IMG/VR virus record: IMGVR_UViG_3300032282_004007
Span: 1-60,814 of that record
Reading direction: 5' to 3' (one strand)
Length of the DNA stretch: 60,814 nucleotides
From: a virus
Lineage: Duplodnaviria > Caudoviricetes
In this document: piece by piece, positions 1 through 60,814 of the stretch
Layout: every line of letters begins with the position of its first letter
Numbering within the stretch: position 1 is the first letter of the stretch
The notes under the pieces: model-generated
What the model was told of the DNA's origin: nothing
The model's input: the letters and a program-made list of their open reading frames with translations, nothing else
Databases searched by the model: none
Program-made: the position numbers and the translations under genes

Positions 1-1
1 A

Positions 2-304
2 CAAGTAGGAACAGCACAAGCAAACAACGTTGCAATTAGTGGTTCAACATACGATTTTTATATAGGTGCTGATGGTTTATCTTCTGGGGACGGATTCCCA
101 GGTAAAATCACTAACTTCCGTTGGACAAATTCAGCGGTATATACTGGAAACTTTACAAAACCAAGTTCTCCGTTAGCCGTTTTACCTCAAACTAAGTTAT
201 TACTATTAGGAGGTTCACCAACAAACCCAGTTGTGGATTCAACAGGAATTAATATATTAACTAACTTTAACACAACCTGGGGTTCAGAAACGCCATTTAG
301 TTAA
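2..304 (+). CDS. 3' end of LamG/concanavalin-like domain protein (partial, truncated by window)
   Basis: Manual translation of frame +2: ...YDFYIGADG...FPGKITNFRWTNSAVYTGNFTKPSSPL...TKLLLL...ETPFS*, typical of the C-terminus of phage LamG domains. Confidence 0.7.
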   Translation, partial: QVGTAQANNVAISGSTYDFYIGADGLSSGDGFPGKITNFRWTNSAVYTGNFTKPSSPLAVLPQTKLLLLGGSPTNPVVDSTGINILTNFNTTWGSETPFS

Positions 305-326
305 AAAATATTTTTTTAAATTAATC

Positions 327-357
327 AACCCGGATTTTTTAATTCGGGTTTTTTTTT
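327..357 (+). terminator. Rho-independent terminator
   Basis: AACCCGGA...TTCGGGTT stem followed by a T-run. Confidence 0.75.
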
Positions 358-401
358 GTATATTAGTTATCTAACAAATTTATTAATTAAAAACTACAGT
401 T

Positions 402-1238
402 ATGTCAGACAGTTTAGCCGCGGTATTATCGCAGTACGAAAAAAACAAACAATCATCGTTACCAGTTAATAAGGTAACATCGGAAGAAAGATTAAAAAAG
501 TATTTTGCTCCAATCTTAACTAAAGGGCAAACATCAGGTCAAAGAAGAATTAGAATCCTACCAATGAAGGATGGAAGTTCACCATTCAAAGAGGTTTGGT
601 TCCATGAGATTCAAGTTGACGGAAAATGGGTTAAGTTATATGATCCAGGAAAAAATGAAGGTAAAAGATCCCCATTAAACGAAGTAAATCAAACACTTAG
701 AAGCACTGGTTTAGAATCAGACAAAGAGTTGGCTAAGAATTATAACCCTAAAAAATTCTTTATCGTTAAGGTTATTGATCGCGATAATGAACAAGACGGA
801 GTTAAGTTTTGGAGATTCAAATATAACTCTAAGGGTGATGGTGTTTTCGATAAAATCTATTCTGTTATTAACTTAAAAGGTAATATCATGGATGAAGAGA
901 AAGGCCGTGATTTAATCATCTCTCTTAGTTTAACAAAAAAACCAAATGGCGGTGAGTACACAAACATTACATCAATTATTCCTGATGATATGTCACCATT
1001 ACATACTGATGCAGAAAAAGCAGGTGAGTGGGTTAACGATGCTTTAACATGGGCAGATGTTTATTCTAAAAAACCAGAAGAATATCTAGAAGGTGTTGCA
1101 AAAGGTTACACACCAAAATGGAATTCAGATACAAAAAAATGGAGTTATGGCGAAGAAGCACAAACAGAGTTTGCGCCAATCGTACCAACAATGGATCCAC
1201 AAAGTGAAGATGATGTAGACGAAGATCTACCGTTCTAA
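402..1238 (+). CDS. T4 gp32-like single-stranded DNA-binding protein
   Basis: RIRILP...PFKEVWFH, GVKFWRF, KGRDLII motifs; acidic tail DDVDEDLPF; first gene of replication cluster. Confidence 0.8.
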   Translation: MSDSLAAVLSQYEKNKQSSLPVNKVTSEERLKKYFAPILTKGQTSGQRRIRILPMKDGSSPFKEVWFHEIQVDGKWVKLYDPGKNEGKRSPLNEVNQTLRSTGLESDKELAKNYNPKKFFIVKVIDRDNEQDGVKFWRFKYNSKGDGVFDKIYSVINLKGNIMDEEKGRDLIISLSLTKKPNGGEYTNITSIIPDDMSPLHTDAEKAGEWVNDALTWADVYSKKPEEYLEGVAKGYTPKWNSDTKKWSYGEEAQTEFAPIVPTMDPQSEDDVDEDLPF

Positions 1239-1246
1239 TTAAACAT

Positions 1247-1286
1247 ATCATGTATGGTATCTTATATGGTACCATACATGATTTTT
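1247..1286 (+). other. Perfect 13-bp inverted repeat (hairpin, possible terminator or processing site)
   Basis: ATCATGTATGGTA (1247-1259) / TACCATACATGAT (1270-1282), then TTTT. Confidence 0.7.
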
Positions 1287-1298
1287 AAAAAAAAATAT

Positions 1299-2273
1299 AT
1301 GGCAGCGATTAAAAAAAATAGTTTTGAATCAATAAGAAAAAAGTTCTCTAAAGAGGCAGAATATAAACCAGAAAGATTTCTTGATTTGGGTGATGCATTC
1401 TTAGACGCTAGTGGTATTCCAGGTCCGGCTATTGGACATTTAAATATGCTTCTTGGTCACTCAGATACTGGTAAGACAACGGCATTAGTTAAATCTGCTG
1501 TTGACGCACAAAAGAAAGGTATGTTGCCAGTTCTTATTATTACAGAACAAAAATGGAATTGGGAACACGCAGAATTAATGGGTTTTGATCGTTCAGAAGA
1601 TTTTTATTTATTTAATAGTGATTTTGAATATATTGAACAAATTACAGATTATATCAATGAGTTATTGGACGCACAAGAAAAGGGTGAATTACCATACGAT
1701 TTACTTTTCCTTTGGGATTCCGTTGGTTCAGTACCATGCAAGATGACTTATGAAGGTAAGGGTGGAGCACAACACAACGCTAGAATTTTATCAGACAAAA
1801 TTGGTCAAGGATTAAACCAAAGAATCTCTGGCTCTCGTAGAACAGATAAAAAATATACAAATACTTTAGTTATTGTTAACCAACCTTGGGTTGAATTGCC
1901 AGATAACCCATATGGTCAACCAAAAATTAAAGCAAAAGGTGGTGAAGCGATTTGGTTAAACTCAACATTAGTATTTCGTTTTGGAAATGAAAAAAACGCT
2001 GGAACAACAAAGATAGCAATCCAAAAAGACGGAAGAAAAGTTAAGATTGCAACTAGAACTAAAATTTCTATCATGAAAAACCATGTTAATGGTTTAGGTT
2101 ATGAAGACGGTAGAATTATGGTTACGGCACATGGATTTATGGCCGCAAAAACAGAAACAGAAGAAAAGAAATCAATTGAAGAATACAAAAGAGACGCAGG
2201 TTCTTATATTAGTGAAAAACTAGGTGTTAATGTTGCTGACACGGGCGTAGAAGTGGTAACAGATGATGAATAA
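1299..2273 (+). CDS. uvsX: RecA/UvsX-like recombinase
   Basis: Walker A GHSDTGKT, Walker B LFLWDSVG, IVNQ and KGGEA motifs; start moved to ATG 1299 (MAAIKK), downstream of the hairpin. Confidence 0.88.
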   Translation: MAAIKKNSFESIRKKFSKEAEYKPERFLDLGDAFLDASGIPGPAIGHLNMLLGHSDTGKTTALVKSAVDAQKKGMLPVLIITEQKWNWEHAELMGFDRSEDFYLFNSDFEYIEQITDYINELLDAQEKGELPYDLLFLWDSVGSVPCKMTYEGKGGAQHNARILSDKIGQGLNQRISGSRRTDKKYTNTLVIVNQPWVELPDNPYGQPKIKAKGGEAIWLNSTLVFRFGNEKNAGTTKIAIQKDGRKVKIATRTKISIMKNHVNGLGYEDGRIMVTAHGFMAAKTETEEKKSIEEYKRDAGSYISEKLGVNVADTGVEVVTDDE

Positions 2274-2291
2274 TAATAATTTAATTTTTTA

Positions 2292-3305
2292 ATGTCCGTA
2301 TTACTTGTTGATGGAGACAATTTACTTACGATTGGTTTCTTTGGTGTTAAGAACTACTTTTATAAAGGCAAACACTTTGGAGGAATATATCATTTTCTCA
2401 ATACTCTTAGGAGATCATTTGAGACGTACCATTTAGACAAGATCTGTGTATTTTGGGATGGTGAAGATAGTGCTCTTTCTCGCAGACAAATATATCATTT
2501 ATATAAAGAAAATAGAAGATCGGACAAATGGACCGATGAAGCGGAAAGTTCTTACGATTACCAAAGAGTAAGAATTAAACAATATCTAGAAGAATTATAT
2601 GTTAGACAAGGTGAATACTCAAGATGTGAATCAGATGACTGTATCGCATACTATACACAAAATTCACCAAAAGAAAAAAAGGTAATATTTTCTTCTGATA
2701 GAGATTTAGCACAATTAGTTTCTAAAGACACACAATTATACAATCCATCACATAGTAAGTTATACAGTGTAGGTGATAATATTGAATACGATCATGAAAC
2801 AATCCTTATTGAAAACGTTAAATTAGTTAAAATTTTATGTGGGGACCCTTCGGATAATATTCATGGAATTAAAGGTATGGGAATTAAAAGATTGGTCAAT
2901 TATTTCCCTGAGATGAAAACTAGGCAACTAACATTAAGTGAAGTTAGAGAACAATTTAATGTGTTTTTTGAAAAAGATAAACACAACAAATCAATTCAAA
3001 ACTTATTAACCGGAGTAACTAAATTAGGTGTATTTGGTGATGAGTTTTTTGAAATTAACGAAAAGGTTGTTGACCTAACCGAACCAATATTAACTGACCT
3101 AGCAAAAGAACAAATTGACTTATTAATAAACGAAACATTAGATCCTGAAGGTAGATCCTATAAAAATACTATGAAAATGATGATGGAAGACGGAATGTTT
3201 ACCGCCTTACCAAAACAAGAGGACGCCTGGATAAATTTCCTTAACCCATTTTTAAGATTAACAAGGAAGGAAAAAAATAAAAAAATAATTAAATTTAAAA
3301 TCTAA
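2292..3305 (+). CDS. 5'-3' exonuclease / T4 RNase H-like flap nuclease
   Basis: LLVDGDN, VFWDG, YKENR, ESDDCIA, SSDRDLAQL, GDPSDNIHGIKGMG (H3TH) motifs. Confidence 0.92.
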   Translation: MSVLLVDGDNLLTIGFFGVKNYFYKGKHFGGIYHFLNTLRRSFETYHLDKICVFWDGEDSALSRRQIYHLYKENRRSDKWTDEAESSYDYQRVRIKQYLEELYVRQGEYSRCESDDCIAYYTQNSPKEKKVIFSSDRDLAQLVSKDTQLYNPSHSKLYSVGDNIEYDHETILIENVKLVKILCGDPSDNIHGIKGMGIKRLVNYFPEMKTRQLTLSEVREQFNVFFEKDKHNKSIQNLLTGVTKLGVFGDEFFEINEKVVDLTEPILTDLAKEQIDLLINETLDPEGRSYKNTMKMMMEDGMFTALPKQEDAWINFLNPFLRLTRKEKNKKIIKFKI

Positions 3306-3309
3306 ACAA

Positions 3310-3753
3310 ATGAACATCCAAGAACAAAACAAATTTGAATTCTTACTAACATTAGACAACAACATTATTTGTCAACGTTTTTTCAACGTAAGAGATTATA
3401 ACCCCCAAAGTAGACGATCTTTGGACCTTCACTATCTAGTAAAAGAAATTTGTGAAGAAATTGGTCAAGATCTGAAAATAAAAAGTTCCAATTATTTGGT
3501 TGAAAATCAAAACTATGTTTTGAATTCAGCGAATGTGGAAGAACAGTCATCGAATGAAGAACAACATTTTTTACTTCAAATCAAACAAAACGATGATGTA
3601 TTTATAGAAAGAATATTCTTGGCTAGTGTGTTTCACCCAAAAGTGAGATATTCTGTCGACATTAGACCAAAACTTAGAAGAATTTTGGCGGATCTGACTG
3701 AAACTATGTCAAGAGATGAGTTGGAAACAACTTATCTTCAATATGAACTATAA
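3310..3753 (+). CDS. hypothetical protein (replication cluster)
   Basis: 147-aa ORF tightly packed between exonuclease and helicase. Confidence 0.7.
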   Translation: MNIQEQNKFEFLLTLDNNIICQRFFNVRDYNPQSRRSLDLHYLVKEICEEIGQDLKIKSSNYLVENQNYVLNSANVEEQSSNEEQHFLLQIKQNDDVFIERIFLASVFHPKVRYSVDIRPKLRRILADLTETMSRDELETTYLQYEL

Positions 3754-3785
3754 AATATTAGTTAATTTTCGAAACAACAATAAAC

Positions 3786-5159
3786 ATGAAAGAAAAAAAT
3801 TTTGGGTATCTAGGTCAGAGTTTCCAACTATCACTACTAAAAACAATAATTGAAGATAAAAAATTTGGCGAATCAATTGTAGATGTAATTGATAGTCATT
3901 ATTTCGACGGAGGTTATTTTAGAACTGTAATGCAATACATAAAAGAAATGCATACACAGTTTAATATTATTCCATCATATGAAGCGTTAAGAACAAGAGT
4001 ACTTGCTGAAGAAACAAAAGAAGGTAGTAATAAAGTTATAATTGACACAATTGGTAATATCCAAAATCACGACCTACACGATCAGTTACATTACCAAAAT
4101 CAGGCACTTAATTTCTGTAAACAACAGGTATTAAAAAAGGCCATAAAAGAGATTGAAGCAATAAACACAGAAGGTGCGTTTGAACAATATAAACTTATTG
4201 AGGGTATCATTCAAAAGGCATTGCAAGTAGGTGTTAATAGTAATGACGCAACAGATGTTTTTGAAGATATTAAATCAGCATTAGAAAAAGATAATAGGCA
4301 CCCAATACCAACAGGTATCAATGGAATTGATAATTTACTTGACGGAGGATTAGGTAGAGGAGAATTAGGTGTTATATTAGCACCAACAGGCACTGGTAAA
4401 ACAACTGTTTTAACAAAAATCGCCAATGAAGCACATAGATGTGGTAAAAATGTTGTTCAAATATTTTTTGAAGATAATATAAACAACATTAAAAGAAAAC
4501 ATTTTACAATTTGGTCAAACATATCTGCAAATAATCAAGCAGATGATGCAGAAAAAGTAGAAGAACTAGTCATTAAGGCACAAAGTGAATCAAAAGGTCA
4601 CCTTAAGTTATTAAAATTGCCAAGCGATTCTGTTACCATGAGTGAAATCAAATCTAAATTAAGAAAAATGATTGCTGATGGTTTTAAAATCGACGTTTTA
4701 ACATTAGATTATATCGATTGTGTATCACCAGAGAGAGCATCATATGGTGAAGAATGGAAAGGCGAAGGTTCTATTATGAGACAACTAGAGGCAATGACGT
4801 CAGAATTTGATATTGCTATATGGACAGCAACACAAGGTAACAGAGAATCTATTTCGTCTGAAGTTGTAACAACAGATCAAATGGGTGGATCAATTAAGAA
4901 AGCACAAATCGGACACGTTGTCATATCTATTGGTAAAACATTAGATCAGAAAGAACACAATCTTGCAACATTAACTTTATTAAAGTCAAGAATTGGTAGA
5001 GATGGTGTAATATTTGGTAACTGTCATTTTAACAATGAATATCTAACAATTAATACTGACAAGACCACAACATTATTAGGTTTTGAGGAAGAAAAAGTAG
5101 AAAAAAACCTACAAAGAGTTAGACAAGTGATGGACAGAAAAGAGACAAGAAAAGTATAA
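3786..5159 (+). CDS. DnaB/gp41-like replicative helicase
   Basis: IPTGINGIDNLLDGGLGRGEL, Walker A APTGTGKT, LDYID, WTATQGNR, KSRIG. Confidence 0.93.
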   Translation: MKEKNFGYLGQSFQLSLLKTIIEDKKFGESIVDVIDSHYFDGGYFRTVMQYIKEMHTQFNIIPSYEALRTRVLAEETKEGSNKVIIDTIGNIQNHDLHDQLHYQNQALNFCKQQVLKKAIKEIEAINTEGAFEQYKLIEGIIQKALQVGVNSNDATDVFEDIKSALEKDNRHPIPTGINGIDNLLDGGLGRGELGVILAPTGTGKTTVLTKIANEAHRCGKNVVQIFFEDNINNIKRKHFTIWSNISANNQADDAEKVEELVIKAQSESKGHLKLLKLPSDSVTMSEIKSKLRKMIADGFKIDVLTLDYIDCVSPERASYGEEWKGEGSIMRQLEAMTSEFDIAIWTATQGNRESISSEVVTTDQMGGSIKKAQIGHVVISIGKTLDQKEHNLATLTLLKSRIGRDGVIFGNCHFNNEYLTINTDKTTTLLGFEEEKVEKNLQRVRQVMDRKETRKV

Positions 5160-5282
5160 AAAATAATTTTTTTTTATCCTTGGATTTTAACAAATATATA
5201 TGCTATTTATTTTTACCTCTTTCAAAAAACAGCGCTGAAACCGGAGGATATAATTACTAAAAACGATAAAAAAAAAGAACAC

Positions 5283-7193
5283 ATGGATTTTAAAGAAATT
5301 GAAGTCCCCTGGGGGGAGATTGGCTACATTACATTTAAGAGAACGTACGCTAGAAGAGTTAAAGAAGAGGACGCAAATTCCAAAACAGAGGAATTTTGGC
5401 AAGTAATCCAAAGAGAATTGGATTCATCAGAAAAACAATTAAAAGTTGGTTTTACTGAGCAAGAGAAAAAAAGGTATGCTGAACTTAGAATGAAACTTAA
5501 GTTTTCAACAGCAGGTCGTTTTATGTGGCAATTAGGAACAAAAACAGTTGATAAATTAGGTTTACCATCATTGCAAAACTGTGCTTTCGTTGTCGTTAAT
5601 AACCCAATTAGACCATTTACCTGGTGTTTTGAAATGTTGATGTTAGGTAGCGGTGTGGGTTATAATATCCAAAAACATAATGTATATCAATTACCCAAAC
5701 TAAAGGGTAAAATAAAGATAGAAAGAAAGGATACCGGTGACGCTGACTACATTGTACCAGACACTAGAGAAGGGTGGGTTAAATTGCTTGGGAAGGTCCT
5801 TAAAGCGCATTTCTATAGCGGACAAGGATTCACTTACTCCACGATTTGTATTCGTTCTAAAGGCGCCCCAATCAAAGGATTTGGAGGAACAGCATCAGGA
5901 CCAGAAGATTTATGTTGGGGTATTGGTGAAATCCATAGAATTTTAAATTCTAGAGCCAATAAAAAATTAAAACCAGTTGATTGTTTAGATATTATGAATA
6001 TCATTGGATCAGTGGTGGTTGCTGGTAACGTTCGTCGTTCAGCGCAAATTGCTATTGGAGATTATGATGATTTAGAATTTCTTAAGTCAAAAAGATGGGA
6101 TTTAGGACAAATACCTAACTGGAGAGCAATGAGTAATAATTCAGTTGTTGCACCAGAAGATATGGATGATTTACCTAATGAGTTCTGGGAGACGTATAAC
6201 CAAGGCGAACCATATGGTTTAATTAATTTAGAATTATCAAGAACAGTTGGTAGAACAGGTGAAACACAATATCCAGATCCAGATGTCGAAGGTTTCAACC
6301 CATGTGCTGAACAATCGTTGGTTAACTTTGAAACATGTTGTTTGGCTGAAGTTTACTTACCAAATATTGAATCTTATGATGAATTACTAGAAGCAATAAC
6401 ATATGCTTACAGAATGAATAAGCATTCATTAGCCCTTCATTGTTCATTAAAAGAAACTGAAGATATTGTAAACAAAAACATGAGAATGGGTATCGGTATG
6501 ACTGGTATTTTACAAGCAACAGAAGAACAAAGAAGTTGGTTAAAAGAAGCATATGTTTGGTTAAGAAACTACGATGAGTGGTATTCAGGTGAACATGGAT
6601 TTCCTAAGAGTATTAAATTAACTACGGTTAAACCTAGTGGAACATTAAGTTTACTTGCTGGTGTTACACCTGGCGTTCATCCTAACCCTGCAGGCCCCTA
6701 TTATATTAGGAGAGTAAGAATTTCATCACATTCACCTTTGGTTGACGTTTGTAGAAAACACGGTTATCCAATTGAATACCAAAGAAAATTTGATGGTTCT
6801 GAAGATAAAACAACAATGGTTATTTCATTCCCTTGTAGGTTACCAGAAACTACTCCAGTTGCGGCCGACTTTGATTGGAGAACGCAGATGGATATGGTAA
6901 GAAGAATGCAATCAGAGTGGTCAGATAATTCAGTTAGTTGTACTGTTTATTATAGAAAAGAGGATTTAGAAGACATTAAACAATATCTTAAAGATCATTT
7001 TAGACATGAAATGAAAACAGTATCCTTCCTTTTATATCACGGACACGGTTTTGACCAAGCACCATACGAAACGATTAATAAAGATGAATATGACGCTATG
7101 GTTAGTAAAACAATACCAATTACCTCTGTTGAAATAAAAGAAGATGATATGGAATTACAAGATTGTGCGACAGGAGCGTGCCCAATTAAGTAA
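5283..7193 (+). CDS. nrdJ: Class II (adenosylcobalamin-dependent) monomeric ribonucleotide reductase
   Basis: RTYAR, LQNCAF, VVAGNVRRSA, NPCAEQSL, TTVKPSGT, C-terminal redox pair CATGACPIK. Confidence 0.93.
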   Translation: MDFKEIEVPWGEIGYITFKRTYARRVKEEDANSKTEEFWQVIQRELDSSEKQLKVGFTEQEKKRYAELRMKLKFSTAGRFMWQLGTKTVDKLGLPSLQNCAFVVVNNPIRPFTWCFEMLMLGSGVGYNIQKHNVYQLPKLKGKIKIERKDTGDADYIVPDTREGWVKLLGKVLKAHFYSGQGFTYSTICIRSKGAPIKGFGGTASGPEDLCWGIGEIHRILNSRANKKLKPVDCLDIMNIIGSVVVAGNVRRSAQIAIGDYDDLEFLKSKRWDLGQIPNWRAMSNNSVVAPEDMDDLPNEFWETYNQGEPYGLINLELSRTVGRTGETQYPDPDVEGFNPCAEQSLVNFETCCLAEVYLPNIESYDELLEAITYAYRMNKHSLALHCSLKETEDIVNKNMRMGIGMTGILQATEEQRSWLKEAYVWLRNYDEWYSGEHGFPKSIKLTTVKPSGTLSLLAGVTPGVHPNPAGPYYIRRVRISSHSPLVDVCRKHGYPIEYQRKFDGSEDKTTMVISFPCRLPETTPVAADFDWRTQMDMVRRMQSEWSDNSVSCTVYYRKEDLEDIKQYLKDHFRHEMKTVSFLLYHGHGFDQAPYETINKDEYDAMVSKTIPITSVEIKEDDMELQDCATGACPIK

Positions 7194-7194
7194 A

Positions 7195-7269
7195 ATGAAA
7201 CATGATAATATGGTCCAAAATATTGTTAATTCAATTTATTTTAACATAAAAGGAAATAGATTAAGATGA
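7195..7269 (+). CDS. possible 24-aa micro-ORF (MKHDNMVQNIVNSIYFNIKGNRLR)
   Basis: ATG 1 nt after the nrdJ stop; no other support. Confidence 0.3.
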   Translation: MKHDNMVQNIVNSIYFNIKGNRLR

Positions 7270-7335
7270 CTCCCTAAAGTCAAGGTATCCTTGAGCATCT
7301 TAGATTAGGTTATACAGGAGTTGAAACCCTAGTCA
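7267..7335 (+). ncRNA. candidate structured RNA element downstream of nrdJ
   Basis: GC-richer intergenic island with TGACT/AGTCA closing stem, TCAAGG-tat-CCTTGA hairpin, and alternative GACTCC/GGAGTT pairing. Confidence 0.3.
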
Positions 7336-7337
7336 CT

Positions 7338-7363
7338 AATCCGGACATTTGTTCGGATTTTTT
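7338..7363 (+). terminator. Rho-independent terminator ending the replication/RNR operon
   Basis: AATCCGGAC-attt-GTTCGGATT followed by T-run. Confidence 0.75.
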
Positions 7364-7389
7364 ATTTAATACCATTTTATCATTCATTA

Positions 7390-7396
7390 TATTTAT
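7390..7396 (+). promoter_or_regulatory. TATTTAT putative late promoter (representative copy)
   Basis: Same 7-mer recurs upstream of most structural gene starts (e.g. 9732, 17359, 26948, 29890, 48384, 55018, 55792, 58274). Confidence 0.65.
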
Positions 7397-7400
7397 TTGT

Positions 7401-7853
7401 ATGGCTACATCGTATGGAGTTGATTTCCCATTTAGGGATAGTTTAATGGGTGATTATGTTAGATTGACTAGAACTCAAGATGAGGAGATTAGGGCTAATC
7501 TAATACATTTATTATTAACCAAAAAAGGTACTAGATATTTTTTACCTGATTTTGGAACTAGATTATATGAATACATTTTTGATCAAAATGACGTAGTTAC
7601 ATTTTCACATATTGAGGATGAAATCAGAGAATCAGTAAAAAAATATATACCTAAATTAGACATAAACTCAATAAAAGTGGTTAACGCTGAAGAAGATCCA
7701 GATACCGGAACAAGTATTAGTGAAGACGAAGACGCTAGATTATTTAGAGCATCTAGTGCATCAACTAAACCATACACTGCTAAGGTTAGAATTGATTATA
7801 CGGTTAATAATGGAACATTTGGAACTAGCGATTTTGTAATTATCAATATATAA
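7401..7853 (+). CDS. Baseplate gp25/GPW-like protein
   Basis: GVDFPF, IRANLIHLLLTKKGTRYFLPDFGTRLYEYIFD motif. Confidence 0.9.
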   Translation: MATSYGVDFPFRDSLMGDYVRLTRTQDEEIRANLIHLLLTKKGTRYFLPDFGTRLYEYIFDQNDVVTFSHIEDEIRESVKKYIPKLDINSIKVVNAEEDPDTGTSISEDEDARLFRASSASTKPYTAKVRIDYTVNNGTFGTSDFVIINI

Positions 7854-7854
7854 A

Positions 7855-9687
7855 ATGAGTAAAAAAATATCATACACCAACAGGGATTTTGCTGGAATAA
7901 GAGAAGAATTAGTAAACCTAACAAAAGATTATTACCCAGATATTGTCCAAAATACAAATGACGCTTCAATTTTTTCTGTGTCATTGGATTTAAATGCCGC
8001 TGTTGCGGATAACTTACATTATCATATTGATAGAGTATGGCAAGAAACTATGTTGGATTTTGCACAACAGAAACAATCTTTATTTCATATCGCTAAAACA
8101 TATGGAATTAGAGTACCTGGTTTAAGACCATCTGTTGCTTTATGTGATTTTAGTATTAATGTTCCAGTTAGAGGTGATAAAGATGACGACAGATATGAAG
8201 GTATATTAAGATCTGGCGCACAAATATCAGGAGGAGGCCAAGTATTTGAAACTATCGATGATATCGACTTTTCAAACCCATTTAATAACAGAGGAGAACC
8301 AAATAGATTAAAGATTCCAAACTTTGATGCTAATAACAAACTTCTTTCTTATACAATAACAAAAAGAGAGGCGGTAGTTAATGGCGTTACAAGAATTTTT
8401 AGAAGAACAATATCAACTAGAGACCAAAAACCATTTTTAAAATTCTATTTGCCCGAAAAAAATATATTAGGTATAACATCTGTTATCCATAAAGAAGGCA
8501 CATCATTTGGTGCTAACCCTAATGCTAGTGAATTTATAAATTCCGATAATAAATGGTATGAAGTAAAATCATTAGTTCAAGATAAAGTTTTTATTAAAGA
8601 CCCAACATCGGTCTCAGATAGAAAAAACTTTAGTGCTGGAACATATCTTAAAGTTTCAAATAAGTTTATATCTGAGTACACCCCAGAAGGATACTTATCA
8701 GTAACTTTCGGTTCAGGTAATGTTGATCCGTTAGATAATTTAGACAACTACGTTACCGGAACATTAAAAGTTACATTAGGAACATATTTAAATAACCTTT
8801 CTTTAGGTAATATACCTAAAGCAAATACAACGCTTTTCGTAAAATACAGAGTTGGTGGTGGAAAATCAACTAACTTAGGTATTGGTGTCATTAATACAGT
8901 TGAGAATGTTGAATTTATTTTAACTGGCCCACAATCAAATGTTAATAACCAAGTTCAACAATCACTACAAGTAACAAATATAACTCCTGCTGTAGGTGGG
9001 GCTGACCAACCAACTATAGAAGAATTAAGAAATATGATAGCATATAATTTTGCTGCTCAAAATAGAGCGGTAACATTAAATGACTACAAATCATTAATTG
9101 AAAACATGCCATCAACTTATGGAGCACCGGCAAAGGTTAACGTAATGGAAGAAGACAATAAAGTTAGAATTAAACTTCTTTCATACGACGAGAATGGTAA
9201 TCTAATAGATACGGTTTCTAATACACTGAGAACCAATATATTAAATTATCTATCAGAATTCAGAATGATCAATGATTATCTAGACATTGTTAGTGGTGAG
9301 GTAATTGATTTAGGTTTAGAAGTTGATTTAATCGTAGATAAGAATCAGAATCAATCAGAAATCGTTAAAGATTCGGTTAGCACTATTACCGATTATTTTT
9401 TAGTTGAAAAAAGAAAGATGGGCGATCCTCTTTTTGTTGGTGAATTAAAGAAAGCAATAACAGATGTCTCTGGAATAGTTCAAGTTATCGATGTAAGAGT
9501 TTTTGGTAAAACAGGTGGTGAATATTCAACATCTGAAGTTGCACAAGATTATAAAAATACAGCAACAAAAGAAATACTTCAAAGTGATATGACTGTATAT
9601 ATGAAAGCCAATCAAATCTTTCAAATAAGATTCCCAAATAAAGATATCAAAATAAGGGTTAAAACTCTGGGTTCCACTACATACTAA
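7855..9687 (+). CDS. Baseplate wedge subunit (T4 gp6 / baseplate J-like)
   Basis: YTNRDF, VTFGSG, YRVGGG, AVGGADQPTIEELR, AQNRAVTLNDY motifs. Confidence 0.9.
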   Translation: MSKKISYTNRDFAGIREELVNLTKDYYPDIVQNTNDASIFSVSLDLNAAVADNLHYHIDRVWQETMLDFAQQKQSLFHIAKTYGIRVPGLRPSVALCDFSINVPVRGDKDDDRYEGILRSGAQISGGGQVFETIDDIDFSNPFNNRGEPNRLKIPNFDANNKLLSYTITKREAVVNGVTRIFRRTISTRDQKPFLKFYLPEKNILGITSVIHKEGTSFGANPNASEFINSDNKWYEVKSLVQDKVFIKDPTSVSDRKNFSAGTYLKVSNKFISEYTPEGYLSVTFGSGNVDPLDNLDNYVTGTLKVTLGTYLNNLSLGNIPKANTTLFVKYRVGGGKSTNLGIGVINTVENVEFILTGPQSNVNNQVQQSLQVTNITPAVGGADQPTIEELRNMIAYNFAAQNRAVTLNDYKSLIENMPSTYGAPAKVNVMEEDNKVRIKLLSYDENGNLIDTVSNTLRTNILNYLSEFRMINDYLDIVSGEVIDLGLEVDLIVDKNQNQSEIVKDSVSTITDYFLVEKRKMGDPLFVGELKKAITDVSGIVQVIDVRVFGKTGGEYSTSEVAQDYKNTATKEILQSDMTVYMKANQIFQIRFPNKDIKIRVKTLGSTTY

Positions 9688-9744
9688 GATAATTTTTGTG
9701 TATATTCTCCTTTAGAAATTCGGCGAGTTTCTATTTATATTAGT

Positions 9745-12700
9745 ATGAACCAAAAACATAGAATCTTAACAAATATTGGTAAGGATAAGACCGTAACGGT
9801 AAACTTAGAGCAGAAATTCGATTTATTAGAAATATTATCGTTAAAATTTACGCAATATGATGTTTATACGTCGTTATGTGCTGATTACGGTGTTGTTTGC
9901 GGTAGAGTATCAGTAAACAATGGTTTCGGTGTACCAAACGCTAGAGTTTCAATCTTTATTCCGTTAAAACAAGAAGACGAAGCAGATCCAGTAATATCTG
10001 CATTATATCCATTTAAAAGTACTCAAGACAAGACCGATAGCGGCTATAGATACAATTTATTACCATCCAGAAAGCAACATGGTGGACATGAGCCAACCGG
10101 TACCTTCCCTGATCAAAAAGATATATTAACCAGGGAAGAATATCTAGAAGTGTATGAAAAATATTACAAATACACGGTAAAAACAAATAGTTCCGGTGAT
10201 TTTATGATTTGGGGTGTTCCATTAGGCGAACAAACCATACATGTTGATGTTGACTTGTCTGATATGGGTTGCTTCTCACTTAGACCATATGATTTTATTA
10301 GAAATGGGTTTGGTGTTGATAGTTTTAAAAATACATACTCATTTAAGTCCAGCCAAGATATTGATTCGCTTCCACAAATTGTTTCTTTTGATAAAACAAT
10401 CGATGTCGTTCCATTTTGGGGTAACATTGATTTATGTGAATTAGGGATAACAAGAACTGATTTTGATTTATCAAATCAAGGAGTTAAAGTGGAACCAAAA
10501 GCATTTTTAATTGGGGGGACGTATACTGACACATCTAAAAATTCTATTAATAAAAATTGTCAACCAAGAAGAAAGATGGGTAGGAAGTGTGATTTAACAA
10601 CAAGCACCGGAACTATCGAGGCGATTAGATTTACCACAGAAAAAGATGTTGACAGTAGACCCGTTTTAGAAGAATATGATTTAAATGAAGATATACCAGA
10701 AGACGGAGGTTTTGTTTTTTCCGTACCCATGAACATGGATTATGTTTTCACAAACGAATTTGGAGAAAACGAAATAACAAATGATTCAAATAAAGGGATA
10801 CCAACATCCGCTTGTTATCGTTTTAGATTCAATCTAGGTGATGAAGGAAAAGAAAGAACAAGAAAAGTTGCATCATATATAGTACCAAACATTAGAGAAT
10901 ACTCAACACAAATAGATCAATCATATACATTTTCAACTAATTGGAAAGAGTACCCAACTTTAGCAGTTTCATCAGATTCAAATAGAGGGATACTATATAA
11001 CGATTTTGGTCAATACTACCCTAGAGATTATTTTTACAGGTTAACGTACGGTAAAGTTTACACAGTATCGTCTTTTCAAAATTCTTATTTTAAAGGCAAT
11101 ACTTTTAGCAATGACAGATATGTCGGGATAAAAGAAATTGTTCCTTCTGAAGAAGAAGATTGTTCAGACAATGTCGTAACACCACCAGTTAATTTTGGGA
11201 TAAAAAATTTCACATTTTCATTATTAATTGCAGATGTGCTTTTATTTTTTGAACATTTAATTAATTTAGTTACGTTAACATTATTTAACACATTAGCAAT
11301 TGTTTTTCATGATTTTGCTGATGCTGTTGACTTTAGACCAATCAGATTTTTGGCTAGGTCCGTTAGAAAATTTGCATATAGATTACAAGCGGCTGGCCAA
11401 AGACAATTATATTTAATAACATATCCAGAATGTGAAGAGTGTAATGGTGAAAATACATATGGTACATCTATTTCTGACACTAGTTCAAAAAATTATTGTG
11501 TTGTTGGGCAAGGTCAAATACAAGGATCAGTCGCCGGATCAACAAGGGTTGATTTTAATTCTGCTTCAATATATCCTGGAACTTCAAACTATTCTTGGGC
11601 CGGAGCAACACATAATTTAGGTACGTTACATCCAGAGGTTAGGGTTTTTATTGATAATGGTTTAGGTGGTTATACACAATTAATTGATTATAACTATACG
11701 GACCCAGGAACAGTACCTAGTAATTCATTTTATAAAACAGGAATTACAACTAGTTCAATGGATATTGTGTTTACCTTTGTTGACCCACAAGTTGGTTATG
11801 TTGAATTTAGTAGTGATGATAGTTCTGATTTATTATTTAATATAACAAACTACACTCAACAGCCATGTACTGGAGGAACTTCAACAGCAATCATTGATAA
11901 CGCTGATTTTGTTAGTAGGCAGAGCGACTATGGATTAATAATATCTGGTTCGAGTACGGGTGTTATTGAACTAGATGGAACAAATAATTCAATAACTACA
12001 AATGGGACCTCATTATTTTTAAATGATTCAACGAATTCTTTTTCTGAAAATAATTTATTTACTGTTTTTATTGTTGATTTAAATTCAGTACCCCCAAGTG
12101 TTGACACATTACTAGAGAGTGGTTGTCAACTATATGATACACCATATGACGAAGATATTGTTAGGTACTATTATATTGGTACAGGAAGAACAGTTTCATA
12201 CATATATCAACCAGACATAACTTCAACAAACATTTCAGATAGAAATGAAATTTTAGTAAAAGAATATAGAGGATTAAATTTCACACCAATAACACCTAGT
12301 GGTGAAAGTGAATTTAGTAACGGTATATTTTATTTTATTCCAGCAACACAAACAAATGCTCGACTTTATGAATACCTAAAGGAATATAGAAGAAGAAAAA
12401 GAGTTGGTAAATTATTTTGCGGCGGAATTGTAAACTATTCTTTTATTGATAATTGGTTATCAGGATCATTATACTTTTTTCAATTTAAAGGAAAAAAAGG
12501 AAAATATTGTGAAGATGTAATAAGGTATGTTGGTTCACAAGACAAATATTATTATAGATCAGCAATTTATAGTAATGAGAATAGTTGGGGCGTATCTAAA
12601 GGAATATATGGTAGAACATTAGGAAGACCAACAACATTAGTTGATTTAGGTCCTAGGGATGAATTCATAAAAGAAATATGTGTTGACCCAACATTAGATC

Positions 12701-13722
12701 CAAACTGTTCGGTGTCTAGATCAATTGGACCAACATCATTTCAATCATTCGGCGAATTGTTAGGTTTAGCAATAAACTATAGAATGGATGTAAGCAACAA
12801 CACCTTTGACATAAAAGATTTTTTTGATAATACTGGATTTAAATTTACAAACAAAGTTTTTGATGGAGATATTACACAATTGATTTCAATAAATAATGAG
12901 GCAGGTATTCAAGAATTTGATTTACAAAGTCCAAAATATCTTGGTTACTCATACCAGGTATTAGACCCAGACATATATCCACAAGTATTCAAACCAAATG
13001 GATATTGGGGAGCGTTACCCGTTACATTTGAATTCGATGATGACGGTGAAAGAGTTAGAGCGTGTTTAAACGAACCAACACACCTAGCAAACGATGGAGT
13101 TACATATGTTCAAGGAAGATTAACTGAATCGTCACAAAAGGTTCCATTTTTCCTTTGGGATAAAAAAGGAACTGGTTTTGGTGGAATAAATGAAGCCACG
13201 TCAGATAATCAATCTTGGGATTACACAGATGTTCAGGTGCAACCATTACAAGGTATGACATATGCCTATAATTTAAACAATAGTTCAGACGATTCATCTG
13301 ATAGATATTTGTTATTACCTATAACATATGATTTTAGTGGATTAACAGTTAATACTGGTAATGCGACTAATGATGTTGAATTTGATGCTGTAATTGATGG
13401 TAACACATTCCCTGTTGGCTATCATGATTACGATAGTGAATATCCAGGATTTACTGTTTTAGCAGTAACAAGTGGTAGTACAGTTAACCCAATTAGTGGA
13501 ACGTTATATACAAGATATAGCCACGCTGGGACTTGGAATTCCCAATCATGGGACTACACGGATGATTTTATAATTAGAAAAACACAAGATTATTATAGCG
13601 GAACAAGACAAATTTTATCAACACCGTTCATGTTCTATTTTGGATTGAAAGCAGGTAAAACCGGGCTTGATAAATTTGTACAAATGTTTGGTCCAAAAGG
13701 AGCATTCCCATCAGCAGAATAA
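9745..13722 (+). CDS. Large baseplate-associated virion protein
   Basis: N-terminal GVVCGRV...GVPNARVSIFIP...KTNSSGDFMIWGVP (carboxypeptidase-regulatory-like); Cys-rich; within baseplate cluster. Confidence 0.65.
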   Translation: MNQKHRILTNIGKDKTVTVNLEQKFDLLEILSLKFTQYDVYTSLCADYGVVCGRVSVNNGFGVPNARVSIFIPLKQEDEADPVISALYPFKSTQDKTDSGYRYNLLPSRKQHGGHEPTGTFPDQKDILTREEYLEVYEKYYKYTVKTNSSGDFMIWGVPLGEQTIHVDVDLSDMGCFSLRPYDFIRNGFGVDSFKNTYSFKSSQDIDSLPQIVSFDKTIDVVPFWGNIDLCELGITRTDFDLSNQGVKVEPKAFLIGGTYTDTSKNSINKNCQPRRKMGRKCDLTTSTGTIEAIRFTTEKDVDSRPVLEEYDLNEDIPEDGGFVFSVPMNMDYVFTNEFGENEITNDSNKGIPTSACYRFRFNLGDEGKERTRKVASYIVPNIREYSTQIDQSYTFSTNWKEYPTLAVSSDSNRGILYNDFGQYYPRDYFYRLTYGKVYTVSSFQNSYFKGNTFSNDRYVGIKEIVPSEEEDCSDNVVTPPVNFGIKNFTFSLLIADVLLFFEHLINLVTLTLFNTLAIVFHDFADAVDFRPIRFLARSVRKFAYRLQAAGQRQLYLITYPECEECNGENTYGTSISDTSSKNYCVVGQGQIQGSVAGSTRVDFNSASIYPGTSNYSWAGATHNLGTLHPEVRVFIDNGLGGYTQLIDYNYTDPGTVPSNSFYKTGITTSSMDIVFTFVDPQVGYVEFSSDDSSDLLFNITNYTQQPCTGGTSTAIIDNADFVSRQSDYGLIISGSSTGVIELDGTNNSITTNGTSLFLNDSTNSFSENNLFTVFIVDLNSVPPSVDTLLESGCQLYDTPYDEDIVRYYYIGTGRTVSYIYQPDITSTNISDRNEILVKEYRGLNFTPITPSGESEFSNGIFYFIPATQTNARLYEYLKEYRRRKRVGKLFCGGIVNYSFIDNWLSGSLYFFQFKGKKGKYCEDVIRYVGSQDKYYYRSAIYSNENSWGVSKGIYGRTLGRPTTLVDLGPRDEFIKEICVDPTLDPNCSVSRSIGPTSFQSFGELLGLAINYRMDVSNNTFDIKDFFDNTGFKFTNKVFDGDITQLISINNEAGIQEFDLQSPKYLGYSYQVLDPDIYPQVFKPNGYWGALPVTFEFDDDGERVRACLNEPTHLANDGVTYVQGRLTESSQKVPFFLWDKKGTGFGGINEATSDNQSWDYTDVQVQPLQGMTYAYNLNNSSDDSSDRYLLLPITYDFSGLTVNTGNATNDVEFDAVIDGNTFPVGYHDYDSEYPGFTVLAVTSGSTVNPISGTLYTRYSHAGTWNSQSWDYTDDFIIRKTQDYYSGTRQILSTPFMFYFGLKAGKTGLDKFVQMFGPKGAFPSAE

Positions 13723-15473
13723 TGGAAAAGAAACAAATCATATTACCAAATAAAGAGTACGCAAAGGCGCCAGAAAAAGATATACAAACCAAAATAGGTT
13801 TGGAATCTTCAGAAGAGTTATTGCGTGAAGGTGATCGTAACATACTTTTAGATATTGATCAATTATATAACGATGAAAGAAATGAAAGTAAAAAATATAA
13901 GATTTATGGGAAATTAAAAATGATTTTCAGAAATTTATATTCAGGATCAACTGGTTATAGTGATCTTACAAAAACATTATACTTAAATGGTGATGGCGCG
14001 GCAGGAGATAATCAAGGGTTTTTACCTTATAATGAATTCGCTTTTCTTAGACGCGACTTACAACGCGAAGTAATATCGGTACCAACAGTTAGCACAGGAT
14101 CAACTATGGGTACCTACGATTCATCTGGAGTAAGTACGATCGGAACCGGTGGACACAGAGACATATCAATAATGGAAGCACCATATTTTAATTGGAATTT
14201 TTATTTATCATATGTACATGATAGTGATCCAGAACATTATATTGCATACACACTAACAGGAGGAACACAAACACCAGTTGGGACAAAGGCAAAACATGGA
14301 ATCCCAACTAGGGTCTCAGATGAGGGTACATATTACAAGTTAACAACACCAGTTCCGCATGGAATTAGCGAAAATGAATTTATTCTTATAAGTGGTGCAT
14401 CACAATATAATACAACGGCTTATTCAATAATGAGAGTTGGAGATGAAATATATGATTCAGAAAAATACGTATTAAATATTAATAAAACTGAACTTAGTGG
14501 TAGAACATTAAATGGTGTTGTATTAATTAAAAGATGTTTAGATAAAGAAGATGTTACAGGTACCACTTGTTCATACTATGTTCATAAACATAAAACATTA
14601 ACTGAAGTTGATGCTTATATTATGGATAAGGCGGGTTTTGAGAGTCCAATATTTGAAGATGAAAAAAAATTATTATTTGAAAATAGTGTTGGTGAAAATG
14701 ATGTTTTAGTTGAAAGAAACAGAATGGAATCTGTGATATTTGATTTTAGGGAACCATTTGTTTTAACCGGAATAACAAACAACTTGAATTACACACCAAA
14801 TGAGATTTATTTAACAACAATTTTTAGAAATGGTTCTGGTTATTTTGAATACCCACCAAAAGTTGGTTATAAATTTCACCTACATAATTCTTGGGTAGAT
14901 AATCATTATAGCGGAACTACCGCTAATGAAACAACTATTAGCGGAACCTCTTGGAATGTAAGTGGAATTACATTTACTAGTGGAAACACCCTACCAACAG
15001 GAACAGTATTAACAGGCGCGTTCGTTGAATACGATCACGTTAACATGAAAGAAAGGGTTATTAGTGAAGCGTTACATAAGATAACTAACCCAGTTAATAT
15101 TTTTGATTTTAATCAAAACGATTCTGCTTATTATACGAATGTTAATACCTCAAATAAACTAGGATTATATTATCAACCACATTATAAAATAAAGTTAAGA
15201 CAAGAATCGCCTTACATTGAAAGTTCAGATACTAAAAATATTTATAATCTCCCAGACAATGCTGAATTTTACGAAAAAACAAAAACATGGAGATGGAGAG
15301 ATATATATGATCACGGTTATGTTGATGATCTTGGATTTGGAACTGATTTTCCATTTGTAAATGGTCAACATTATGTGATGTCAGATATTAATTTTTATTT
15401 AAGAAATGAATATGCATTTTTAAATAAATCAGACGGAATAAGGGAATTTGGAAAGAAAAACACAAATTGCTAA
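13722..15473 (+). CDS. putative virion structural protein
   Basis: TAATG-coupled to the upstream gene; beta-rich composition; baseplate cluster. Confidence 0.6.
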   Translation: MEKKQIILPNKEYAKAPEKDIQTKIGLESSEELLREGDRNILLDIDQLYNDERNESKKYKIYGKLKMIFRNLYSGSTGYSDLTKTLYLNGDGAAGDNQGFLPYNEFAFLRRDLQREVISVPTVSTGSTMGTYDSSGVSTIGTGGHRDISIMEAPYFNWNFYLSYVHDSDPEHYIAYTLTGGTQTPVGTKAKHGIPTRVSDEGTYYKLTTPVPHGISENEFILISGASQYNTTAYSIMRVGDEIYDSEKYVLNINKTELSGRTLNGVVLIKRCLDKEDVTGTTCSYYVHKHKTLTEVDAYIMDKAGFESPIFEDEKKLLFENSVGENDVLVERNRMESVIFDFREPFVLTGITNNLNYTPNEIYLTTIFRNGSGYFEYPPKVGYKFHLHNSWVDNHYSGTTANETTISGTSWNVSGITFTSGNTLPTGTVLTGAFVEYDHVNMKERVISEALHKITNPVNIFDFNQNDSAYYTNVNTSNKLGLYYQPHYKIKLRQESPYIESSDTKNIYNLPDNAEFYEKTKTWRWRDIYDHGYVDDLGFGTDFPFVNGQHYVMSDINFYLRNEYAFLNKSDGIREFGKKNTNC

Positions 15474-16237
15474 TGAAAATATTAACAACAACATCTGATA
15501 TCAATTTAAACATTTCTGGCGAACAAGATTTTAAAACAAATCTTGGGTGGCATGAGAATTTTCAAGAGTTTGAAGACAAGGCACTTAGAACTATTATAAA
15601 TCCTGTTGATAATTACGAAACAACAAGATACATACATGAACCATATACCGGAATAACTTCTGGAATTTCACAATGTGATATTTGGTTTTATTTTTATTTT
15701 TTAGACGCAAGTAATGGGTATACTAAAGGACTTGATTACGATTTAGTAGGTTTATCACCAAAAGAAAATGCTTTAATGTTAAAACAAACAGTTAAAAGTT
15801 TTTTTAGATTAGAGTTTTTTACAACGCCATTTAGAGAAAATCAAAAATTAATATACGCTAAAACATTATCATTACCATTAGGTCAAAAAGTTTATTTAAG
15901 CGATTTAAATGATTTTATTCGTGTACCAGTTTTTACTGGTAACAATTATAGTAACACAGAGAATATGTATTTTTTCTGGTTTCAAGATAACAGTGTTTAT
16001 AGTGGAACAACTTTCTATATGAGTGCTAGGTTTTTTAATGCCGAAGATGGCTCAATAGTTCCTTTTGTAAATAAAGATGTTTCCGCGTCTTCATTTATTG
16101 ATAAAAATGATCTATATTATCAAATCACAATAGACCAAACAAAACATTCATATGTTGTTAAAGAATACAATGGTTCAGTTGGTAGTAGAAAGGGTTTTAA
16201 AAACACACCCATAAATTTTTATGAAATTAGAACATAA
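15473..16237 (+). CDS. putative virion structural protein
   Basis: Start placed at the TAATG overlap (MKILTT); baseplate cluster. Confidence 0.6.
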   Translation: MKILTTTSDINLNISGEQDFKTNLGWHENFQEFEDKALRTIINPVDNYETTRYIHEPYTGITSGISQCDIWFYFYFLDASNGYTKGLDYDLVGLSPKENALMLKQTVKSFFRLEFFTTPFRENQKLIYAKTLSLPLGQKVYLSDLNDFIRVPVFTGNNYSNTENMYFFWFQDNSVYSGTTFYMSARFFNAEDGSIVPFVNKDVSASSFIDKNDLYYQITIDQTKHSYVVKEYNGSVGSRKGFKNTPINFYEIRT

Positions 16238-17352
16238 TGAGAACTAAGAAATTTGAAATATTACGAGAAAATATTGTTAGTGGCTCGTTAGTGTCATTGA
16301 GTAGTCAAAATTGGTACGATAGAGACGGTTCTTTAATTCCTTGGTCTGGAAGTGTATATATTGGTCCAAATCTAGGAGATGTTATCTATAACACAAATAC
16401 TGGTAGTTTTTCGGAAGGTTATTATAAATGGGGCGGAACTACCTGGTCTAACATAACTAAACCAGAAGCGTACGGTGATAAACAATTACCATTATTTTTG
16501 GAAGTTGATCTTGATGAAATGGGTGTCATGGTAGAATTTGATGGCGAAATTGAACAGGTTGAACAATTATGTAATTTTACATATTCTGGTAATGGTAACA
16601 TTATAACAGTTTATAACACCGGAAGCACAAACAGGTTAAAAAAACTTGTTGATGCTGAATTCACAATTGATTGGGGTGACGGGACAATTTTTACCGGATT
16701 CACCTTATTATCAAACATTTCACATACCTACAGCACAACAGGAGAAACAACAATTAAACTCACCATGGATAGTCCCTGGTCGGTAGAAAACGTTGAAAAA
16801 ATAGTCCATATACCCATAACGTCAGGGTATACTGGCTCAAATCCGTTAGGTACGTTAACATTTAATGTACCGTATACCTCCATAACTGGTGCAACACAAG
16901 ATTATATTAATGATTATGACAATAATTTAACGGGTTATACTGGAACAACAATATTCACCGCTATTGGGACTAGCAGAATTGATGAATTAAGATTATACGG
17001 CTCATCAAACACCTACTCTGGATTAACCACTGGCACAACTACTATGGATGGGGAAACCTACACATATAGCGGATACACGTTAGACAACTTATCTTATATG
17101 GATTTATCTGATGGAACCACTTTAATTACTGGCAACACATCAAATTATGATCCCGAGTTTGTAATCAATACAATGCTCACAAGAAATGAACATTTTCTAG
17201 GTTTTATCACCGACCCAATAGTATATTCCGATGTTTTTGTTGAGAGAGGTAAACAAGGCGTGACCGAATATAATTTACGACTTGGTGAAATTGACAATCT
17301 CGGTGAGTTAGATGTATACGGAAATGGTTATTTTAAAGTTAGAAAACAATAA
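16237..17352 (+). CDS. virion protein with PKD-like domain
   Basis: FTIDWGDGT...ISHTYSTTGETTIKLT PKD signature. Confidence 0.7.
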   Translation: MRTKKFEILRENIVSGSLVSLSSQNWYDRDGSLIPWSGSVYIGPNLGDVIYNTNTGSFSEGYYKWGGTTWSNITKPEAYGDKQLPLFLEVDLDEMGVMVEFDGEIEQVEQLCNFTYSGNGNIITVYNTGSTNRLKKLVDAEFTIDWGDGTIFTGFTLLSNISHTYSTTGETTIKLTMDSPWSVENVEKIVHIPITSGYTGSNPLGTLTFNVPYTSITGATQDYINDYDNNLTGYTGTTIFTAIGTSRIDELRLYGSSNTYSGLTTGTTTMDGETYTYSGYTLDNLSYMDLSDGTTLITGNTSNYDPEFVINTMLTRNEHFLGFITDPIVYSDVFVERGKQGVTEYNLRLGEIDNLGELDVYGNGYFKVRKQ

Positions 17353-17376
17353 AAATTATATTTATCATTAAAAGAC

Positions 17377-18282
17377 ATGGCAGTAGGTTCATACGGAATA
17401 ATTAGACCAGCAGACGTTTCACCAGAAGATGTTGAAATACTGTACCACTATGTGGAAAATAGGTCAACAGATTCCACCCCAATATTAAAAAAATTAACAT
17501 CAACAGACATTTTAACCCCGGTATTTCATAATAGTAATACTGGAGGTTTAAACGGTACTGAAATATTGGGAGGAATGTACAACTTAAAATTATTAGCCGA
17601 CGATTTTACAGATTTAGGTATATATACGTTACATATTCGCCCAAAACAGATCAGAGCAACAATTACTGACTGCGGAATATTAGCAGCACTACCTTCTGTT
17701 AGGGGGTTAGTGATCGACTTAAACGATATCGCATCTGACGATAGAAACAAATTTATACCACAAGGTCTTGTTGGGTATAGAATCGAATATATTGACGATA
17801 ATAACAGAAAAGTACCTAATTTCTATAGATTAGTCACATCTTCTTTTTATTGTGAACCAATAATATCTAACCTAACAAATTCTTCACAGAAGTCAATTAG
17901 ATATAGATATACCGACACAACAAGTAATTTGGTGTTTTTGACGTTAACTCCGTCATCTGCGCCTTCAAATAGACCAAATAGTATACCTTTTATCGGTAAA
18001 CCGACACAATCGATCATTTTAACAAATACTTTCTTTAACCCAACAACAGTTGAGATAGAAATGGTTGAACATGACGCATCGACACTTGCACATGCATTAT
18101 ATGGTAATCAAACCAAAGCGATTTCTAGTGGAATATACACTGTTTACGGTGACAATAATAACATTTACAAACAATTCAACCTTTACGAAGTTAAAGATGA
18201 ATTTAATGAGACATTATATGAGGTTCGTGAAGAAAGAACTAACATAGATGAGACCTTAAACTTTGATGATATCACAAAATAA
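17377..18282 (+). CDS. putative virion structural protein
   Basis: 301-aa ORF preceded by TATTTAT and TAATG-coupled to the giant gene. Confidence 0.6.
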   Translation: MAVGSYGIIRPADVSPEDVEILYHYVENRSTDSTPILKKLTSTDILTPVFHNSNTGGLNGTEILGGMYNLKLLADDFTDLGIYTLHIRPKQIRATITDCGILAALPSVRGLVIDLNDIASDDRNKFIPQGLVGYRIEYIDDNNRKVPNFYRLVTSSFYCEPIISNLTNSSQKSIRYRYTDTTSNLVFLTLTPSSAPSNRPNSIPFIGKPTQSIILTNTFFNPTTVEIEMVEHDASTLAHALYGNQTKAISSGIYTVYGDNNNIYKQFNLYEVKDEFNETLYEVREERTNIDETLNFDDITK

Positions 18283-21200
18283 TGGCAAAAAGGAAAGTAC
18301 CAAGTCAGGCGGCATCGGGAAAAGAAACATTTTCAGATAGTTTAATCGGGAGTCAAATTACCGATGGAACTAGTCAACTGACTAATAGTGTATTTGCTGT
18401 TGATAAAGTGATTCCTCAAAAAGACGCTAAATCATTTAAAACAGCCCCATTCTCAGATTTTTTAACTTTAGATGATTTAAAAATTGAAACAGATTCTCCA
18501 ACTACAGTAGCACAATCTACAGGAGAAAAAAGACCAATTAAGTTTAATGACTCTAAAAATGATGCTAGCAAATCTTTATTTGGTTCATTAAGAGAAAGAT
18601 TTGCGGTATCTACTGGTAGAATTATAAAAAATTTTCCAGCGGTTTTTATGGTTGACCCAACGTCACCAATCGCATCGTCAATTTATTCAGCAGAAAATAT
18701 TTCATATGATGTTTTAACCGATAGAACAACATTCACACTACAAACATCAATAATTTATAACCCATTGGATATTTCTTTTATTGCTCCAGTAGTGACAAAA
18801 GAAAATAATGAAGAAAACCCAATAAGAAAATTCTACTCTTCTTATAAAAAATATGTTTTAGATGTAAACGATGAAACGTATCCAATTGTATCTTATACTG
18901 AACCAGACACCAATAACCAAATAACATTAAAAGTTATTGGTAAAGCATTTACTGGCACCTCATATACAAATTCATATATTGTTAGACCTAGTAATGGAGT
19001 TGTTGAAGAGTTTTATATCGGTTTAGATGATTTAGAACAAACATTATTAAATAGAGAAACCTATCCAAAATATAAAGCAGGGTTTCAAGTCCCTAAAGAT
19101 ACTTTAGGTGGCGGTAAAACCGAACTTATAACAGAATATGCCACCTGGCCAATATCTAAAGACGGTTGGAACATTAAAATAGTCGGAGTTGATTTTGAAA
19201 CATATCTTGATACAGTTAATTCTTTAGCGATTGAGATTGATGATTATAAATCAAATTTAATTGTTAGATTTTTAACAGCACCACAACTTTTTGAATTTGA
19301 TACCGAAGACCAGAAGATGAATAAAATCTTCCAACTTTATGGTCAAAGTTTTGATAGGGTAAAAAAATATATAGACAACATTGCTTACATGCGTAATGTG
19401 AGTTATGACACTATTAACAACCTACCAGATGTTTTTTTAAAAAATTTAGCAAATACGTTAGGTTTAAATACTGTTAATTTATTTGATCAAAAAACATTAG
19501 AAGAGCAATTATATAATTTAGGTGGGCAAACATATCAAGGTGTACCCATAGGCAAAACATTAGTTGATGCTGAAATAGAATTTTATAGAAGAATTTTAGT
19601 TAACCTTGCGCACATCTATAAATCAAAAGGAACTAGAAGTAGTTTAGAATTTTTCTTAAAATTCATCGGTGCCCCCGATCCAATGATTAAGATTGATGAG
19701 TTTGTGTATAATGTTACGTCAAGCATACCAACAGGTAGAATCGAAAGCGACATTAACGAAGTTATACAAGGAGGTAAAGTCACCAAAATATTAGAATTCA
19801 ATCCAACAACATTTTCGTATGATATTAATGAAATTGTTGGTGGCAATGCTTTTAATGAGAGAACAGATTTTCCAGTTGATACTACAACAGGATTACCATC
19901 AGCACCAACAACAAACCAAGATAACATATTTTTCCAAATGGGTGCTGGCTGGTATGAGCAAACGTTAGATCATAGAGCACACGATATATTGAACACACAA
20001 AGTTCTATTACAACTGGAAGAACAAAAACTTTAATAACAAAATCAAAACCATTCACATATGGTGAAGATTACTATGATATATATAGAACCATCCCTGGGC
20101 TTGATTATGGTTATGATTTAAGAAACGCTATTGATAATGTTAAAGGGCAAGTTGTTGATGATTTAGACACAGCAAGATTAGTTTTAAACAGAAAAAATAT
20201 AAATGTATTTGTTTCAACCGCAAAAGCGATTGATTATGACATATGGAAAAAATCACAAAACTTAGATTTAACGTTTGGAACATTACCAGTACAAACTGGT
20301 GTAACATACGCTCAATTTACACAAGACCTATTAAGTCAACAAATAAAAAATTCTCATACAATAAAATATAAGAAAAATTACATTGTATTAGAAGAAATTT
20401 TTAGAGAATACTATTCACATCCAGGGTTTACATCATATGATTTTATTGATGTTTATAATTTTGTTGATGTAATGAGTCCTTATTGGACAAATATCTTAGA
20501 TCAGATAATTCCAGCAACAACATTATGGTTGGGTGGTAATTTGATTGAAAACAATATTTTAGGTAGACCAAAATATCCATACAGATTCCCATGTCAACCT
20601 ACTGAGTTTGTGGATAATTTATATCCTGACTTTGAAACAACAATTGAAGAAGATTTAGAAACTATTTTAGGTGGAGAAGAAAATCTAAGAGGTTTAATTA
20701 AATTTAGCGGCATAACTTATTCATTAGTTATTGATATTGATGGTGTTGAATATACGGGATCAACAACAGTTGATTTATTTGGTGAAACATTATTTGACAC
20801 ATTTACACCTGGTGCTACATGTACAGATTTAACAACATCATCAACCTATGTACCATTAATATGTGAATACAAAGATTGGATAAGTCCAGATATATCAGCA
20901 ATAAAAATCCAATGGAAAAACGCGTTAGCCAATTTAGTTGATGAAATTAACACAACCTACACTGGTTATACCGAAGGTTGTATACCAACTTATGAACCAT
21001 ATAACGAAATAACATCTGGGGCGACTTGTACCGGGTACACGCCAATAATTTCTTATGAAATTTTTACAGATGTGGATGGTATTGAAAAAATTAAATTTTA
21101 TTCATATAAAAATGGATATAATGAATGTACAATAAAAGATTATATAGATTTCTTTTTCTTGGCCGATTATATCTATACTCCACCAACATGTGAATTAGAA

Positions 21201-24200
21201 GTTTACGCAACAGCACCATGTGATGTTTTTGAATCAGGTACTGAAAATTGTAGATTAAAAAGTGACGTTTATCTTAATATAAGTGGCGCAACAGGAAATG
21301 AAGACGATATTTGGGGTGTAAACATTTTCTATAATTGTGATGAGAATTACAATGACGGAATTTCCCCAGTACAAATACAAAGATCCGTAATGGACCCATG
21401 TGTTTTTATTGTTAAAGATGTTTATGAAGATGGTGATATTAACGGTAATCCAATAGATTTAATTATTACTGATGCAGCAAACTGTGAACAAAAATTAAAA
21501 ATAGAAGGATTACAAATAAAGATAGAACACGATCCATATCCGTTATCAACATCTGGACGTAGTCACACACAATTATTTGAACTATCATCATTAGATGGTT
21601 ATGGTAACACAGTTTCAGTTATTTCTGGGGTTACATATTGTGACACATATACCGGTTATACAATCACACCTAAAATTCAATATAGACAAACTTTTAATTA
21701 CGGAATAAAAAAAGGAACGTTTGTATTGAAAGCAAGCGGAAGCACCATTAACATAGATACTTGGATAGATGTTCAAGACGCTATATCATCAGGTGTGATA
21801 ACTGAAACTTTAATCGAGAATATTGCTAATGGTGATTATTTGTTATCGGCAGAATTTTTAAATTGTCCATTCCCAACAAATGATTTTAGAAATATACCAA
21901 TAAGTGGTTACTCTTTTGGTTACAATTATAAATTAATACAAATTAATAATATTGATTGTTTAGGTTCAATTAAAAAACATATCATTAATAATGAATTTGA
22001 AGTTTTACCAACAACAGAATTAAGAATATATAGAGATGGTAAATTTATTAGTGAGTATCCAGAGAATTTAATTATTAAACCAGATACACCTATTGAACCA
22101 TGTTGTGATGTAGATGAATCATATTTTAATAATCACGGCGATTATCTTTTAGATCAAACCGGTTTCCCAATCGAAGTTGAAACAGTTGAATTAGATTATT
22201 GTTCTAGAAGTATTTTTTACCATTTAAATTTCATTGGTACTGGAGATGTTGTTTTATTTAACGGAAATAGCGATTCTCAAATATTAATGTCGTTTACACA
22301 AAATAAATTTAATAATCTTGATTTTGAATTAGAACAATTTTATGCAAATGGTTCATGTGTAAATGATTATAACCCAAGAGAGTATACTGGAGAAACTTGT
22401 AATAATACACCAGTTGTTAGTTGCGGCACGCACCATAGTAATGCTACACCAACACCTACACCAACAATTACACCAACGATCACACCTACATTTACGATTA
22501 CACCAACGCAATCTATTACACCAACGCAATCAGTTACACCAACCTTAACAATTACCCAATCAGTTACACCAACCTTAACAATTACCCAATCAGTTACACC
22601 AACTGAAACAGTAACACCAACTATAACATTAACTCCAACTTTAACTATTACTCAATCGATTACTCCAACACAGTCGATTACTCCAACATATACTATAACA
22701 CCAACTATAACACCAACACTAACAATAACACCAACCATAACATTAACTCCGACCCAAACTATTACACCAACATTGACTATAACACAGTCAATTACACCTA
22801 CTCAAACCATTACTCCGACTTATACTATCACACCAACTAAAACAATAACACCAACTGTAACAATTACTCAGTCGATAACACCAACTCAAACAATAACACC
22901 AACATATACTTTAACTCCAACATTAACTGAGACAGTTACGTTAACGCCAACTCAAACTATTACTCCGACTTATACATTAACGCCAACCTTAACTATAACA
23001 CAGTCAATAACACCAACGGAAACGTTAACACCTACGTATACTAGCACACCAACACTAACTGAAACAGTTACTTTAACACCAACACAAACCATCACACCAA
23101 CATATACGATTACTCCGACTGTAACAGAAACAATTACACTTACTCCGACTCAAACTATTACACCTACTGAGACAGTTACACCAACGTATACTATTACTCC
23201 AACTATCACACCTACATACACATTAACACCTACACTAACACAAACAGTTACACCAAGTTCAACTGAAACACCAACAGTCACACCTACGTTAACACCAACA
23301 TTGACTATAACACAGTCAATTACTCCAACTCAAACTATTACCCCAACTGAAACGCTTACGCCAACTATTACGTCTACATATACAATCACACCAACATATA
23401 CAATTACTCCGACCCAAACTATTACACCAACAGTAACAGAAACAATTACATTAACACCAACACAAACTATTACTCCAACTGAAACACTTACGCCAACAGT
23501 AACGATTACACAATCTATTACGCCTACATTTACGATTACACCAACGCAATCTATTACACCAACATTGACCATAACTCAATCAATAACACCTACGCAGACC
23601 ATAACACCAACGGAAACATTAACACCAACGGTTACTATAACTCAATCTATTACACCGACTCAAACTATAACACCAACTGAGACCCTTACGCCAACTATAA
23701 CAATTACTCAATCAGTAACACCTACTGAAACATTAACACCGACTATTACACCAACATACACTATCACACCAACATTGACTATAACACAGTCGATTACACC
23801 AACTGAGACACTTACGCCAACTTATACATTAACCCCAACACTTACACCAACACAAACTATAACTCCGACTCAAACTATAACTCCAACCTTAACAATTACT
23901 CAATCGATAACCCCAACTGAAACATTAACACCGACAGTAACAATTACTCAATCGATAACCCCAACTGAAACATTAACACCGACAGTAACAATTACTCAAT
24001 CGATAACCCCAACTCAAACTATCACACCAACTTATACGGTTACACCAACTATCACTCCAACGTTAACGATCACTCAATCGATAACACCAACTATTACGAT
24101 AACGCCGACTTATACTATAACACCAACATTAACAATCACCCCGACCGTTACGGAAACACTTACACCAACTGTAACAGAAACACTAACGCCAACATTGACT

Positions 24201-26912
24201 ATAACTCAGTCAATTACACCAACCTTTACTATCACACCAACTCAAACAATTACACCTACCTATACGTTAACACCAACAGTAACAGAAACAGTTACGTTAA
24301 CACCTACGCAGACCATAACACCAACGGAAACATTAACACCAACGTTAACGATAACTCAATCTATCACACCTACACAAACCATTACCCCAACTGAAACGTT
24401 AACTCCAACATTGACCATAACTCAGTCAATCACACCTACACAAACCATTACTCCAACTTATACGTTAACGCCAACAGTTACAGAAACTGTTACGTTAACA
24501 CCTACACAAACTATTACACCTACTTATACTATAACACCTACGTACACCATTACTCCAACTATTACCCCAACTGAAACTCTTACACCTACATTAACACAAA
24601 CAGTAACACCAAGTTCAACTGAAACCCCAACCCCAACACCAACCATTACACCAACTGTAACAATAACACAATCTATTACTCCAACTCAAACTATTACACC
24701 AACTGAAACACTTACACCTACTGTCACTATTACTCAATCAGTAACACCAACATATACTATTACACCAACCCAAACTATTACACCAACACTTACTGAAACT
24801 GTTACGTTAACACCTACTCAAACTATTACTCCAACTGAAACGTTAACACCAACATTAACGATAACACAATCTATTACACCAACATTTACCCTAACACCTA
24901 CGCAAACAATAACACCAACATTAACAATTACTCAATCTATTACACCAACCCAAACTATAACTCCAACTTATACTATAACACCAACAGTAACGCCTACAGA
25001 AACGTTAACACCAACATTAACGATTACTCAATCCATTACACCAACCCAAACTATAACTCCGACATATACTATAACTCCAACTTATACTATAACACCGACA
25101 ATCACACCAACCGAAACGCTAACACCAACATTAACGATAACACAATCTATTACACCAACCCAAACTATTACCCCAACTCAAACCATTACCCCAACATTAA
25201 CGATAACACAATCTATTACACCAACCCAAACTATTACCCCAACATATACTATAACCCCTACCATTACACCAACATATACCATTACACCAACATATACCAT
25301 TACACCAACTCAAACTATCACACCAACAGTTACTGAAACAATAACATTAACACCAACCCAAACTATTACACCAACTTATACGTTAACCCCAACCATAACA
25401 CCAACTCAAACAATTACACCAACACAAACAATTACTCCAACTCAAACAATTACACCAACATTTACACTAACACCTACATATACGTTAACACCAACCGTAA
25501 CACCAACTTGTGATTGTCCTGCTGGATTCACATTGACATCTGATGGAAATAGTTGTTATAGAGTTTTAACAACTAGCCCAACAAGTGTTGCAAGTTTATA
25601 TGTTGGTGACGGCGGTTTCAACTCATCATATGGTCAATATGGTGTTAAAATTTATAACGTAAATGATTATAACACATCTGGCGGATCTGTAAGTGGAAAT
25701 TTAGCATTTTCAGGATTTACTAATGCTTATGACTCGTCTAGCACAACATCTGTTGAGGCATATTGGGCTAGCGTTATGAACGATAATAATGTTTGGGTTT
25801 CAGGAAACACATACTGGCCTGGTCCAGCATCTCCAAATTATCCAAATTATATTAGTTTATGTGCAACATTTACTTTATCAACAACTAAGACATATTATAT
25901 TGGTGTTGCGGGAGACAACGATATTACAATTAAATTAAATTCTGTTACATTAGTTAACCAACCAGACAACCAACCAGTAGATAACTTCAGATTCTATCAC
26001 ATATATCCTGTAGTTTTACAAGCAGGACCAAATATTATTGAAATAGAAAACTGGAACAGAAGTAGTGTTGGTTCGTTCGTTGCTGAAATTTATGATAACA
26101 CATTATCACAACTTACATCAGCAACAAATAGTGCAATGGTAACTAAAGTATTCAGCACAGGTGATTATTTACCTGGAGGACCGCATGCTGGTGAACAATA
26201 CTGTAGTAACTATAGTTGTCCAGCAACATATAGTTTAGATTTCTCAAACCCAAGTATTCCAGTTTGTAAAAAAATTGAATATGTTGATTGCGGAGTTACA
26301 CCTACACCTACACCAACAGTTACTATAACACAATCTATCACACCTACGTTTACGTTAACTCCAACTCAAACAATCACACCAACCATAACATTAACACCTA
26401 CGTATACATTAACGCCAACTCAAACCATTACTCCAACACAAACAATTACGCCAACATATACTATTACTCCAACTCAAACAATCACACCAACCATAACATT
26501 AACACCTACGTATACGGTTACATCTTTCTATCAAAACTGTGGTTATGGTTGTCAAGCGTATGAAACAGACCAATCTTGTACGCCTTGTGATCCTGCTGGA
26601 ACACAAATCGATATTACTGGTTGCGCTGAATTCACAGGAGGAAATAGCGTAACAATGACCTTATTTAGTTCAGTGAACCTCTCAACAAATGTGACCGTAA
26701 ATTTTGTTATTGACGGTGATTTGGGTACACATATTGAAAGCAGTTTAGTAATATATAGCGGTACATCATATGCTTCTAATAATGTTGGCTTACACTACAA
26801 TTACGAAATAATTGGTAATGCTTACATCACCTCAGTAAGCCCAGCGTCTTATGGTAGTGAATCATATGTTCCTGGTACAGTAGCATATGGCTCAGGATGT
26901 ACTCCACCATAA
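18282..26912 (+). CDS. Giant baseplate wedge-like protein with Thr/Pro array, EGF-like Cys motifs and PA14-like domain
   Basis: LKNLANTLG...IYKSKGTRSSLEFFL (P2 gpI / T4 gp7-like); aa ~1389-2409 TxTPTx repeats; C-terminal YYIGVAGDND...YHIYPVVLQAG. Confidence 0.75.
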   Translation: MAKRKVPSQAASGKETFSDSLIGSQITDGTSQLTNSVFAVDKVIPQKDAKSFKTAPFSDFLTLDDLKIETDSPTTVAQSTGEKRPIKFNDSKNDASKSLFGSLRERFAVSTGRIIKNFPAVFMVDPTSPIASSIYSAENISYDVLTDRTTFTLQTSIIYNPLDISFIAPVVTKENNEENPIRKFYSSYKKYVLDVNDETYPIVSYTEPDTNNQITLKVIGKAFTGTSYTNSYIVRPSNGVVEEFYIGLDDLEQTLLNRETYPKYKAGFQVPKDTLGGGKTELITEYATWPISKDGWNIKIVGVDFETYLDTVNSLAIEIDDYKSNLIVRFLTAPQLFEFDTEDQKMNKIFQLYGQSFDRVKKYIDNIAYMRNVSYDTINNLPDVFLKNLANTLGLNTVNLFDQKTLEEQLYNLGGQTYQGVPIGKTLVDAEIEFYRRILVNLAHIYKSKGTRSSLEFFLKFIGAPDPMIKIDEFVYNVTSSIPTGRIESDINEVIQGGKVTKILEFNPTTFSYDINEIVGGNAFNERTDFPVDTTTGLPSAPTTNQDNIFFQMGAGWYEQTLDHRAHDILNTQSSITTGRTKTLITKSKPFTYGEDYYDIYRTIPGLDYGYDLRNAIDNVKGQVVDDLDTARLVLNRKNINVFVSTAKAIDYDIWKKSQNLDLTFGTLPVQTGVTYAQFTQDLLSQQIKNSHTIKYKKNYIVLEEIFREYYSHPGFTSYDFIDVYNFVDVMSPYWTNILDQIIPATTLWLGGNLIENNILGRPKYPYRFPCQPTEFVDNLYPDFETTIEEDLETILGGEENLRGLIKFSGITYSLVIDIDGVEYTGSTTVDLFGETLFDTFTPGATCTDLTTSSTYVPLICEYKDWISPDISAIKIQWKNALANLVDEINTTYTGYTEGCIPTYEPYNEITSGATCTGYTPIISYEIFTDVDGIEKIKFYSYKNGYNECTIKDYIDFFFLADYIYTPPTCELEVYATAPCDVFESGTENCRLKSDVYLNISGATGNEDDIWGVNIFYNCDENYNDGISPVQIQRSVMDPCVFIVKDVYEDGDINGNPIDLIITDAANCEQKLKIEGLQIKIEHDPYPLSTSGRSHTQLFELSSLDGYGNTVSVISGVTYCDTYTGYTITPKIQYRQTFNYGIKKGTFVLKASGSTINIDTWIDVQDAISSGVITETLIENIANGDYLLSAEFLNCPFPTNDFRNIPISGYSFGYNYKLIQINNIDCLGSIKKHIINNEFEVLPTTELRIYRDGKFISEYPENLIIKPDTPIEPCCDVDESYFNNHGDYLLDQTGFPIEVETVELDYCSRSIFYHLNFIGTGDVVLFNGNSDSQILMSFTQNKFNNLDFELEQFYANGSCVNDYNPREYTGETCNNTPVVSCGTHHSNATPTPTPTITPTITPTFTITPTQSITPTQSVTPTLTITQSVTPTLTITQSVTPTETVTPTITLTPTLTITQSITPTQSITPTYTITPTITPTLTITPTITLTPTQTITPTLTITQSITPTQTITPTYTITPTKTITPTVTITQSITPTQTITPTYTLTPTLTETVTLTPTQTITPTYTLTPTLTITQSITPTETLTPTYTSTPTLTETVTLTPTQTITPTYTITPTVTETITLTPTQTITPTETVTPTYTITPTITPTYTLTPTLTQTVTPSSTETPTVTPTLTPTLTITQSITPTQTITPTETLTPTITSTYTITPTYTITPTQTITPTVTETITLTPTQTITPTETLTPTVTITQSITPTFTITPTQSITPTLTITQSITPTQTITPTETLTPTVTITQSITPTQTITPTETLTPTITITQSVTPTETLTPTITPTYTITPTLTITQSITPTETLTPTYTLTPTLTPTQTITPTQTITPTLTITQSITPTETLTPTVTITQSITPTETLTPTVTITQSITPTQTITPTYTVTPTITPTLTITQSITPTITITPTYTITPTLTITPTVTETLTPTVTETLTPTLTITQSITPTFTITPTQTITPTYTLTPTVTETVTLTPTQTITPTETLTPTLTITQSITPTQTITPTETLTPTLTITQSITPTQTITPTYTLTPTVTETVTLTPTQTITPTYTITPTYTITPTITPTETLTPTLTQTVTPSSTETPTPTPTITPTVTITQSITPTQTITPTETLTPTVTITQSVTPTYTITPTQTITPTLTETVTLTPTQTITPTETLTPTLTITQSITPTFTLTPTQTITPTLTITQSITPTQTITPTYTITPTVTPTETLTPTLTITQSITPTQTITPTYTITPTYTITPTITPTETLTPTLTITQSITPTQTITPTQTITPTLTITQSITPTQTITPTYTITPTITPTYTITPTYTITPTQTITPTVTETITLTPTQTITPTYTLTPTITPTQTITPTQTITPTQTITPTFTLTPTYTLTPTVTPTCDCPAGFTLTSDGNSCYRVLTTSPTSVASLYVGDGGFNSSYGQYGVKIYNVNDYNTSGGSVSGNLAFSGFTNAYDSSSTTSVEAYWASVMNDNNVWVSGNTYWPGPASPNYPNYISLCATFTLSTTKTYYIGVAGDNDITIKLNSVTLVNQPDNQPVDNFRFYHIYPVVLQAGPNIIEIENWNRSSVGSFVAEIYDNTLSQLTSATNSAMVTKVFSTGDYLPGGPHAGEQYCSNYSCPATYSLDFSNPSIPVCKKIEYVDCGVTPTPTPTVTITQSITPTFTLTPTQTITPTITLTPTYTLTPTQTITPTQTITPTYTITPTQTITPTITLTPTYTVTSFYQNCGYGCQAYETDQSCTPCDPAGTQIDITGCAEFTGGNSVTMTLFSSVNLSTNVTVNFVIDGDLGTHIESSLVIYSGTSYASNNVGLHYNYEIIGNAYITSVSPASYGSESYVPGTVAYGSGCTPP
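22446..25508 (+). repeat. ~3.06-kb coding array of degenerate T-x-T-P-T-x repeats
   Basis: Continuous ACN-CCN-ACN repeats, AC-rich and G-poor; a second short copy at ~26298-26522. Confidence 0.97.
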
Positions 26913-26960
26913 TTTTTTACTATTTACATATAAAAAAATAGATTCGATATTTATGTTAAT

Positions 26961-27338
26961 ATGGGAATATCGATCAGATTAACTAACATAAATTGTCCGA
27001 ATTCGTTCACTTTAGGGTACTCAACGTCACCTTATGGATCATTTACGAACGTAGGTTATTCCGGCTCAACACCAACTGTTTTGATTACCGGTGCAACCTT
27101 CAATTTTGACACCCAATATTTTATAAAATTAACAGATTCTGGGACAAGTAGATATATTATTGAAAACATATATATACATGATAGCAAAGCGTTCCCTTGT
27201 TATGATACAATAGATTTTGACTTATCAGCACAATGTGTCGTTACCCCAACACCAACATTAACACCTAGTCAAACAATCACATTAACACCAACACAAACCA
27301 TAACACCTACGGTTACTCAAACTGTTACCCCAACTTAA
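26961..27338 (+). CDS. small virion protein with C-terminal Thr/Pro repeats
   Basis: Beta-rich N-terminus followed by TPTPTLTPSQTITLTPT...; TATTTAT 6 nt before ATG. Confidence 0.7.
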   Translation: MGISIRLTNINCPNSFTLGYSTSPYGSFTNVGYSGSTPTVLITGATFNFDTQYFIKLTDSGTSRYIIENIYIHDSKAFPCYDTIDFDLSAQCVVTPTPTLTPSQTITLTPTQTITPTVTQTVTPT

Positions 27339-27344
27339 TAATAA

Positions 27345-28532
27345 ATGCCATCGTATAATATAACCATATCAAACATAACCGGAAGTACAACACCTTGTAA
27401 TACTTATAATATTTACACTGGTTTAACAATTGATTTCCCAGAATCTATTTTATTTTCTGGTGCCACAATTGATCCAGTAAGTGGGTACACTTTTGTTATG
27501 CAATATGATGGTGAATCCGAAGCATTATTTGTTTTTGTTGAACATTGTGATGGTCATTCAATACCTATTGATGATTTATCATGTTGTGGTGAGCCAGAAA
27601 AAAATCAAGGCGGATATCAGGTTAGAATGGTTAAATTATATTGTGAACCAACCCCAACACCAACGCTTACACCAACAGTAACACCAACAGTAACACCAAC
27701 AGAATCAATCCCTTGTTTTGATTGTCCAACTGGTTATACTTGGACATCAATAGGATCTGGCGTTTGTACTTCAATTGATGTTATTTCAGCAACTCCACCA
27801 ACAAGTCCATATACAGCATACGAAAGAAAATATTTTGAATATAGTATGAGCGGTACCACTGTTTATCAACCAGGTTGGAACGTAAATGGAACCGGAACTG
27901 AACAAATACATTTGAATACTGCTGATGTTTGGAAAAATACAACCGGTTATTATTCATACAATAATAGTCACCCTGGCAACGGTCCATTAAACAGAACTGG
28001 CCTTTGGGCTAATTTAGATACTGCTGATGATGTTGATTATCCATTAGATACATGGCTAGGATTCAACTATTGTCTTACCGGTATAACAGGTGGACAATAT
28101 TATATTGGTATTGGTGCAGACAATGAATTTAGATTGGAAATTGATGGAGTAACAATATTAGATACATATGCAAATTCTGGATTAGATGAAATTGCTAAAT
28201 TTAGAGAATGGCATGTTTATCCAATTACATTAAATGCTGGCGATCATATTATTGGATTATATGGTTATAACTTAATTGGTACTGGAATTAACCCAGCAGG
28301 TTTTGGTTGTGAAATATATCAAAATAGTTTAACAGAATTAACAACAGCAAATGTATTGACGGATCTTAACATTATATTCACCTCAACCGATTTTATAGGG
28401 GAAATAATTCCGGTTATTAAAGACGTTAATGGAAATTATTTATCAGCCGGATATAGTTGCGCAAGTGGATATGAATATGCTCAGTGCGATGGCAACTGTT
28501 GGAAAGTAATATATTGCCCAGAACAAAATTAA
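27345..28532 (+). CDS. Cys-rich virion protein with TP linker and PA14-like domain
   Basis: YYIGIGADNEFRLEIDG...WHVYPITLNAGDHII, paralogous to the C-terminal domain of 18282-26912. Confidence 0.7.
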   Translation: MPSYNITISNITGSTTPCNTYNIYTGLTIDFPESILFSGATIDPVSGYTFVMQYDGESEALFVFVEHCDGHSIPIDDLSCCGEPEKNQGGYQVRMVKLYCEPTPTPTLTPTVTPTVTPTESIPCFDCPTGYTWTSIGSGVCTSIDVISATPPTSPYTAYERKYFEYSMSGTTVYQPGWNVNGTGTEQIHLNTADVWKNTTGYYSYNNSHPGNGPLNRTGLWANLDTADDVDYPLDTWLGFNYCLTGITGGQYYIGIGADNEFRLEIDGVTILDTYANSGLDEIAKFREWHVYPITLNAGDHIIGLYGYNLIGTGINPAGFGCEIYQNSLTELTTANVLTDLNIIFTSTDFIGEIIPVIKDVNGNYLSAGYSCASGYEYAQCDGNCWKVIYCPEQN

Positions 28533-28542
28533 AAAATAAAAA

Positions 28543-29874
28543 ATGAGTAAAGGAGTATTAATAAATTTTAAAATAGATTCAGATCACACTCAATCAAATT
28601 TTCCGCAGAGTGTTTATACTGGGTTAACTATCGATTCTGTTACCGGTGAAACAATTTGTATGAATGTTACAGGAGACACATGTAATCTTGAAGGGTTAGA
28701 TGATAGCACGCCATTTATTTATGTTAAAATAACTTGTAATGGATGTGATGAACAAATATTCAAAGTTGAATACCCAACACCAACACCAACATTAACCCCA
28801 ACATTTACATTAACCCCAACGTATACTATTACACCAACACTTACATTAAGTCCAACACAATCTATTACTCCAACGTATACATTAACACCAACACAAACTA
28901 TTACACCAACGATTAATGCAACCGAAACATTAACACCTACATTAACACCTACATTAACTCCAACATTAACAATTACTCAAACTGTTACACCGACACCAAA
29001 TATTGATTGTGATTGCACCTACTATGATATAGTTGTTACCAGTATCGACATTGATAGCGCTACAGGTAACACAACGCCAAATTGGAATAATACTGTTTGG
29101 GTTAGATATTACGATTGTAACACAGGATCACCTTTGGATATGATTTTTGATGCTGCTGATCCGTACTATAATGTGTTATGTAATAATAATCTTTATGGTG
29201 TTCCATATTTATACAACCATATAGATGATAACACAAGTTTCACAACCTCATCGACAGTAACAAATAATTTCGTTTGCTGTGTTAGCGATACACCAACCCC
29301 GACACCAACCTTAACTATTACACAAACACCGACACCTACAATAACATCTACTTGCGTTGTTTGCGAAAGATATGTTAATAGTACATTTGTTACTCAAGAA
29401 ATAGATTATCAATCTTGCGAAGGATATTGGTATTATAGTGCAATCATTAACCCTAATGATAGTGTTTGTATTATTCCAGGAACTGGAGGTGGAACAAATT
29501 GGTCTAATATGTCATATCAAAGCAACTGTTCAGACCCTTGTCCGGCACAAATTGACATAAGTAACACTTCATTGGATATTATAGTAAATTCTGTTTACGT
29601 CAATGGTGTGTTAGCAACATATCTTAGTGGTGTATCATTACCAAATACAAGTGGAAATAATGTTAGTTTATCAACAAATCAAATTGGTACATACGATATC
29701 GTAATATATTATAGTACGTTAATTCCTGAACAACATATTACATTAACAGATAGCGACTTAAACACTACTTGCCAAAATACTGGGTATGGCTCAAACAGTT
29801 TAACTTGGAGTGGATCAGTAGTACAAAGTTATCACCCAATAACTATTGATGTAACAGATGGTACATGCATTTAA
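28543..29874 (+). CDS. Cys-rich modular virion protein with Thr/Pro linkers
   Basis: Small Cys-containing modules separated by TPT repeats. Confidence 0.7.
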   Translation: MSKGVLINFKIDSDHTQSNFPQSVYTGLTIDSVTGETICMNVTGDTCNLEGLDDSTPFIYVKITCNGCDEQIFKVEYPTPTPTLTPTFTLTPTYTITPTLTLSPTQSITPTYTLTPTQTITPTINATETLTPTLTPTLTPTLTITQTVTPTPNIDCDCTYYDIVVTSIDIDSATGNTTPNWNNTVWVRYYDCNTGSPLDMIFDAADPYYNVLCNNNLYGVPYLYNHIDDNTSFTTSSTVTNNFVCCVSDTPTPTPTLTITQTPTPTITSTCVVCERYVNSTFVTQEIDYQSCEGYWYYSAIINPNDSVCIIPGTGGGTNWSNMSYQSNCSDPCPAQIDISNTSLDIIVNSVYVNGVLATYLSGVSLPNTSGNNVSLSTNQIGTYDIVIYYSTLIPEQHITLTDSDLNTTCQNTGYGSNSLTWSGSVVQSYHPITIDVTDGTCI

Positions 29875-29901
29875 AATAATAAAAGTAAATATTTATAACA
29901 T

Positions 29902-32013
29902 ATGAGTTTCTTAAACAGTAATAATTCAGAATTTTTAACAGCAAGATTAACCCAAAAAGGTAGAAAATCAATTGCTGAAGGTAATTTTGTTATCAGTTAT
30001 TTCCAAGTCGGAGATTCTGAATTTGATTATAATTTTACAGGGTTTACTGGTCAAGGAACAATACCACATCAAAAAGTTTTGGCTCCGTTCGATAAAGATA
30101 CTCAAGTTAAATATCCATACAAATTAACACCAACAGAATCATTAACATACGGTAATCCTATTAGACAAAATACTCTAGAAACAATCAAGAATGTTATGGG
30201 ACCAGCAGGTTTTGTTTCTGATTATCATGAATACGATTCTGATGCATGTACTGGTACAACAATAAATTGCGAAGTACAAGAAATTGATTTATCAAAAGTT
30301 GACGGAACAAATATTTTAACAGTTTTAACAGGTGAAACATATAATGGATGTGAATATATAACTGTTCTTTTTAATAATAGAACAGTTAATGATATCCCAA
30401 CCTTAACAGAAAACTCAAGTAGTTTAGTTTATAAAATAATTTCAATAGATGGTAATGAAATAACATTAGATAGAGTAATGCCAGATTTTACATCACTTTC
30501 TGGCTATGCTCAAGTTATATGTCATAATTGTAATGTTGAATATGGTGTAGAATCAACAGTCGCACCAGTTTGTTCACCAAACCCAGTAGATCCTGCAGAT
30601 GCCCATGATCCATGGAGAATGGAATTTGTTTGGACACAAAAACCAGCAGGTTTAGATGATTTAAACGAAACGTTACTTGGTTATACTGGTACTCAGTACG
30701 CATCAACAAAGGAATATCTTGGTTACACATCAAGTTCAGGTCAAACATTCACAAACTTCACAGGTGGAACAATAAGTCACCCAACAAGTTATTTAAATTC
30801 ATTTGATGAAGAAATTGAATTAACACCCGAAGAGACAAAAGTAATTGCTATTATACATTTTTCTGAATTAGGTGATTCAATCAATGACCCAGAAAGATTT
30901 TTTAAATATGACGATTATATTGCGGGTGAAGACAGTGATGATATCGATAGTTTTGAAGTTTATATACCTTTTTTAATGTACCATAGAAATCCTAACTTAT
31001 CAACAATTGGTGCAGTATTTCATATGGACGACACTAACTATTATGTTACATCATCTAAAAATGATAAACCAAATACAAATAATGTTGTTTTTAGATATCT
31101 GTTAGATGAAAATAACTACAAAGTAGGTAAAATATTCACAGGTAAAAAAATAATAGTAATTGATGATCAAGAAATCGTTGCTGCATTAGAATACAAATCA
31201 AATAGAAGATTTACCTTACCAGCGCCTAGAGTTAGTTCAGTGCCTGTTGACCTACCATGTGCTATTGGTGACGAACCAATTATAATAACAGGAGAAACAG
31301 CATATTTAACATATCTTTTAGAGTATACCGGAGACACAGCATTAAGCGGTCTTCATTGTAATTATTACAGCAAAATTACAGGATCAACAAGTTGTAACAT
31401 TTCATTGAAATTTAAAACCGACGATTTTAAATATATGAATCATGACGCTAGTTTATATGCTAGCACAACAGGATTTAGAGCAAATAAGTTTAGTGCTTTG
31501 GTTCAAATTGTATCTGGAAAAACACAACCTGAAACAGACGGATGGGTTAAAATTGACATAACAGACCAAATACCAAACCACACTATTGGTAATATGATTG
31601 ACCCGGTAAATTTATGTAACAAACAATATGTTATTACTAAAAATATGTTTGACAATGACGGTGTTTTATATTCAATAGGTGATAATTCCTCAATAACAGA
31701 TTTTTTAATTGGTAACCAACCAGATTTAACCCTTAGTGGCTCAACATTACCACAATTCGGTGATAGTCAACCATTTGCGGGTAGCGTTAAATTAACAAGA
31801 GCAACGGATGTTGAGGTTATGACGTTTATGATTAATTTACCAAGTAGTCAATTTACCGAAACACAGAATCCAACGTATATCACAGGTTCACAAAAAAGAA
31901 TAACAGAAGTCGCTTTGTTAGATGAAAATAAGTATGTGTTAGCCATGTCAAAAACAGCCAAACCTGTCCTCAGATCAGGTACCCAAGTTTTTGCAGTTAA
32001 AATTGATTTTTAA
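29902..32013 (+). CDS. Baseplate / tail-fibre attachment (tail-collar-like) protein
   Basis: N-terminal ARLTQKGRKSIA...YFQVGD and C-terminal ITEVALLDENKYVLAMSK...VKIDF resemble the two halves of the tail-collar fibre domain. Confidence 0.6.
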   Translation: MSFLNSNNSEFLTARLTQKGRKSIAEGNFVISYFQVGDSEFDYNFTGFTGQGTIPHQKVLAPFDKDTQVKYPYKLTPTESLTYGNPIRQNTLETIKNVMGPAGFVSDYHEYDSDACTGTTINCEVQEIDLSKVDGTNILTVLTGETYNGCEYITVLFNNRTVNDIPTLTENSSSLVYKIISIDGNEITLDRVMPDFTSLSGYAQVICHNCNVEYGVESTVAPVCSPNPVDPADAHDPWRMEFVWTQKPAGLDDLNETLLGYTGTQYASTKEYLGYTSSSGQTFTNFTGGTISHPTSYLNSFDEEIELTPEETKVIAIIHFSELGDSINDPERFFKYDDYIAGEDSDDIDSFEVYIPFLMYHRNPNLSTIGAVFHMDDTNYYVTSSKNDKPNTNNVVFRYLLDENNYKVGKIFTGKKIIVIDDQEIVAALEYKSNRRFTLPAPRVSSVPVDLPCAIGDEPIIITGETAYLTYLLEYTGDTALSGLHCNYYSKITGSTSCNISLKFKTDDFKYMNHDASLYASTTGFRANKFSALVQIVSGKTQPETDGWVKIDITDQIPNHTIGNMIDPVNLCNKQYVITKNMFDNDGVLYSIGDNSSITDFLIGNQPDLTLSGSTLPQFGDSQPFAGSVKLTRATDVEVMTFMINLPSSQFTETQNPTYITGSQKRITEVALLDENKYVLAMSKTAKPVLRSGTQVFAVKIDF

Positions 32014-32051
32014 CACTTTACAAATTTATTTTTTAACAGTATTCTTGTTTT

Positions 32052-32651
32052 ATGGATACAAAATTGAAAAACAAATCTAAGATTTTAGGGTTAGATATTT
32101 CTACTAAAACAATTGGATGGGCATTATTTGACCTAACCGGTAAAAAATTATTAGAATTAACCCATTTTTCGCCTAAAATTAAACCACAACCAGAAGATAA
32201 GTTAGAAGAACTTATTAAAAAGGCGGATGCTTTTAAGGCACAATTAGAAAAATACAGAGATTTAGGTATTTTAAAGGTTGTAATTGAAGAACCCCTATTA
32301 AATTCAAATAATATCTATACTGTTGGTACGCTATTGCGTTATAACACCATGATCTGTAAAGCAGTTTATGATGTGTTAGGCCTTGTGCCGACCTTTATAT
32401 CCACATACAATGCCAGAAAATATGCTTTTCCGGATTTAGTTAACCTTAATGATAAAGGTAAAAATGTTTTATTCGGAGGTTATCCCAAAGATATTGACAA
32501 AAAGCACGTCATTTGGGAACATGTTAATGCTGTTTGCCCTGAGGTAAAATGGTTATACGGTAAGACAGGACAACTAAAGAAAGAATGTTATGATATGTCT
32601 GATGCTGCAACGGCAGTCATTGGTTATATCAATAAGTTAAAAGCGGAATAA
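32052..32651 (+). CDS. ruvC: RuvC-like Holliday junction resolvase
   Basis: ILGLDISTKTIGWA, VVIEEP, DMSDA acidic catalytic motifs. Confidence 0.8.
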   Translation: MDTKLKNKSKILGLDISTKTIGWALFDLTGKKLLELTHFSPKIKPQPEDKLEELIKKADAFKAQLEKYRDLGILKVVIEEPLLNSNNIYTVGTLLRYNTMICKAVYDVLGLVPTFISTYNARKYAFPDLVNLNDKGKNVLFGGYPKDIDKKHVIWEHVNAVCPEVKWLYGKTGQLKKECYDMSDAATAVIGYINKLKAE

Positions 32652-32703
32652 ATTCGGCAAGTATCATTTTTTTTAACACTTTTTTTGTGCTATATTTATA
32701 CTT

Positions 32704-32773
32704 ATGACGGAGCATGTAGAAATACATGTTTAGTTGGTGTTCCCCCGGGGTGGTGTCCGGGGGATTTTTTTTT
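32704..32773 (+). ncRNA. candidate small RNA (or 9-codon micro-ORF MTEHVEIHV) with its own promoter and terminator
   Basis: TATTTAT at 32693-32699; AGCATGTA-gaaa-TACATGTT GNRA hairpin; TCCCCCGG/CCGGGGGA stem plus T9. Confidence 0.55.
32741..32773 (+). terminator. Rho-independent terminator
   Basis: 8-bp GC-rich stem followed by 9 T. Confidence 0.85.
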
Positions 32774-32800
32774 AACATATTTTTTCTGTATATTAATCTC

Positions 32801-33739
32801 ATGCCTCAAACCGAGTTAGATTATTTACCTATAATTGAGATCCTAGAAGAAATCCTAGGAGAACCTCATATGCACAATGATTACAAGTGCCAAATCTCAT
32901 TTGACTGTCCGGTATGTTCATATGATTTAAAGGGTTTAGATGAAGGTGATGGTAAGGGGAATTTGGAGGTAAATTATCGTTTTGGCGTTTATAAATGCTG
33001 GGCTTGTGGTGAAACTAACAACACACATGGAAACATTTATAAACTTATAAAAAAATACGGAACCCAAAGGCATCTTAAAAAATATGAACTATTAAGGCCA
33101 GACGAAATCGAGGAGTTTAGAAAAGTAACCAAAGTTGCTAGATTACCAAAGGAATTTATTTCATTAACCAATGTAAGTGCAGGTTTAAAACTTACGCATT
33201 ACTATAGACAAGCGATGAATTACTTGAAAACTAGAAATGTTACTGATGAAATGATATTAAGATATAACATAGGGTTTGCGTATGATGGCCTGTATGCTAA
33301 TAGAATTATTATCCCATCATATGACTCAGAAATGAAATTAAATTATTTCATTGCTAGATCTTACTTAACCAAAACAAAATTAAAATATAAAAATCCAGAT
33401 GTTAGAAAAGAAATAATCATATTCAATGAACATCTACTCAATTGGGATGAAACTATTTATATTGTTGAGGGAGCATTTGATAGCATATTTGTACCAAATT
33501 CAATCCCATTATTAGGTAAGGTTATGAGCGATTATGTATTTAGCAAAGTATATGAGAACGCTAAAAAAGTAGTTGTGTTATTAGATGGTGATGCGTGGAA
33601 TGATGCACAAAGAATCTATGACAAACTAAACGGCGGAAATTTATTTGGTAAAGTATGGATTGTTAGATTACCTGACGATAGCGACATTGCCGATTTACAA
33701 GGAAATTTAGAAAATTATCAACCATTTCAATTATATTAA
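32801..33739 (+). CDS. DNA primase (Zn finger + TOPRIM)
   Basis: CPVC...CWAC zinc finger, RIIIPSYD, YFIARS, KYKNP, IVEGAFD, LDGDA; start moved to ATG 32801. Confidence 0.9.
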   Translation: MPQTELDYLPIIEILEEILGEPHMHNDYKCQISFDCPVCSYDLKGLDEGDGKGNLEVNYRFGVYKCWACGETNNTHGNIYKLIKKYGTQRHLKKYELLRPDEIEEFRKVTKVARLPKEFISLTNVSAGLKLTHYYRQAMNYLKTRNVTDEMILRYNIGFAYDGLYANRIIIPSYDSEMKLNYFIARSYLTKTKLKYKNPDVRKEIIIFNEHLLNWDETIYIVEGAFDSIFVPNSIPLLGKVMSDYVFSKVYENAKKVVVLLDGDAWNDAQRIYDKLNGGNLFGKVWIVRLPDDSDIADLQGNLENYQPFQLY

Positions 33740-33741
33740 AA

Positions 33742-34596
33742 ATGAATCTACAAGAAATCTCATTAGAAATTAGAGACCTATTAGAAAAAAGAAGACAAGA
33801 ATTAGCATTAACTTTCGTAGAAGAGAAACACATCTACTTCATGAAAGATTTAGAAGGTAACATTAGATCGGACTATCCATCTGTTTCAAAGGTTATAAAG
33901 AAATTTCATAAACAATTTGATGCCCCAGCAAAAGCATTAGAAATGTCTAAAGGTGATAGATCTAAACAACAACAGTTATTAGCGGAATGGAGAGCAGCCG
34001 GAGATTACTCAACAAACATGGGTAGTAGAGTCCATTTTATTTTAGAAAATGAAACAATTTCCAAGTATGGTAATTACAAAGAGGTTAGACAACCAATTTT
34101 TAATTGTGACGATTCACAAATAACAAAAGGTGATAACATGATTACCGCAGGTAGAGAATTTTTAAATCTAATGGAAGAAAGAGGCGGAGTTCTTTTAGAT
34201 ACCGAAATTATTTCAGGTGATAACGAGTTGGGGTATACTGGTCAACCAGATAAAGTATGGTTAATGATGAACAAAGACAAAACTGATTTTGGTTTTGTGT
34301 TAACTGACTGGAAAACAAACCAACCAAAGAACTTTGAAGTTCAATCGTATACTGGTAAAATGTATCCACCTTTTCAAAATTACCATGATAATGCTTTAGG
34401 TCATTATTATTTACAACTTCCATTATATGCAAGATTGATATTAAAAATGTTACAAGGAACAAAATATGAAGGAATAAAATCATTAGGTGGTGTTGTTGTT
34501 CTTCTTAAAGACGACGCAACATTTGTAGAATACAAGGTACCTGCAGATATTAACTCAATGATTATGAGAATAGATATTACAAAATACACAAAATAA
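33742..34596 (+). CDS. PD-(D/E)XK exonuclease
   Basis: PSVSKVI, GSRVH, DTE, GQPD, DWKT, YYLQLPLY motifs. Confidence 0.82.
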   Translation: MNLQEISLEIRDLLEKRRQELALTFVEEKHIYFMKDLEGNIRSDYPSVSKVIKKFHKQFDAPAKALEMSKGDRSKQQQLLAEWRAAGDYSTNMGSRVHFILENETISKYGNYKEVRQPIFNCDDSQITKGDNMITAGREFLNLMEERGGVLLDTEIISGDNELGYTGQPDKVWLMMNKDKTDFGFVLTDWKTNQPKNFEVQSYTGKMYPPFQNYHDNALGHYYLQLPLYARLILKMLQGTKYEGIKSLGGVVVLLKDDATFVEYKVPADINSMIMRIDITKYTK

Positions 34597-35414
34597 TGGT
34601 AAAAAAAATAATACATATTGCTGACATACATATCAGAACAATTCAAATGCATGATTTGTATAAAGAACAATTTGAAACATTAATTGACGAAATCCGTGAA
34701 CATAACATAATATGGCATCAAGAAGGTATTCAATATGAAGAAATTCGTATCGTTGTTGCTGGGGATATTGCACATCAAAAAATTAATATTTCAAATGAAC
34801 AACTATTATTAACAAGTTGGTTCTTAAAGGAATTATCCAAATATGGTAAAGTAATAATCATACCGGGTAATCATGATTTTTTAGAAAATAACACACAAAG
34901 ATTGGATAGTATAACACCAGTAGTTCAACTACTAGACGATCCAACTATTGTTTATTATAAAGATAGTGGTGACTATATTGATGAGAACATACAATGGGTT
35001 GTTTATTCTTTATACCAACATAACGCTCGTCCTGAATTTGTCAAAGATGAATCTAAATTAACTGTAGGATTATTTCACGGACCTATTCAGGGAATGTCCA
35101 CTGATTTAGGTTTTGAATTTGAAGACGCTTACGATCGTTTAAACTTTGTTGATTTAGATTTATTATTATGTGGTGATATACACAAGAGACAACAATTTAA
35201 ATTACCTAATGGTGGTAAAGCGGTGATGGTCGGTTCATTAATACAACAGAATTTTGGTGAAACAATCAAACACCATGGATATGGCATTTATGATGTTAGT
35301 ACCGACGAATATACATTCCATGATCTTATAAACGAACAGCCATTTCTACATTTTAAAATAAACGACATTAAAGATATCGAAAATGAAAAAGAAGAACTCG
35401 TTAATCTTGGATGA
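34596..35414 (+). CDS. Mre11/SbcD-like (gp47) metallophosphoesterase nuclease subunit
   Basis: HIADIH, AGDIAH, PGNHD, FHG, GDIHKRQ, GSLIQQNFGE. Confidence 0.9.
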   Translation: MVKKIIHIADIHIRTIQMHDLYKEQFETLIDEIREHNIIWHQEGIQYEEIRIVVAGDIAHQKINISNEQLLLTSWFLKELSKYGKVIIIPGNHDFLENNTQRLDSITPVVQLLDDPTIVYYKDSGDYIDENIQWVVYSLYQHNARPEFVKDESKLTVGLFHGPIQGMSTDLGFEFEDAYDRLNFVDLDLLLCGDIHKRQQFKLPNGGKAVMVGSLIQQNFGETIKHHGYGIYDVSTDEYTFHDLINEQPFLHFKINDIKDIENEKEELVNLG

Positions 35415-35859
35415 TGAGTTCATACAATATTGCGAACTAAACAATATTAAAGACCCAGACAAGTTAGCAAAAAAAATATTTAATCAAGGGTTTTCAATTG
35501 AAAAGTATGGCGAAACCCCCAATGGTGTTAAACCAAAAGAAACGATTATCGAGAAAGAAGTTATTAAAGAAGTTATCAAAGAGATAGTGGTCATTAAAGA
35601 GGTACCGGTTGAAAAAATAATCGAAAAGATAATCGAAGTTGAAGTTATCAAAGAGGTCCCAGTTAAAGGTGATACAACAGTGGTAACTAAAGAAGTAATC
35701 AAAGAAGTTAAAATAACCGATAATGCTGAAATTGAAAGATTATTATTGGAAAATAAAAAACTAAATGATGAATTAAATAAGATTACTAACGCAATGGAAA
35801 AATTCAATAAAGCAAAGTATCATAAAAGCAGCAATCTAACTGATTTATATGACGAATAA
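35383..35859 (+). CDS. hypothetical protein with V/I-E-K-rich repeats and coiled coil
   Basis: EKEVIKEVIKEIVVIKEVPVEKIIEKIIEVEVIKEVPV. Confidence 0.7.
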   Translation: MKKKNSLILDDEFIQYCELNNIKDPDKLAKKIFNQGFSIEKYGETPNGVKPKETIIEKEVIKEVIKEIVVIKEVPVEKIIEKIIEVEVIKEVPVKGDTTVVTKEVIKEVKITDNAEIERLLLENKKLNDELNKITNAMEKFNKAKYHKSSNLTDLYDE

Positions 35860-35906
35860 TTTTTTTTTACAACAAAAAAAATGTATATTAATTAAATTTA
35901 AAATCT

Positions 35907-36218
35907 ATGGCATTATTATTATTTTGGGCGTTAATGGGGTATGGAATGACTTCCATATTAGTTTGGGGGTCAATTTTTGAAAAACAAAGAGATTGGTTAA
36001 GAAGACATTCTAAATTTTTCGGCGATCTTATTTCCTGTGTTTTATGTACTGGTACCTGGGTTGGTTTTTTTCTTTCAATAACATTAGGTGGGTTAGCCAC
36101 AAGGTTATTAGATGTTAATTGGTTTGTTTCAGTATTCTATGATGGAATTTATACCGCTGGTGCGGTATGGATGATAAATGCGATTATTGAGTTTTTTGAA
36201 GAATCTAGAATAAAATAA
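35907..36218 (+). CDS. small membrane protein (DUF1360-like)
   Basis: Hydrophobic helices and the LISCVLCTGTWVG motif. Confidence 0.7.
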   Translation: MALLLFWALMGYGMTSILVWGSIFEKQRDWLRRHSKFFGDLISCVLCTGTWVGFFLSITLGGLATRLLDVNWFVSVFYDGIYTAGAVWMINAIIEFFEESRIK

Positions 36219-36239
36219 AATATTATATAAAATTAAAAA

Positions 36240-37187
36240 ATGAGTTTAACTAAAGAAGAGTTCCACACAAAAAAAGAGCAATGGTTAGAAAATGTGAAAA
36301 CCAAAAAGGGAATCATTGCACAATTAGATGCAGATGGAATGTGTTCAGCATATATTTTGAATAAGATCACTGGGTTACCCGTCGTTGGGATAACCGATTT
36401 GTATAATACCATCTATGGTATTGGTAAAGGTGATAATGTAAGTGACTATGTGTTTGTTGATGTTGAGATTTTTGATGAAAGCGTTTACTCTATTGGTAAT
36501 CACAATAATGTAACTAATGATGAGGTATTAACTGAGTTGTTAGAGAATAGATTATCTAATTGTTTAAATCCAAATTATCAATTCGGTGTTACAGTTACAG
36601 ATTATCGTCAAAAATATCCTTACAGTACTTCATTATACTTAATGGAGTTATTTGGTGACATATTTGATATGAACGAAATGCTTTCAAATGAAAAAATTAA
36701 AACTTGTTTAATATTCTCTGACGGCATCTATAACAACGTATGGAAATATAGAGCAAATTCAGAAGATTGGCAAAAGAAACTTTTTACTAATCCAATCATC
36801 AACGAACAAATGTTAAATCCTCTTTTTGAAATAAAAGATAGATCAGCATACGAAAGAACAATTTTAGACGACATTAAAAGAAATTTCAATAACTTTGATA
36901 CTAAGAGCAAATGTGATAAGAATGTGGAAACAATCGATGCGTTCACTAAAAGGAAATTGGAAAATATGTCAGCACCATTTACGGACAGTGGATTTACTAC
37001 CGAAGTTAATTTTGATAAAAAAATCACCTTAGATAGTAAAATATATAGTCCAAAATTTTATAACCCCATTCCAAGGGAGTATCATTGTGACCCAATTCTA
37101 ATTTATGAAAACACGTTTACCATAAATTACATTTATCAAGACAGCATTTCGTTAACAAATATACCAACAGAAGACAGATATGTATAA
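36240..37187 (+). CDS. DHH-superfamily phosphoesterase-like protein
   Basis: DADG, FVDVE, SIGNH, NPN, KYPYST, D motifs. Confidence 0.55.
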   Translation: MSLTKEEFHTKKEQWLENVKTKKGIIAQLDADGMCSAYILNKITGLPVVGITDLYNTIYGIGKGDNVSDYVFVDVEIFDESVYSIGNHNNVTNDEVLTELLENRLSNCLNPNYQFGVTVTDYRQKYPYSTSLYLMELFGDIFDMNEMLSNEKIKTCLIFSDGIYNNVWKYRANSEDWQKKLFTNPIINEQMLNPLFEIKDRSAYERTILDDIKRNFNNFDTKSKCDKNVETIDAFTKRKLENMSAPFTDSGFTTEVNFDKKITLDSKIYSPKFYNPIPREYHCDPILIYENTFTINYIYQDSISLTNIPTEDRYV

Positions 37188-39519
37188 TAACCCGTTTATT
37201 AAAGTTGAGTGGGAAGATGTTCCAGAGAACTTAACACAAGAACGTATAAAAAGAGTAAAAACTTATTTCCAAACTAAGTACAACTCAACCAATGTTAAGA
37301 TTGTCACAAAAGTGATTAGTAATTTGGCTAACACAAAATTAAAATCACTAGAGGCAAGTGATAATATTTTAGATCCACAGTATCAGAAGAATCTTGTTAA
37401 AGATTTCATGAGTGAAAATAGTATTAATATAAAATGGGACTTAATTAATCGATTAGATGATAAAGTAAATTCAGAAATCGATAAGTTAAACCAAAATAAA
37501 GTTAGATACAACAAATGGTTTATAAAGAAAGTTGAGTTTTCTAATTTTCTTTCTTATGGCGAGAATAATGTAATTGAATTTACTGATTTAGATGGTATTA
37601 CTGTTATTGAATCCACACCTAGGAATTTCGGCGGTAAGTCAACTGCAACTGTTGATCTATTAATGTTTTTATTTTTCAATTCAACAACAAAAACTAAAAC
37701 GAATATTGAGATATTCAATAAGTTTTCTGATGCTGATGAGGTTAAAGTTAAAGGTGAGGTTATTATTGATGGTGACACCTATATCATATCAAGAAATGTA
37801 ACTAGAAAGAAAAGTAAATCCGGTGAATATACAGTCAAAAACGATTTAGAGTTCTTTAAAAAAGCGGAAGACGGAAGCATTACTAATTTATCTGGAGAAC
37901 AAAGGAAAGAGACGGAAACATTAATTACCTCTGCTATAGGTACCCAAGAAGATTTTCTCTCAACAATTCTTACAACTGGTTACAACCTAGAGGAATTAAT
38001 TGAAAGTAAACCAACAGCAAGAGGACAAATCATCACAAAATTTTTAGGTTTAGAATCACTTAAAAATAAAGAAGATATTGTTAAAGAAATGTATAGTGAA
38101 TGGAGTAAGAAATTAATTTCAAACACAAATAACATTGCTGATCTCGATAACCAAAATAATACAGCATTAGAATCTATTGAAAATTCAAAAGAACAAGTTG
38201 AGACATTAACTACCGCTCTGAATGATTTTGAAGAAAAAGTAAAAAGGTTAAACGAAAGAAAAGAACATATTTTAACGTTAAAAAATAATGATGTTGATAG
38301 AGAACTAATCAATACAAACCCAACTTTACTTGAAAGAGAAATAAATGAAATTATTTCCCAAAGAAATGCCAGTCAAAAAAATGCAGATGGCGTTAACGCA
38401 ATAGAACCATCACAATATTATCACGAAGATCAACACAAAGAGTTAAAAGGTGAGATGGCTAATCTCCAAGGTGGTAATGTTGCACTTAATCATGAAAAAA
38501 CATCTAAACAGAAGTTAATTAAACAATTAACCGAAGGGGCTGTTTGCCCAACTTGTCACAGATCACTAGACGATGTTGACCATAGTGAAGAAATTGAAAA
38601 AATAAAAAAAGAAATTGAAAATATTGGAAAAGATATTGAAACAAACGGGTTAGCGTTTGATTCATTAAAGACGCAATCCGATCTTTTGGAATCTTTAAAA
38701 ACTGAATTTGATAATTACGAAAGAAATAAACTTCGTAAAGCAAGATACGAGTTGGAAGTTGAACAAAAGCAACATGAGATTAATACAAAACAGTCCAGAT
38801 TAGACAATTACGAAAGAAACAAAAGTAAATTAGAAGAAAATAAAAAAATTGATGGTGAGTTAATTACATTAAGAACACAAATAGAAACCGCCGGTGCCGA
38901 TATTTCTGTAACCAATAATAATATTAATAAACACAATAATAATATTACTAATATGGAAGAAAAGATCGATATAAATAATAAGTTGATCGAGAAGATAAAA
39001 GCAGAGGAAGAATACCAGCAAGTGTTTAAAACATATTTAACAATTTTTGGTAAGAATGGTATCTCTAAAATTATATTAAAGAACATGATCCCATTACTTA
39101 ATCAAGAATTACATCGTTTATTATCTGATAGTTGTTATTTCACGCTTGAGTTAAACATTAACGACAAGAATGAAGTTGAGTTTATTATGATTGATAATGA
39201 AACAAGAGTAATTAAACCCCTTAACGCCGGATCAGGTTATGAAAGAACAATATCTTCATTGGCGTTGAGAAGTGTATTAACAAAAGTATCGTCTTTACCT
39301 AAACCAAACATTGTGGTAATGGATGAAGTGTTTGGAAAAATCGCAGATGAAAATCTGGAGATGGTAGGTGAATTTTTCAAGAAAATCAAAAATTATTTTG
39401 AACATATCTTAGTAATTTCACACAATCCGTTAATTCGTAACTGGTCAGACAACATTATCATGGTTAAAAAGGATGATAACATATCCAGTATTGAATATGT
39501 AACGACCAAAATTTCTTAA
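37180..39519 (+). CDS. Rad50/SbcC-like (gp46) SMC ATPase
   Basis: FSNFLSYG, NFGGKS, coiled coil with CPTC zinc hook, SGYE signature, MDEVFG, ISH. Confidence 0.92.
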   Translation: MYNNPFIKVEWEDVPENLTQERIKRVKTYFQTKYNSTNVKIVTKVISNLANTKLKSLEASDNILDPQYQKNLVKDFMSENSINIKWDLINRLDDKVNSEIDKLNQNKVRYNKWFIKKVEFSNFLSYGENNVIEFTDLDGITVIESTPRNFGGKSTATVDLLMFLFFNSTTKTKTNIEIFNKFSDADEVKVKGEVIIDGDTYIISRNVTRKKSKSGEYTVKNDLEFFKKAEDGSITNLSGEQRKETETLITSAIGTQEDFLSTILTTGYNLEELIESKPTARGQIITKFLGLESLKNKEDIVKEMYSEWSKKLISNTNNIADLDNQNNTALESIENSKEQVETLTTALNDFEEKVKRLNERKEHILTLKNNDVDRELINTNPTLLEREINEIISQRNASQKNADGVNAIEPSQYYHEDQHKELKGEMANLQGGNVALNHEKTSKQKLIKQLTEGAVCPTCHRSLDDVDHSEEIEKIKKEIENIGKDIETNGLAFDSLKTQSDLLESLKTEFDNYERNKLRKARYELEVEQKQHEINTKQSRLDNYERNKSKLEENKKIDGELITLRTQIETAGADISVTNNNINKHNNNITNMEEKIDINNKLIEKIKAEEEYQQVFKTYLTIFGKNGISKIILKNMIPLLNQELHRLLSDSCYFTLELNINDKNEVEFIMIDNETRVIKPLNAGSGYERTISSLALRSVLTKVSSLPKPNIVVMDEVFGKIADENLEMVGEFFKKIKNYFEHILVISHNPLIRNWSDNIIMVKKDDNISSIEYVTTKIS

Positions 39520-39535
39520 TTTAATTTTTTTTAAT

Positions 39536-39543
39536 TATATTTG
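39536..39543 (+). promoter_or_regulatory. TATATTTG, Bacteroidota sigmaA -7-type promoter element
   Basis: Exact TAnnTTTG upstream of clpP; also at 49854-49861, with variants before other non-structural genes. Confidence 0.55.
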
Positions 39544-39556
39544 TAAAAACAATTTT

Positions 39557-40252
39557 ATGACACCAAAAGAATACAGCAGATTCGGTCTTTTTGCTAAAAG
39601 CATGGGGATTAGTTCCTCCAAGATCGACTATTTCACAAAAAACCTAGAATCATACCTAGGGCTTAAGAGTAGTTTAACACCATATGTTCTTGAAGAAAGA
39701 CAAATGAACGTAACACAGATTGATGTGTTTAGTAGATTGATGATGGAACGTATTATATGGGTTGCCGGCGAGGTAAACGATAGTATGTCAGTTATTACAC
39801 AAGCGCAACTTATGTTTTTAGACAGTTTGGACAACACTGATATTACAATGCATATTGATAGCCCTGGCGGAAGCGTTAAATCTGGTTTATCAATGGTAGA
39901 TGTTATGGATTACATTGATTCAGATATTAGAACAATCAATACTGGCATGGCGGCATCTATGGGTTCAATTTTACTCGGCGCCGGTGCAAAAGGGAAAAGA
40001 GGATCACTTAGATTTTCTAGGACAATGTTACATCAAAGTTCAGGAGGTTTTCAAGGAAATATTCAAGATGCCAAAATCGACATGATCGAATGGGAAAAAA
40101 TTAACAATACTTTATTTGAATTATTAGGTGGGTATTGTGGTAAAGATGCTGAAGTGGTTAAACAAGATGCGTCAAGAGATTTATGGTTATCATCTGAAGA
40201 CGCTTTGGCTTATGGTATTATAGATGAAATTGTAACTAAAAAGAAGAAATAA
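39557..40252 (+). CDS. clpP: ClpP protease proteolytic subunit
   Basis: DVFSRLMMERII, DSPGGSV, GMAASMG (Ser), MLHQ (His), RDLWLS (Asp). Confidence 0.95.
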   Translation: MTPKEYSRFGLFAKSMGISSSKIDYFTKNLESYLGLKSSLTPYVLEERQMNVTQIDVFSRLMMERIIWVAGEVNDSMSVITQAQLMFLDSLDNTDITMHIDSPGGSVKSGLSMVDVMDYIDSDIRTINTGMAASMGSILLGAGAKGKRGSLRFSRTMLHQSSGGFQGNIQDAKIDMIEWEKINNTLFELLGGYCGKDAEVVKQDASRDLWLSSEDALAYGIIDEIVTKKKK

Positions 40253-40279
40253 TTTTTAGGTTAAGTAATAAATAAAATT

Positions 40280-40306
40280 GGGAGGTGCTTACACTTCCCT
40301 TTTTTT
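40280..40306 (+). terminator. Rho-independent terminator
   Basis: GGGAGGTG-ctta-CACTTCCC plus T7. Confidence 0.8.
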
Positions 40307-40327
40307 ATTTTTATATTATATTTAATA

Positions 40328-40402
40328 TTAGACCTTGTGGTTGAATCGGAAGTGTCCTTGTGGCATTTGAGTTGGAATTGATACCAACAAATTCGGGTTC
40401 AA
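40328..40402 (+). ncRNA. structured 5' leader (three-way junction) with an arm complementary to 41228-41242
   Basis: TTGAATCGGAA/TTCGGGTTCAA outer stem, AGTGTC/GGCATT and GTTGG/CCAAC inner hairpins. Confidence 0.55.
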
Positions 40403-40423
40403 ATACAAAAAAATATAAGGAAA

Positions 40424-41218
40424 ATGAAACAAACTATTTGGGTGACATCCTTGTCACGACCACAATCTTTTATTACCAAGAGTAAACAAAGATTAAAACA
40501 GTACATTGATACTGTCTATTTAAAAAACGGAGACGAGTTCGAAATTGAACTTTTCAATCCCACGCAAAATAAAATTTTAGCAAAAATCGAGATGAATGGT
40601 AATACCATTGGTAATGGTATTATACTTCGTCCAGGTGAACGTGTATTCCTTGAAAGGTATCTCGATGAAGCAAAGAAGTTTTTGTTCGAAACATACGTTG
40701 TAAATGATAATAATGAGGAAGTACAACAAGCGATTGCAAATAATGGTGATGTTGTTATTAAATTTTATGACGAAATAAAATTACCATCATATTATAGCAG
40801 TGGTTCCAGCACAATAACAATTAGCAATCCGGCTTGGATAAATACAGGTACACCATATTATGGTAATACTTTTACCACAACATCTACCGGTACAAACACG
40901 TTTTATAACACTTCGTTAACCAGCGGAACATTTAGTGCCTCAAATACGTTCTTAAATAATCCGGACAAAGTTAAAAAATCAACAAGACAATTTGAAACGG
41001 GTAGAGTGGAAAAAGGTTCAGAGTCCAACCAATCATTTGTGGAAGGTAATGCTAGATTTAATTCCTACCCAATTGAAACAAATTGGTGGAAAATCAAACC
41101 TCAATCAGAAAAGTTATATGTAACTAAGGATGATTTGATGATTTATTGTACCGAGTGCGGCTCAAAACGCAAAAAAGATACACATAAGTTCTGTCCACAA
41201 TGCGGAACAAAGTTCTAA
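40424..41218 (+). CDS. hypothetical protein with C-terminal zinc ribbon
   Basis: Beta-rich N-terminal domain, S/T-rich linker, CTECG...FCPQCG. Confidence 0.8.
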   Translation: MKQTIWVTSLSRPQSFITKSKQRLKQYIDTVYLKNGDEFEIELFNPTQNKILAKIEMNGNTIGNGIILRPGERVFLERYLDEAKKFLFETYVVNDNNEEVQQAIANNGDVVIKFYDEIKLPSYYSSGSSTITISNPAWINTGTPYYGNTFTTTSTGTNTFYNTSLTSGTFSASNTFLNNPDKVKKSTRQFETGRVEKGSESNQSFVEGNARFNSYPIETNWWKIKPQSEKLYVTKDDLMIYCTECGSKRKKDTHKFCPQCGTKF

Positions 41219-41240
41219 TAATAAACTAATCACAAGGTCT

Positions 41241-41267
41241 AAGCGGGGTACTTTTTGTACCCCGTTT
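41241..41267 (+). terminator. terminator-like hairpin
   Basis: AAGCGGGGTAC-ttttt-GTACCCCGTTT. Confidence 0.75.
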
Positions 41268-41289
41268 GTATTTATATTAAAATACGCAT

Positions 41290-41634
41290 ATGAAGATCAA
41301 TAAAACGAATATACTGCTTGTTATTGTCATTATTTTGGCTGGATATACTATTTTCCAGGGAAGTAAGATAAGAACCGATGTAGCGGGTTATAATAGCAAA
41401 ATTGACTCTATTCAAAATGAGATCGATTCAGTAGAAATGTTAAATATCAAATTAACTGAACAAATCGGTATTATCGACCAAGAAATCGATAAAGTAGACG
41501 GAAGCATAAATAATGTTACAAAAAACATAACAATCATCAAAAACCAAACACATGAAAAAATTGATTCTGTTAATAATTATAATTTTTCTGACCTCGAAAA
41601 GTTTTTCTCAGACCGTTATAAAGACCAACATTGA
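41290..41634 (+). CDS. N-terminal TM coiled-coil protein (i-spanin-like)
   Basis: Single N-terminal hydrophobic helix then heptad-like sequence; overlaps next gene by 83 nt. Confidence 0.5.
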   Translation: MKINKTNILLVIVIILAGYTIFQGSKIRTDVAGYNSKIDSIQNEIDSVEMLNIKLTEQIGIIDQEIDKVDGSINNVTKNITIIKNQTHEKIDSVNNYNFSDLEKFFSDRYKDQH

Positions 41635-41968
41635 TACTATTGTACCGATAAAGGTACCGATAGCAAAAATGATAATTAAGGACTTAATTAAGGGTGACGG
41701 TGCTCAGACCGAGATCGTGGAACTTAATAAGGTAATATCTCTTAAAGATGACCAAATTATCCTTTTTAAACAAAAAGATACCCTTAAAGACCAAAAGATC
41801 GGTAATTTAGAGTTAATTATTACTAAAAAGGACCAACAATTTGATCTAGAAAGGGCTAAATCCGAAAGTTTATTAAAAGAACTTAAAGGACAAAGAAGAA
41901 AGACCTTCTTTTATAAAGCCGGTTCATTTATCGGTATAATTGCTACAACAATGCTATTATTGAAATAA
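41552..41968 (+). CDS. signal peptide + coiled coil + C-terminal TM protein (spanin-like)
   Basis: MKKLILLIIIIFLTSKSFSQ signal; C-terminal AGSFIGIIATTMLLLK. Confidence 0.5.
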   Translation: MKKLILLIIIIFLTSKSFSQTVIKTNIDTIVPIKVPIAKMIIKDLIKGDGAQTEIVELNKVISLKDDQIILFKQKDTLKDQKIGNLELIITKKDQQFDLERAKSESLLKELKGQRRKTFFYKAGSFIGIIATTMLLLK

Positions 41969-41969
41969 A

Positions 41970-42626
41970 ATGAAGAAATTACTTGACGTTAGAAATATTA
42001 TTATCGTTATTCTTCTATTATTGGCTTTAATTGAGTTTTTAAACCCTAAGGGGTTCATGCCTGGCAGAACTAAGTTAGTTACCCAAATCGACTCCGTTCC
42101 TTATCCAGTGCACGATACAATCCCATTTGAGACCGAGGTTGAAGTACCCATCGAAGTCGAGGTTCCAGTTGATAGGCCGGTAGAAGTAAGGGTTGAAGTT
42201 GAGAAACCAGTAGATACCGCCGAAATTTTAAAAATGTTCGCGGAAAATAAGCAAACCAAAAAAGATGTTTTAGAATTACCAAACAACATTGGAACGGTAA
42301 CAGTTTTTGATACAATTTCTAACAATAGGATATTAGGTAGGTCGTTTACCAGCAAAGTAAAGAAACAAATAGTAAAAGACACCATCTATACACCCGTACC
42401 ACCAAAACGATTATATTATATTGGGATTGACGCTAAATTTGACAAACCTAATATGATAAACCTATTAGGTGTTAGTATGATGATTAAAACAAAAGATGAA
42501 AAAATCTATAAATTTGGTGTTGGTGTGCAAAATATTGTAGGCCCAGACGGTATAAACGGATCTTTAGTACCAAATATAGGCGGAGGCGTTTATTGGAAAA
42601 TTAATCTTCAAAAGGATAAAAAATAA
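41970..42626 (+). CDS. membrane-anchored protein with C-terminal amphipathic beta strands
   Basis: N-terminal TM, VEVP repeats, IYKFGVGV...IGGGVYWKI. Confidence 0.55.
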   Translation: MKKLLDVRNIIIVILLLLALIEFLNPKGFMPGRTKLVTQIDSVPYPVHDTIPFETEVEVPIEVEVPVDRPVEVRVEVEKPVDTAEILKMFAENKQTKKDVLELPNNIGTVTVFDTISNNRILGRSFTSKVKKQIVKDTIYTPVPPKRLYYIGIDAKFDKPNMINLLGVSMMIKTKDEKIYKFGVGVQNIVGPDGINGSLVPNIGGGVYWKINLQKDKK

Positions 42627-43095
42627 TTTTTTCTTGGAAAAAACCTTCATCTAAAATAAGTAATATTTTACGTAATGTGGTTTGTAGATCAACGTTTACG
42701 TTCTCACTATATGCGTTTGAAGTGTCTAACTCAAGATTTTTTTCTTCCCAGTTTAGTTTGATAGTGTGATAAAAAGTATCATAATCATCAATTTCTTCAT
42801 TATAAACGTCAAATTCAATTTCAATTTCCTTAGGTCCTCTAATATTTACTACACCAATACTTTCAATACCCCATTTTCTTTCATATATGTATAAATCAAA
42901 AATAACATCAATATGTTCTGGATGTCTGATTTCATCAATATCTTTCCCCTCAAATCGATTATTACTCTCAATATCGAACTCAACTTTAGTTCTGTAACCC
43001 GAAAAACGGTCTTCATCTTCTTTTAAAAGAGAACCTTTGACGGTCTTAACAATATTTGTTAATTTTTTAATGTCTAATTTTCTAATTTCTTTCAT
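42601..43095 (-). CDS. hypothetical acidic protein (possible head-internal protein)
   Basis: KLTNIVKTVKGSLLKED N-terminus; TATTTAT upstream on minus strand (43124-43130). Confidence 0.65.
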   Translation of the reverse strand: MKEIRKLDIKKLTNIVKTVKGSLLKEDEDRFSGYRTKVEFDIESNNRFEGKDIDEIRHPEHIDVIFDLYIYERKWGIESIGVVNIRGPKEIEIEFDVYNEEIDDYDTFYHTIKLNWEEKNLELDTSNAYSENVNVDLQTTLRKILLILDEGFFQEKIIFYPFED

Positions 43096-43148
43096 GGTCT
43101 AAAATACTGTACAGTATGCTAATATAAATAGTTATATTAAGGAGAAAT

Positions 43149-43586
43149 ATGGGGACATTTATATTATTTGTTTTTGGGGATTTTGAAGACCATGGTGATA
43201 TTGAGTTTTTCTGCTTAGAACATTTTTCGGAAATATCTGAAAAGGGTGTTAAGTATGTTATTGAAAATGATGGTAACTGTATTATTATTTTTGAGACCGA
43301 AAAAACAAAACAAGAACTACACGATAAATTAAGCGTTTTATTAGCAATTGAGCAAATAAAGTTTTACTTTCTTTTTGAACGGTCATCTATAGTTTCTACC
43401 TACCTACCCGAAACCCTAAAGGACTTCGTTTTTAAACCAATGAGCGAGGAAAATATCAAGTTATTAATGGAAAGCAAACCCAAACCCAGTATGGACTTGG
43501 ACGATATTTTAGATAAAATTGACCAACAGGGTGTTAACAGTTTAACAGACGACGAAAAAAAATTTTTAGACGATTTTGGTAAATAA
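43149..43586 (+). CDS. protein with C-terminal DUF6576-like motif
   Basis: LDDILDKIDQQGVNSLTDDEKKFL. Confidence 0.65.
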   Translation: MGTFILFVFGDFEDHGDIEFFCLEHFSEISEKGVKYVIENDGNCIIIFETEKTKQELHDKLSVLLAIEQIKFYFLFERSSIVSTYLPETLKDFVFKPMSEENIKLLMESKPKPSMDLDDILDKIDQQGVNSLTDDEKKFLDDFGK

Positions 43587-43623
43587 GAATTTTTTGTGTA
43601 ATATTGTTATCTAATACCAGCAT

Positions 43624-44430
43624 ATGAAGAAAACCGCACCAGTTCAAAAAACTGACGAATTAAATTACTACATAAAGGATTTGAAAAAAATCCCAGTGAT
43701 TGACCCCAAAAGAGAGTATGAGGTTTTTGTACTTCTTAAGGATAAAAAACTAAGTAAAGAAGTCCGACAGAAGTTAACGGATGAAATGGTTGTAGGTAAT
43801 TTACGTTTTGTTATATCTGTTGCGAAAATGTATCAAAATCAAGGATTAGATCTTTTGGATCTAATATCTGAAGGAAACATTGGTTTAATAAAAGCAATTG
43901 AAAGATTTGATATTACATCTGGTTTTAAATTTATCTCGTATGCTGTTTGGTGGGTTAAACAATCTATTATGGCTGCGTTAAATGAATATGCTAGAACAAT
44001 ACGCATACCGTCTAATGTTTTACAAGATGCACAAAAGCAAAAGAAGATAGATGAAAATGATGACAATTATTTAATTGAGTACAACGACACATCTTTGATT
44101 GGCATCCCATCAACTGTAGATTTATTTAAAGAAATTAATGAAGATGGCGATACTTTAATTGAAGTAATTAATAACCCTAACGCTGAAGATCCTATGTCAG
44201 CATTAAATAATTTAGACGAGGTTAAAAAACGAATGAAATACATGTTATCCATATTGGATGACAGAGAAAAAACAATAATTGAAGGTTATTTTGGTTTATG
44301 TGGCTCCGAACGCAATTTAGATGACCTAGGAGAAGAATTTGGTTGCACTAAAGAAAGAATTAGACAACTAAAAGACAAGGCCCTAAAGAAACTAAGGAAC
44401 GAGAGTTTTGGGCTATTAAACTATTTATAA
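43624..44430 (+). CDS. RNA polymerase sigma70-family factor (RpoD-like, no region 1.1)
   Basis: NLRFVISVAKMY, DLISEGNIGLIKAIERFD, GFKFISYAVWWVKQSI, region 4 TKERIRQLKDKALKKLR. Confidence 0.93.
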   Translation: MKKTAPVQKTDELNYYIKDLKKIPVIDPKREYEVFVLLKDKKLSKEVRQKLTDEMVVGNLRFVISVAKMYQNQGLDLLDLISEGNIGLIKAIERFDITSGFKFISYAVWWVKQSIMAALNEYARTIRIPSNVLQDAQKQKKIDENDDNYLIEYNDTSLIGIPSTVDLFKEINEDGDTLIEVINNPNAEDPMSALNNLDEVKKRMKYMLSILDDREKTIIEGYFGLCGSERNLDDLGEEFGCTKERIRQLKDKALKKLRNESFGLLNYL

Positions 44431-44435
44431 TCTAT

Positions 44436-45872
44436 ATGAATAAAAATTGGTTAAAATACTTAGTAGCGATTTCCGCTATTATGATTGCAGGTAGCGCGGC
44501 TTACTTTTCCGTAACAGGGTTAGGTGTTTTATTTAGCGGCGCAGCAATCGCTGTAATGATCATGGCTGGTTCATTAGAGTTTGCTAAGTTAGTTACTGCA
44601 ACATATCTTAAACAAGAATGGAAGACGATTAGCGGTGTTAATAAGTGGTATCTAACATCGGCTGTGGTAATTTTAATGGCGATCACATCTGCAGGTATTT
44701 TTGGTTATCTATCAAATGCATTCCAACAACAAAATATTAAATTAGAACAAGTACAAAGAGAAATTGATGTTTGGAATAATAAAATAACCTATGCCAATCA
44801 ACAAATCACCACATTACAAAGTCAACAAAAAGATTTATCAACCACTCAAAATACTTTAATAACAAAAGGTAATGTTAATAGTAGATTATTACGTTCAGTT
44901 GATAATCGTGATAAACAATCTAATACCGTTAATAAAAAAATAAACTCTTTACAAGATTCTATTGTTGCTTATAATGGTAAGATTAATGATGTTAAAAACG
45001 CTAACATTGATATCGAAAGAGAAGTTGGTGGATTTAGATTTGTTGCTGAAGCGTTTGGTGTTGAATTAAAATCGGTTGTTAAGTTTTTTATATTTTTAAT
45101 TGTAATAGTATTTGACCCATTGGCGGTTGCCTTGGTAATTTCATTTAATCAGTTAGTAATGACAAAAAGAAAAGACGAAGAAGAAATAAATGAAAAAGAA
45201 GAAGTTGATGTAAAAGATATCGTCCACGAATCTGCTAGATTAAAACTATCAGAAGAAGATTTGAAAAAATTAGAAGAAATATTATTAAATCCACCCCCAC
45301 CAAACGAAGCATTAAAAAATGCCGCTAAAAAATATGAAGAAGAAATTGTAGAAAAGAAATCAATTTTCCCTAAAGAGGTTGAATATGATGAGGAGTATAC
45401 TCGCCCTGTCTACACTAATGAATTTAGTGATGAAAAAGTAAGACAAAGAGAGTTATTAGCGGAAATTATAAAAAACGACGAAGAGTTAGGTTTATATAAT
45501 GAACCATTTGATAACCCAATGATTAAGGAAGAACCAAAAATAACCGAAGATAATATTTCAGATTTGGATGTAACATTAATGGATGAATCTGACAAAGATT
45601 GGGAAAGTTTTCAACAGCATTGGATTAAACAAACAGAACAAGAACTTTCCACTATAGAACCAACTGAAGAAGAAGAAAGTAGAAATTTTTCTAATATAAC
45701 CCCAGAATCAACGAATTTTTTCCAAAAAGATGAATATATTCAATCATTATCTGATGAAGAGGTTAATGAAATGGTTTTAGATGAATGGGAAAGAAATTTA
45801 GATATGGAAGAGGAAGAAGAGCAAACCGGAATAGATGATCAAACATCTGATGCCGAAAAAAAAAAGAACTAG
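44436..45872 (+). CDS. multi-pass membrane protein with coiled coil and acidic tail
   Basis: Three N-terminal TM segments, GIFGYLS, coiled coil, IVIVFDPLAVALVI, acidic C-terminus ending at an A10 run. Confidence 0.8.
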   Translation: MNKNWLKYLVAISAIMIAGSAAYFSVTGLGVLFSGAAIAVMIMAGSLEFAKLVTATYLKQEWKTISGVNKWYLTSAVVILMAITSAGIFGYLSNAFQQQNIKLEQVQREIDVWNNKITYANQQITTLQSQQKDLSTTQNTLITKGNVNSRLLRSVDNRDKQSNTVNKKINSLQDSIVAYNGKINDVKNANIDIEREVGGFRFVAEAFGVELKSVVKFFIFLIVIVFDPLAVALVISFNQLVMTKRKDEEEINEKEEVDVKDIVHESARLKLSEEDLKKLEEILLNPPPPNEALKNAAKKYEEEIVEKKSIFPKEVEYDEEYTRPVYTNEFSDEKVRQRELLAEIIKNDEELGLYNEPFDNPMIKEEPKITEDNISDLDVTLMDESDKDWESFQQHWIKQTEQELSTIEPTEEEESRNFSNITPESTNFFQKDEYIQSLSDEEVNEMVLDEWERNLDMEEEEEQTGIDDQTSDAEKKKN

Positions 45873-46219
45873 AATTCCTATCAGAAGAAATAGTTTCAAC
45901 CCCTACTAATACACCAACAGAAACACCCACACCAACACCAACTATAACTCCAACAGAAACTGTTACGCCTACCCCTACTAACACACCAACAGAAACTGTT
46001 ACACCAACACCAACAATAACACCAACCGATCTTCAAGAAGTGGATTCATTGTATCTAGAAGACGGAGAATTACCAGTTGAATTAAAAGAAGAAGAAACAC
46101 CAGCCGAGATTACATATGATGAAGATGGGGTTAATAATGCGTTTATTCCAATCATAAGGCCAACAAGTAAAATTATTCAGAGAAATGTTAGCAATTCGAA
46201 ACGTAGAGGTTTTAGATAA
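45866..46219 (+). CDS. -1 frame extension of 44436-45872 (117 aa, Thr/Pro repeats, no Met)
   Basis: [30 protein letters not shown]...RRGFR*, opening at the A AAA AAG heptamer 45860-45866. Confidence 0.7.
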
Positions 46220-46811
46220 CATAAAATTCAAATCCAAAAAGACAAAGGTAAAAAAGAAGCAAATTCTTCTATTCGACACACATAGAAGGGTAAATGACTA
46301 TTTTATGATGTTAAAACATAGAAAAAATGGTAATTACGCCGATATACCACATTTTTGTGTTGATAAAATAGGTAACATATATAAAATATTAGATATTGAT
46401 CGATCATCCAATACCTTTAACTCACCTAAAATTGATAATACCCAGATAAAAATAGCAATAGAAAACCTGGGCTGGTTAAACAAGAATACCATTACAGGTA
46501 TCTACATGAATTGGATAAATGACCCATACAGAGGTGATCCGTACATCAAAAGTTGGAGAAACCATTACTACTGGGATAACTACACTGAACCTCAAATAAG
46601 TTCCTTAATTGACCTAGTTATGACACTATGTGTTGAACATAATATAAACTATTATGCAGTTCCTTCATCTGGTTTAATTGAAAACGCAGAAAAGTTCCTC
46701 GGGATTGTCAGTAAATCCAACTTTTCTGATATTTATACAGATATAAACCCGTCATTTAATTTTAATATTTTTGAAGATTATGTCAAACAAATCGAAATGG
46801 GGCTACGATGA
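46185..46811 (+). CDS. N-acetylmuramoyl-L-alanine amidase-like protein, apparently lacking Zn ligands
   Basis: PHFCVDKIGNIY, IAIENLG, YTEPQISSL, DINP Amidase_2-type motifs. Confidence 0.7.
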   Translation: MLAIRNVEVLDNIKFKSKKTKVKKKQILLFDTHRRVNDYFMMLKHRKNGNYADIPHFCVDKIGNIYKILDIDRSSNTFNSPKIDNTQIKIAIENLGWLNKNTITGIYMNWINDPYRGDPYIKSWRNHYYWDNYTEPQISSLIDLVMTLCVEHNINYYAVPSSGLIENAEKFLGIVSKSNFSDIYTDINPSFNFNIFEDYVKQIEMGLR

Positions 46812-47301
46812 AGCCAAAACAATGCTAAATAAGATTAGATCTTTAAACGAATCTATTGCTTCAAAGAACCTAATAATGGAAGATGAATCACAAGATCCTA
46901 CGCTTGATGATCAAAGTACACAAAATAAAGATTTCACTGTTATAAACGACGTTGAGGTTAAAATCCATTCTTCAGATAGTGCGGATTTAGAGATAAGTGA
47001 GGAAGAAAAAAATGCTATCTCATCATTAATTGATAATTTTCACCAACAAGTGGCGGAAATGACAGAGTTTACCGAAGGTTTTAATATAACTGATGAACAA
47101 GTTCGTTTAGATGGTAAAATCACAGATAAAGATGTAAGTTTTGTGTTTATTACTGGTAATGACGAATCTGGGGTTTATGTAAATGCCGATATGTTAAAAT
47201 TAGACCAAAAGGTTATTACAACAATACAAAAACTAGAAAAGTTTTTCCATACATTCACTGACTCAATGAATGAATTAATTTTAAATAGAAAGAACAATTA
47301 A
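46780..47301 (+). CDS. hypothetical acidic protein (head-associated candidate)
   Basis: MLNKIRSLNES...LIMED N-terminus. Confidence 0.65.
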   Translation: MSNKSKWGYDEAKTMLNKIRSLNESIASKNLIMEDESQDPTLDDQSTQNKDFTVINDVEVKIHSSDSADLEISEEEKNAISSLIDNFHQQVAEMTEFTEGFNITDEQVRLDGKITDKDVSFVFITGNDESGVYVNADMLKLDQKVITTIQKLEKFFHTFTDSMNELILNRKNN

Positions 47302-47303
47302 AA

Positions 47304-47543
47304 ATGGCACTAAGTAACGACGATAAAAAGGAAATTGAGAAGATAGTTAAAAAGGAGATTAAAGATTTCATGGACACAACCAAGGCCCATGAAGTTGTCG
47401 TTAAAATAATTCAGAAAGAACTAGGCACAAAAAAAATTGACGAGAAAATAGTGGACTTATCTACAAAAGTAGTTGTCGAACTCTTCAAAACACTTTGGCA
47501 AAGGAAATCTTTCTGGGAATCACCATTAAAAGGTGTTAGATAA
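47304..47543 (+). CDS. hypothetical protein
   Basis: 79-aa helical ORF, TAATG-coupled to the next gene. Confidence 0.65.
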   Translation: MALSNDDKKEIEKIVKKEIKDFMDTTKAHEVVVKIIQKELGTKKIDEKIVDLSTKVVVELFKTLWQRKSFWESPLKGVR

Positions 47544-48394
47544 TGAAATATAGTAAACCAAATTTTGAACACGAGTGGAATGAAGCCACTAGATACCCTT
47601 TCTTTGAAGAAATGGGTAAGGAAGATTGGTTTAAGTTTGTTATGGAGAATTCTTCAATCAAAAACTATAGTGATATTAAAAAGGAATTAGGTAATGTTGA
47701 TTTAGATTTTGAAAATTTAAATAAAGAGAAACAAGAAAGATTCATTAAAAATTTTAAAACCGGTAAAATTGAGTTACCAATCGCAGTTAAGATTTATTCT
47801 GATTATTATGACTTAGTTGCAGGTAACACTAGAATTGCTGGTTTAGTAAAAAACAAAATTGATCCTAAAATATTAGTTATAGACGCCACTAAGGTTATTC
47901 CAGAAGACGAAAAATTTGAGTTGGAAGAAACTGGTGCAGAATCTGCAGGTGCATTCGATGCAAATGCTTTTGGATCTAGCACAGTTAAAGGCACTGGTGA
48001 GTTATCTAACACAAAGGAGTATAATGTACAGGGTGAGTTTAAAGAAGCCACAGATGCATCATCTGCAGGCGCTTTTGATGTACCATTATTTGGATCAACA
48101 AAAGGTAGAAGAGACCCATTAAGAATAGATGGCGAAAAGAGTATTATGCGTAGTAGAGCAGTTGTTGATAAGAAATTTCCTAAATGGGGTGGCCCAGGTA
48201 GTAAATTTGTTAGAGTTAAGGATAAGTGTAAAAAATTCCCATATTGTAACCAAGGGGACACCGGAGCGATTGAAATGTATGAGCAAGTAAGCGAATTAAG
48301 AGTAGTTATTCAAAACGCCGCTAAAAAACACGGTATTTCAATGAAAGATGTGGAAAAACTAGTGTTAAATGACATTAAAGATATATTTATTTAG
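47543..48394 (+). CDS. ParB/Srx-like N-terminal domain fused to head-protein-like C-terminus
   Basis: IELPIAVK...YDLVAGNTRIAGL; duplicated E(E/A)T.A.SAGAFD motif; KCKKFPYCNQG. Confidence 0.55.
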   Translation: MKYSKPNFEHEWNEATRYPFFEEMGKEDWFKFVMENSSIKNYSDIKKELGNVDLDFENLNKEKQERFIKNFKTGKIELPIAVKIYSDYYDLVAGNTRIAGLVKNKIDPKILVIDATKVIPEDEKFELEETGAESAGAFDANAFGSSTVKGTGELSNTKEYNVQGEFKEATDASSAGAFDVPLFGSTKGRRDPLRIDGEKSIMRSRAVVDKKFPKWGGPGSKFVRVKDKCKKFPYCNQGDTGAIEMYEQVSELRVVIQNAAKKHGISMKDVEKLVLNDIKDIFI

Positions 48395-48395
48395 T

Positions 48396-49814
48396 ATGAA
48401 AGTTAAAGAATTAAAACAATTAATAGAAAGCACAATAACTAGTGAGGTTAAGAAAAGAATTACCGAGAGTACGGAAGAAGTGTATATTATAAAAAATAAA
48501 AAGGGTGAACCCGTTGAGATGTGTGACACTCAAGAAGAGGCCGATCAAAAATTAGATAGTTACCAAAAAGGTGACAAGGGCCAAGAGTTTATCATTGAAA
48601 AAGGACCTAAATTGTCTTTTGATGATTTAGATAATATGGGAGAAAAATTTGAAAACATGAAACAAAAACAAACAGTAGACGAAAAATTAATCGGCGGACA
48701 AAAGAAATTAGACAAGAACCACAATGGTGAATTAGATAAAGAAGATTTCGAAATGATGCAAGCCAATGAAGAAAAAGAGTGTGCTGAATGTGGCGGTGGC
48801 GCAATGCTAGAAGTTGATGATTACGCATTACCAGAAAGTGACGAAGACGCTGCTGGTCGTATGTTCGGTGTTTCTGACGATGAAGGTGATGATTCTAATG
48901 AACATGGCGGTGCTGAAGATATCACATCATTAGAAGATTTAAAAAGTTTTGCAAAAAGCGCTGGCGGCTGCAGAATATTTAGAAAAGGTTCAATGACAGT
49001 TATCTTAAGAAATGAAGATGAACAAATTGAATATTTTTATGATGTACTTGCTAACGACATGTCAGATGCTAACCCTGAATTAGAATATACACACCAAGAA
49101 GAATTTGATGCATCGCCTGATGAATTAGGTGAAGATAATGGAGTTTGTTCTGAGTGTGGAAAAGAAGTATGTGAATGTGGCACCGGAATGTATGAATCCA
49201 AAAAGAAGGTTGTTCGTTTAACTGAAAGTGAGATGATTAAGTTTATTGCAAACTTAGTTGAAGATAGTATACCTGGCAAAAGAAAAGCAGAAGATATGCG
49301 CATAAAAAGCGGTCAAATTAATAAAGCAGGAAATAGTGCATCAATGAAGAATGTTGAGAATTCACAAAAAATTCAAAACAGTGATGACCCTAAGTTTCCG
49401 AATCAAGTGAACGCTAAAAAAGAAAAAGAAGCAAGAGTTAATTCAGACGAAGAAAACGAATATGTTGAAGATTGGAGAGGCGGTAATCCATTACATATGG
49501 AATATGATAGCGAACCATCAAAACAATTTAAAGATAGAATGAAAAAATCATTAGAGGGGCACAGCACAACTGGTAACTCTCAAGATGAATCAAAAGTAGC
49601 CAACGTTATAAAAAGCGATTTGGGTGCTAATATGGCTAAAGCGGCTGAAAGAAAGATCAAAAAGGTTAAGGAGATGCCAATGTATATTAAAGATAAACAA
49701 CCAACAACAACAAAAGAACCGGTTGCTGAATCTAAAGATACCGTTAATCAAGTAATTTCTGAAGAAATCAGAAGAATGAAAGAAATGGCAAAATACAATA
49801 AGAGCACTCAATAA
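48396..49814 (+). CDS. acidic prohead-core / internal head protein candidate with EF-hand-like loop
   Basis: ELKQLIES, DKNHNGELDKEDF, VVRLTESEMIKFI, ISEEIRRMKEM; start moved to ATG 48396, 5 nt after TATTTAT. Confidence 0.6.
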   Translation: MKVKELKQLIESTITSEVKKRITESTEEVYIIKNKKGEPVEMCDTQEEADQKLDSYQKGDKGQEFIIEKGPKLSFDDLDNMGEKFENMKQKQTVDEKLIGGQKKLDKNHNGELDKEDFEMMQANEEKECAECGGGAMLEVDDYALPESDEDAAGRMFGVSDDEGDDSNEHGGAEDITSLEDLKSFAKSAGGCRIFRKGSMTVILRNEDEQIEYFYDVLANDMSDANPELEYTHQEEFDASPDELGEDNGVCSECGKEVCECGTGMYESKKKVVRLTESEMIKFIANLVEDSIPGKRKAEDMRIKSGQINKAGNSASMKNVENSQKIQNSDDPKFPNQVNAKKEKEARVNSDEENEYVEDWRGGNPLHMEYDSEPSKQFKDRMKKSLEGHSTTGNSQDESKVANVIKSDLGANMAKAAERKIKKVKEMPMYIKDKQPTTTKEPVAESKDTVNQVISEEIRRMKEMAKYNKSTQ

Positions 49815-49865
49815 TAACCTTTTAAAATTTTTCTTTTATCCTTATATTTTAATTATATTTGGGTT

Positions 49866-50321
49866 ATGAGAAAACAAGAGGGTTATTTAGAGTTTATCGC
49901 ATCAGAAAACTACAAGAATCAAGTAGAAGTTTGGTACAAAGCATATAATATTACTCGTGAAAAGATAGAGTTATTTCACGACTTTATATTAAGTTTACAT
50001 GATTTAATAGAGGAAACTTATTTGGGTGCAGATGTTCTTTTTGAAGATAAAGAACAAATGAACCACTTCAATTGGTGTTGGAGAAAAACCATAGAAAATT
50101 TCGAGAAAGAAAATATTCCCTTTAAAGAAACTGGAGCCCACCATAACTACTTTTGGGCTTTTTTTCATGAAGCGTACTATCAAAATGAACTAGAAGGTAA
50201 AACCAATAGAATTAAAGATTATTTTTATAAGTTATTCAGTTTCAATAACAAAAAGTCAAGATCGGAGTTGGATTTGCTGACTGAGATCTACAAAACCATG
50301 GAGTCAAATATCAAAAAGTGA
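49866..50321 (+). CDS. hypothetical protein
   Basis: 151-aa ORF preceded by TATATTTG. Confidence 0.7.
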   Translation: MRKQEGYLEFIASENYKNQVEVWYKAYNITREKIELFHDFILSLHDLIEETYLGADVLFEDKEQMNHFNWCWRKTIENFEKENIPFKETGAHHNYFWAFFHEAYYQNELEGKTNRIKDYFYKLFSFNNKKSRSELDLLTEIYKTMESNIKK

Positions 50322-50387
50322 AAAAAAATACAGATATTCGCTTTGAAAACCGGAATTTATTTTGTATATTGAACTAAAATAACGCAT

Positions 50388-50576
50388 ATGGAAACTTTGA
50401 AAAAAATCAAAGAACTTGTTGAAAAAATGTCTGTTGACACACAAAAAGTGTACGAAAAGGGCAACAGAAGTGCATCAATTAGAGCAAGAAAGCATGCACA
50501 AGAAATAAAAGCACTACTTGGTGTTTATAGAAAAGAAATTCTAGAAGAAATTAAAAATCATGCTGAGTCAAATTAA
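50388..50576 (+). CDS. Histone H1-like nucleoid protein (Hc1 family)
   Basis: KGNRSASIRARK...EIKALL...RKEI, 62 aa, resembles Bacteroidota Hc1-like proteins. Confidence 0.75.
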   Translation: METLKKIKELVEKMSVDTQKVYEKGNRSASIRARKHAQEIKALLGVYRKEILEEIKNHAESN

Positions 50577-50739
50577 AATTTACTTTTTTGTACTTAGTTT
50601 AATTTTTTTACTAAAATTCATTTTTGAATTCGTATCAAAATTAAGAGACGAAAACCCCAAAGCAATGGATGTATCTAAAACTGAATTAAGTTTTATTTAC
50701 TTATCCATAGCATACATAATAACATTCATTATAACTTAG
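50560..50739 (+). CDS. 59-aa two-TM membrane protein (not in ORF track)
   Basis: MLSQIKIYFFVLSLIFLLKFIFEFVSKLRDENPKAMDVSKTELSFIYLSIAYIITFIIT*; fills the gap between neighbours. Confidence 0.7.
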   Translation: MLSQIKIYFFVLSLIFLLKFIFEFVSKLRDENPKAMDVSKTELSFIYLSIAYIITFIIT

Positions 50740-50742
50740 AAC

Positions 50743-51207
50743 GTGTACGAATTAATATCAGATCTTAGACCTTATTTTTTCTCATTAAGAGAAATAAAAC
50801 AAAATGTTAGTTTAGACATTAGAATTCCAATAAACTGGAAACTAGAGCATGTACATCAGGTCGTTGAGCAGTATAAAGCATTATCATATCAAGTTCAAGA
50901 TAAAAATGACAAAAGCGTTCTTATATCTCTTATCAGTACCGCTGATCAAGAAGGTTATAATGTTGCTAGAACTTGCGCTTTAGAAATAATCACATATAAT
51001 AAAGAAATTGAAGAGAAAGAAAGATTATTTAAACTTAAGCAAAAGGAATTACAAGACATGTACCAAAAGCAACTTAAAGAGTTGGAAAACACATTTAAGA
51101 ACGAACCTTTGGACAAATTAAAAGACCCTAATTTTCATACAGGAGATGGACAAGAGAATACAACAAGGATTGGATTGGTTAAACAAGGAGATGAAGAAGG
51201 ACAGTGA
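50743..51207 (+). CDS. hypothetical protein with coiled-coil C-terminus
   Basis: GTG-start ORF in a tightly packed operon. Confidence 0.65.
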   Translation: MYELISDLRPYFFSLREIKQNVSLDIRIPINWKLEHVHQVVEQYKALSYQVQDKNDKSVLISLISTADQEGYNVARTCALEIITYNKEIEEKERLFKLKQKELQDMYQKQLKELENTFKNEPLDKLKDPNFHTGDGQENTTRIGLVKQGDEEGQ

Positions 51208-51349
51208 GGAAATAAAAACTCACAAGAAAAAAATAATTGACGAAATAAAGAAAGTAGATAAGGATAAAATCTTCAAGCCAATACCAAAAAAGAAGATATC
51301 TATAATAGAAAAGATATTAATAATATTTGGATATGGAAAAAAAAGGTGA
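51146..51349 (+). CDS. hypothetical basic protein
   Basis: 67-aa Lys-rich ORF overlapping both neighbours. Confidence 0.6.
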   Translation: MDKRIQQGLDWLNKEMKKDSEEIKTHKKKIIDEIKKVDKDKIFKPIPKKKISIIEKILIIFGYGKKR

Positions 51350-51566
51350 TTTATTTAATCAATTAGCAATCATATCTGATTTGATTGAAAAATGTAATTT
51401 AGAATCAGATAATAGCACAATCATCTTTGAGGTTAATAAAAAAGAATTTGAGAGAATCTATAATATGGTTGCTAGAAAAATTAGATTATCTGGCGGATTA
51501 CCAAAAGATAGTTTTAATATTAAAATAGGTGAAATCAACATTGTTTTTAATATGAGTAATGTCTAA
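51333..51566 (+). CDS. hypothetical protein
   Basis: ATG start MEKKGDLF. Confidence 0.6.
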   Translation: MEKKGDLFNQLAIISDLIEKCNLESDNSTIIFEVNKKEFERIYNMVARKIRLSGGLPKDSFNIKIGEINIVFNMSNV

Positions 51567-52194
51567 ACAACTCTCTTCTACTAAAACCCTTACTCATTAA
51601 AAAATCATAAAGTTGTTTACGTTGGTATGTTGTAACATCTTTAATAAAAAGAAAATTCTTTTTCTTTTTTGAATGTAAGTGTAATTTTAAAATTTCAAAT
51701 AATCTATCAGTATCGTATAGATTTTTATTACCAAATACTTTTACATCATTCTCTATTTGAACAAATATTTTATTATTCAAAGTGAAAATTTGACAAACTT
51801 CTTGAATGGCCGTTATTTTATCATACATTTCGTAATAACGAATATGTTTTTTTGTTTCAAAATCAAAAACTTTTTCCTCTTCCCACCACGGCAATATTTC
51901 TTTAATTCTAAAATTAGGATCGTCTAATGTTATTGGAATATTTCTACCTAATTCGTCTTTTTTATACGCTTTGTCTGTTACAGACCATCTAGTTAACGGG
52001 TAGATTAAAAACAGTTCAAAATTTAGTTTGGATCTTTTTCTCCCTCTAATCTCAGCACAATATTGCGGTTTTTTTTGTGTTTTATATTCAGACCAATAGT
52101 CCATAATTCTACCCCTAGTAATTGTTTTATGTAGGACCTTCTTTTTTTTACCATTTAAATAAAGTATAATAAAATATCTAAATTTCGACTTCAT
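51547..52194 (-). CDS. hypothetical basic protein
   Basis: Start moved to MKSKFRY, which overlaps (ATGA) the stop of the upstream small ORF. Confidence 0.7.
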   Translation of the reverse strand: MKSKFRYFIILYLNGKKKKVLHKTITRGRIMDYWSEYKTQKKPQYCAEIRGRKRSKLNFELFLIYPLTRWSVTDKAYKKDELGRNIPITLDDPNFRIKEILPWWEEEKVFDFETKKHIRYYEMYDKITAIQEVCQIFTLNNKIFVQIENDVKVFGNKNLYDTDRLFEILKLHLHSKKKKNFLFIKDVTTYQRKQLYDFLMSKGFSRRELFRHYSY

Positions 52195-52343
52195 ATAAAT
52201 TTGGTTATTAATGAGTATAACCCGTAAATAGCAAGGGCTGACCACACAATTACGAAGATAATCGTGTACTTTTCAATGTACGAAGTGGACTTCTCGTACT
52301 TTTCTTTAAATTCCGATTTTTTCTTACATTCTTTACAACTCAT
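52191..52343 (-). CDS. 50-aa CxxC + C-terminal TM protein (not in ORF track)
   Basis: MSCKECKKKSEFKEKYEKSTSYIEKYTIIFVIVWSALAIYGLYSLITKFI*; ATGA coupling. Confidence 0.7.
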   Translation of the reverse strand: MSCKECKKKSEFKEKYEKSTSYIEKYTIIFVIVWSALAIYGLYSLITKFI

Positions 52344-52454
52344 GTACCAATATAAGCAATTTTGGGGGTTTTTTCAACCTATCGTTTTATTTTTCAACAA
52401 TTTTCTATTATATTTAACTAATAAAATAAAATATTTATAGAATATAAAAATATT

Positions 52455-52979
52455 ATGTTAAACAATTGGTACGTGTTAAAAGTAACACCAGGAAAAGAAA
52501 GACAAATGAGCGATCACTTCAATACCTTAATATCATTAGGTAGAATGGAGTACGTTACTAGGTTTATATGCCCAACAGAAAGGGAATTAATAACAACAAA
52601 AAAGAAGAAAACATATAGAGACAGAGTGTTATATAATGGTTACCTCTATTTTGAAGCCCAAAGCAAATTGAATGATGAAGAATTGAAAGAAATCTCAGTT
52701 TTTCCTTCAGTTATGTCCATGTTAGGGGATAAAAGACCTAAATTGATGGGACCTAATGATATTCAAAAGATAATCAAAGACGATAAATTAGATTTACACA
52801 GAGAAAACAAATTAGTGACATTTATGGTTGGTGAAGAGGTAACATTAACGGATGGCCCCTTTACTTCATTTGTTGGAACAATAACAGATATTAAAGTCGA
52901 TAAGGTCACATTAAATGTTAGGATTTTCGGTAGATTTACGTCAGTAACTATTGATATTGAACACATAAAAAAAACATAG
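52455..52979 (+). CDS. nusG: NusG-family transcription elongation/antitermination factor
   Basis: WYVLKVTPGKE NGN domain, LYNGYLYFE, KOW GEEVTLTDGPFTSFVGTI, VRIFGRFTSV. Confidence 0.92.
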   Translation: MLNNWYVLKVTPGKERQMSDHFNTLISLGRMEYVTRFICPTERELITTKKKKTYRDRVLYNGYLYFEAQSKLNDEELKEISVFPSVMSMLGDKRPKLMGPNDIQKIIKDDKLDLHRENKLVTFMVGEEVTLTDGPFTSFVGTITDIKVDKVTLNVRIFGRFTSVTIDIEHIKKT

Positions 52980-52980
52980 A

Positions 52981-53277
52981 ATGACTAACCCGGAAGTATT
53001 AATATATTTGGATCGCATTAAAACATTTTTTAAAACAAATGATGAAGCGAGAGATTATTTTATTAACGACGGAGATGAAATCAAATTTTATGAGCACCTA
53101 CTTGAAATTTCTGAGAAAAATTATAAAACAGAGGGCGCCCCAGAATTAACAAGAGAGCAGTTAGAGTTATTAAGAGTTACTTTGATTGCAGAAAGAATTA
53201 CCAAACAAAATTACTTCTATAGTGAAGACGGCTTATTTTTATTTTATGAAGAATATGATCCGGTTTGTATGAATTAA
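52981..53277 (+). CDS. hypothetical protein
   Basis: 98-aa ORF 1 nt after nusG. Confidence 0.65.
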   Translation: MTNPEVLIYLDRIKTFFKTNDEARDYFINDGDEIKFYEHLLEISEKNYKTEGAPELTREQLELLRVTLIAERITKQNYFYSEDGLFLFYEEYDPVCMN

Positions 53278-53313
53278 TTTTTTATTTTCGTTTTTTTTAC
53301 TTATATTAAACCT

Positions 53314-54375
53314 ATGAAAAGAATATTTCCCGAAGATTTATATTTGTATGAATCATCATATGGCTCCGACCAGCCAACAGACCAACTTTTTTTATTTTAT
53401 TTTGATTCGGTAGTTTCCAAAGAATCAGGAAGAGAATTATATACATCAGATTTATTTCAATTTTTAATTGAAAATAATTTTGTTTTAGATCTAAAAGTTA
53501 TCAGGAATAGACGACATGATATGCAAAAAGATTTTGTGTATGTTAATAAAGAAAAATGTTTGATGGTTAAGGCATCTGGAATGACAGAAAGGGATGCTAA
53601 TTTATATGTTGTTGAATTTCTTTACGATATTAAAAGAGGGGAACTACAAAAGCAATTAGATTTTACTGAGATTAAAAAATTCCAAAAAGAAAGAAAAAAA
53701 GGTAATATTTCATTGGTTAGAAGTGAGATGGGTCATTTGGATACACAGGAATATGATTTAGACATCGCTGATATGGATTTACGCTTAAATTACGGCGAAG
53801 ATTTTATCAAAGTACATGATGTTATTATTGAAAAGTTAAACAAACCAAAAGGTAAGGGAATTATATTATTACATGGTGATCCAGGCACTGGTAAAACTTC
53901 ATATTTAAAATATCTTACTAAATTAATAAAAGAAAAAGATATTTTATTTATTCCACCGTCATTGGCTGAAGCATTATCAGAACCAAGCATTATTCCTTTT
54001 CTAATGGAACACAAGGATAGCATTTTAATTATTGAAGATGCAGAAAGAGTTATTGCGGATAGAGAAGGTAGTGGTTCACAAGCCGGAGTATCGAACGTTC
54101 TTAATATTACGGATGGAATTCTTGGAGATTGTTTGAATATTCAAATTGTAGCAACCTTCAACATGAAAAGAGAAAGGATTGATCAAGCATTATTAAGAAA
54201 GGGTCGTTTAATCGCTGAACATAAATTTGAAAAACTTAACTTAGAGCAAACAAATGCTTTATTGAATAGTTTAGGTAAAGACGTTGTGTCAGATAAAGCA
54301 ATGAACTTGGCTGATATATATAATATTGAAGTTGAATTAATAAAATCAAAAACAACAAGTAAAATAGGATTCTAA
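53314..54375 (+). CDS. AAA+ ATPase
   Basis: GIILLHGDPGTGKT, IIEDAE, LNITDG, DQALLRKGR, ends with KIGF. Confidence 0.9.
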   Translation: MKRIFPEDLYLYESSYGSDQPTDQLFLFYFDSVVSKESGRELYTSDLFQFLIENNFVLDLKVIRNRRHDMQKDFVYVNKEKCLMVKASGMTERDANLYVVEFLYDIKRGELQKQLDFTEIKKFQKERKKGNISLVRSEMGHLDTQEYDLDIADMDLRLNYGEDFIKVHDVIIEKLNKPKGKGIILLHGDPGTGKTSYLKYLTKLIKEKDILFIPPSLAEALSEPSIIPFLMEHKDSILIIEDAERVIADREGSGSQAGVSNVLNITDGILGDCLNIQIVATFNMKRERIDQALLRKGRLIAEHKFEKLNLEQTNALLNSLGKDVVSDKAMNLADIYNIEVELIKSKTTSKIGF

Positions 54376-54680
54376 TGGAATTAATTACATCGGAGCAATT
54401 AAAAGAAAGACAAAATAATGGCGAAAAATTATTAGTAGATTTTTTCGCAACATGGTGTGGACCATGCAAAGCGCTATTACCAAGATTAGAAAGAATGGAG
54501 AGTGAATATCCAAATATCAAATTTGTAAAAATTGATGTTGATAAGAATATGGAATATGCTGGTGAAATTGGCATTAGATCCGTACCAACCGTAGCATTCT
54601 TTAACGGTAATAATTTAATAACCATGAGCGTTGGTGCAAACACTGATGGATTCTATAAAGATATCTTAACCAGTTTGTAA
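54375..54680 (+). CDS. trxA: Thioredoxin
   Basis: VDFFATWCGPCK, IRSVPT. Confidence 0.93.
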   Translation: MELITSEQLKERQNNGEKLLVDFFATWCGPCKALLPRLERMESEYPNIKFVKIDVDKNMEYAGEIGIRSVPTVAFFNGNNLITMSVGANTDGFYKDILTSL

Positions 54681-54681
54681 T

Positions 54682-54954
54682 ATGTATAATGTTAATATCT
54701 TTACATTAAATGGTTGTAGCCATTGTGTGGAACTTAAAAACATTTTAAAAGAAAATAAAATAGATTTTAACGAGTTTGAGATAAGTCAAAACAAAGAGGT
54801 TTTTGACGAAATAATCAAACTAACTGGACATAACTCTTTACCAACAACTTTCTTACAAGATCCGAAAACAAATTCAGGACCGGTATTTGTGCCCGGTAGG
54901 GACTATAAAAGCAAGGAAGAATTGCTTGAAAAGATACAAAATTTGTTAAAGTAA
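54682..54954 (+). CDS. Glutaredoxin / NrdH-like redoxin
   Basis: IFTLNGCSHC, TGHNSLPT. Confidence 0.85.
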   Translation: MYNVNIFTLNGCSHCVELKNILKENKIDFNEFEISQNKEVFDEIIKLTGHNSLPTTFLQDPKTNSGPVFVPGRDYKSKEELLEKIQNLLK

Positions 54955-54965
54955 AAATTATTTTT

Positions 54966-54994
54966 AAAAAGGAGATATAAAAATCTCCTTTTTT
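54966..54994 (+). terminator. Rho-independent terminator (potentially bidirectional)
   Basis: AAAAAGGAGAT...ATCTCCTTTTTT. Confidence 0.8.
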
Positions 54995-55044
54995 CATACC
55001 TAGAAACAGAATAAAAGTATTTATGTTAAAGTAAGATAATATAG

Positions 55045-55779
55045 ATGCCTTTACAACAGATTAACTGGTTACAGATTGACACCCAGACAATACCTTCCGG
55101 TTCCCAGATCACATTAGGGGGACCTAGCAATCGTTTTGAAGCAGTTTATGCTAAAAATTTAAACACTTCAGGTTCTTTATTAATTACTGGTAGTATAGAA
55201 ACTACCGGAGACCTTTTTGTTGGTGGTAACCTTACTGTTGCTGGAACAACAACAGCCGTGAATTCAACAATAATTGAATTAGGTGATAATATTATCGCAT
55301 TAAACGGTTCTGAAGGTGCATTTGGTGGTATTCAGGTAAATGACCCAACAAACCCAAACAAAATTTCCGGTTCATTATTGTGGGATACTCTAGAAGATTA
55401 CTGGATCGCCGGTCCTTCTGGAAGTGAACAAAGAATCATCTTAGAAGACGAATTTTTAGCCCTGTCTGCTTCAATAAACACTTCCATCGCTGGTAGTGGT
55501 ATTTGGGGTCAAACTGGCTCATTCTGGGCCACAACAAACGATTTACAGGTAACTGGTTCAATGGTTATTAAAGGTGATTTAAGGGTAGAAGGAACAACAA
55601 CTTTAGTTCAGACGGTTGATCCTAACATGGAATCATTAATTGTTTCTGGAGCAATGAGTATTGTTAAAAATCAAATAACTACACAGATAGTTTCAGCGTC
55701 ACTTGCAATTGAGAACTTAGGAACAATTGCAGACAGAAGCAAATTTGCGGTAATTGACTGTGGAGATGGGTTTTTCTAA
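55045..55779 (+). CDS. tail fibre-like protein
   Basis: GSL.ITG / GNLTVAGTTT beta repeats, DNIIALN...LLWD module, ends IDCGDGFF. Confidence 0.7.
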   Translation: MPLQQINWLQIDTQTIPSGSQITLGGPSNRFEAVYAKNLNTSGSLLITGSIETTGDLFVGGNLTVAGTTTAVNSTIIELGDNIIALNGSEGAFGGIQVNDPTNPNKISGSLLWDTLEDYWIAGPSGSEQRIILEDEFLALSASINTSIAGSGIWGQTGSFWATTNDLQVTGSMVIKGDLRVEGTTTLVQTVDPNMESLIVSGAMSIVKNQITTQIVSASLAIENLGTIADRSKFAVIDCGDGFF

Positions 55780-55822
55780 TTAAAAATAAAGTATTTATAT
55801 AAAAACAACTAAATCATAACAA

Positions 55823-58132
55823 ATGGCACAAATAATTAAACACAGAAGGGGTGGGATCACGCAACTTAAAGACGTTACAGCGAGAATAGGTGAAGTGGTG
55901 ATGGCTACCGGTTCAATAAGCGACTTAAACGGTCCCTTTTTATTCGTCGGTGAATCCGAAGGTGTTGCAGGCGCTTATCGTCCAGCATCTAAGATCTACC
56001 AAGGAACAACAGCGCCTACTCTAACAGCAGGTTCACACGGATCGGTATTAGATGGTACTCCGTTCTATGCTGCGGGGAATAAATCATTCTACATTTTAAG
56101 CCAAGCAGGTAATAGTAGAATAAATTTAACAGGTAATATTGAAGGAAACACAATTTCAGGTGTAACAATCAATAACCTAACTGGTAGTATCGGTACTTTT
56201 GATACTTACGTATCTGCATCAGCAGTTAACGTTACTGGTAACACACAAATAGGCGGTACTTTAACGGTTCAGGGCGCAACAAGTATTAACGATGACTTAT
56301 ATATTACAGGTAACACATACCAAACTGGTTCGATTTATCTTACAGGTGATGTTGTTTTATCCGGTAGCATTAATATTGGCGACAATATTAGCACAGACAT
56401 TATTAACTTCCAAGGAGAGGTTAGTTCGTCAATTATACCAAAATTAAATAATACATTTGATTTAGGTTCACCAACAAATGCTTGGCAAGATCTTTATGTT
56501 AGCGGAACTGCACATATTGAAAATATTTCTATCGGTGGAATCTCCACAACAAATTTATATCTTCCTGGCGATTTAGTGGTAAGTGGTACAACAATATTGT
56601 CTGGTTCAGTCCACATTGAAAACACATTAAATGTATCAAGCAGTGCAGCAATAACTGGCGGATTATATGTTGGTGGAGATTTTACAGCCAACGGTAGTAA
56701 TTCGACACTTACAGCAAATTATGGTGGTAATAGCATCTCATTAAATACATATAATGGTGCAACTATTAATTTATCTGGCCCAACAAATATTAATGGTGAT
56801 ACTAGTGTAACTGGCGCGTTAAATGTTGGTGGTAACACAAATTTTAGTGGATCAGTTTACGTTGAGGATTTAACTCAAAAAAGATTGGTTGTTGTTGGTG
56901 CGGATGGTTTATTAACCGATTATAGTGGTTTAACTTTCGATAATGGTAACTTAAATGTTTCAGGAGCAATCGAAGTAACAAATATTCAAGGTACTGGTTC
57001 ATTATATTTGAAACCTGACCAAGCCGACGGAAGATATTTTGAAATTTATAACACAGGTGCAAGTGATACGCACATTAAATCTAGTGGTGGCTTAAGTTTC
57101 TTTGGTGATGATACGAATTACTTAAAAGTCGACGACTATTCACAAACAGCAACACTTGTTGGTGTAAATGGTGTAATTGTTAGTTCTTCATTACAAGTAA
57201 CAGGTTCAGTGTTCACTGACAAAATTTTAGGTACTGGTTCACTTTATTTACAACCCGATCAAATCGACGGAAGATATTTTGAAATTTATAACACAGGCGC
57301 AAGTGATGTACACATTAAATCTAGTAATGGTTTAAGTTTCTTTGGTGATGATACCAATTACTTAATGATTAATGATAGTGCACAAACAGTAACAATTGTT
57401 GGTGTAAATGGTGTAAACATTAGTTCTTCATTAACTGTTACTGGGGCAACAACAATACATGGTGATGAAACCGTTAATGGTATTTTAACTGTTACAGGTA
57501 ACACTCAATTAGGTGGTAACTTATACATTTCTGGAACATTAGAGGTTTTAGGTTCTGCAACTGAAGTACACATTCAATCACAAGTTGTTGAGTTGGATGA
57601 TAACATCATCAGATTAAACGCTTATTCTCCATTTGAAAGGTATGCTGGATTTGAGGTTATGGATTCTGGTTCTTCTGGAATTTCTGCTTCAATGCTTTGG
57701 GATTCTTTAAATGATTACTGGATGTTTGTTTCAGCAAGTGGTCAAACAAGTAAATTTGTTGGTACAACAGCAGGAGCATATGGTTCAGAAGTTAGTTTAA
57801 CAACAAATAGCATTGTAAAAGCAACCGGAGCAAGCACAATTGGAGATAGTTTATTGGTTGACAACGGTACAACATTATCTTACAACACAAATAAGTTTAT
57901 TATAACGGGTTCAACAGGTGAAACCTTAATTTACGGTAATGTGACATTAAGTGCTGTTGGTGGTACTGATGCGGGTACAAAAACATCTGCTATCATGTTC
58001 AGAAACTCTTCAAATGTTCTTGGTTATGTATCTACAACTACAGGAACTGTTGAAACAAATGCTTTACTTGGTTATAAACAATCAGATGGAACATTAGTAT
58101 TCTCAGATTTAATTGACGGAGGTTCATACTAA
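55823..58132 (+). CDS. tail fibre protein with internal duplication
   Basis: MAQIIKHRRG N-terminus, G.L.V.G repeats, FDLGSPTNAW, ends IDGGSY. Confidence 0.75.
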   Translation: MAQIIKHRRGGITQLKDVTARIGEVVMATGSISDLNGPFLFVGESEGVAGAYRPASKIYQGTTAPTLTAGSHGSVLDGTPFYAAGNKSFYILSQAGNSRINLTGNIEGNTISGVTINNLTGSIGTFDTYVSASAVNVTGNTQIGGTLTVQGATSINDDLYITGNTYQTGSIYLTGDVVLSGSINIGDNISTDIINFQGEVSSSIIPKLNNTFDLGSPTNAWQDLYVSGTAHIENISIGGISTTNLYLPGDLVVSGTTILSGSVHIENTLNVSSSAAITGGLYVGGDFTANGSNSTLTANYGGNSISLNTYNGATINLSGPTNINGDTSVTGALNVGGNTNFSGSVYVEDLTQKRLVVVGADGLLTDYSGLTFDNGNLNVSGAIEVTNIQGTGSLYLKPDQADGRYFEIYNTGASDTHIKSSGGLSFFGDDTNYLKVDDYSQTATLVGVNGVIVSSSLQVTGSVFTDKILGTGSLYLQPDQIDGRYFEIYNTGASDVHIKSSNGLSFFGDDTNYLMINDSAQTVTIVGVNGVNISSSLTVTGATTIHGDETVNGILTVTGNTQLGGNLYISGTLEVLGSATEVHIQSQVVELDDNIIRLNAYSPFERYAGFEVMDSGSSGISASMLWDSLNDYWMFVSASGQTSKFVGTTAGAYGSEVSLTTNSIVKATGASTIGDSLLVDNGTTLSYNTNKFIITGSTGETLIYGNVTLSAVGGTDAGTKTSAIMFRNSSNVLGYVSTTTGTVETNALLGYKQSDGTLVFSDLIDGGSY
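56984..57445 (+). repeat. 240-bp (80-aa) tandem duplication inside tail fibre gene
   Basis: GTGSLYL.PDQ.DGRYFEIYNTGASD.HIKSS.GLSFFGDDTNYL at ~56990 and ~57230. Confidence 0.92.
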
Positions 58133-58152
58133 AGTTAAAAATAGATAAAATG

Positions 58153-58181
58153 AAAAGGGAACTCAAAAGGTTCCCTTTTTT
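58153..58181 (+). terminator. Rho-independent terminator
   Basis: AAAAGGGAAC-tcaaaag-GTTCCCTTTTTT. Confidence 0.82.
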
Positions 58182-58344
58182 GTGTGTTTATGGTAGACAT
58201 TCTTACACAAAACAAAATTAAAATTTTCAACAAGATTTATTGGTATTTCATTTATTTAATCTAAAGTTTTATGTATTTATAGTAAGATCTAAATAGATCT
58301 AATAACCGTGGTACATACCACAATACATAGGAGAGAACATATAT

Positions 58345-60249
58345 ATGTCACAAATAGTAAAACTGCGTAGGAGTAGTGTACCCGGTCAAAAACCCACTAA
58401 CTCAAATTTACAATTAGGCGAATTAGCGTTAAACACTACCGACGGTAAAGTTTACATGGCTGTTTCCGGTTCTCTCGGACCATCAGTTGAAGAATTAATT
58501 TCAACAAACACGGTTAATACTGGTTCAATCAATGTTAGTGGTAGTATTAATTTAATTGGTGATCAAAATGTTACTGGTTCAGTTATCGCAACATCATTTG
58601 TTGGTAATGGTAGCGGACTAACAAATATTGGTTACACAGAAAAATTATTTTACGTTAGCGAGGATGGAAATGATTTAAATGATGGTAAAACATTATCTAC
58701 CGCATTTAGAACTATTAAAGCAGCGGCATTAGCGGCAGCAGATTTAGTTGCATTAAATCCTCCAAACCCATATCCGTATAGAACAAGTATTCATGTTAAA
58801 ACAGGTTATTATGTTGAGGAAGCACCAATAGTGTTAGTTAATAACGTATCAGTTTTAGGTGATGATTTAAGATCAGTAGTTGTTCGTCCAACGGATGCAA
58901 CAAAGAACCAGAATTTGTTTTTAATGAACAATGCAACATATGTTCATGGTCTTAGATTAGAGGGTTGTGAAATTGATGATTTAGAAAACCCAAGAAATGG
59001 TTTCTTTTTTGCTTTCCAACCAGGAGCATATATCACAACGTCACCATACGTTCAAAACTGTTCAGCAATTAATACACCATTCTCTAAGTTCTATACTCCA
59101 TTAGATTTTGATAATGGTAACCCACTAGTTGGTAATGGTCCTGGAGGAATGTTAATTGATGATTCAGTACTAGACCCGTATAGCCCACTTCACTCAATGA
59201 TTGTGGATTCATATACACAGGTTGCCTTCAATGGTATTGGTATGTGTGCAAGAGGTAGAGGTTATGGTCAAATGGTATCGTTCTTTACTAACTTTAGTAG
59301 AGTTGGTGTTTATTGTATTGATGGTGGGCACGCTTCATTATTAAACTCAAACACAACATTTGGTGATTATGGTTTACGTTCCAAAGGAATGAGAATTTTA
59401 GTTAAACCAGATACAACAATAGTAACAGGTACAACAGTTGACCCAACGGCGTCGGCATATATTGCAACAAAGAAAACACAAATCCAATCATATATGATGT
59501 CACAATTAGCACTTTATGGTACTTATGCGTCATCTTATAGTAATACTGGGTCAACAATATATCAATCAACAATAAAAGATTCTGGTTTATTATTAAATGC
59601 AATTTGTGATGATTTATTATCACCAGTTGTTACCCGTGTTTCACAAATAGCATCAGGATTTTTTATCGGTCAAGATACATCTGTGGGTAGTGTTTATACA
59701 TTACCTGTTCAAAGCGGATTCACACAAGGCGCAATTGCTGCCTTCCCTGTAACTTCAGGCCACACTGGTATTGCTGAAGATTTTGTTTTAGCATATCAAT
59801 ACATTAGAGATTATTTTGTAAATGATCCTGATAATATATTTGGTTCAATAAGCGGCGCAACAATTACAAAAATAAGTCAATTATTAAGTGTTGTCGAAGA
59901 TACTGTACAACGAGTAATTGTTGATCAAGCAGGCGGTGATTTATTAGTTGAATTTGGTTCATTAATCACATCAACGTCACATGATTTCTCATATGCAGGT
60001 TCAGGTGTTAACTTTTTAGCACTTCCTGTTAACCAAGGTGGTGTGGGTGTTACAAATTTAGATATTAGAATTTATCAAGAAAGTGGTGGTAGAGTTTATT
60101 ATACTGCTGGTGATGAAACCGGTGACCAATATCAAGGTAATGATTTCGTTATTAGACAAAAGACAGGAACTATTGAGGGTAGAACATTTTATAAATCAAT
60201 ATCGTCAGTAATTACACCAATAAACTTAGCATTAGAGAGTAACTTTTAA
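58345..60249 (+). CDS. tail fibre / tailspike with Mtd_N-like N-terminus and pectate-lyase-like beta-helix
   Basis: VKLRRSS...GELALNTTDGKVY; YVSEDGNDLNDGKTLSTAFRTIKAA; SPYVQNCS; DSYTQV. Confidence 0.75.
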   Translation: MSQIVKLRRSSVPGQKPTNSNLQLGELALNTTDGKVYMAVSGSLGPSVEELISTNTVNTGSINVSGSINLIGDQNVTGSVIATSFVGNGSGLTNIGYTEKLFYVSEDGNDLNDGKTLSTAFRTIKAAALAAADLVALNPPNPYPYRTSIHVKTGYYVEEAPIVLVNNVSVLGDDLRSVVVRPTDATKNQNLFLMNNATYVHGLRLEGCEIDDLENPRNGFFFAFQPGAYITTSPYVQNCSAINTPFSKFYTPLDFDNGNPLVGNGPGGMLIDDSVLDPYSPLHSMIVDSYTQVAFNGIGMCARGRGYGQMVSFFTNFSRVGVYCIDGGHASLLNSNTTFGDYGLRSKGMRILVKPDTTIVTGTTVDPTASAYIATKKTQIQSYMMSQLALYGTYASSYSNTGSTIYQSTIKDSGLLLNAICDDLLSPVVTRVSQIASGFFIGQDTSVGSVYTLPVQSGFTQGAIAAFPVTSGHTGIAEDFVLAYQYIRDYFVNDPDNIFGSISGATITKISQLLSVVEDTVQRVIVDQAGGDLLVEFGSLITSTSHDFSYAGSGVNFLALPVNQGGVGVTNLDIRIYQESGGRVYYTAGDETGDQYQGNDFVIRQKTGTIEGRTFYKSISSVITPINLALESNF

Positions 60250-60260
60250 AATATAGGAAT

Positions 60261-60614
60261 ATGCCAATAGTAAATAATTTACCGTTAAATAAATTCAGAT
60301 TGATCACCGCAAATTTAAGTAGTGGTGATAATGTGATATATCAAGAAGATTTAGATGTTGCATCAATTGTATTGTCTTGTCAAATAACAAACATTACTGG
60401 AACAACGCAAACAGCAACAATACAAATTCAAAAGAGCGGAACAACTGGAAATAATATCACATTATTTAAGAACGGTGTGATACCCCCTAACGAATCATTT
60501 AATCCAATAGGTGGTAAAGTAGTTCTTGAAAGAAATGACGCGCTCATTATAAATACTAATCAAACAGGTGCATTAGATGTGGTGTTATCTGTTCTTGAGA
60601 ATGCAATTAACTAA
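60261..60614 (+). CDS. small virion protein (tail-associated beta-sandwich)
   Basis: SIVLSCQITN...GKVVLERND...DVVLSVLE pattern, commonly seen next to T4-like fibre genes. Confidence 0.6.
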   Translation: MPIVNNLPLNKFRLITANLSSGDNVIYQEDLDVASIVLSCQITNITGTTQTATIQIQKSGTTGNNITLFKNGVIPPNESFNPIGGKVVLERNDALIINTNQTGALDVVLSVLENAIN

Positions 60615-60623
60615 GGATAAAAA

Positions 60624-60814
60624 ATGTCTAAATTAATAGGTAGAAAACCAGTTGAAACAAAATTATCGGATTTACAAAATAATCATTTACCAATATATGA
60701 TTCAGGAAGTAGGTCGTGGAGCACAATAGACGCTGCAGATTTAGTATCTGGTAGTGCGATTACTGGTGGAACAAACACCTTTACCGCTGATCAAATTATT
60801 AGCGGAAGTTTAGA
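60624..60814 (+). CDS. 5' part of another fibre-like protein (truncated by window)
   Basis: MSKLIGRKPVETKLSD...GTNTFTADQIISGSL, open to window end. Confidence 0.6.
   Translation, partial: MSKLIGRKPVETKLSDLQNNHLPIYDSGSRSWSTIDAADLVSGSAITGGTNTFTADQIISGSL

What the first reader, a model, noticed from the sequence alone, without database searches (positions are those of the whole stretch)
32693..32773. Stand-alone ~70-nt late transcript whose unpaired segment is antisense to the Thr-Pro repeat mRNAs
Seen: between ruvC and primase lies a complete mini-unit of TATTTAT (32693-32699), a GAAA-capped hairpin (32711-32730), an unpaired linker TAGTTGGTGTT (32731-32741) and a GC-rich terminator whose loop repeats TGGTGT (32751-32756). 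The linker is the exact reverse complement of AACACCAACTA, found at 22613-22623, 22697-22707 and 45934-45944. Its core ACACCAAC (Thr-Pro-Thr codons) recurs throughout the 3-kb array and the other TP-repeat genes. Inference: a phage sRNA that binds multivalently along these mRNAs to tune their translation or stability. Alternatives: UGGU pairs with tRNA ACCA 3' ends as in the T-box antiterminator, or the unit encodes a leaderless 9-aa peptide (MTEHVEIHV). An 11-nt match noticed post hoc could be chance.
Basis: partly seen in the sequence, partly recalled or inferred. Interest (0 to 1): 0.8.

Follow-up and report, generated by a model that had tools for sequence, protein, structure and literature searches.

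The report
Conserved small RNA gene before phage primase
A roughly 65-base structured RNA gene sits just upstream of the primase gene in a whole clade of uncultured giant aquatic phages, and its two exposed G/U-rich motifs are complementary to the commonest repeat in the phages' own Thr-Pro-rich genes, so it is a new phage small RNA whose role needs testing.

Summary
Promoter-like motif, GAAA hairpin, TAGTTGGTGTT and a G+C-rich terminator with TGGTGT in its loop all lie at the stated coordinates.

The unit is not chance. A covariance model finds it upstream of primase in 18 of 37 viral-contig relatives and 70 of 80 metagenome relatives. Across 60 distinct sequences, 96.5% of pair cells are paired and 16 of 17 pairs show double changes. 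The stems vary freely, while the loop GUGGUGU and linker GUUGG are nearly invariant. No Rfam family matches.

Corrections:
- Part of the "unpaired linker" (GTT) probably pairs with a conserved 5' GAC, leaving only GGUGU exposed.
- The 9-aa ORF is unique to this window.
- "Late" timing is untested.

The antisense-to-Thr-Pro idea is partly supported. ACACCAAC is the commonest 8-mer here (100 copies). The reverse complements of the conserved sRNA hexamers rank 1-8 of 4096 by over-representation in all five genomes examined. Against it:
- Matches of 7-9 nt are enriched in only 2 of 5 genomes, with a third borderline.
- The complement of the invariant loop heptamer occurs once in the window.
- Relatives without the RNA keep the repeats.
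- No expression data exist.

It is a new phage sRNA family. Thr-Pro targeting is about 40% likely.

The parts
32654..32661 (+). Upstream conserved motif TCGGCAAG (family consensus CCGGCAAC, about 50 nt before the RNA 5' end)
   Evidence: (C/T)GGCAAC is present in most of 60 distinct upstream regions. It is coding in two different frames in relatives and non-coding here, so it is conserved as DNA or RNA rather than as protein. Its function is unknown.
32668..32702 (+).
   Evidence: scores TTAACA-18-TATACT at 10 of 12. One search shows relatives keep TTTAC(A/T)-N17-TATATT(TAT), followed about 7 nt later by GGACGG. TATTTAT lies 4-24 nt before 10 of 49 start codons. The start site is inferred, not measured.
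32705..32773 (+). Predicted small RNA, about 65-69 nt (5' end inferred at about 32704-32707; 3' end in the T-run)
   Evidence: Covariance model R1 scores 32703-32773 at 87 bits, E 2e-15. Fold energy -30.2 kcal/mol, z -4.8. Single copy per genome in relatives.
32706..32735 (+). Hairpin 1: basal helix GAC 32706-08 / GTT 32733-35, main stem 32710-18 / 32723-31, GAAA loop 32719-22
   Evidence: Folds. Main stem: 95.2% of cells paired, 8 of 9 pairs with changes on both sides. Basal helix: 87% paired, mostly invariant.
32736..32740 (+). GTTGGTGT 32733-40 is the reverse complement of ACACCAAC
   Evidence: Family conservation of GTTGG is shown.
32741..32764 (+). G+C-rich terminator hairpin, loop GTGGTG(T) at 32750-32756
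   Evidence: 9 pairs, 7 of them G-C. 97.9% of cells paired and 8 of 8 pairs with double changes. The loop GTGGTGT is the most conserved stretch of the family, at about 2 bits per position.
32765..32773 (+). T9 run: terminator tail, which also forms the T-tract of the next promoter
   Evidence: T-run conserved in the family.
32774..32800 (+). Primase promoter-like element (AACATA-T6-CTG-TATATTA), ending 5 nt before the ATG
   Evidence: The same arrangement is seen in relatives by eye. It is inferred and has not been mapped.
32801..33739 (+). DNA primase gene, the constant downstream neighbour of the unit
   Evidence: PHROG 47, E 2.7e-39; Pfam DNAG_N.
32052..32651 (+). RuvC-like resolvase gene. 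It is the upstream neighbour here but not in all relatives
   Evidence: PHROG 159, E 2.8e-6. One search shows other upstream genes in L005/6/9, L010/11 and L015/16.
22444..25495 (+). Main Thr-Pro repeat array inside ORF 18282-26912; proposed pairing partner
   Evidence: Tandem repeats. It holds 73 of the 100 ACACCAAC copies, with a modal spacing of 18 nt. Composition: C 31.7%, G 5.6%.
45897..46026 (+). Smaller Thr-Pro repeat carrying one of the four 11-nt matches (45934-45944)

Best explanation
This is the gene of a small non-coding RNA of about 65 nt. It belongs to a previously undescribed family found just upstream of the primase gene in a clade of uncultured 250-330 kb aquatic phages.

Shown:
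- A conserved promoter-like element, a covarying hairpin, a short linker and a covarying intrinsic terminator.
- The sequence constraint sits in the exposed G/U-rich linker (GUUGG, often GGUUGGUGU) and in the terminator loop (GUGGUGU), not in the stems.

Inferred: the RNA acts in trans by base pairing through these two motifs with ACACCAAC. Their complements, ACCAAC and ACACCA, are overlapping halves of that 8-mer, which is the Thr-Pro-Thr codon unit that fills the phage's own repeat-rich structural-gene transcripts.

The two motifs lie 16 nt apart and the array period is 18 nt, so one RNA could bridge neighbouring repeats and many RNAs could coat an array. The consequence for the mRNA is not known. 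It could be stability, protection of a C-rich, G-poor stretch, or titration of the sRNA.

My confidence that this is a conserved functional RNA element is about 0.85. My confidence that the Thr-Pro repeat transcripts are its partner is about 0.4, and that is the figure given here.
For: Family and structure:
- R1 finds the unit in 18 of 37 viral-contig loci at E<=1. L015 is a 19th, recognised by eye and at E 0.12.
- R1 finds it in 70 of 80 metagenome loci at E<0.01.
- There is one strong hit per genome in 4 of 5 genomes; the fifth (G005) scores only E 0.12.
- Across 60 distinct sequences, 96.5% of pair cells are paired against 62.8% in shuffles. 16 of 17 pairs show double changes, 0 of 500 shuffles reach the observed values, and slid controls reach at most 54%.
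- Conserved G-U pairs in hairpin 1 fit only the + strand as RNA.
- The loop GTGGTGT carries about 2 bits per position while the stems vary.
- No Rfam family matches.

Pairing:
- GTTGGTGT is the reverse complement of the commonest 8-mer, present 100 times, and TTGGTGT of the commonest 7-mer, present 111 times.
- By observed/expected, the reverse complement of TGGTGT ranks 3, 5, 7, 5 and 1 of 4096 in the window, G001, G003, G004 and G005.
- The reverse complement of GTTGGT ranks 1, 8 and 2 in the three genomes that have it. The median rank of all hexamers in the sRNA is 900-1950.
- Even among the 64 C/A-only hexamers these two rank 1-4 and 1-7.
- Permutation tests: window linker 8-mer 1 of 100, G005 loop 9-mer 0 of 100, G003 loop 8-mer 5 of 100.
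- In distant members the loop itself reads (G/U)UUGGUGU.
- L264 and L270 display UUUUGGUUGGUU in a hairpin loop.
- The promoter shares TATTTAT with start-proximal motifs of structural genes.
Against: - In G001 and G004, which carry the consensus sRNA, no 7-9-mer of linker or loop is enriched for targets (10 to 98 of 100 permutations do as well). Their best reverse-complement 7-mers rank 186-607 and their best 8-mers 1675-2092.
- The conserved G at the 5' end of the loop heptamer mismatches the array. ACACCAC occurs once in the window.
- Relatives with 46-52% primase identity lack the RNA. In G006-G010 the only hit scores E 0.037 and does not look like the motif. Yet 3 of those 5 keep ACACCAAC arrays.
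- Array codon usage matches the rest of the genome: ACA 47% against 53%, CCA 74% against 64%. There is therefore no sign that the arrays are shaped by the RNA.
- The exposed seed is only 5-6 nt unless the basal helix opens.
- All the genomes compared are related and the match was noticed post hoc, so the rank statistics are not independent trials.
- The sites lie deep inside long ORFs, where pairing has no textbook effect.
- The unit is locked to primase, which trans action does not explain.
Confidence: 0.4

Rival explanations
1. The unit is a conserved small RNA, but the G/U-rich motifs serve another partner. That could be an RNA-binding protein of phage or host, with two similar GGUGU sites, one in a linker and one in a loop, as in decoy or sponge RNAs; the adjacent primase is a candidate. 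It could instead be a host RNA with A/C-rich sequence, such as the SD-less, A-rich start regions typical of the likely host group. On this reading the complementarity to the Thr-Pro arrays is a by-product of both being low-complexity.
For: - The invariant loop G is unexplained by array pairing.
- There is no target enrichment in 2 of 5 genomes.
- Two similar motifs are displayed in exposed positions.
- Only 5 of 49 genes have an SD-like tetramer, and upstream regions are A-rich.
- The nearest cultured relative of the primase is a Flavobacterium phage at 33% identity.
- The unit is always next to primase.
Against: - No candidate protein or host target was identified.
- No bipartite complementary site exists elsewhere in 5 phage genomes.
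- The chance that both conserved hexamers are complements of hexamers ranked 1-8 is low, even conditional on G/U-only composition: ranks 1-4 and 1-7 of 64.
- If the RNA pairs with anything, about 100 perfect 8-mer sites in late mRNAs would compete.
Confidence: 0.33
2. The unit is mainly cis-acting. It would be a strong insulator terminator at the border between the structural and replication modules, with its own promoter. It would control how much transcription enters primase, by regulated read-through or by a factor that recognises hairpin 1 and the loop. Alternatively it would mark a transcription-activated replication start next to the primase gene.
For: - The unit sits directly before the primase promoter in nearly all members, although the upstream gene differs. 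The one exception is L280, with about 870 nt inserted.
- The T-run doubles as the T-tract of the primase promoter.
- Hairpin 1 usually carries a GNRA-type loop.
- Two tandem similar promoters lie about 100 nt apart.
Against: - No alternative antiterminator pairing covaries with the highly variable terminator arms, as judged by eye.
- The hairpin 1 loop is not conserved across the family.
- Primase has its own promoter-like element after the terminator.
- Cumulative GC skew gives no origin signal here, because it is dominated by the arrays.
- A plain terminator does not need an invariant loop.
Confidence: 0.14
3. UGGU motifs pair with the ACCA 3' ends of tRNAs, as the T-box antiterminator bulge does, so that the RNA senses or shields tRNA ends.
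For: UGGU occurs in the linker, twice in tandem in the consensus UUGGUUGGU, and in the loop. Relatives encode about 20 tRNAs.
Against: - Four base pairs alone are too weak, by established knowledge of T-box structure, where Stem I supplies most of the affinity.
- There is no Stem I, specifier or alternative helix.
- No T-box match appears among the 13 Rfam matches at E<=10.
- The phage tRNA clusters contain no ACACCA (0 of 2 clusters).
- Conservation extends beyond UGGU to UGGUGU.
Confidence: 0.03
4. The unit encodes a leaderless 9-aa peptide (MTEHVEIHV, 32704-32733).
For: An ATG lies 4 nt after TATTTAT, as at several genes of this phage.
Against: The ATG is present in 1 of 60 distinct family members. 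The closest relative, L002 at 97% primase identity, has AAG, and most others have AGG. Compensatory stem changes scramble the codons.
Confidence: 0.01
5. It is an ordinary terminator plus chance features, and the 11-nt match is coincidence.
For: The match was found post hoc, and the arrays make any GTTGGTGT-containing sequence match many times.
Against: Hairpin 1, the promoter geometry, the 5' end, the linker and the loop are conserved in 60 distinct sequences from viral-contig and metagenome records, while the stems drift.
Confidence: 0.04

Closest known systems
Trans-encoded base-pairing small RNAs with an intrinsic terminator, including prophage-encoded ones such as DicF and IpeX (recalled, not tested here)
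   Same: Size of about 60-70 nt, own promoter, 5' hairpin, short single-stranded conserved seed, G+C-rich terminator with a long U tail, stems that drift while the seed is fixed.
   Different: It belongs to a virulent-type giant phage. The predicted partner is a repeat inside the phage's own coding regions with about 100 sites, rather than a ribosome-binding region of one or a few mRNAs. A second conserved motif sits in the terminator loop. The chaperone is unknown, and the likely host group is recalled to lack Hfq.
Multi-site decoy RNAs such as CsrB/RsmZ (recalled)
   Same: The same short motif is displayed both in a loop and in a linker.
   Different: There are only two sites. The motif is UGGUG rather than GGA. 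No partner protein is known.
T-box leader antiterminator (Rfam RF00230; structure recalled)
   Same: It contains GGUGGU/UGGU next to a terminator.
   Different: It is about 65 nt rather than 200-300 nt. It has no Stem I, no specifier loop and no competing antiterminator helix, and there is no Rfam match.
Lambda-type nut site followed by a terminator (boxA-boxB; recalled)
   Same: A conserved 5' single-stranded block followed by a hairpin that usually has a GNRA-like loop, then a terminator just before the next gene block.
   Different: The loop of hairpin 1 is not conserved in the family. The strongest conservation is in the terminator loop. No N-like protein was identified.
Bacteroides sRNA RteR (Rfam RF04181)
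   Same: This is the third-listed of the sub-threshold Rfam matches: two hairpins with a G/U-rich linker (GUGGUUGU in the model) and a terminator.
   Different: It scores 22.3 bits against a gathering score of 72, E 0.38, so it is not a member.

Membership tests
Intrinsic (Rho-independent) terminator | G+C-rich hairpin directly followed by a U-run | tested here: met
   9-bp stem with 7 G-C pairs, 6-nt loop and T9. The stem covaries in 8 of 8 pairs, and the T-run is conserved in the family.
Independent small-RNA gene | Own promoter upstream | tested here: inconclusive
   A -35-like TTTAC(A/T), N17 and -10-like TATATT(TAT) are conserved at a fixed distance from the 5' block in the 60 upstream regions. 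A consensus match is also reported. No start site has been mapped.
Independent small-RNA gene | Discrete transcript of the predicted size | not testable with these tools
   No RNA run holds the stretch, so nothing can be said either way.
Trans-acting base-pairing sRNA | Conserved, structurally exposed seed while the stems drift | tested here: met
   Per-column conservation, folds of six members and covariation.
Trans-acting base-pairing sRNA | Complementary target conserved across the family | tested here: inconclusive
   At hexamer level this is met in 5 of 5 genomes (ranks 1-8 of 4096). At 7-9 nt it is met in 2 of 5 genomes, borderline in 1 and absent in 2.
T-box riboswitch | Stem I with specifier loop, a 14-nt T-box sequence, and competing antiterminator and terminator helices | tested here: not met
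   No Rfam hit at gathering score over the whole window. There is no T-box among the 13 matches at E<=10 in 32500-32900. The element is about 65 nt with two simple hairpins.
Any curated Rfam 15 family | Score at or above the family's gathering threshold | tested here: not met
   0 matches in the window. The best sub-threshold match is 27.7 bits against a threshold of 60.
Lambda-type nut/boxB element | Hairpin loop sequence conserved for protein recognition | tested here: not met
   The loop of hairpin 1 varies (GAAA, GUAA, GCAA, UGAAUAA, UUAAAA, and insertions of about 50 nt) across the family.
Small leaderless-peptide gene | Start codon and frame conserved | tested here: not met
   The ATG is present in 1 of 60 distinct members.

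The most novel reading that the evidence does not exclude
The RNA is a phage-made coat for its own repeat transcripts. Its two exposed motifs lie 16 nt apart and would clamp neighbouring ACACCAAC units, whose modal spacing is 18 nt. Many copies would then line the 3-kb array, which is C-rich (32%) and G-poor (6%). This would mask what would otherwise be an ideal loading zone for the termination factor Rho, or for nucleases, on long, SD-less, possibly leaderless late mRNAs. That would be an RNA-based anti-termination or protection device aimed at low-complexity coding sequence.
Probability: 0.12. Interest if true: 0.85.

Novelty: new member of a known kind. Interest (0 to 1): 0.55.

Why it matters
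Few non-coding RNAs are known from giant phages, and to my knowledge almost none from phages of SD-poor hosts (recalled; the two paper searches, listed nothing like this unit). This one is well defined by comparative data: 60 distinct sequences with strong covariation and a fixed position before primase. It can therefore be added to RNA family libraries and used to annotate this clade.

If its G/U-rich motifs do pair with the Thr-Pro codon repeats, it would be a case of a virus regulating or protecting its own low-complexity coding regions with a multivalent small RNA. That mode is not described for bacterial sRNAs.

If they do not, the invariant UGGUG loop points to an unknown protein or host RNA partner that matters at the switch between structural and replication modules.

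Tried and rejected
- **Rfam.** The whole window at gathering thresholds gave 0 hits. The local permissive scan gave 13 sub-threshold matches, none credible.
- **Expression.** No RNA holder was listed for 32300-33300.
- **Nucleotide search of the phage collection.** No match.
- **Protein search.** The nearest cultured phage is Flavobacterium phage immuto, with 33% primase identity. It has only a plain terminator before primase and no R1 hit better than E 0.2 with filters off.
- **DNA pattern scans for more members.** All three failed.
  - One search used a miswritten pattern, one letter too long. It returned 66 stretches. The 62 I screened with the model (L039-L100) gave no hit; L101-L104 were not screened.
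  - One search was too loose.
Only 1 of 120 is followed by a T-run, and it has no convincing stem. Absence from bacterial genomes is therefore not shown.
- **Second copies.** None were found in five sRNA-bearing genomes. The weak extra hits (E 0.3-0.6) are ordinary terminators.
- **Bipartite phage target** (ACACCAC within 40 nt of CCAACC). The only hits were the gene's own antisense strand in G001 and G004, one isolated minus-strand site in G001, and overlapping matches inside a G005 array.
- **Pairing with the primase start region.** Exact 7-mer complements were found in 38 of 60 members, scattered and without a common site. Rejected.
- **Phage tRNAs as targets.** No ACACCA or CCAACC in two tRNA clusters.
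- **Replication origin from GC skew.** Uninformative, because the arrays dominate the skew.
- **Chi-like reading of GGTGGTG.** The over-represented TGGTGG/GGTGGT hexamers come from (GGT)n repeats. GTGGTGT shows little strand bias: 33/19, 34/26 and 17/17. Rejected.
- **G-quadruplex from GG tracts.** The window and several members lack the needed tracts, by eye. Rejected.
- **Complementarity of GACGGG plus GUGGUGU to the 16S decoding-site sequence.** This rests on recalled rRNA sequences only. The control genomes gave no loci to read. The likely host group is recalled to differ at that site. Not pursued.
- **Literature.** Two full-text searches (listings and abstract starts only) showed nothing on such an RNA. 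No paper was read. Supplementary files were not requested.

Full report
**What is there.** The window is a 60.8-kb viral contig, estimated 18% complete, with essentially all genes on the + strand.

A RuvC-like gene lies at 32052-32651 (PHROG 159, E 2.8e-6). A primase lies at 32801-33739 (PHROG 47, E 2.7e-39). Between them is a 149-nt spacer.
- TATTTAT at 32693-99.
- A hairpin with a GAAA loop.
- TAGTTGGTGTT at 32731-41.
- A 9-bp G+C-rich hairpin with GTGGTG in the loop, followed by T9.

The + strand folds far better than shuffles, with z -4.4 to -4.8.

**It is a conserved RNA family.**
- Primase relatives were fetched from viral contigs (37 loci) and from metagenome contigs (80 loci).
- A covariance model built from 11 sequences finds the unit immediately upstream of primase in 18 of the 37 viral loci. 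L015 is a 19th, recognised by eye and at E 0.12. The model also finds it in 70 of the 80 metagenome loci at E<0.01.
- Several of the remaining metagenome loci carry recognisable variants (L241, L243, L262, L278, L293, L295). Two are degenerate (L260, L297), one lacks upstream sequence (L272), and one has none (L296), all judged by eye.
- It is single-copy where whole records could be searched.
- It is absent from the more distant clade with 46-52% primase identity.

On 60 distinct sequences:
- 96.5% of pair cells are paired, against 62.8% after shuffling and at most 54% when partners are slid.
- 16 of 17 pairs show changes on both sides.
- No shuffle of 500 reaches the observed covariation. 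The alignment is fitted to the model, which favours it somewhat, but the terminator arms flip wholesale between C-rich and G-rich versions.
- Two strongly conserved G-U pairs in hairpin 1 would be A-C on the other strand, so the structure belongs to the + strand and to RNA.

No Rfam family reaches threshold.

**What is constrained.** Per-column information shows that the stems drift while four blocks are fixed:
- A 5' block, (A)GGACGGGAC.
- The linker, UUUGGUUGGU, extended to GGUUGGUGUU in members whose terminator starts with C's.
- The loop, (R)GUGGUGU, which is the most conserved stretch of all.
- The U-run.

Upstream, a CCGGCAAC motif, a -35-like TTTAC(A/T), 17 nt and a -10-like TATATTTAT sit at fixed distances from the 5' block. 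CCGGCAAC is coding in two frames in relatives and non-coding here, so it is a nucleic-acid signal.

Folds of six members with the inferred 5' end show that GAC of the 5' block pairs with GUU of the linker. Across the family this basal helix is 87% paired but nearly invariant, so it is plausible rather than proven. The exposed linker in the window is then only GGUGU (32736-40), not the full 11 nt.

The 9-aa ORF is not real. Its ATG is unique to this window among the 60 distinct members.

**The Thr-Pro connection: evidence for.**
- ACACCAAC is the commonest 8-mer on the + strand (100 copies) and ACACCAA the commonest 7-mer (111 copies). The linker GTTGGTGT is their exact complement.
- I fetched four sRNA-bearing relatives over the full length held (G001, G003, G004, G005) and one sRNA-less relative (G007).
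- Corrected for base composition, the complement of the loop hexamer UGGUGU ranks 3, 5, 7, 5 and 1 of 4096 in the window, G001, G003, G004 and G005.
- The complement of the linker hexamer GUUGGU ranks 1, 8 and 2 in the three genomes whose RNA has it. The median hexamer of the same RNAs ranks 900-1950.
- Among the 64 hexamers made only of C and A, the two rank 1-4 and 1-7.
- ACACCA and ACCAAC are the overlapping halves of ACACCAAC, so both conserved exposed motifs point at the same repeat unit.
- In distant members the loop itself reads UUGGUGU or GUUGGUGU. Two members display GGUUGG in a separate hairpin loop.
- The motifs are 16 nt apart, and the modal repeat spacing is 18 nt.

**The Thr-Pro connection: evidence against.**
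- With 7-9-nt words and permutation controls, enrichment is clear only in the window (1 of 100) and G005 (0-2 of 100). It is borderline in G003 (5-8 of 100). It is absent in G001 and G004, which carry the consensus RNA (10-98 of 100, and ranks).
- The conserved 5' G of the loop heptamer mismatches the arrays. ACACCAC occurs once in the window.
- Three of five sRNA-less relatives still have the arrays, so the arrays do not need the RNA.
- Array codon choice equals the genome-wide preference, so ACACCA is simply the favoured Thr-Pro coding.
- The genomes are related and the match was seen first and tested after.
- No RNA data exist (reported only as tried).

**Other readings.** None of the following searches turned up an alternative partner:
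- No second complementary site elsewhere in the phage genomes.
- No conserved pairing with the primase start.
- No complement in phage tRNA clusters.
- No origin signal.
- No Chi-like bias.

A protein partner or a host RNA therefore remains fully open. The host is probably from an SD-poor group such as Bacteroidota. Only 5 of 49 genes have an SD-like tetramer, and the nearest cultured primase is from a Flavobacterium phage at 33% identity. This is an inference.

The strict linkage to primase, and the sharing of the U-run with the primase promoter's T-tract, keep a cis role alive. I see no covarying antiterminator, however.

**Verdict.**
- The seed is conserved and complementary to the repeat unit at hexamer level throughout.
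- The long match is lineage-specific.
- The mechanism is unproven.

I put about 0.85 on a functional conserved RNA and about 0.4 on Thr-Pro repeat transcripts as its partner. I put about 0.33 on another partner, about 0.14 on a mainly cis role, and the rest on minor rivals.

Noticed in passing
window, 10 sites such as 9732, 26948, 29890 and 44422: TATTTAT lies 4-24 nt upstream of 10 of 49 listed start codons (24 copies on the + strand). Only 5 of 49 genes have an SD-like tetramer. Many mRNAs of this phage may therefore be leaderless or nearly so.
   Followed up: partly
window 40253-40423 and 41219-41289: Inverted repeats AGACCTTGTGG / CACAAGGTCT flank gene 40424-41218. Its leader of about 110 nt carries CCTTGTGG twice and a GAGTTGG...CCAAC hairpin after its own terminator and promoter. 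This may be a second structured RNA or a mobile cassette.
   Followed up: no
window 22401-25500: The main repeat array is 41.5% A, 31.7% C, 5.6% G and 21.3% T. It is 46% Thr and 15% Pro codons, with genome-typical codon choice. It drives the cumulative GC skew minimum near 29.3 kb.
   Followed up: partly
L311:5593-10489 (G001) and L322:1493-6102 (G003): Relatives carry clusters of 20-21 tRNA genes on the strand opposite to the sRNA. They include tRNA-Thr(UGU) and tRNA-Pro(UGG), the readers of ACA and CCA. No tRNA gene lies in the window itself.
   Followed up: partly
L280:558-628; L301:1350-1474; L308:1343-1462; L243:1326-1459: Natural insertions occur in the family. About 870 nt lie between the RNA unit and primase in L280. 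Insertions of about 50 nt lie inside hairpin 1 in L301 and L308. In L243 an insertion pairs GGTTGG with CCAACC.
   Followed up: no
G001, G003, G004 (L309-L343): (GGT)n runs make TGGTGG, GGTGGT and GTGGTG top over-represented hexamers on the coding strand. These are probably Gly-rich repeats, a second low-complexity class beside the Thr-Pro arrays.
   Followed up: partly
window 9720-9727 and 32654-32661: TCGGCGAG and TCGGCAAG both follow AAAT and precede a TATTTAT-type motif. The family-wide CCGGCAAC upstream of the RNA may be a binding site for a regulator.
   Followed up: partly
window 56989-57433: A 240-nt tandem repeat, 1.9 copies at 85% identity, lies inside ORF 55823-58132.
   Followed up: no

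Follow-up and report, generated by a model that had tools for sequence, protein, structure and literature searches.

The question raised by this locus is whether two short complementary segments located on either side of a single phage gene come together in the mRNA and, if so, what the resulting helix does. The DNA that was analysed, called the window hereafter, is a stretch of 60,814 nucleotides. The 5′ arm (TTAGACCTTGTGGTT) occupies positions 40328-40342 and the 3′ arm (AATCACAAGGTCTAA) occupies positions 41228-41242, both on the plus strand, and the first base of the 3′ arm is located 9 nucleotides past a stop codon. The two arms are separated by 885 nucleotides and bracket an ORF (40424-41218, plus strand) that encodes a protein of 264 amino acids. 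They can form 14 Watson-Crick pairs and one G-U pair (G40340-T41230), with an optional 16th pair that is also G-U (G40343-T41227). This complementarity is exactly as reported in a preliminary description of the locus, which also placed the arms between the terminator of a clpP gene and the terminator of the bracketed gene; hairpins are present at both of these places.

Taken from the window alone, the arm pair is at chance level. There are 12 inverted pairs in the window with at least 14 of 15 positions matched and a spacing of 50-1500 nucleotides, and 20 dinucleotide shuffles of the window give an expectation of 12.4 +/- 3.6. There are also 28 exact inverted 12-mers in the window. The arms are not examples of a motif repeated throughout the window, as they are the sole sites found with zero or one mismatch. 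Both the MFE and the centroid folds of positions 40328-41275 (948 nucleotides) contain the end-to-end helix followed by the terminator hairpin. The case for a real pair comes entirely from homologues, through conservation and covariation. Chance would be an adequate explanation for the window by itself, but it is ruled out by the comparative data.

There are 116 distinct homologous loci for which both flanks are available, and a helix was scored when a run of at least 9 Watson-Crick or G-U pairs occurred at the expected places. The end helix is found at the same two places in 99 of these loci, with a length of 9-17 base pairs (median 12). Five further loci, whose sequences were read by eye, carry the helix outside the fixed search windows, such that the long-range helix is kept in about 104 of the 116 loci and 12 are left without a convincing one. 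The examination took in each of the 44 viral loci that carry a homologue. The arms are preserved in nearly every one, with the 5′ arm at about -92 to -96 nucleotides from the ATG and the 3′ arm just past the stop. In 71 of the 99 loci, the stop codon is 6-8 nucleotides away from the end helix. In one clade, the long-range helix has been lost and the same 5′ segment is used instead to form a local 5′ hairpin of 5-6 base pairs. Viral relatives of the protein from locus L237 were sought and none were found.

There are at least 13 classes of arm sequence (for example ACCTTGTGGTT, GAAACCTTGTTGAT, TAGAGCCTGAC, GCCTTTTACCG, GTTAACTCC, TGATGATTAACT, ATAGAGCCCTTCTA and AAGTGGTGCCA), and every class is matched by a complementary 3′ arm of its own. 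When the arms of 13 classes are matched in all combinations, the helices average 12.5 base pairs for own partners and 8.0 for the partners of other classes. Variation within the main class also preserves pairing. Arm position 12 is G-C in 43 unique arm pairs, U-A in seven and G-U in two, and position 13 is G-U in 35, A-U in seven and G-C in two. The excess of G-U over A-C combinations is largely due to one inherited G-U pair, and columns 5-12 contribute only five versus one. The core of the helix is nearly invariant in the viral set, and thus most of the covariation comes down to a restricted set of deep, non-independent lineages. Pairing is nevertheless kept across proteins whose identity falls to about 36-40%.

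Since flank complementarity is kept despite wholly different sequences, the mRNA very probably closes end to end. We are highly confident that an end-to-end RNA helix forms and is selected for. Judged by the comparison of sequences, this helix is under selection and is located at what are predicted to be the ends of the RNA. The stem that the preliminary description suggested for the two mRNA ends is therefore supported by the complementary flanks of the 99 loci, and the covariation that it proposed to look for is seen in distant homologues, which have different arms that still pair.

A conserved promoter-like box (TATATTTA, 40317-40324, plus strand), recognized by its resemblance to a consensus, ends 3-5 nucleotides upstream of the 5′ arm. 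Among 79 unique main-class upstream sequences, an upstream box TAtattTata is located at -15 to -6 from the first C of CCTTGT, and an A is present at -3 in 84% of them. The box may resemble the Bacteroidota -7 element, TAnnTTTG. The transcript is predicted to start at about position 40330. In one clade, a tRNA-Ser gene ends 2-3 nucleotides upstream of the 5′ arm in five of the six loci scanned. A promoter scan of the minus strand found no site within the leader.

Upstream of the promoter-like box, a terminator-like hairpin with a T run (40280-40299) follows the Clp-protease gene. A second such hairpin, at 41240-41268, comes directly after the 3′ arm; the whole element that resembles an intrinsic terminator, GCGGGGTAC-TTTTT-GTACCCCGT with a T-rich tail, is placed at 41243-41275 (plus strand). 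A hairpin with a T run is located within a few nucleotides of the 3′ arm in 97 of the 99 loci. Cover by an RNA library consists of one 167-nucleotide contig that spans 40390-40554, together with a fragment of the leader of a relative, which come from a single RNA run (0.04 share of words, contigs only) of a type that can carry DNA. These contigs are uninformative on transcript starts, ends or strand, and gaps in their cover carry no weight.

The region that follows the 5′ arm is predicted by RNAalifold, applied to 29 sequences, to form a three-way junction (40343-40400, plus strand). This leader is composed of the helices P1 (40343-40351 with 40392-40400), P2 (40352-40356 with 40362-40366) and P3 (40371-40375 with 40384-40388), which are connected by the conserved joining strands UUGA and RAA. 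Within P1, P2 and P3, 97-100% of the cells are paired. In a set of 78 sequences, 98.7% of the cells are paired, compared to 34-47% when the partners are slid, and there is compensatory change at 16 of the 18 leader pairs. The joining strands and the sequence of P3 are nearly invariant across proteins that are only about 50% identical. A small self-hairpin inside the 5′ arm is also predicted by RNAalifold, and it has no compensatory change. A second occurrence of CCTTGTGG, in the leader at 40357-40364, was considered as an alternative pairing partner and rejected, as it sits in the P2 loop, which is variable between loci, and therefore is not conserved.

A degenerate DNA pattern for the P3 region yielded 120 loci, most of which are chance matches, and a covariance-model search of 119 of these (all except L144) revealed 45 that hold the leader. 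A homologue of the gene follows the leader in 44 cases and the 45th runs off its contig. The leader is found solely in front of this zinc-ribbon gene family. There is no match to Rfam 15 for positions 40328-40423 at E values up to 10, and the gathering score is reached nowhere in the whole window. When eight diverse leaders were compared with Rfam 15 (E up to 0.1), the neighbouring tRNAs alone gave matches. The leader is a new structured RNA in the sense that it belongs to no Rfam 15 family.

The encoded protein has an N-terminal beta-sandwich, a variable linker rich in S, T, N and G, a conserved ETGRxEKG block, and a basic C-terminal zinc ribbon of the CxxC...CxxC type that includes KRKKDTHKFCPxCG. 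There are 3568 members of the family at E <= 0.001, and homologues are 247-349 amino acids long. Weak zinc-ribbon matches in Pfam fall below the cut-offs, and a PHROGs search with the protein gave no match. Prediction of its structure, as advised in the preliminary description, produced an AlphaFold model of low confidence (pLDDT 58) whose fold gives no functional match. Foldseek found nothing in the PDB at E <= 0.001, the BFVD matches are a phage SHOCT-domain protein and uncharacterised large-DNA-virus proteins with high rmsd, and the ESM Atlas matches are viral hypothetical clusters and a DUF7918-like lead. A function is named by none of these resources. The neighbouring genes encode a Clp protease, an SbcC-like protein and small ORFs without an assigned function.

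The 5′ arm is also weakly complementary to the start region of its own gene. An A-rich linker (40401-40423, plus strand) precedes the ORF and includes UAUAAGG (40414-40420), which is Shine-Dalgarno (SD)-like and complementary to CCUUGUG of the 5′ arm. Of the window's 49 ORFs, only 6 have an SD-like tetramer. The start region (UAUAAGGAA) is not complementary to the 3′ arm (CACAAGGUC) but shares its sense, and the 3′ arm pairs with the 5′ arm. In a comparison of 14 classes, for which the arm strings were chosen by the analyst, the 5′ arm binds its own -20 to +5 region with a mean of -6.05 kcal/mol and the regions of other classes with a mean of -4.22 kcal/mol (one-sided Wilcoxon p = 0.0012), wherein its own region ranks best in five of the 14 classes. 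The pairing is weak (-2.3 to -8.7 kcal/mol), and in several classes (L258, L235, L247) it is no better than cross-class pairing. RNAalifold, given 29 sequences, does not predict pairing between the 5′ arm and the start region. The clade that has lost the long-range helix has a different start region, and there too the same 5′ segment is complementary to it.

We tentatively favour a mechanism that combines mRNA stability with licensing of the start site, and hold it with slightly less than even confidence. The unit would be a self-contained transcription unit of about 950 nucleotides in a freshwater jumbo phage, with an mRNA that probably opens with the 5′ arm and closes with the 3′ arm and then a terminator hairpin. 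On completion of the transcript, the arms would pair into a helix of 11-16 base pairs. This helix is predicted to run on into P1 of the leader on one side and to abut the terminator hairpin on the other, which would bury both RNA ends in one stacked structure. Nucleases that need a free 5′ end would perhaps then be kept off the mRNA by the pairing of its 5′ terminus. Before the 3′ arm is made, the 5′ arm might pair weakly with its own start region (UAUAAGG in the window), and the much stronger 3′ arm would displace this pairing. Translation would thus be open only on complete transcripts and would close again upon loss of the 3′ end. As for the three-helix leader, its role is probably to arrange these pairings or to bind a factor.

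A bolder version of this idea, which we regard as unlikely as a whole, is that the helix and leader form a closed loop that brings the stop codon beside the start region in hosts that make no use of SD pairing. Besides restricting initiation to finished transcripts, such a loop would return terminating ribosomes to the start. If true, the closed loop would be a base-paired counterpart of eukaryotic mRNA circularisation that has long been kept in a large family of jumbo phages.

Several other readings of the helix deserve consideration. One that is possible, though rather less than probable, is that the helix is a stability element only, which hides the 5′ end from ribonucleases and helps the 3′ end, and that the complementarity to the start region is incidental. 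The hbs mRNA offers a precedent, as a 14-base-pair interaction between its 5′ and 3′ UTRs modulates cleavage by RNase Y, according to a passage in Braun, Durand & Condon 2017 (PMC5737220). The 5′ arm is located at the predicted extreme 5′ end in every context, whether it follows a promoter box or a tRNA, and the clade with a local 5′-terminal hairpin in place of the long-range helix also fits. Likewise, the start-region pairing is weak and is absent in some classes. However, the preference of the arms for their own start regions is significant across the 14 classes, and the gene has an SD-like element although such elements are scarce in its genome. Protection of a 5′ end could also be had far more simply from a local hairpin, but the long-range form persists in about 104 of the 116 loci. 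We consider it very unlikely that the helix, stacked on P1, is a processing stem, cut by RNase III or some other double-strand nuclease so that the mRNA is trimmed or inactivated. The 5′ strand is unbroken from the arm into P1, and the two helices would amount to about 20-25 base pairs if stacked, but the whole ORF interrupts this stack on one strand. RNase III usually needs roughly two helical turns, and the end helix alone (mostly given as 11-16 base pairs, with 9-17 over all loci) falls short of this. It is also shorter than the RNase III stems of rRNA and phage T7, in which the flanks of a long RNA similarly pair but which exceed 20 base pairs and are cleaved. Neither a nuclease gene nor a product of cleavage was seen, and function appears to survive the swap to a local hairpin of 5-6 base pairs in one clade. 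Pairing of the icaR 5′ UTR with its 3′ UTR is described as making an RNase III substrate in a passage of a review (PMC7821165), and the likeness to RNase III processing stems raised in the preliminary description is retained as a candidate that is weakened by the short helix.

The conservation of the leader brings in another reading, in which the three-way junction and end helix form a binding site for a factor that sets expression, which seems improbable to us. Candidates for the factor are a metabolite, a ribosomal protein or, by autoregulation, the encoded zinc-ribbon protein, and the arms would mainly build the site. The near-invariant joining strands and P3 exceed what maintenance of a helix needs, the protein ends in a basic zinc ribbon, and the leader is exclusive to this gene family. 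Against this, the leader matches no known riboswitch or leader family in Rfam, and RNA binding is only a candidate role for a protein whose fold has no functional match. This reading is compatible with stability plus start-site licensing and may be combined with it. Finally, the arms might be a DNA-level feature, such as inverted repeats on which a recombinase acts to invert or excise the cassette, transposon ends, or paired operator sites of a DNA-binding protein. The cassette does have different neighbours in different phages (the flanking genes of the window are common to only 5 of the 41 listed viral loci), similarity between loci ends near the outer edges of the arms, and two copies of one protein site would co-vary as well. 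We nevertheless judge this extremely improbable. The orientation of the gene relative to the promoter-like box and terminator is constant in all loci examined, with none inverted, and no target-site duplication is visible. The inversion or excision that the preliminary description suggested looking for left no strand-changing joints in contigs of three DNA runs, although such contigs can miss rare inverted or excised forms. Its statement that no reverse transcriptase (RT), transposase or recombinase is adjacent holds for the neighbouring genes. Furthermore, the conserved non-identity between the arms is a G-U pair on the sense strand that becomes A-U or G-C in other lineages, and next to the arms is an RNA structure whose pairs covary strongly.

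Among known systems, the closest likeness is to hbs of Bacillus subtilis. In both cases, the two UTRs of a single monocistronic (in the phage, predicted) transcript with a structured leader carry complementary segments of roughly 14 base pairs, and the pairing is linked to nuclease access and translation initiation, which for the phage gene is our proposal. However, the hbs interaction is reported in a passage of the review (PMC7821165) as not conserved among close relatives, whereas about 100 loci preserve the phage pairing, and many different arm sequences compensate for one another. The phage arms are also predicted to be at the very ends of the RNA, and the host is probably SD-less. In icaR of Staphylococcus aureus, the RBS is repressed through pairing with a UCCCC anti-RBS that belongs to the 3′ UTR (Ruiz de los Mozos 2013, as given in a passage of PMC7821165). 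The phage 3′ UTR would likewise communicate by base pairing with the start region of the same mRNA, but the 3′ arm is not an RBS complement. It is instead similar to the start region, and its partner is an anti-start segment located upstream, so the predicted sign is opposite to that of icaR, namely activation.

Type I toxin mRNAs such as hok and Helicobacter pylori aapA1/aapA3 have long-distance 5′-3′ pairing and are untranslatable until 3′ trimming (PMC6733600). The likeness, drawn also in the preliminary description, is that the ends of the full-length RNA pair and that local co-transcriptional structures yield to a more stable end-to-end helix. However, those systems involve a small toxic peptide (under about 60 amino acids) and an antisense RNA. 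The phage ORF encodes 264 amino acids, no antisense partner was seen for it, and its start region is predicted to be freed by the end helix. This is not a type I toxin mRNA because the protein is this large and the end helix excludes the start region, to which the 5′ arm is complementary. The likeness to the a1/a2 arms of retrons also fails, as there is no RT nearby and the arms are 900 nucleotides apart with protein-coding sequence between them. Nothing points toward circular RNA, which had been another suggestion.

To our knowledge, bacterial mRNAs whose two untranslated ends pair are known from only a handful of cases. A passage in the review cited above (PMC7821165) states that functions of 3′ UTRs are usually not conserved even between close relatives. 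Here the same architecture is present across about a hundred sampled loci, and the arm sequences have been replaced by compensation many times, which makes this unusually clean comparative evidence that end-to-end closure of an mRNA can be selected and long-lived. The unit is small and self-contained, with its own promoter-like box, leader, ORF, 3′ arm and terminator. The phages that carry it have genes that otherwise lack SD elements, and thus the unit may be informative about the control of translation in hosts of this kind.

The two complementary 15-mers of the preliminary description are present in the window at 40328-40342 (5' arm) and 41228-41242 (3' arm); all 15 positions pair, 14 of them as Watson-Crick pairs and one as G-U. 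A 16th pair, also G-U, is possible between G40343 and T41227. The arms are separated by 885 nucleotides and bracket a plus-strand ORF of 264 amino acids (40424-41218). A Clp-protease gene (Pfam E = 2e-54) lies upstream of the unit, a terminator-like hairpin (40280-40299) precedes the 5' arm, and a second terminator-like hairpin is located directly after the 3' arm. By itself, within the window, the arm pair is unremarkable relative to chance. There are 12 inverted pairs that match at 14 or more of 15 positions within 50-1500 nucleotides in this sequence of 32% G+C, and 12.4 +/- 3.6 are expected from 20 dinucleotide shuffles of the window. Whether the finding holds therefore depends on what its relatives show.

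The window is the entire virus record, whose completeness is estimated at 18%. Three sets of ORF homologues were available: 44 viral loci with 38-76% identity on contigs of up to 334 kb, 80 loci from freshwater and other metagenomes with identity down to 36%, and 27 additional viral loci obtained by querying with a distant family member. Nearly all loci of the first set keep ACCTTGTGGTT some 92-96 nucleotides before the ATG and AATCACAAGGT just past the stop codon. When the whole mRNAs of 35 distinct sequences are aligned, the 11 core pairs of the end helix formed by the two arms are paired in 34-35 of them, and one lineage exhibits joint changes from G-C to U-A, from G-U to G-C and from U-A to A-U. 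The arms of distant loci are unrelated in sequence yet complementary, as in TAGAGCCTGAC/GTCAGGCTCTA, GCCTTTTCCCGTT/AACGGGAAAAGGT and TGCCTTTTACCG/TGGTAAAAGGCA, and the same is true of GTTAACTCC/GGAGTTAAC, TGATGATTAACT/AGTTAATCATCA, ATAGAGCCCTTCTA/TAGAAGGGCTCTAT and AAGTGGTGCCA/TGGCACCACTT. We consider the question of the end helix settled because these distant arms differ in sequence and remain complementary.

Fixed criteria were a contiguous run of at least 9 Watson-Crick or G-U base pairs, a 5' arm starting at -112 to -84 from the ATG, and a 3' arm starting at most 20 nucleotides from the stop codon. By these, complementary arms whose sequences differ between arm classes are kept in 99 of the 116 distinct loci from all three sets that have both flanks. 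These 99 loci contain 45 unique arm pairs, and the commonest helix lengths are 11-15 base pairs. Shuffled 3' zones reach 9 base pairs in 25% of trials (mean 7.7), and in a matrix of 13 classes the mean is 12.5 base pairs with an arm's own partner versus 8.0 with other partners. Five of the 17 loci that fail the fixed criteria have an end helix on inspection: it is masked by A/T runs in L171 and L188, located at -129 in L220, hidden by a mis-set ATG in L238, and formed by 7 + 9 base pairs around a 1x1 loop in L251 (-19.4 kcal/mol). There are 12 loci lacking a convincing end helix, namely L221, L230, L241, L254, L268, L270 and a clade of six (L246, L250, L252, L253, L255 and L257). In L221 (2298 onward), the 5' arm and leader are kept, no 3' arm was seen and the next gene begins 8 nucleotides past the stop codon. 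This locus may have recently lost its 3' arm, or the partner may be located elsewhere.

The arms depart from perfect complementarity in a conserved way, by a G-U in the sense strand. Among 53 unique arm pairs of the main class, which includes the window, position 13 is G-U in 35, A-U in 7 and G-C in 2, and position 12 is G-C in 43, U-A in 7 and G-U in 2. In 54 of the 73 unique arm sets, permitting G-U gives a longer helix than permitting A-C, and the reverse applies in six, but this excess is mostly one inherited G-U, and the always-paired columns 5-12 contain five G-U or U-G pairs versus one A-C. Other observations weigh more than these counts in favour of RNA over DNA. Next to the arms is an RNA structure that covaries strongly, no locus has the gene inverted relative to the promoter-like box and terminator, Pfam and PHROGs reveal no recombinase among adjacent genes, and there are no strand-change joints in the contigs of three DNA runs. 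Both the minimum-free-energy and centroid folds of a 948-nucleotide RNA contain the end helix with the terminator hairpin directly after it (z = -4.2 versus 20 shuffles). Covariation of the arms among homologues supports the earlier proposal that the mRNA ends close into a stem, and the end helix is very probably a selected RNA structure.

Upstream of the 5' arm, 79 unique sequences of the main class carry a box, TAtattTata, that spans -15 to -6 when counted from the first C of CCTTGT; in 84% an A stands at -3. This box appears similar to TAnnTTTG, the -7 promoter element of Bacteroidota. Read as a promoter, it would place transcription initiation near 40330, which is the third base of the 5' arm as first drawn. 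A phage sigma-70 family factor is encoded 2.4 kb downstream (43624-44430; regions 2 and 4, Pfam E = 1e-15 and 2e-13), and it might read the box. In the AAGTGGTGCC clade, a tRNA-Ser gene (anticodon UGA) ends 2-3 nucleotides before the 5' arm in five of six loci scanned (L260 at 405-503, L261, L263, L266 and L272), and here the mRNA 5' end is presumably made by tRNA 3' processing. The same arm in L267 has no tRNA before it and is preceded instead by a promoter-like A/T box. Therefore, these loci suggest that the mRNA 5' end can arise either from transcription initiation or from tRNA 3' processing. Three tRNA genes (Met, Glu and Tyr) are also located about 700 nucleotides upstream of the cassette in L026 (330-685).

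In 71 of 99 loci, 6-8 nucleotides separate the start of the 3' arm from the stop codon, and a hairpin with a T run follows the arm in 97 of 99, mostly 0-10 nucleotides away. With a box or tRNA before the 5' arm and a terminator after the 3' arm, the arms would occupy both extremities of the predicted RNA. The neighbours in the window (ClpP upstream and a 114-amino acid ORF downstream) are common to only five of the 41 viral loci listed, and similarity among loci fades immediately outside the arms. From this, the unit appears to behave autonomously, as a cassette carrying a predicted promoter and terminator of its own. The explanation is either heavy rearrangement of the genomes or mobility of the cassette; beyond the changing neighbours there is no other sign of transposition.

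The leader, 95 nucleotides between the 5' arm and the ATG, is conserved more than the protein. RNAalifold predicts a three-way junction from 29 distinct leaders, wherein P1 begins at the base following the 5' arm and P2 and P3 are the two hairpins. A covariance model built on this structure has exactly one match in the window, finds 45 leaders among 119 loci pre-selected by DNA pattern, and recovers 70 of the 80 metagenome loci, distant ones included; upstream sequence is absent in seven of the other ten. An ORF homologue follows 44 of the 45 pattern-found leaders; in the remaining case the contig ends after 8 codons. In an alignment of 78 distinct leaders that was fitted to the model and hence favours the structure, 98.7% of cells are paired versus 34-47% with partners slid, and 16 of 18 pairs exhibit changes on both sides. 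Independent MAFFT alignments give 97-100% pairing for the same helices. No Rfam family matches the leader, which is a predicted new RNA family. The window has a second CCTTGTGG copy in the P2 loop (40357-40364), and in a single-sequence fold this copy, not the 5' arm, pairs with UAUAAGG; the loop varies elsewhere.

In the protein, a conserved beta-sandwich of about 115 amino acids at the N terminus is followed by a linker that is variable and rich in S/T/N/G, then by a conserved block (ETGRxEKGSxSxQ) and, at the C terminus, by a zinc ribbon (YCxECGxKRKKDTHKFCPxCGTKF) whose Pfam matches fall below cut-offs. A SHOCT domain replaces the ribbon in some relatives. All 3568 relatives at E <= 0.001 are unnamed or 'hypothetical', PHROGs has no match, and structure searches gave no functional lead. 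Elsewhere, the window encodes a class II ribonucleotide reductase (5283-7193), a baseplate-J-like protein (7855-9687) and an SbcC-like protein (37180-39519), and ORFs 9745-13722 (1325 amino acids) and 18282-26912 (2876 amino acids) match no Pfam family significantly.

Complementarity also links the 5' arm to the start region of its own gene, with CCUUGUG facing UAUAAGG in the window, UGCCUUUU facing GAAAGGUA in L236 and AUGGUUAACU facing AGUUAAUUAU in L237; in the L253 clade, UAGAGGUU is complementary to AAUCUUUA. Over 14 classes, related by ancestry and represented by hand-chosen arm strings, the energies are small, averaging -6.05 kcal/mol with the own -20 to +5 region versus -4.22 with those of other classes (Wilcoxon one-sided p = 0.0012; p combined over shuffles = 1.6e-6). 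The own region ranks best in five of the 14 classes, and nothing specific is found for the L258, L235 and L247 classes. The six-locus clade (leaders about 470-576), in which no 3' arm is convincing, has no AAGG element in its start region, and its 5' segment can form either a local hairpin (CUAGA-GGUU-UCUAG) or an alternative pairing with the start region AAUCUUUAUG. An SD-like tetramer precedes the start of only six of 49 window ORFs, so the studied gene's element is odd for this genome, and one homologue is labelled as from a Bacteroidota MAG. Together these suggest a host that hardly uses Shine-Dalgarno pairing, as is the case in Bacteroidota. The only other strong, well-placed SD-like element in the window is TTAAGGAGAAAT, before ORF 43149-43586 (145 amino acids).

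Perhaps the end helix seals the mRNA 5' end and, by removing the anti-start pairing, would open translation on complete transcripts. We give this combination of stability and start-site licensing slightly less than an even chance; its main rival is that the end helix serves stability only. In the nearest precedents, a 14-base-pair 5'/3'-UTR interaction modulates RNase Y cleavage of hbs mRNA in B. subtilis (PMC5737220), the 3'-UTR anti-RBS of S. aureus icaR pairs with the RBS and makes an RNase III site (PMC7821165), and transient local hairpins in type I toxin mRNAs (hok, aapA) give way, at the end of transcription, to a stable 5'-3' interaction (PMC6733600). The phage unit shares this pairing principle but differs in that its arms take up the extreme ends of the predicted RNA, its start region would be freed rather than hidden, and it has a dedicated three-way leader. 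Its end helix is also deeply conserved, whereas a review notes that conservation among close relatives is lacking for functional 3' UTRs like the one in hbs (PMC7821165). The phage end helix is a variation on known 5'/3' mRNA pairing, with a predicted new leader RNA family attached.
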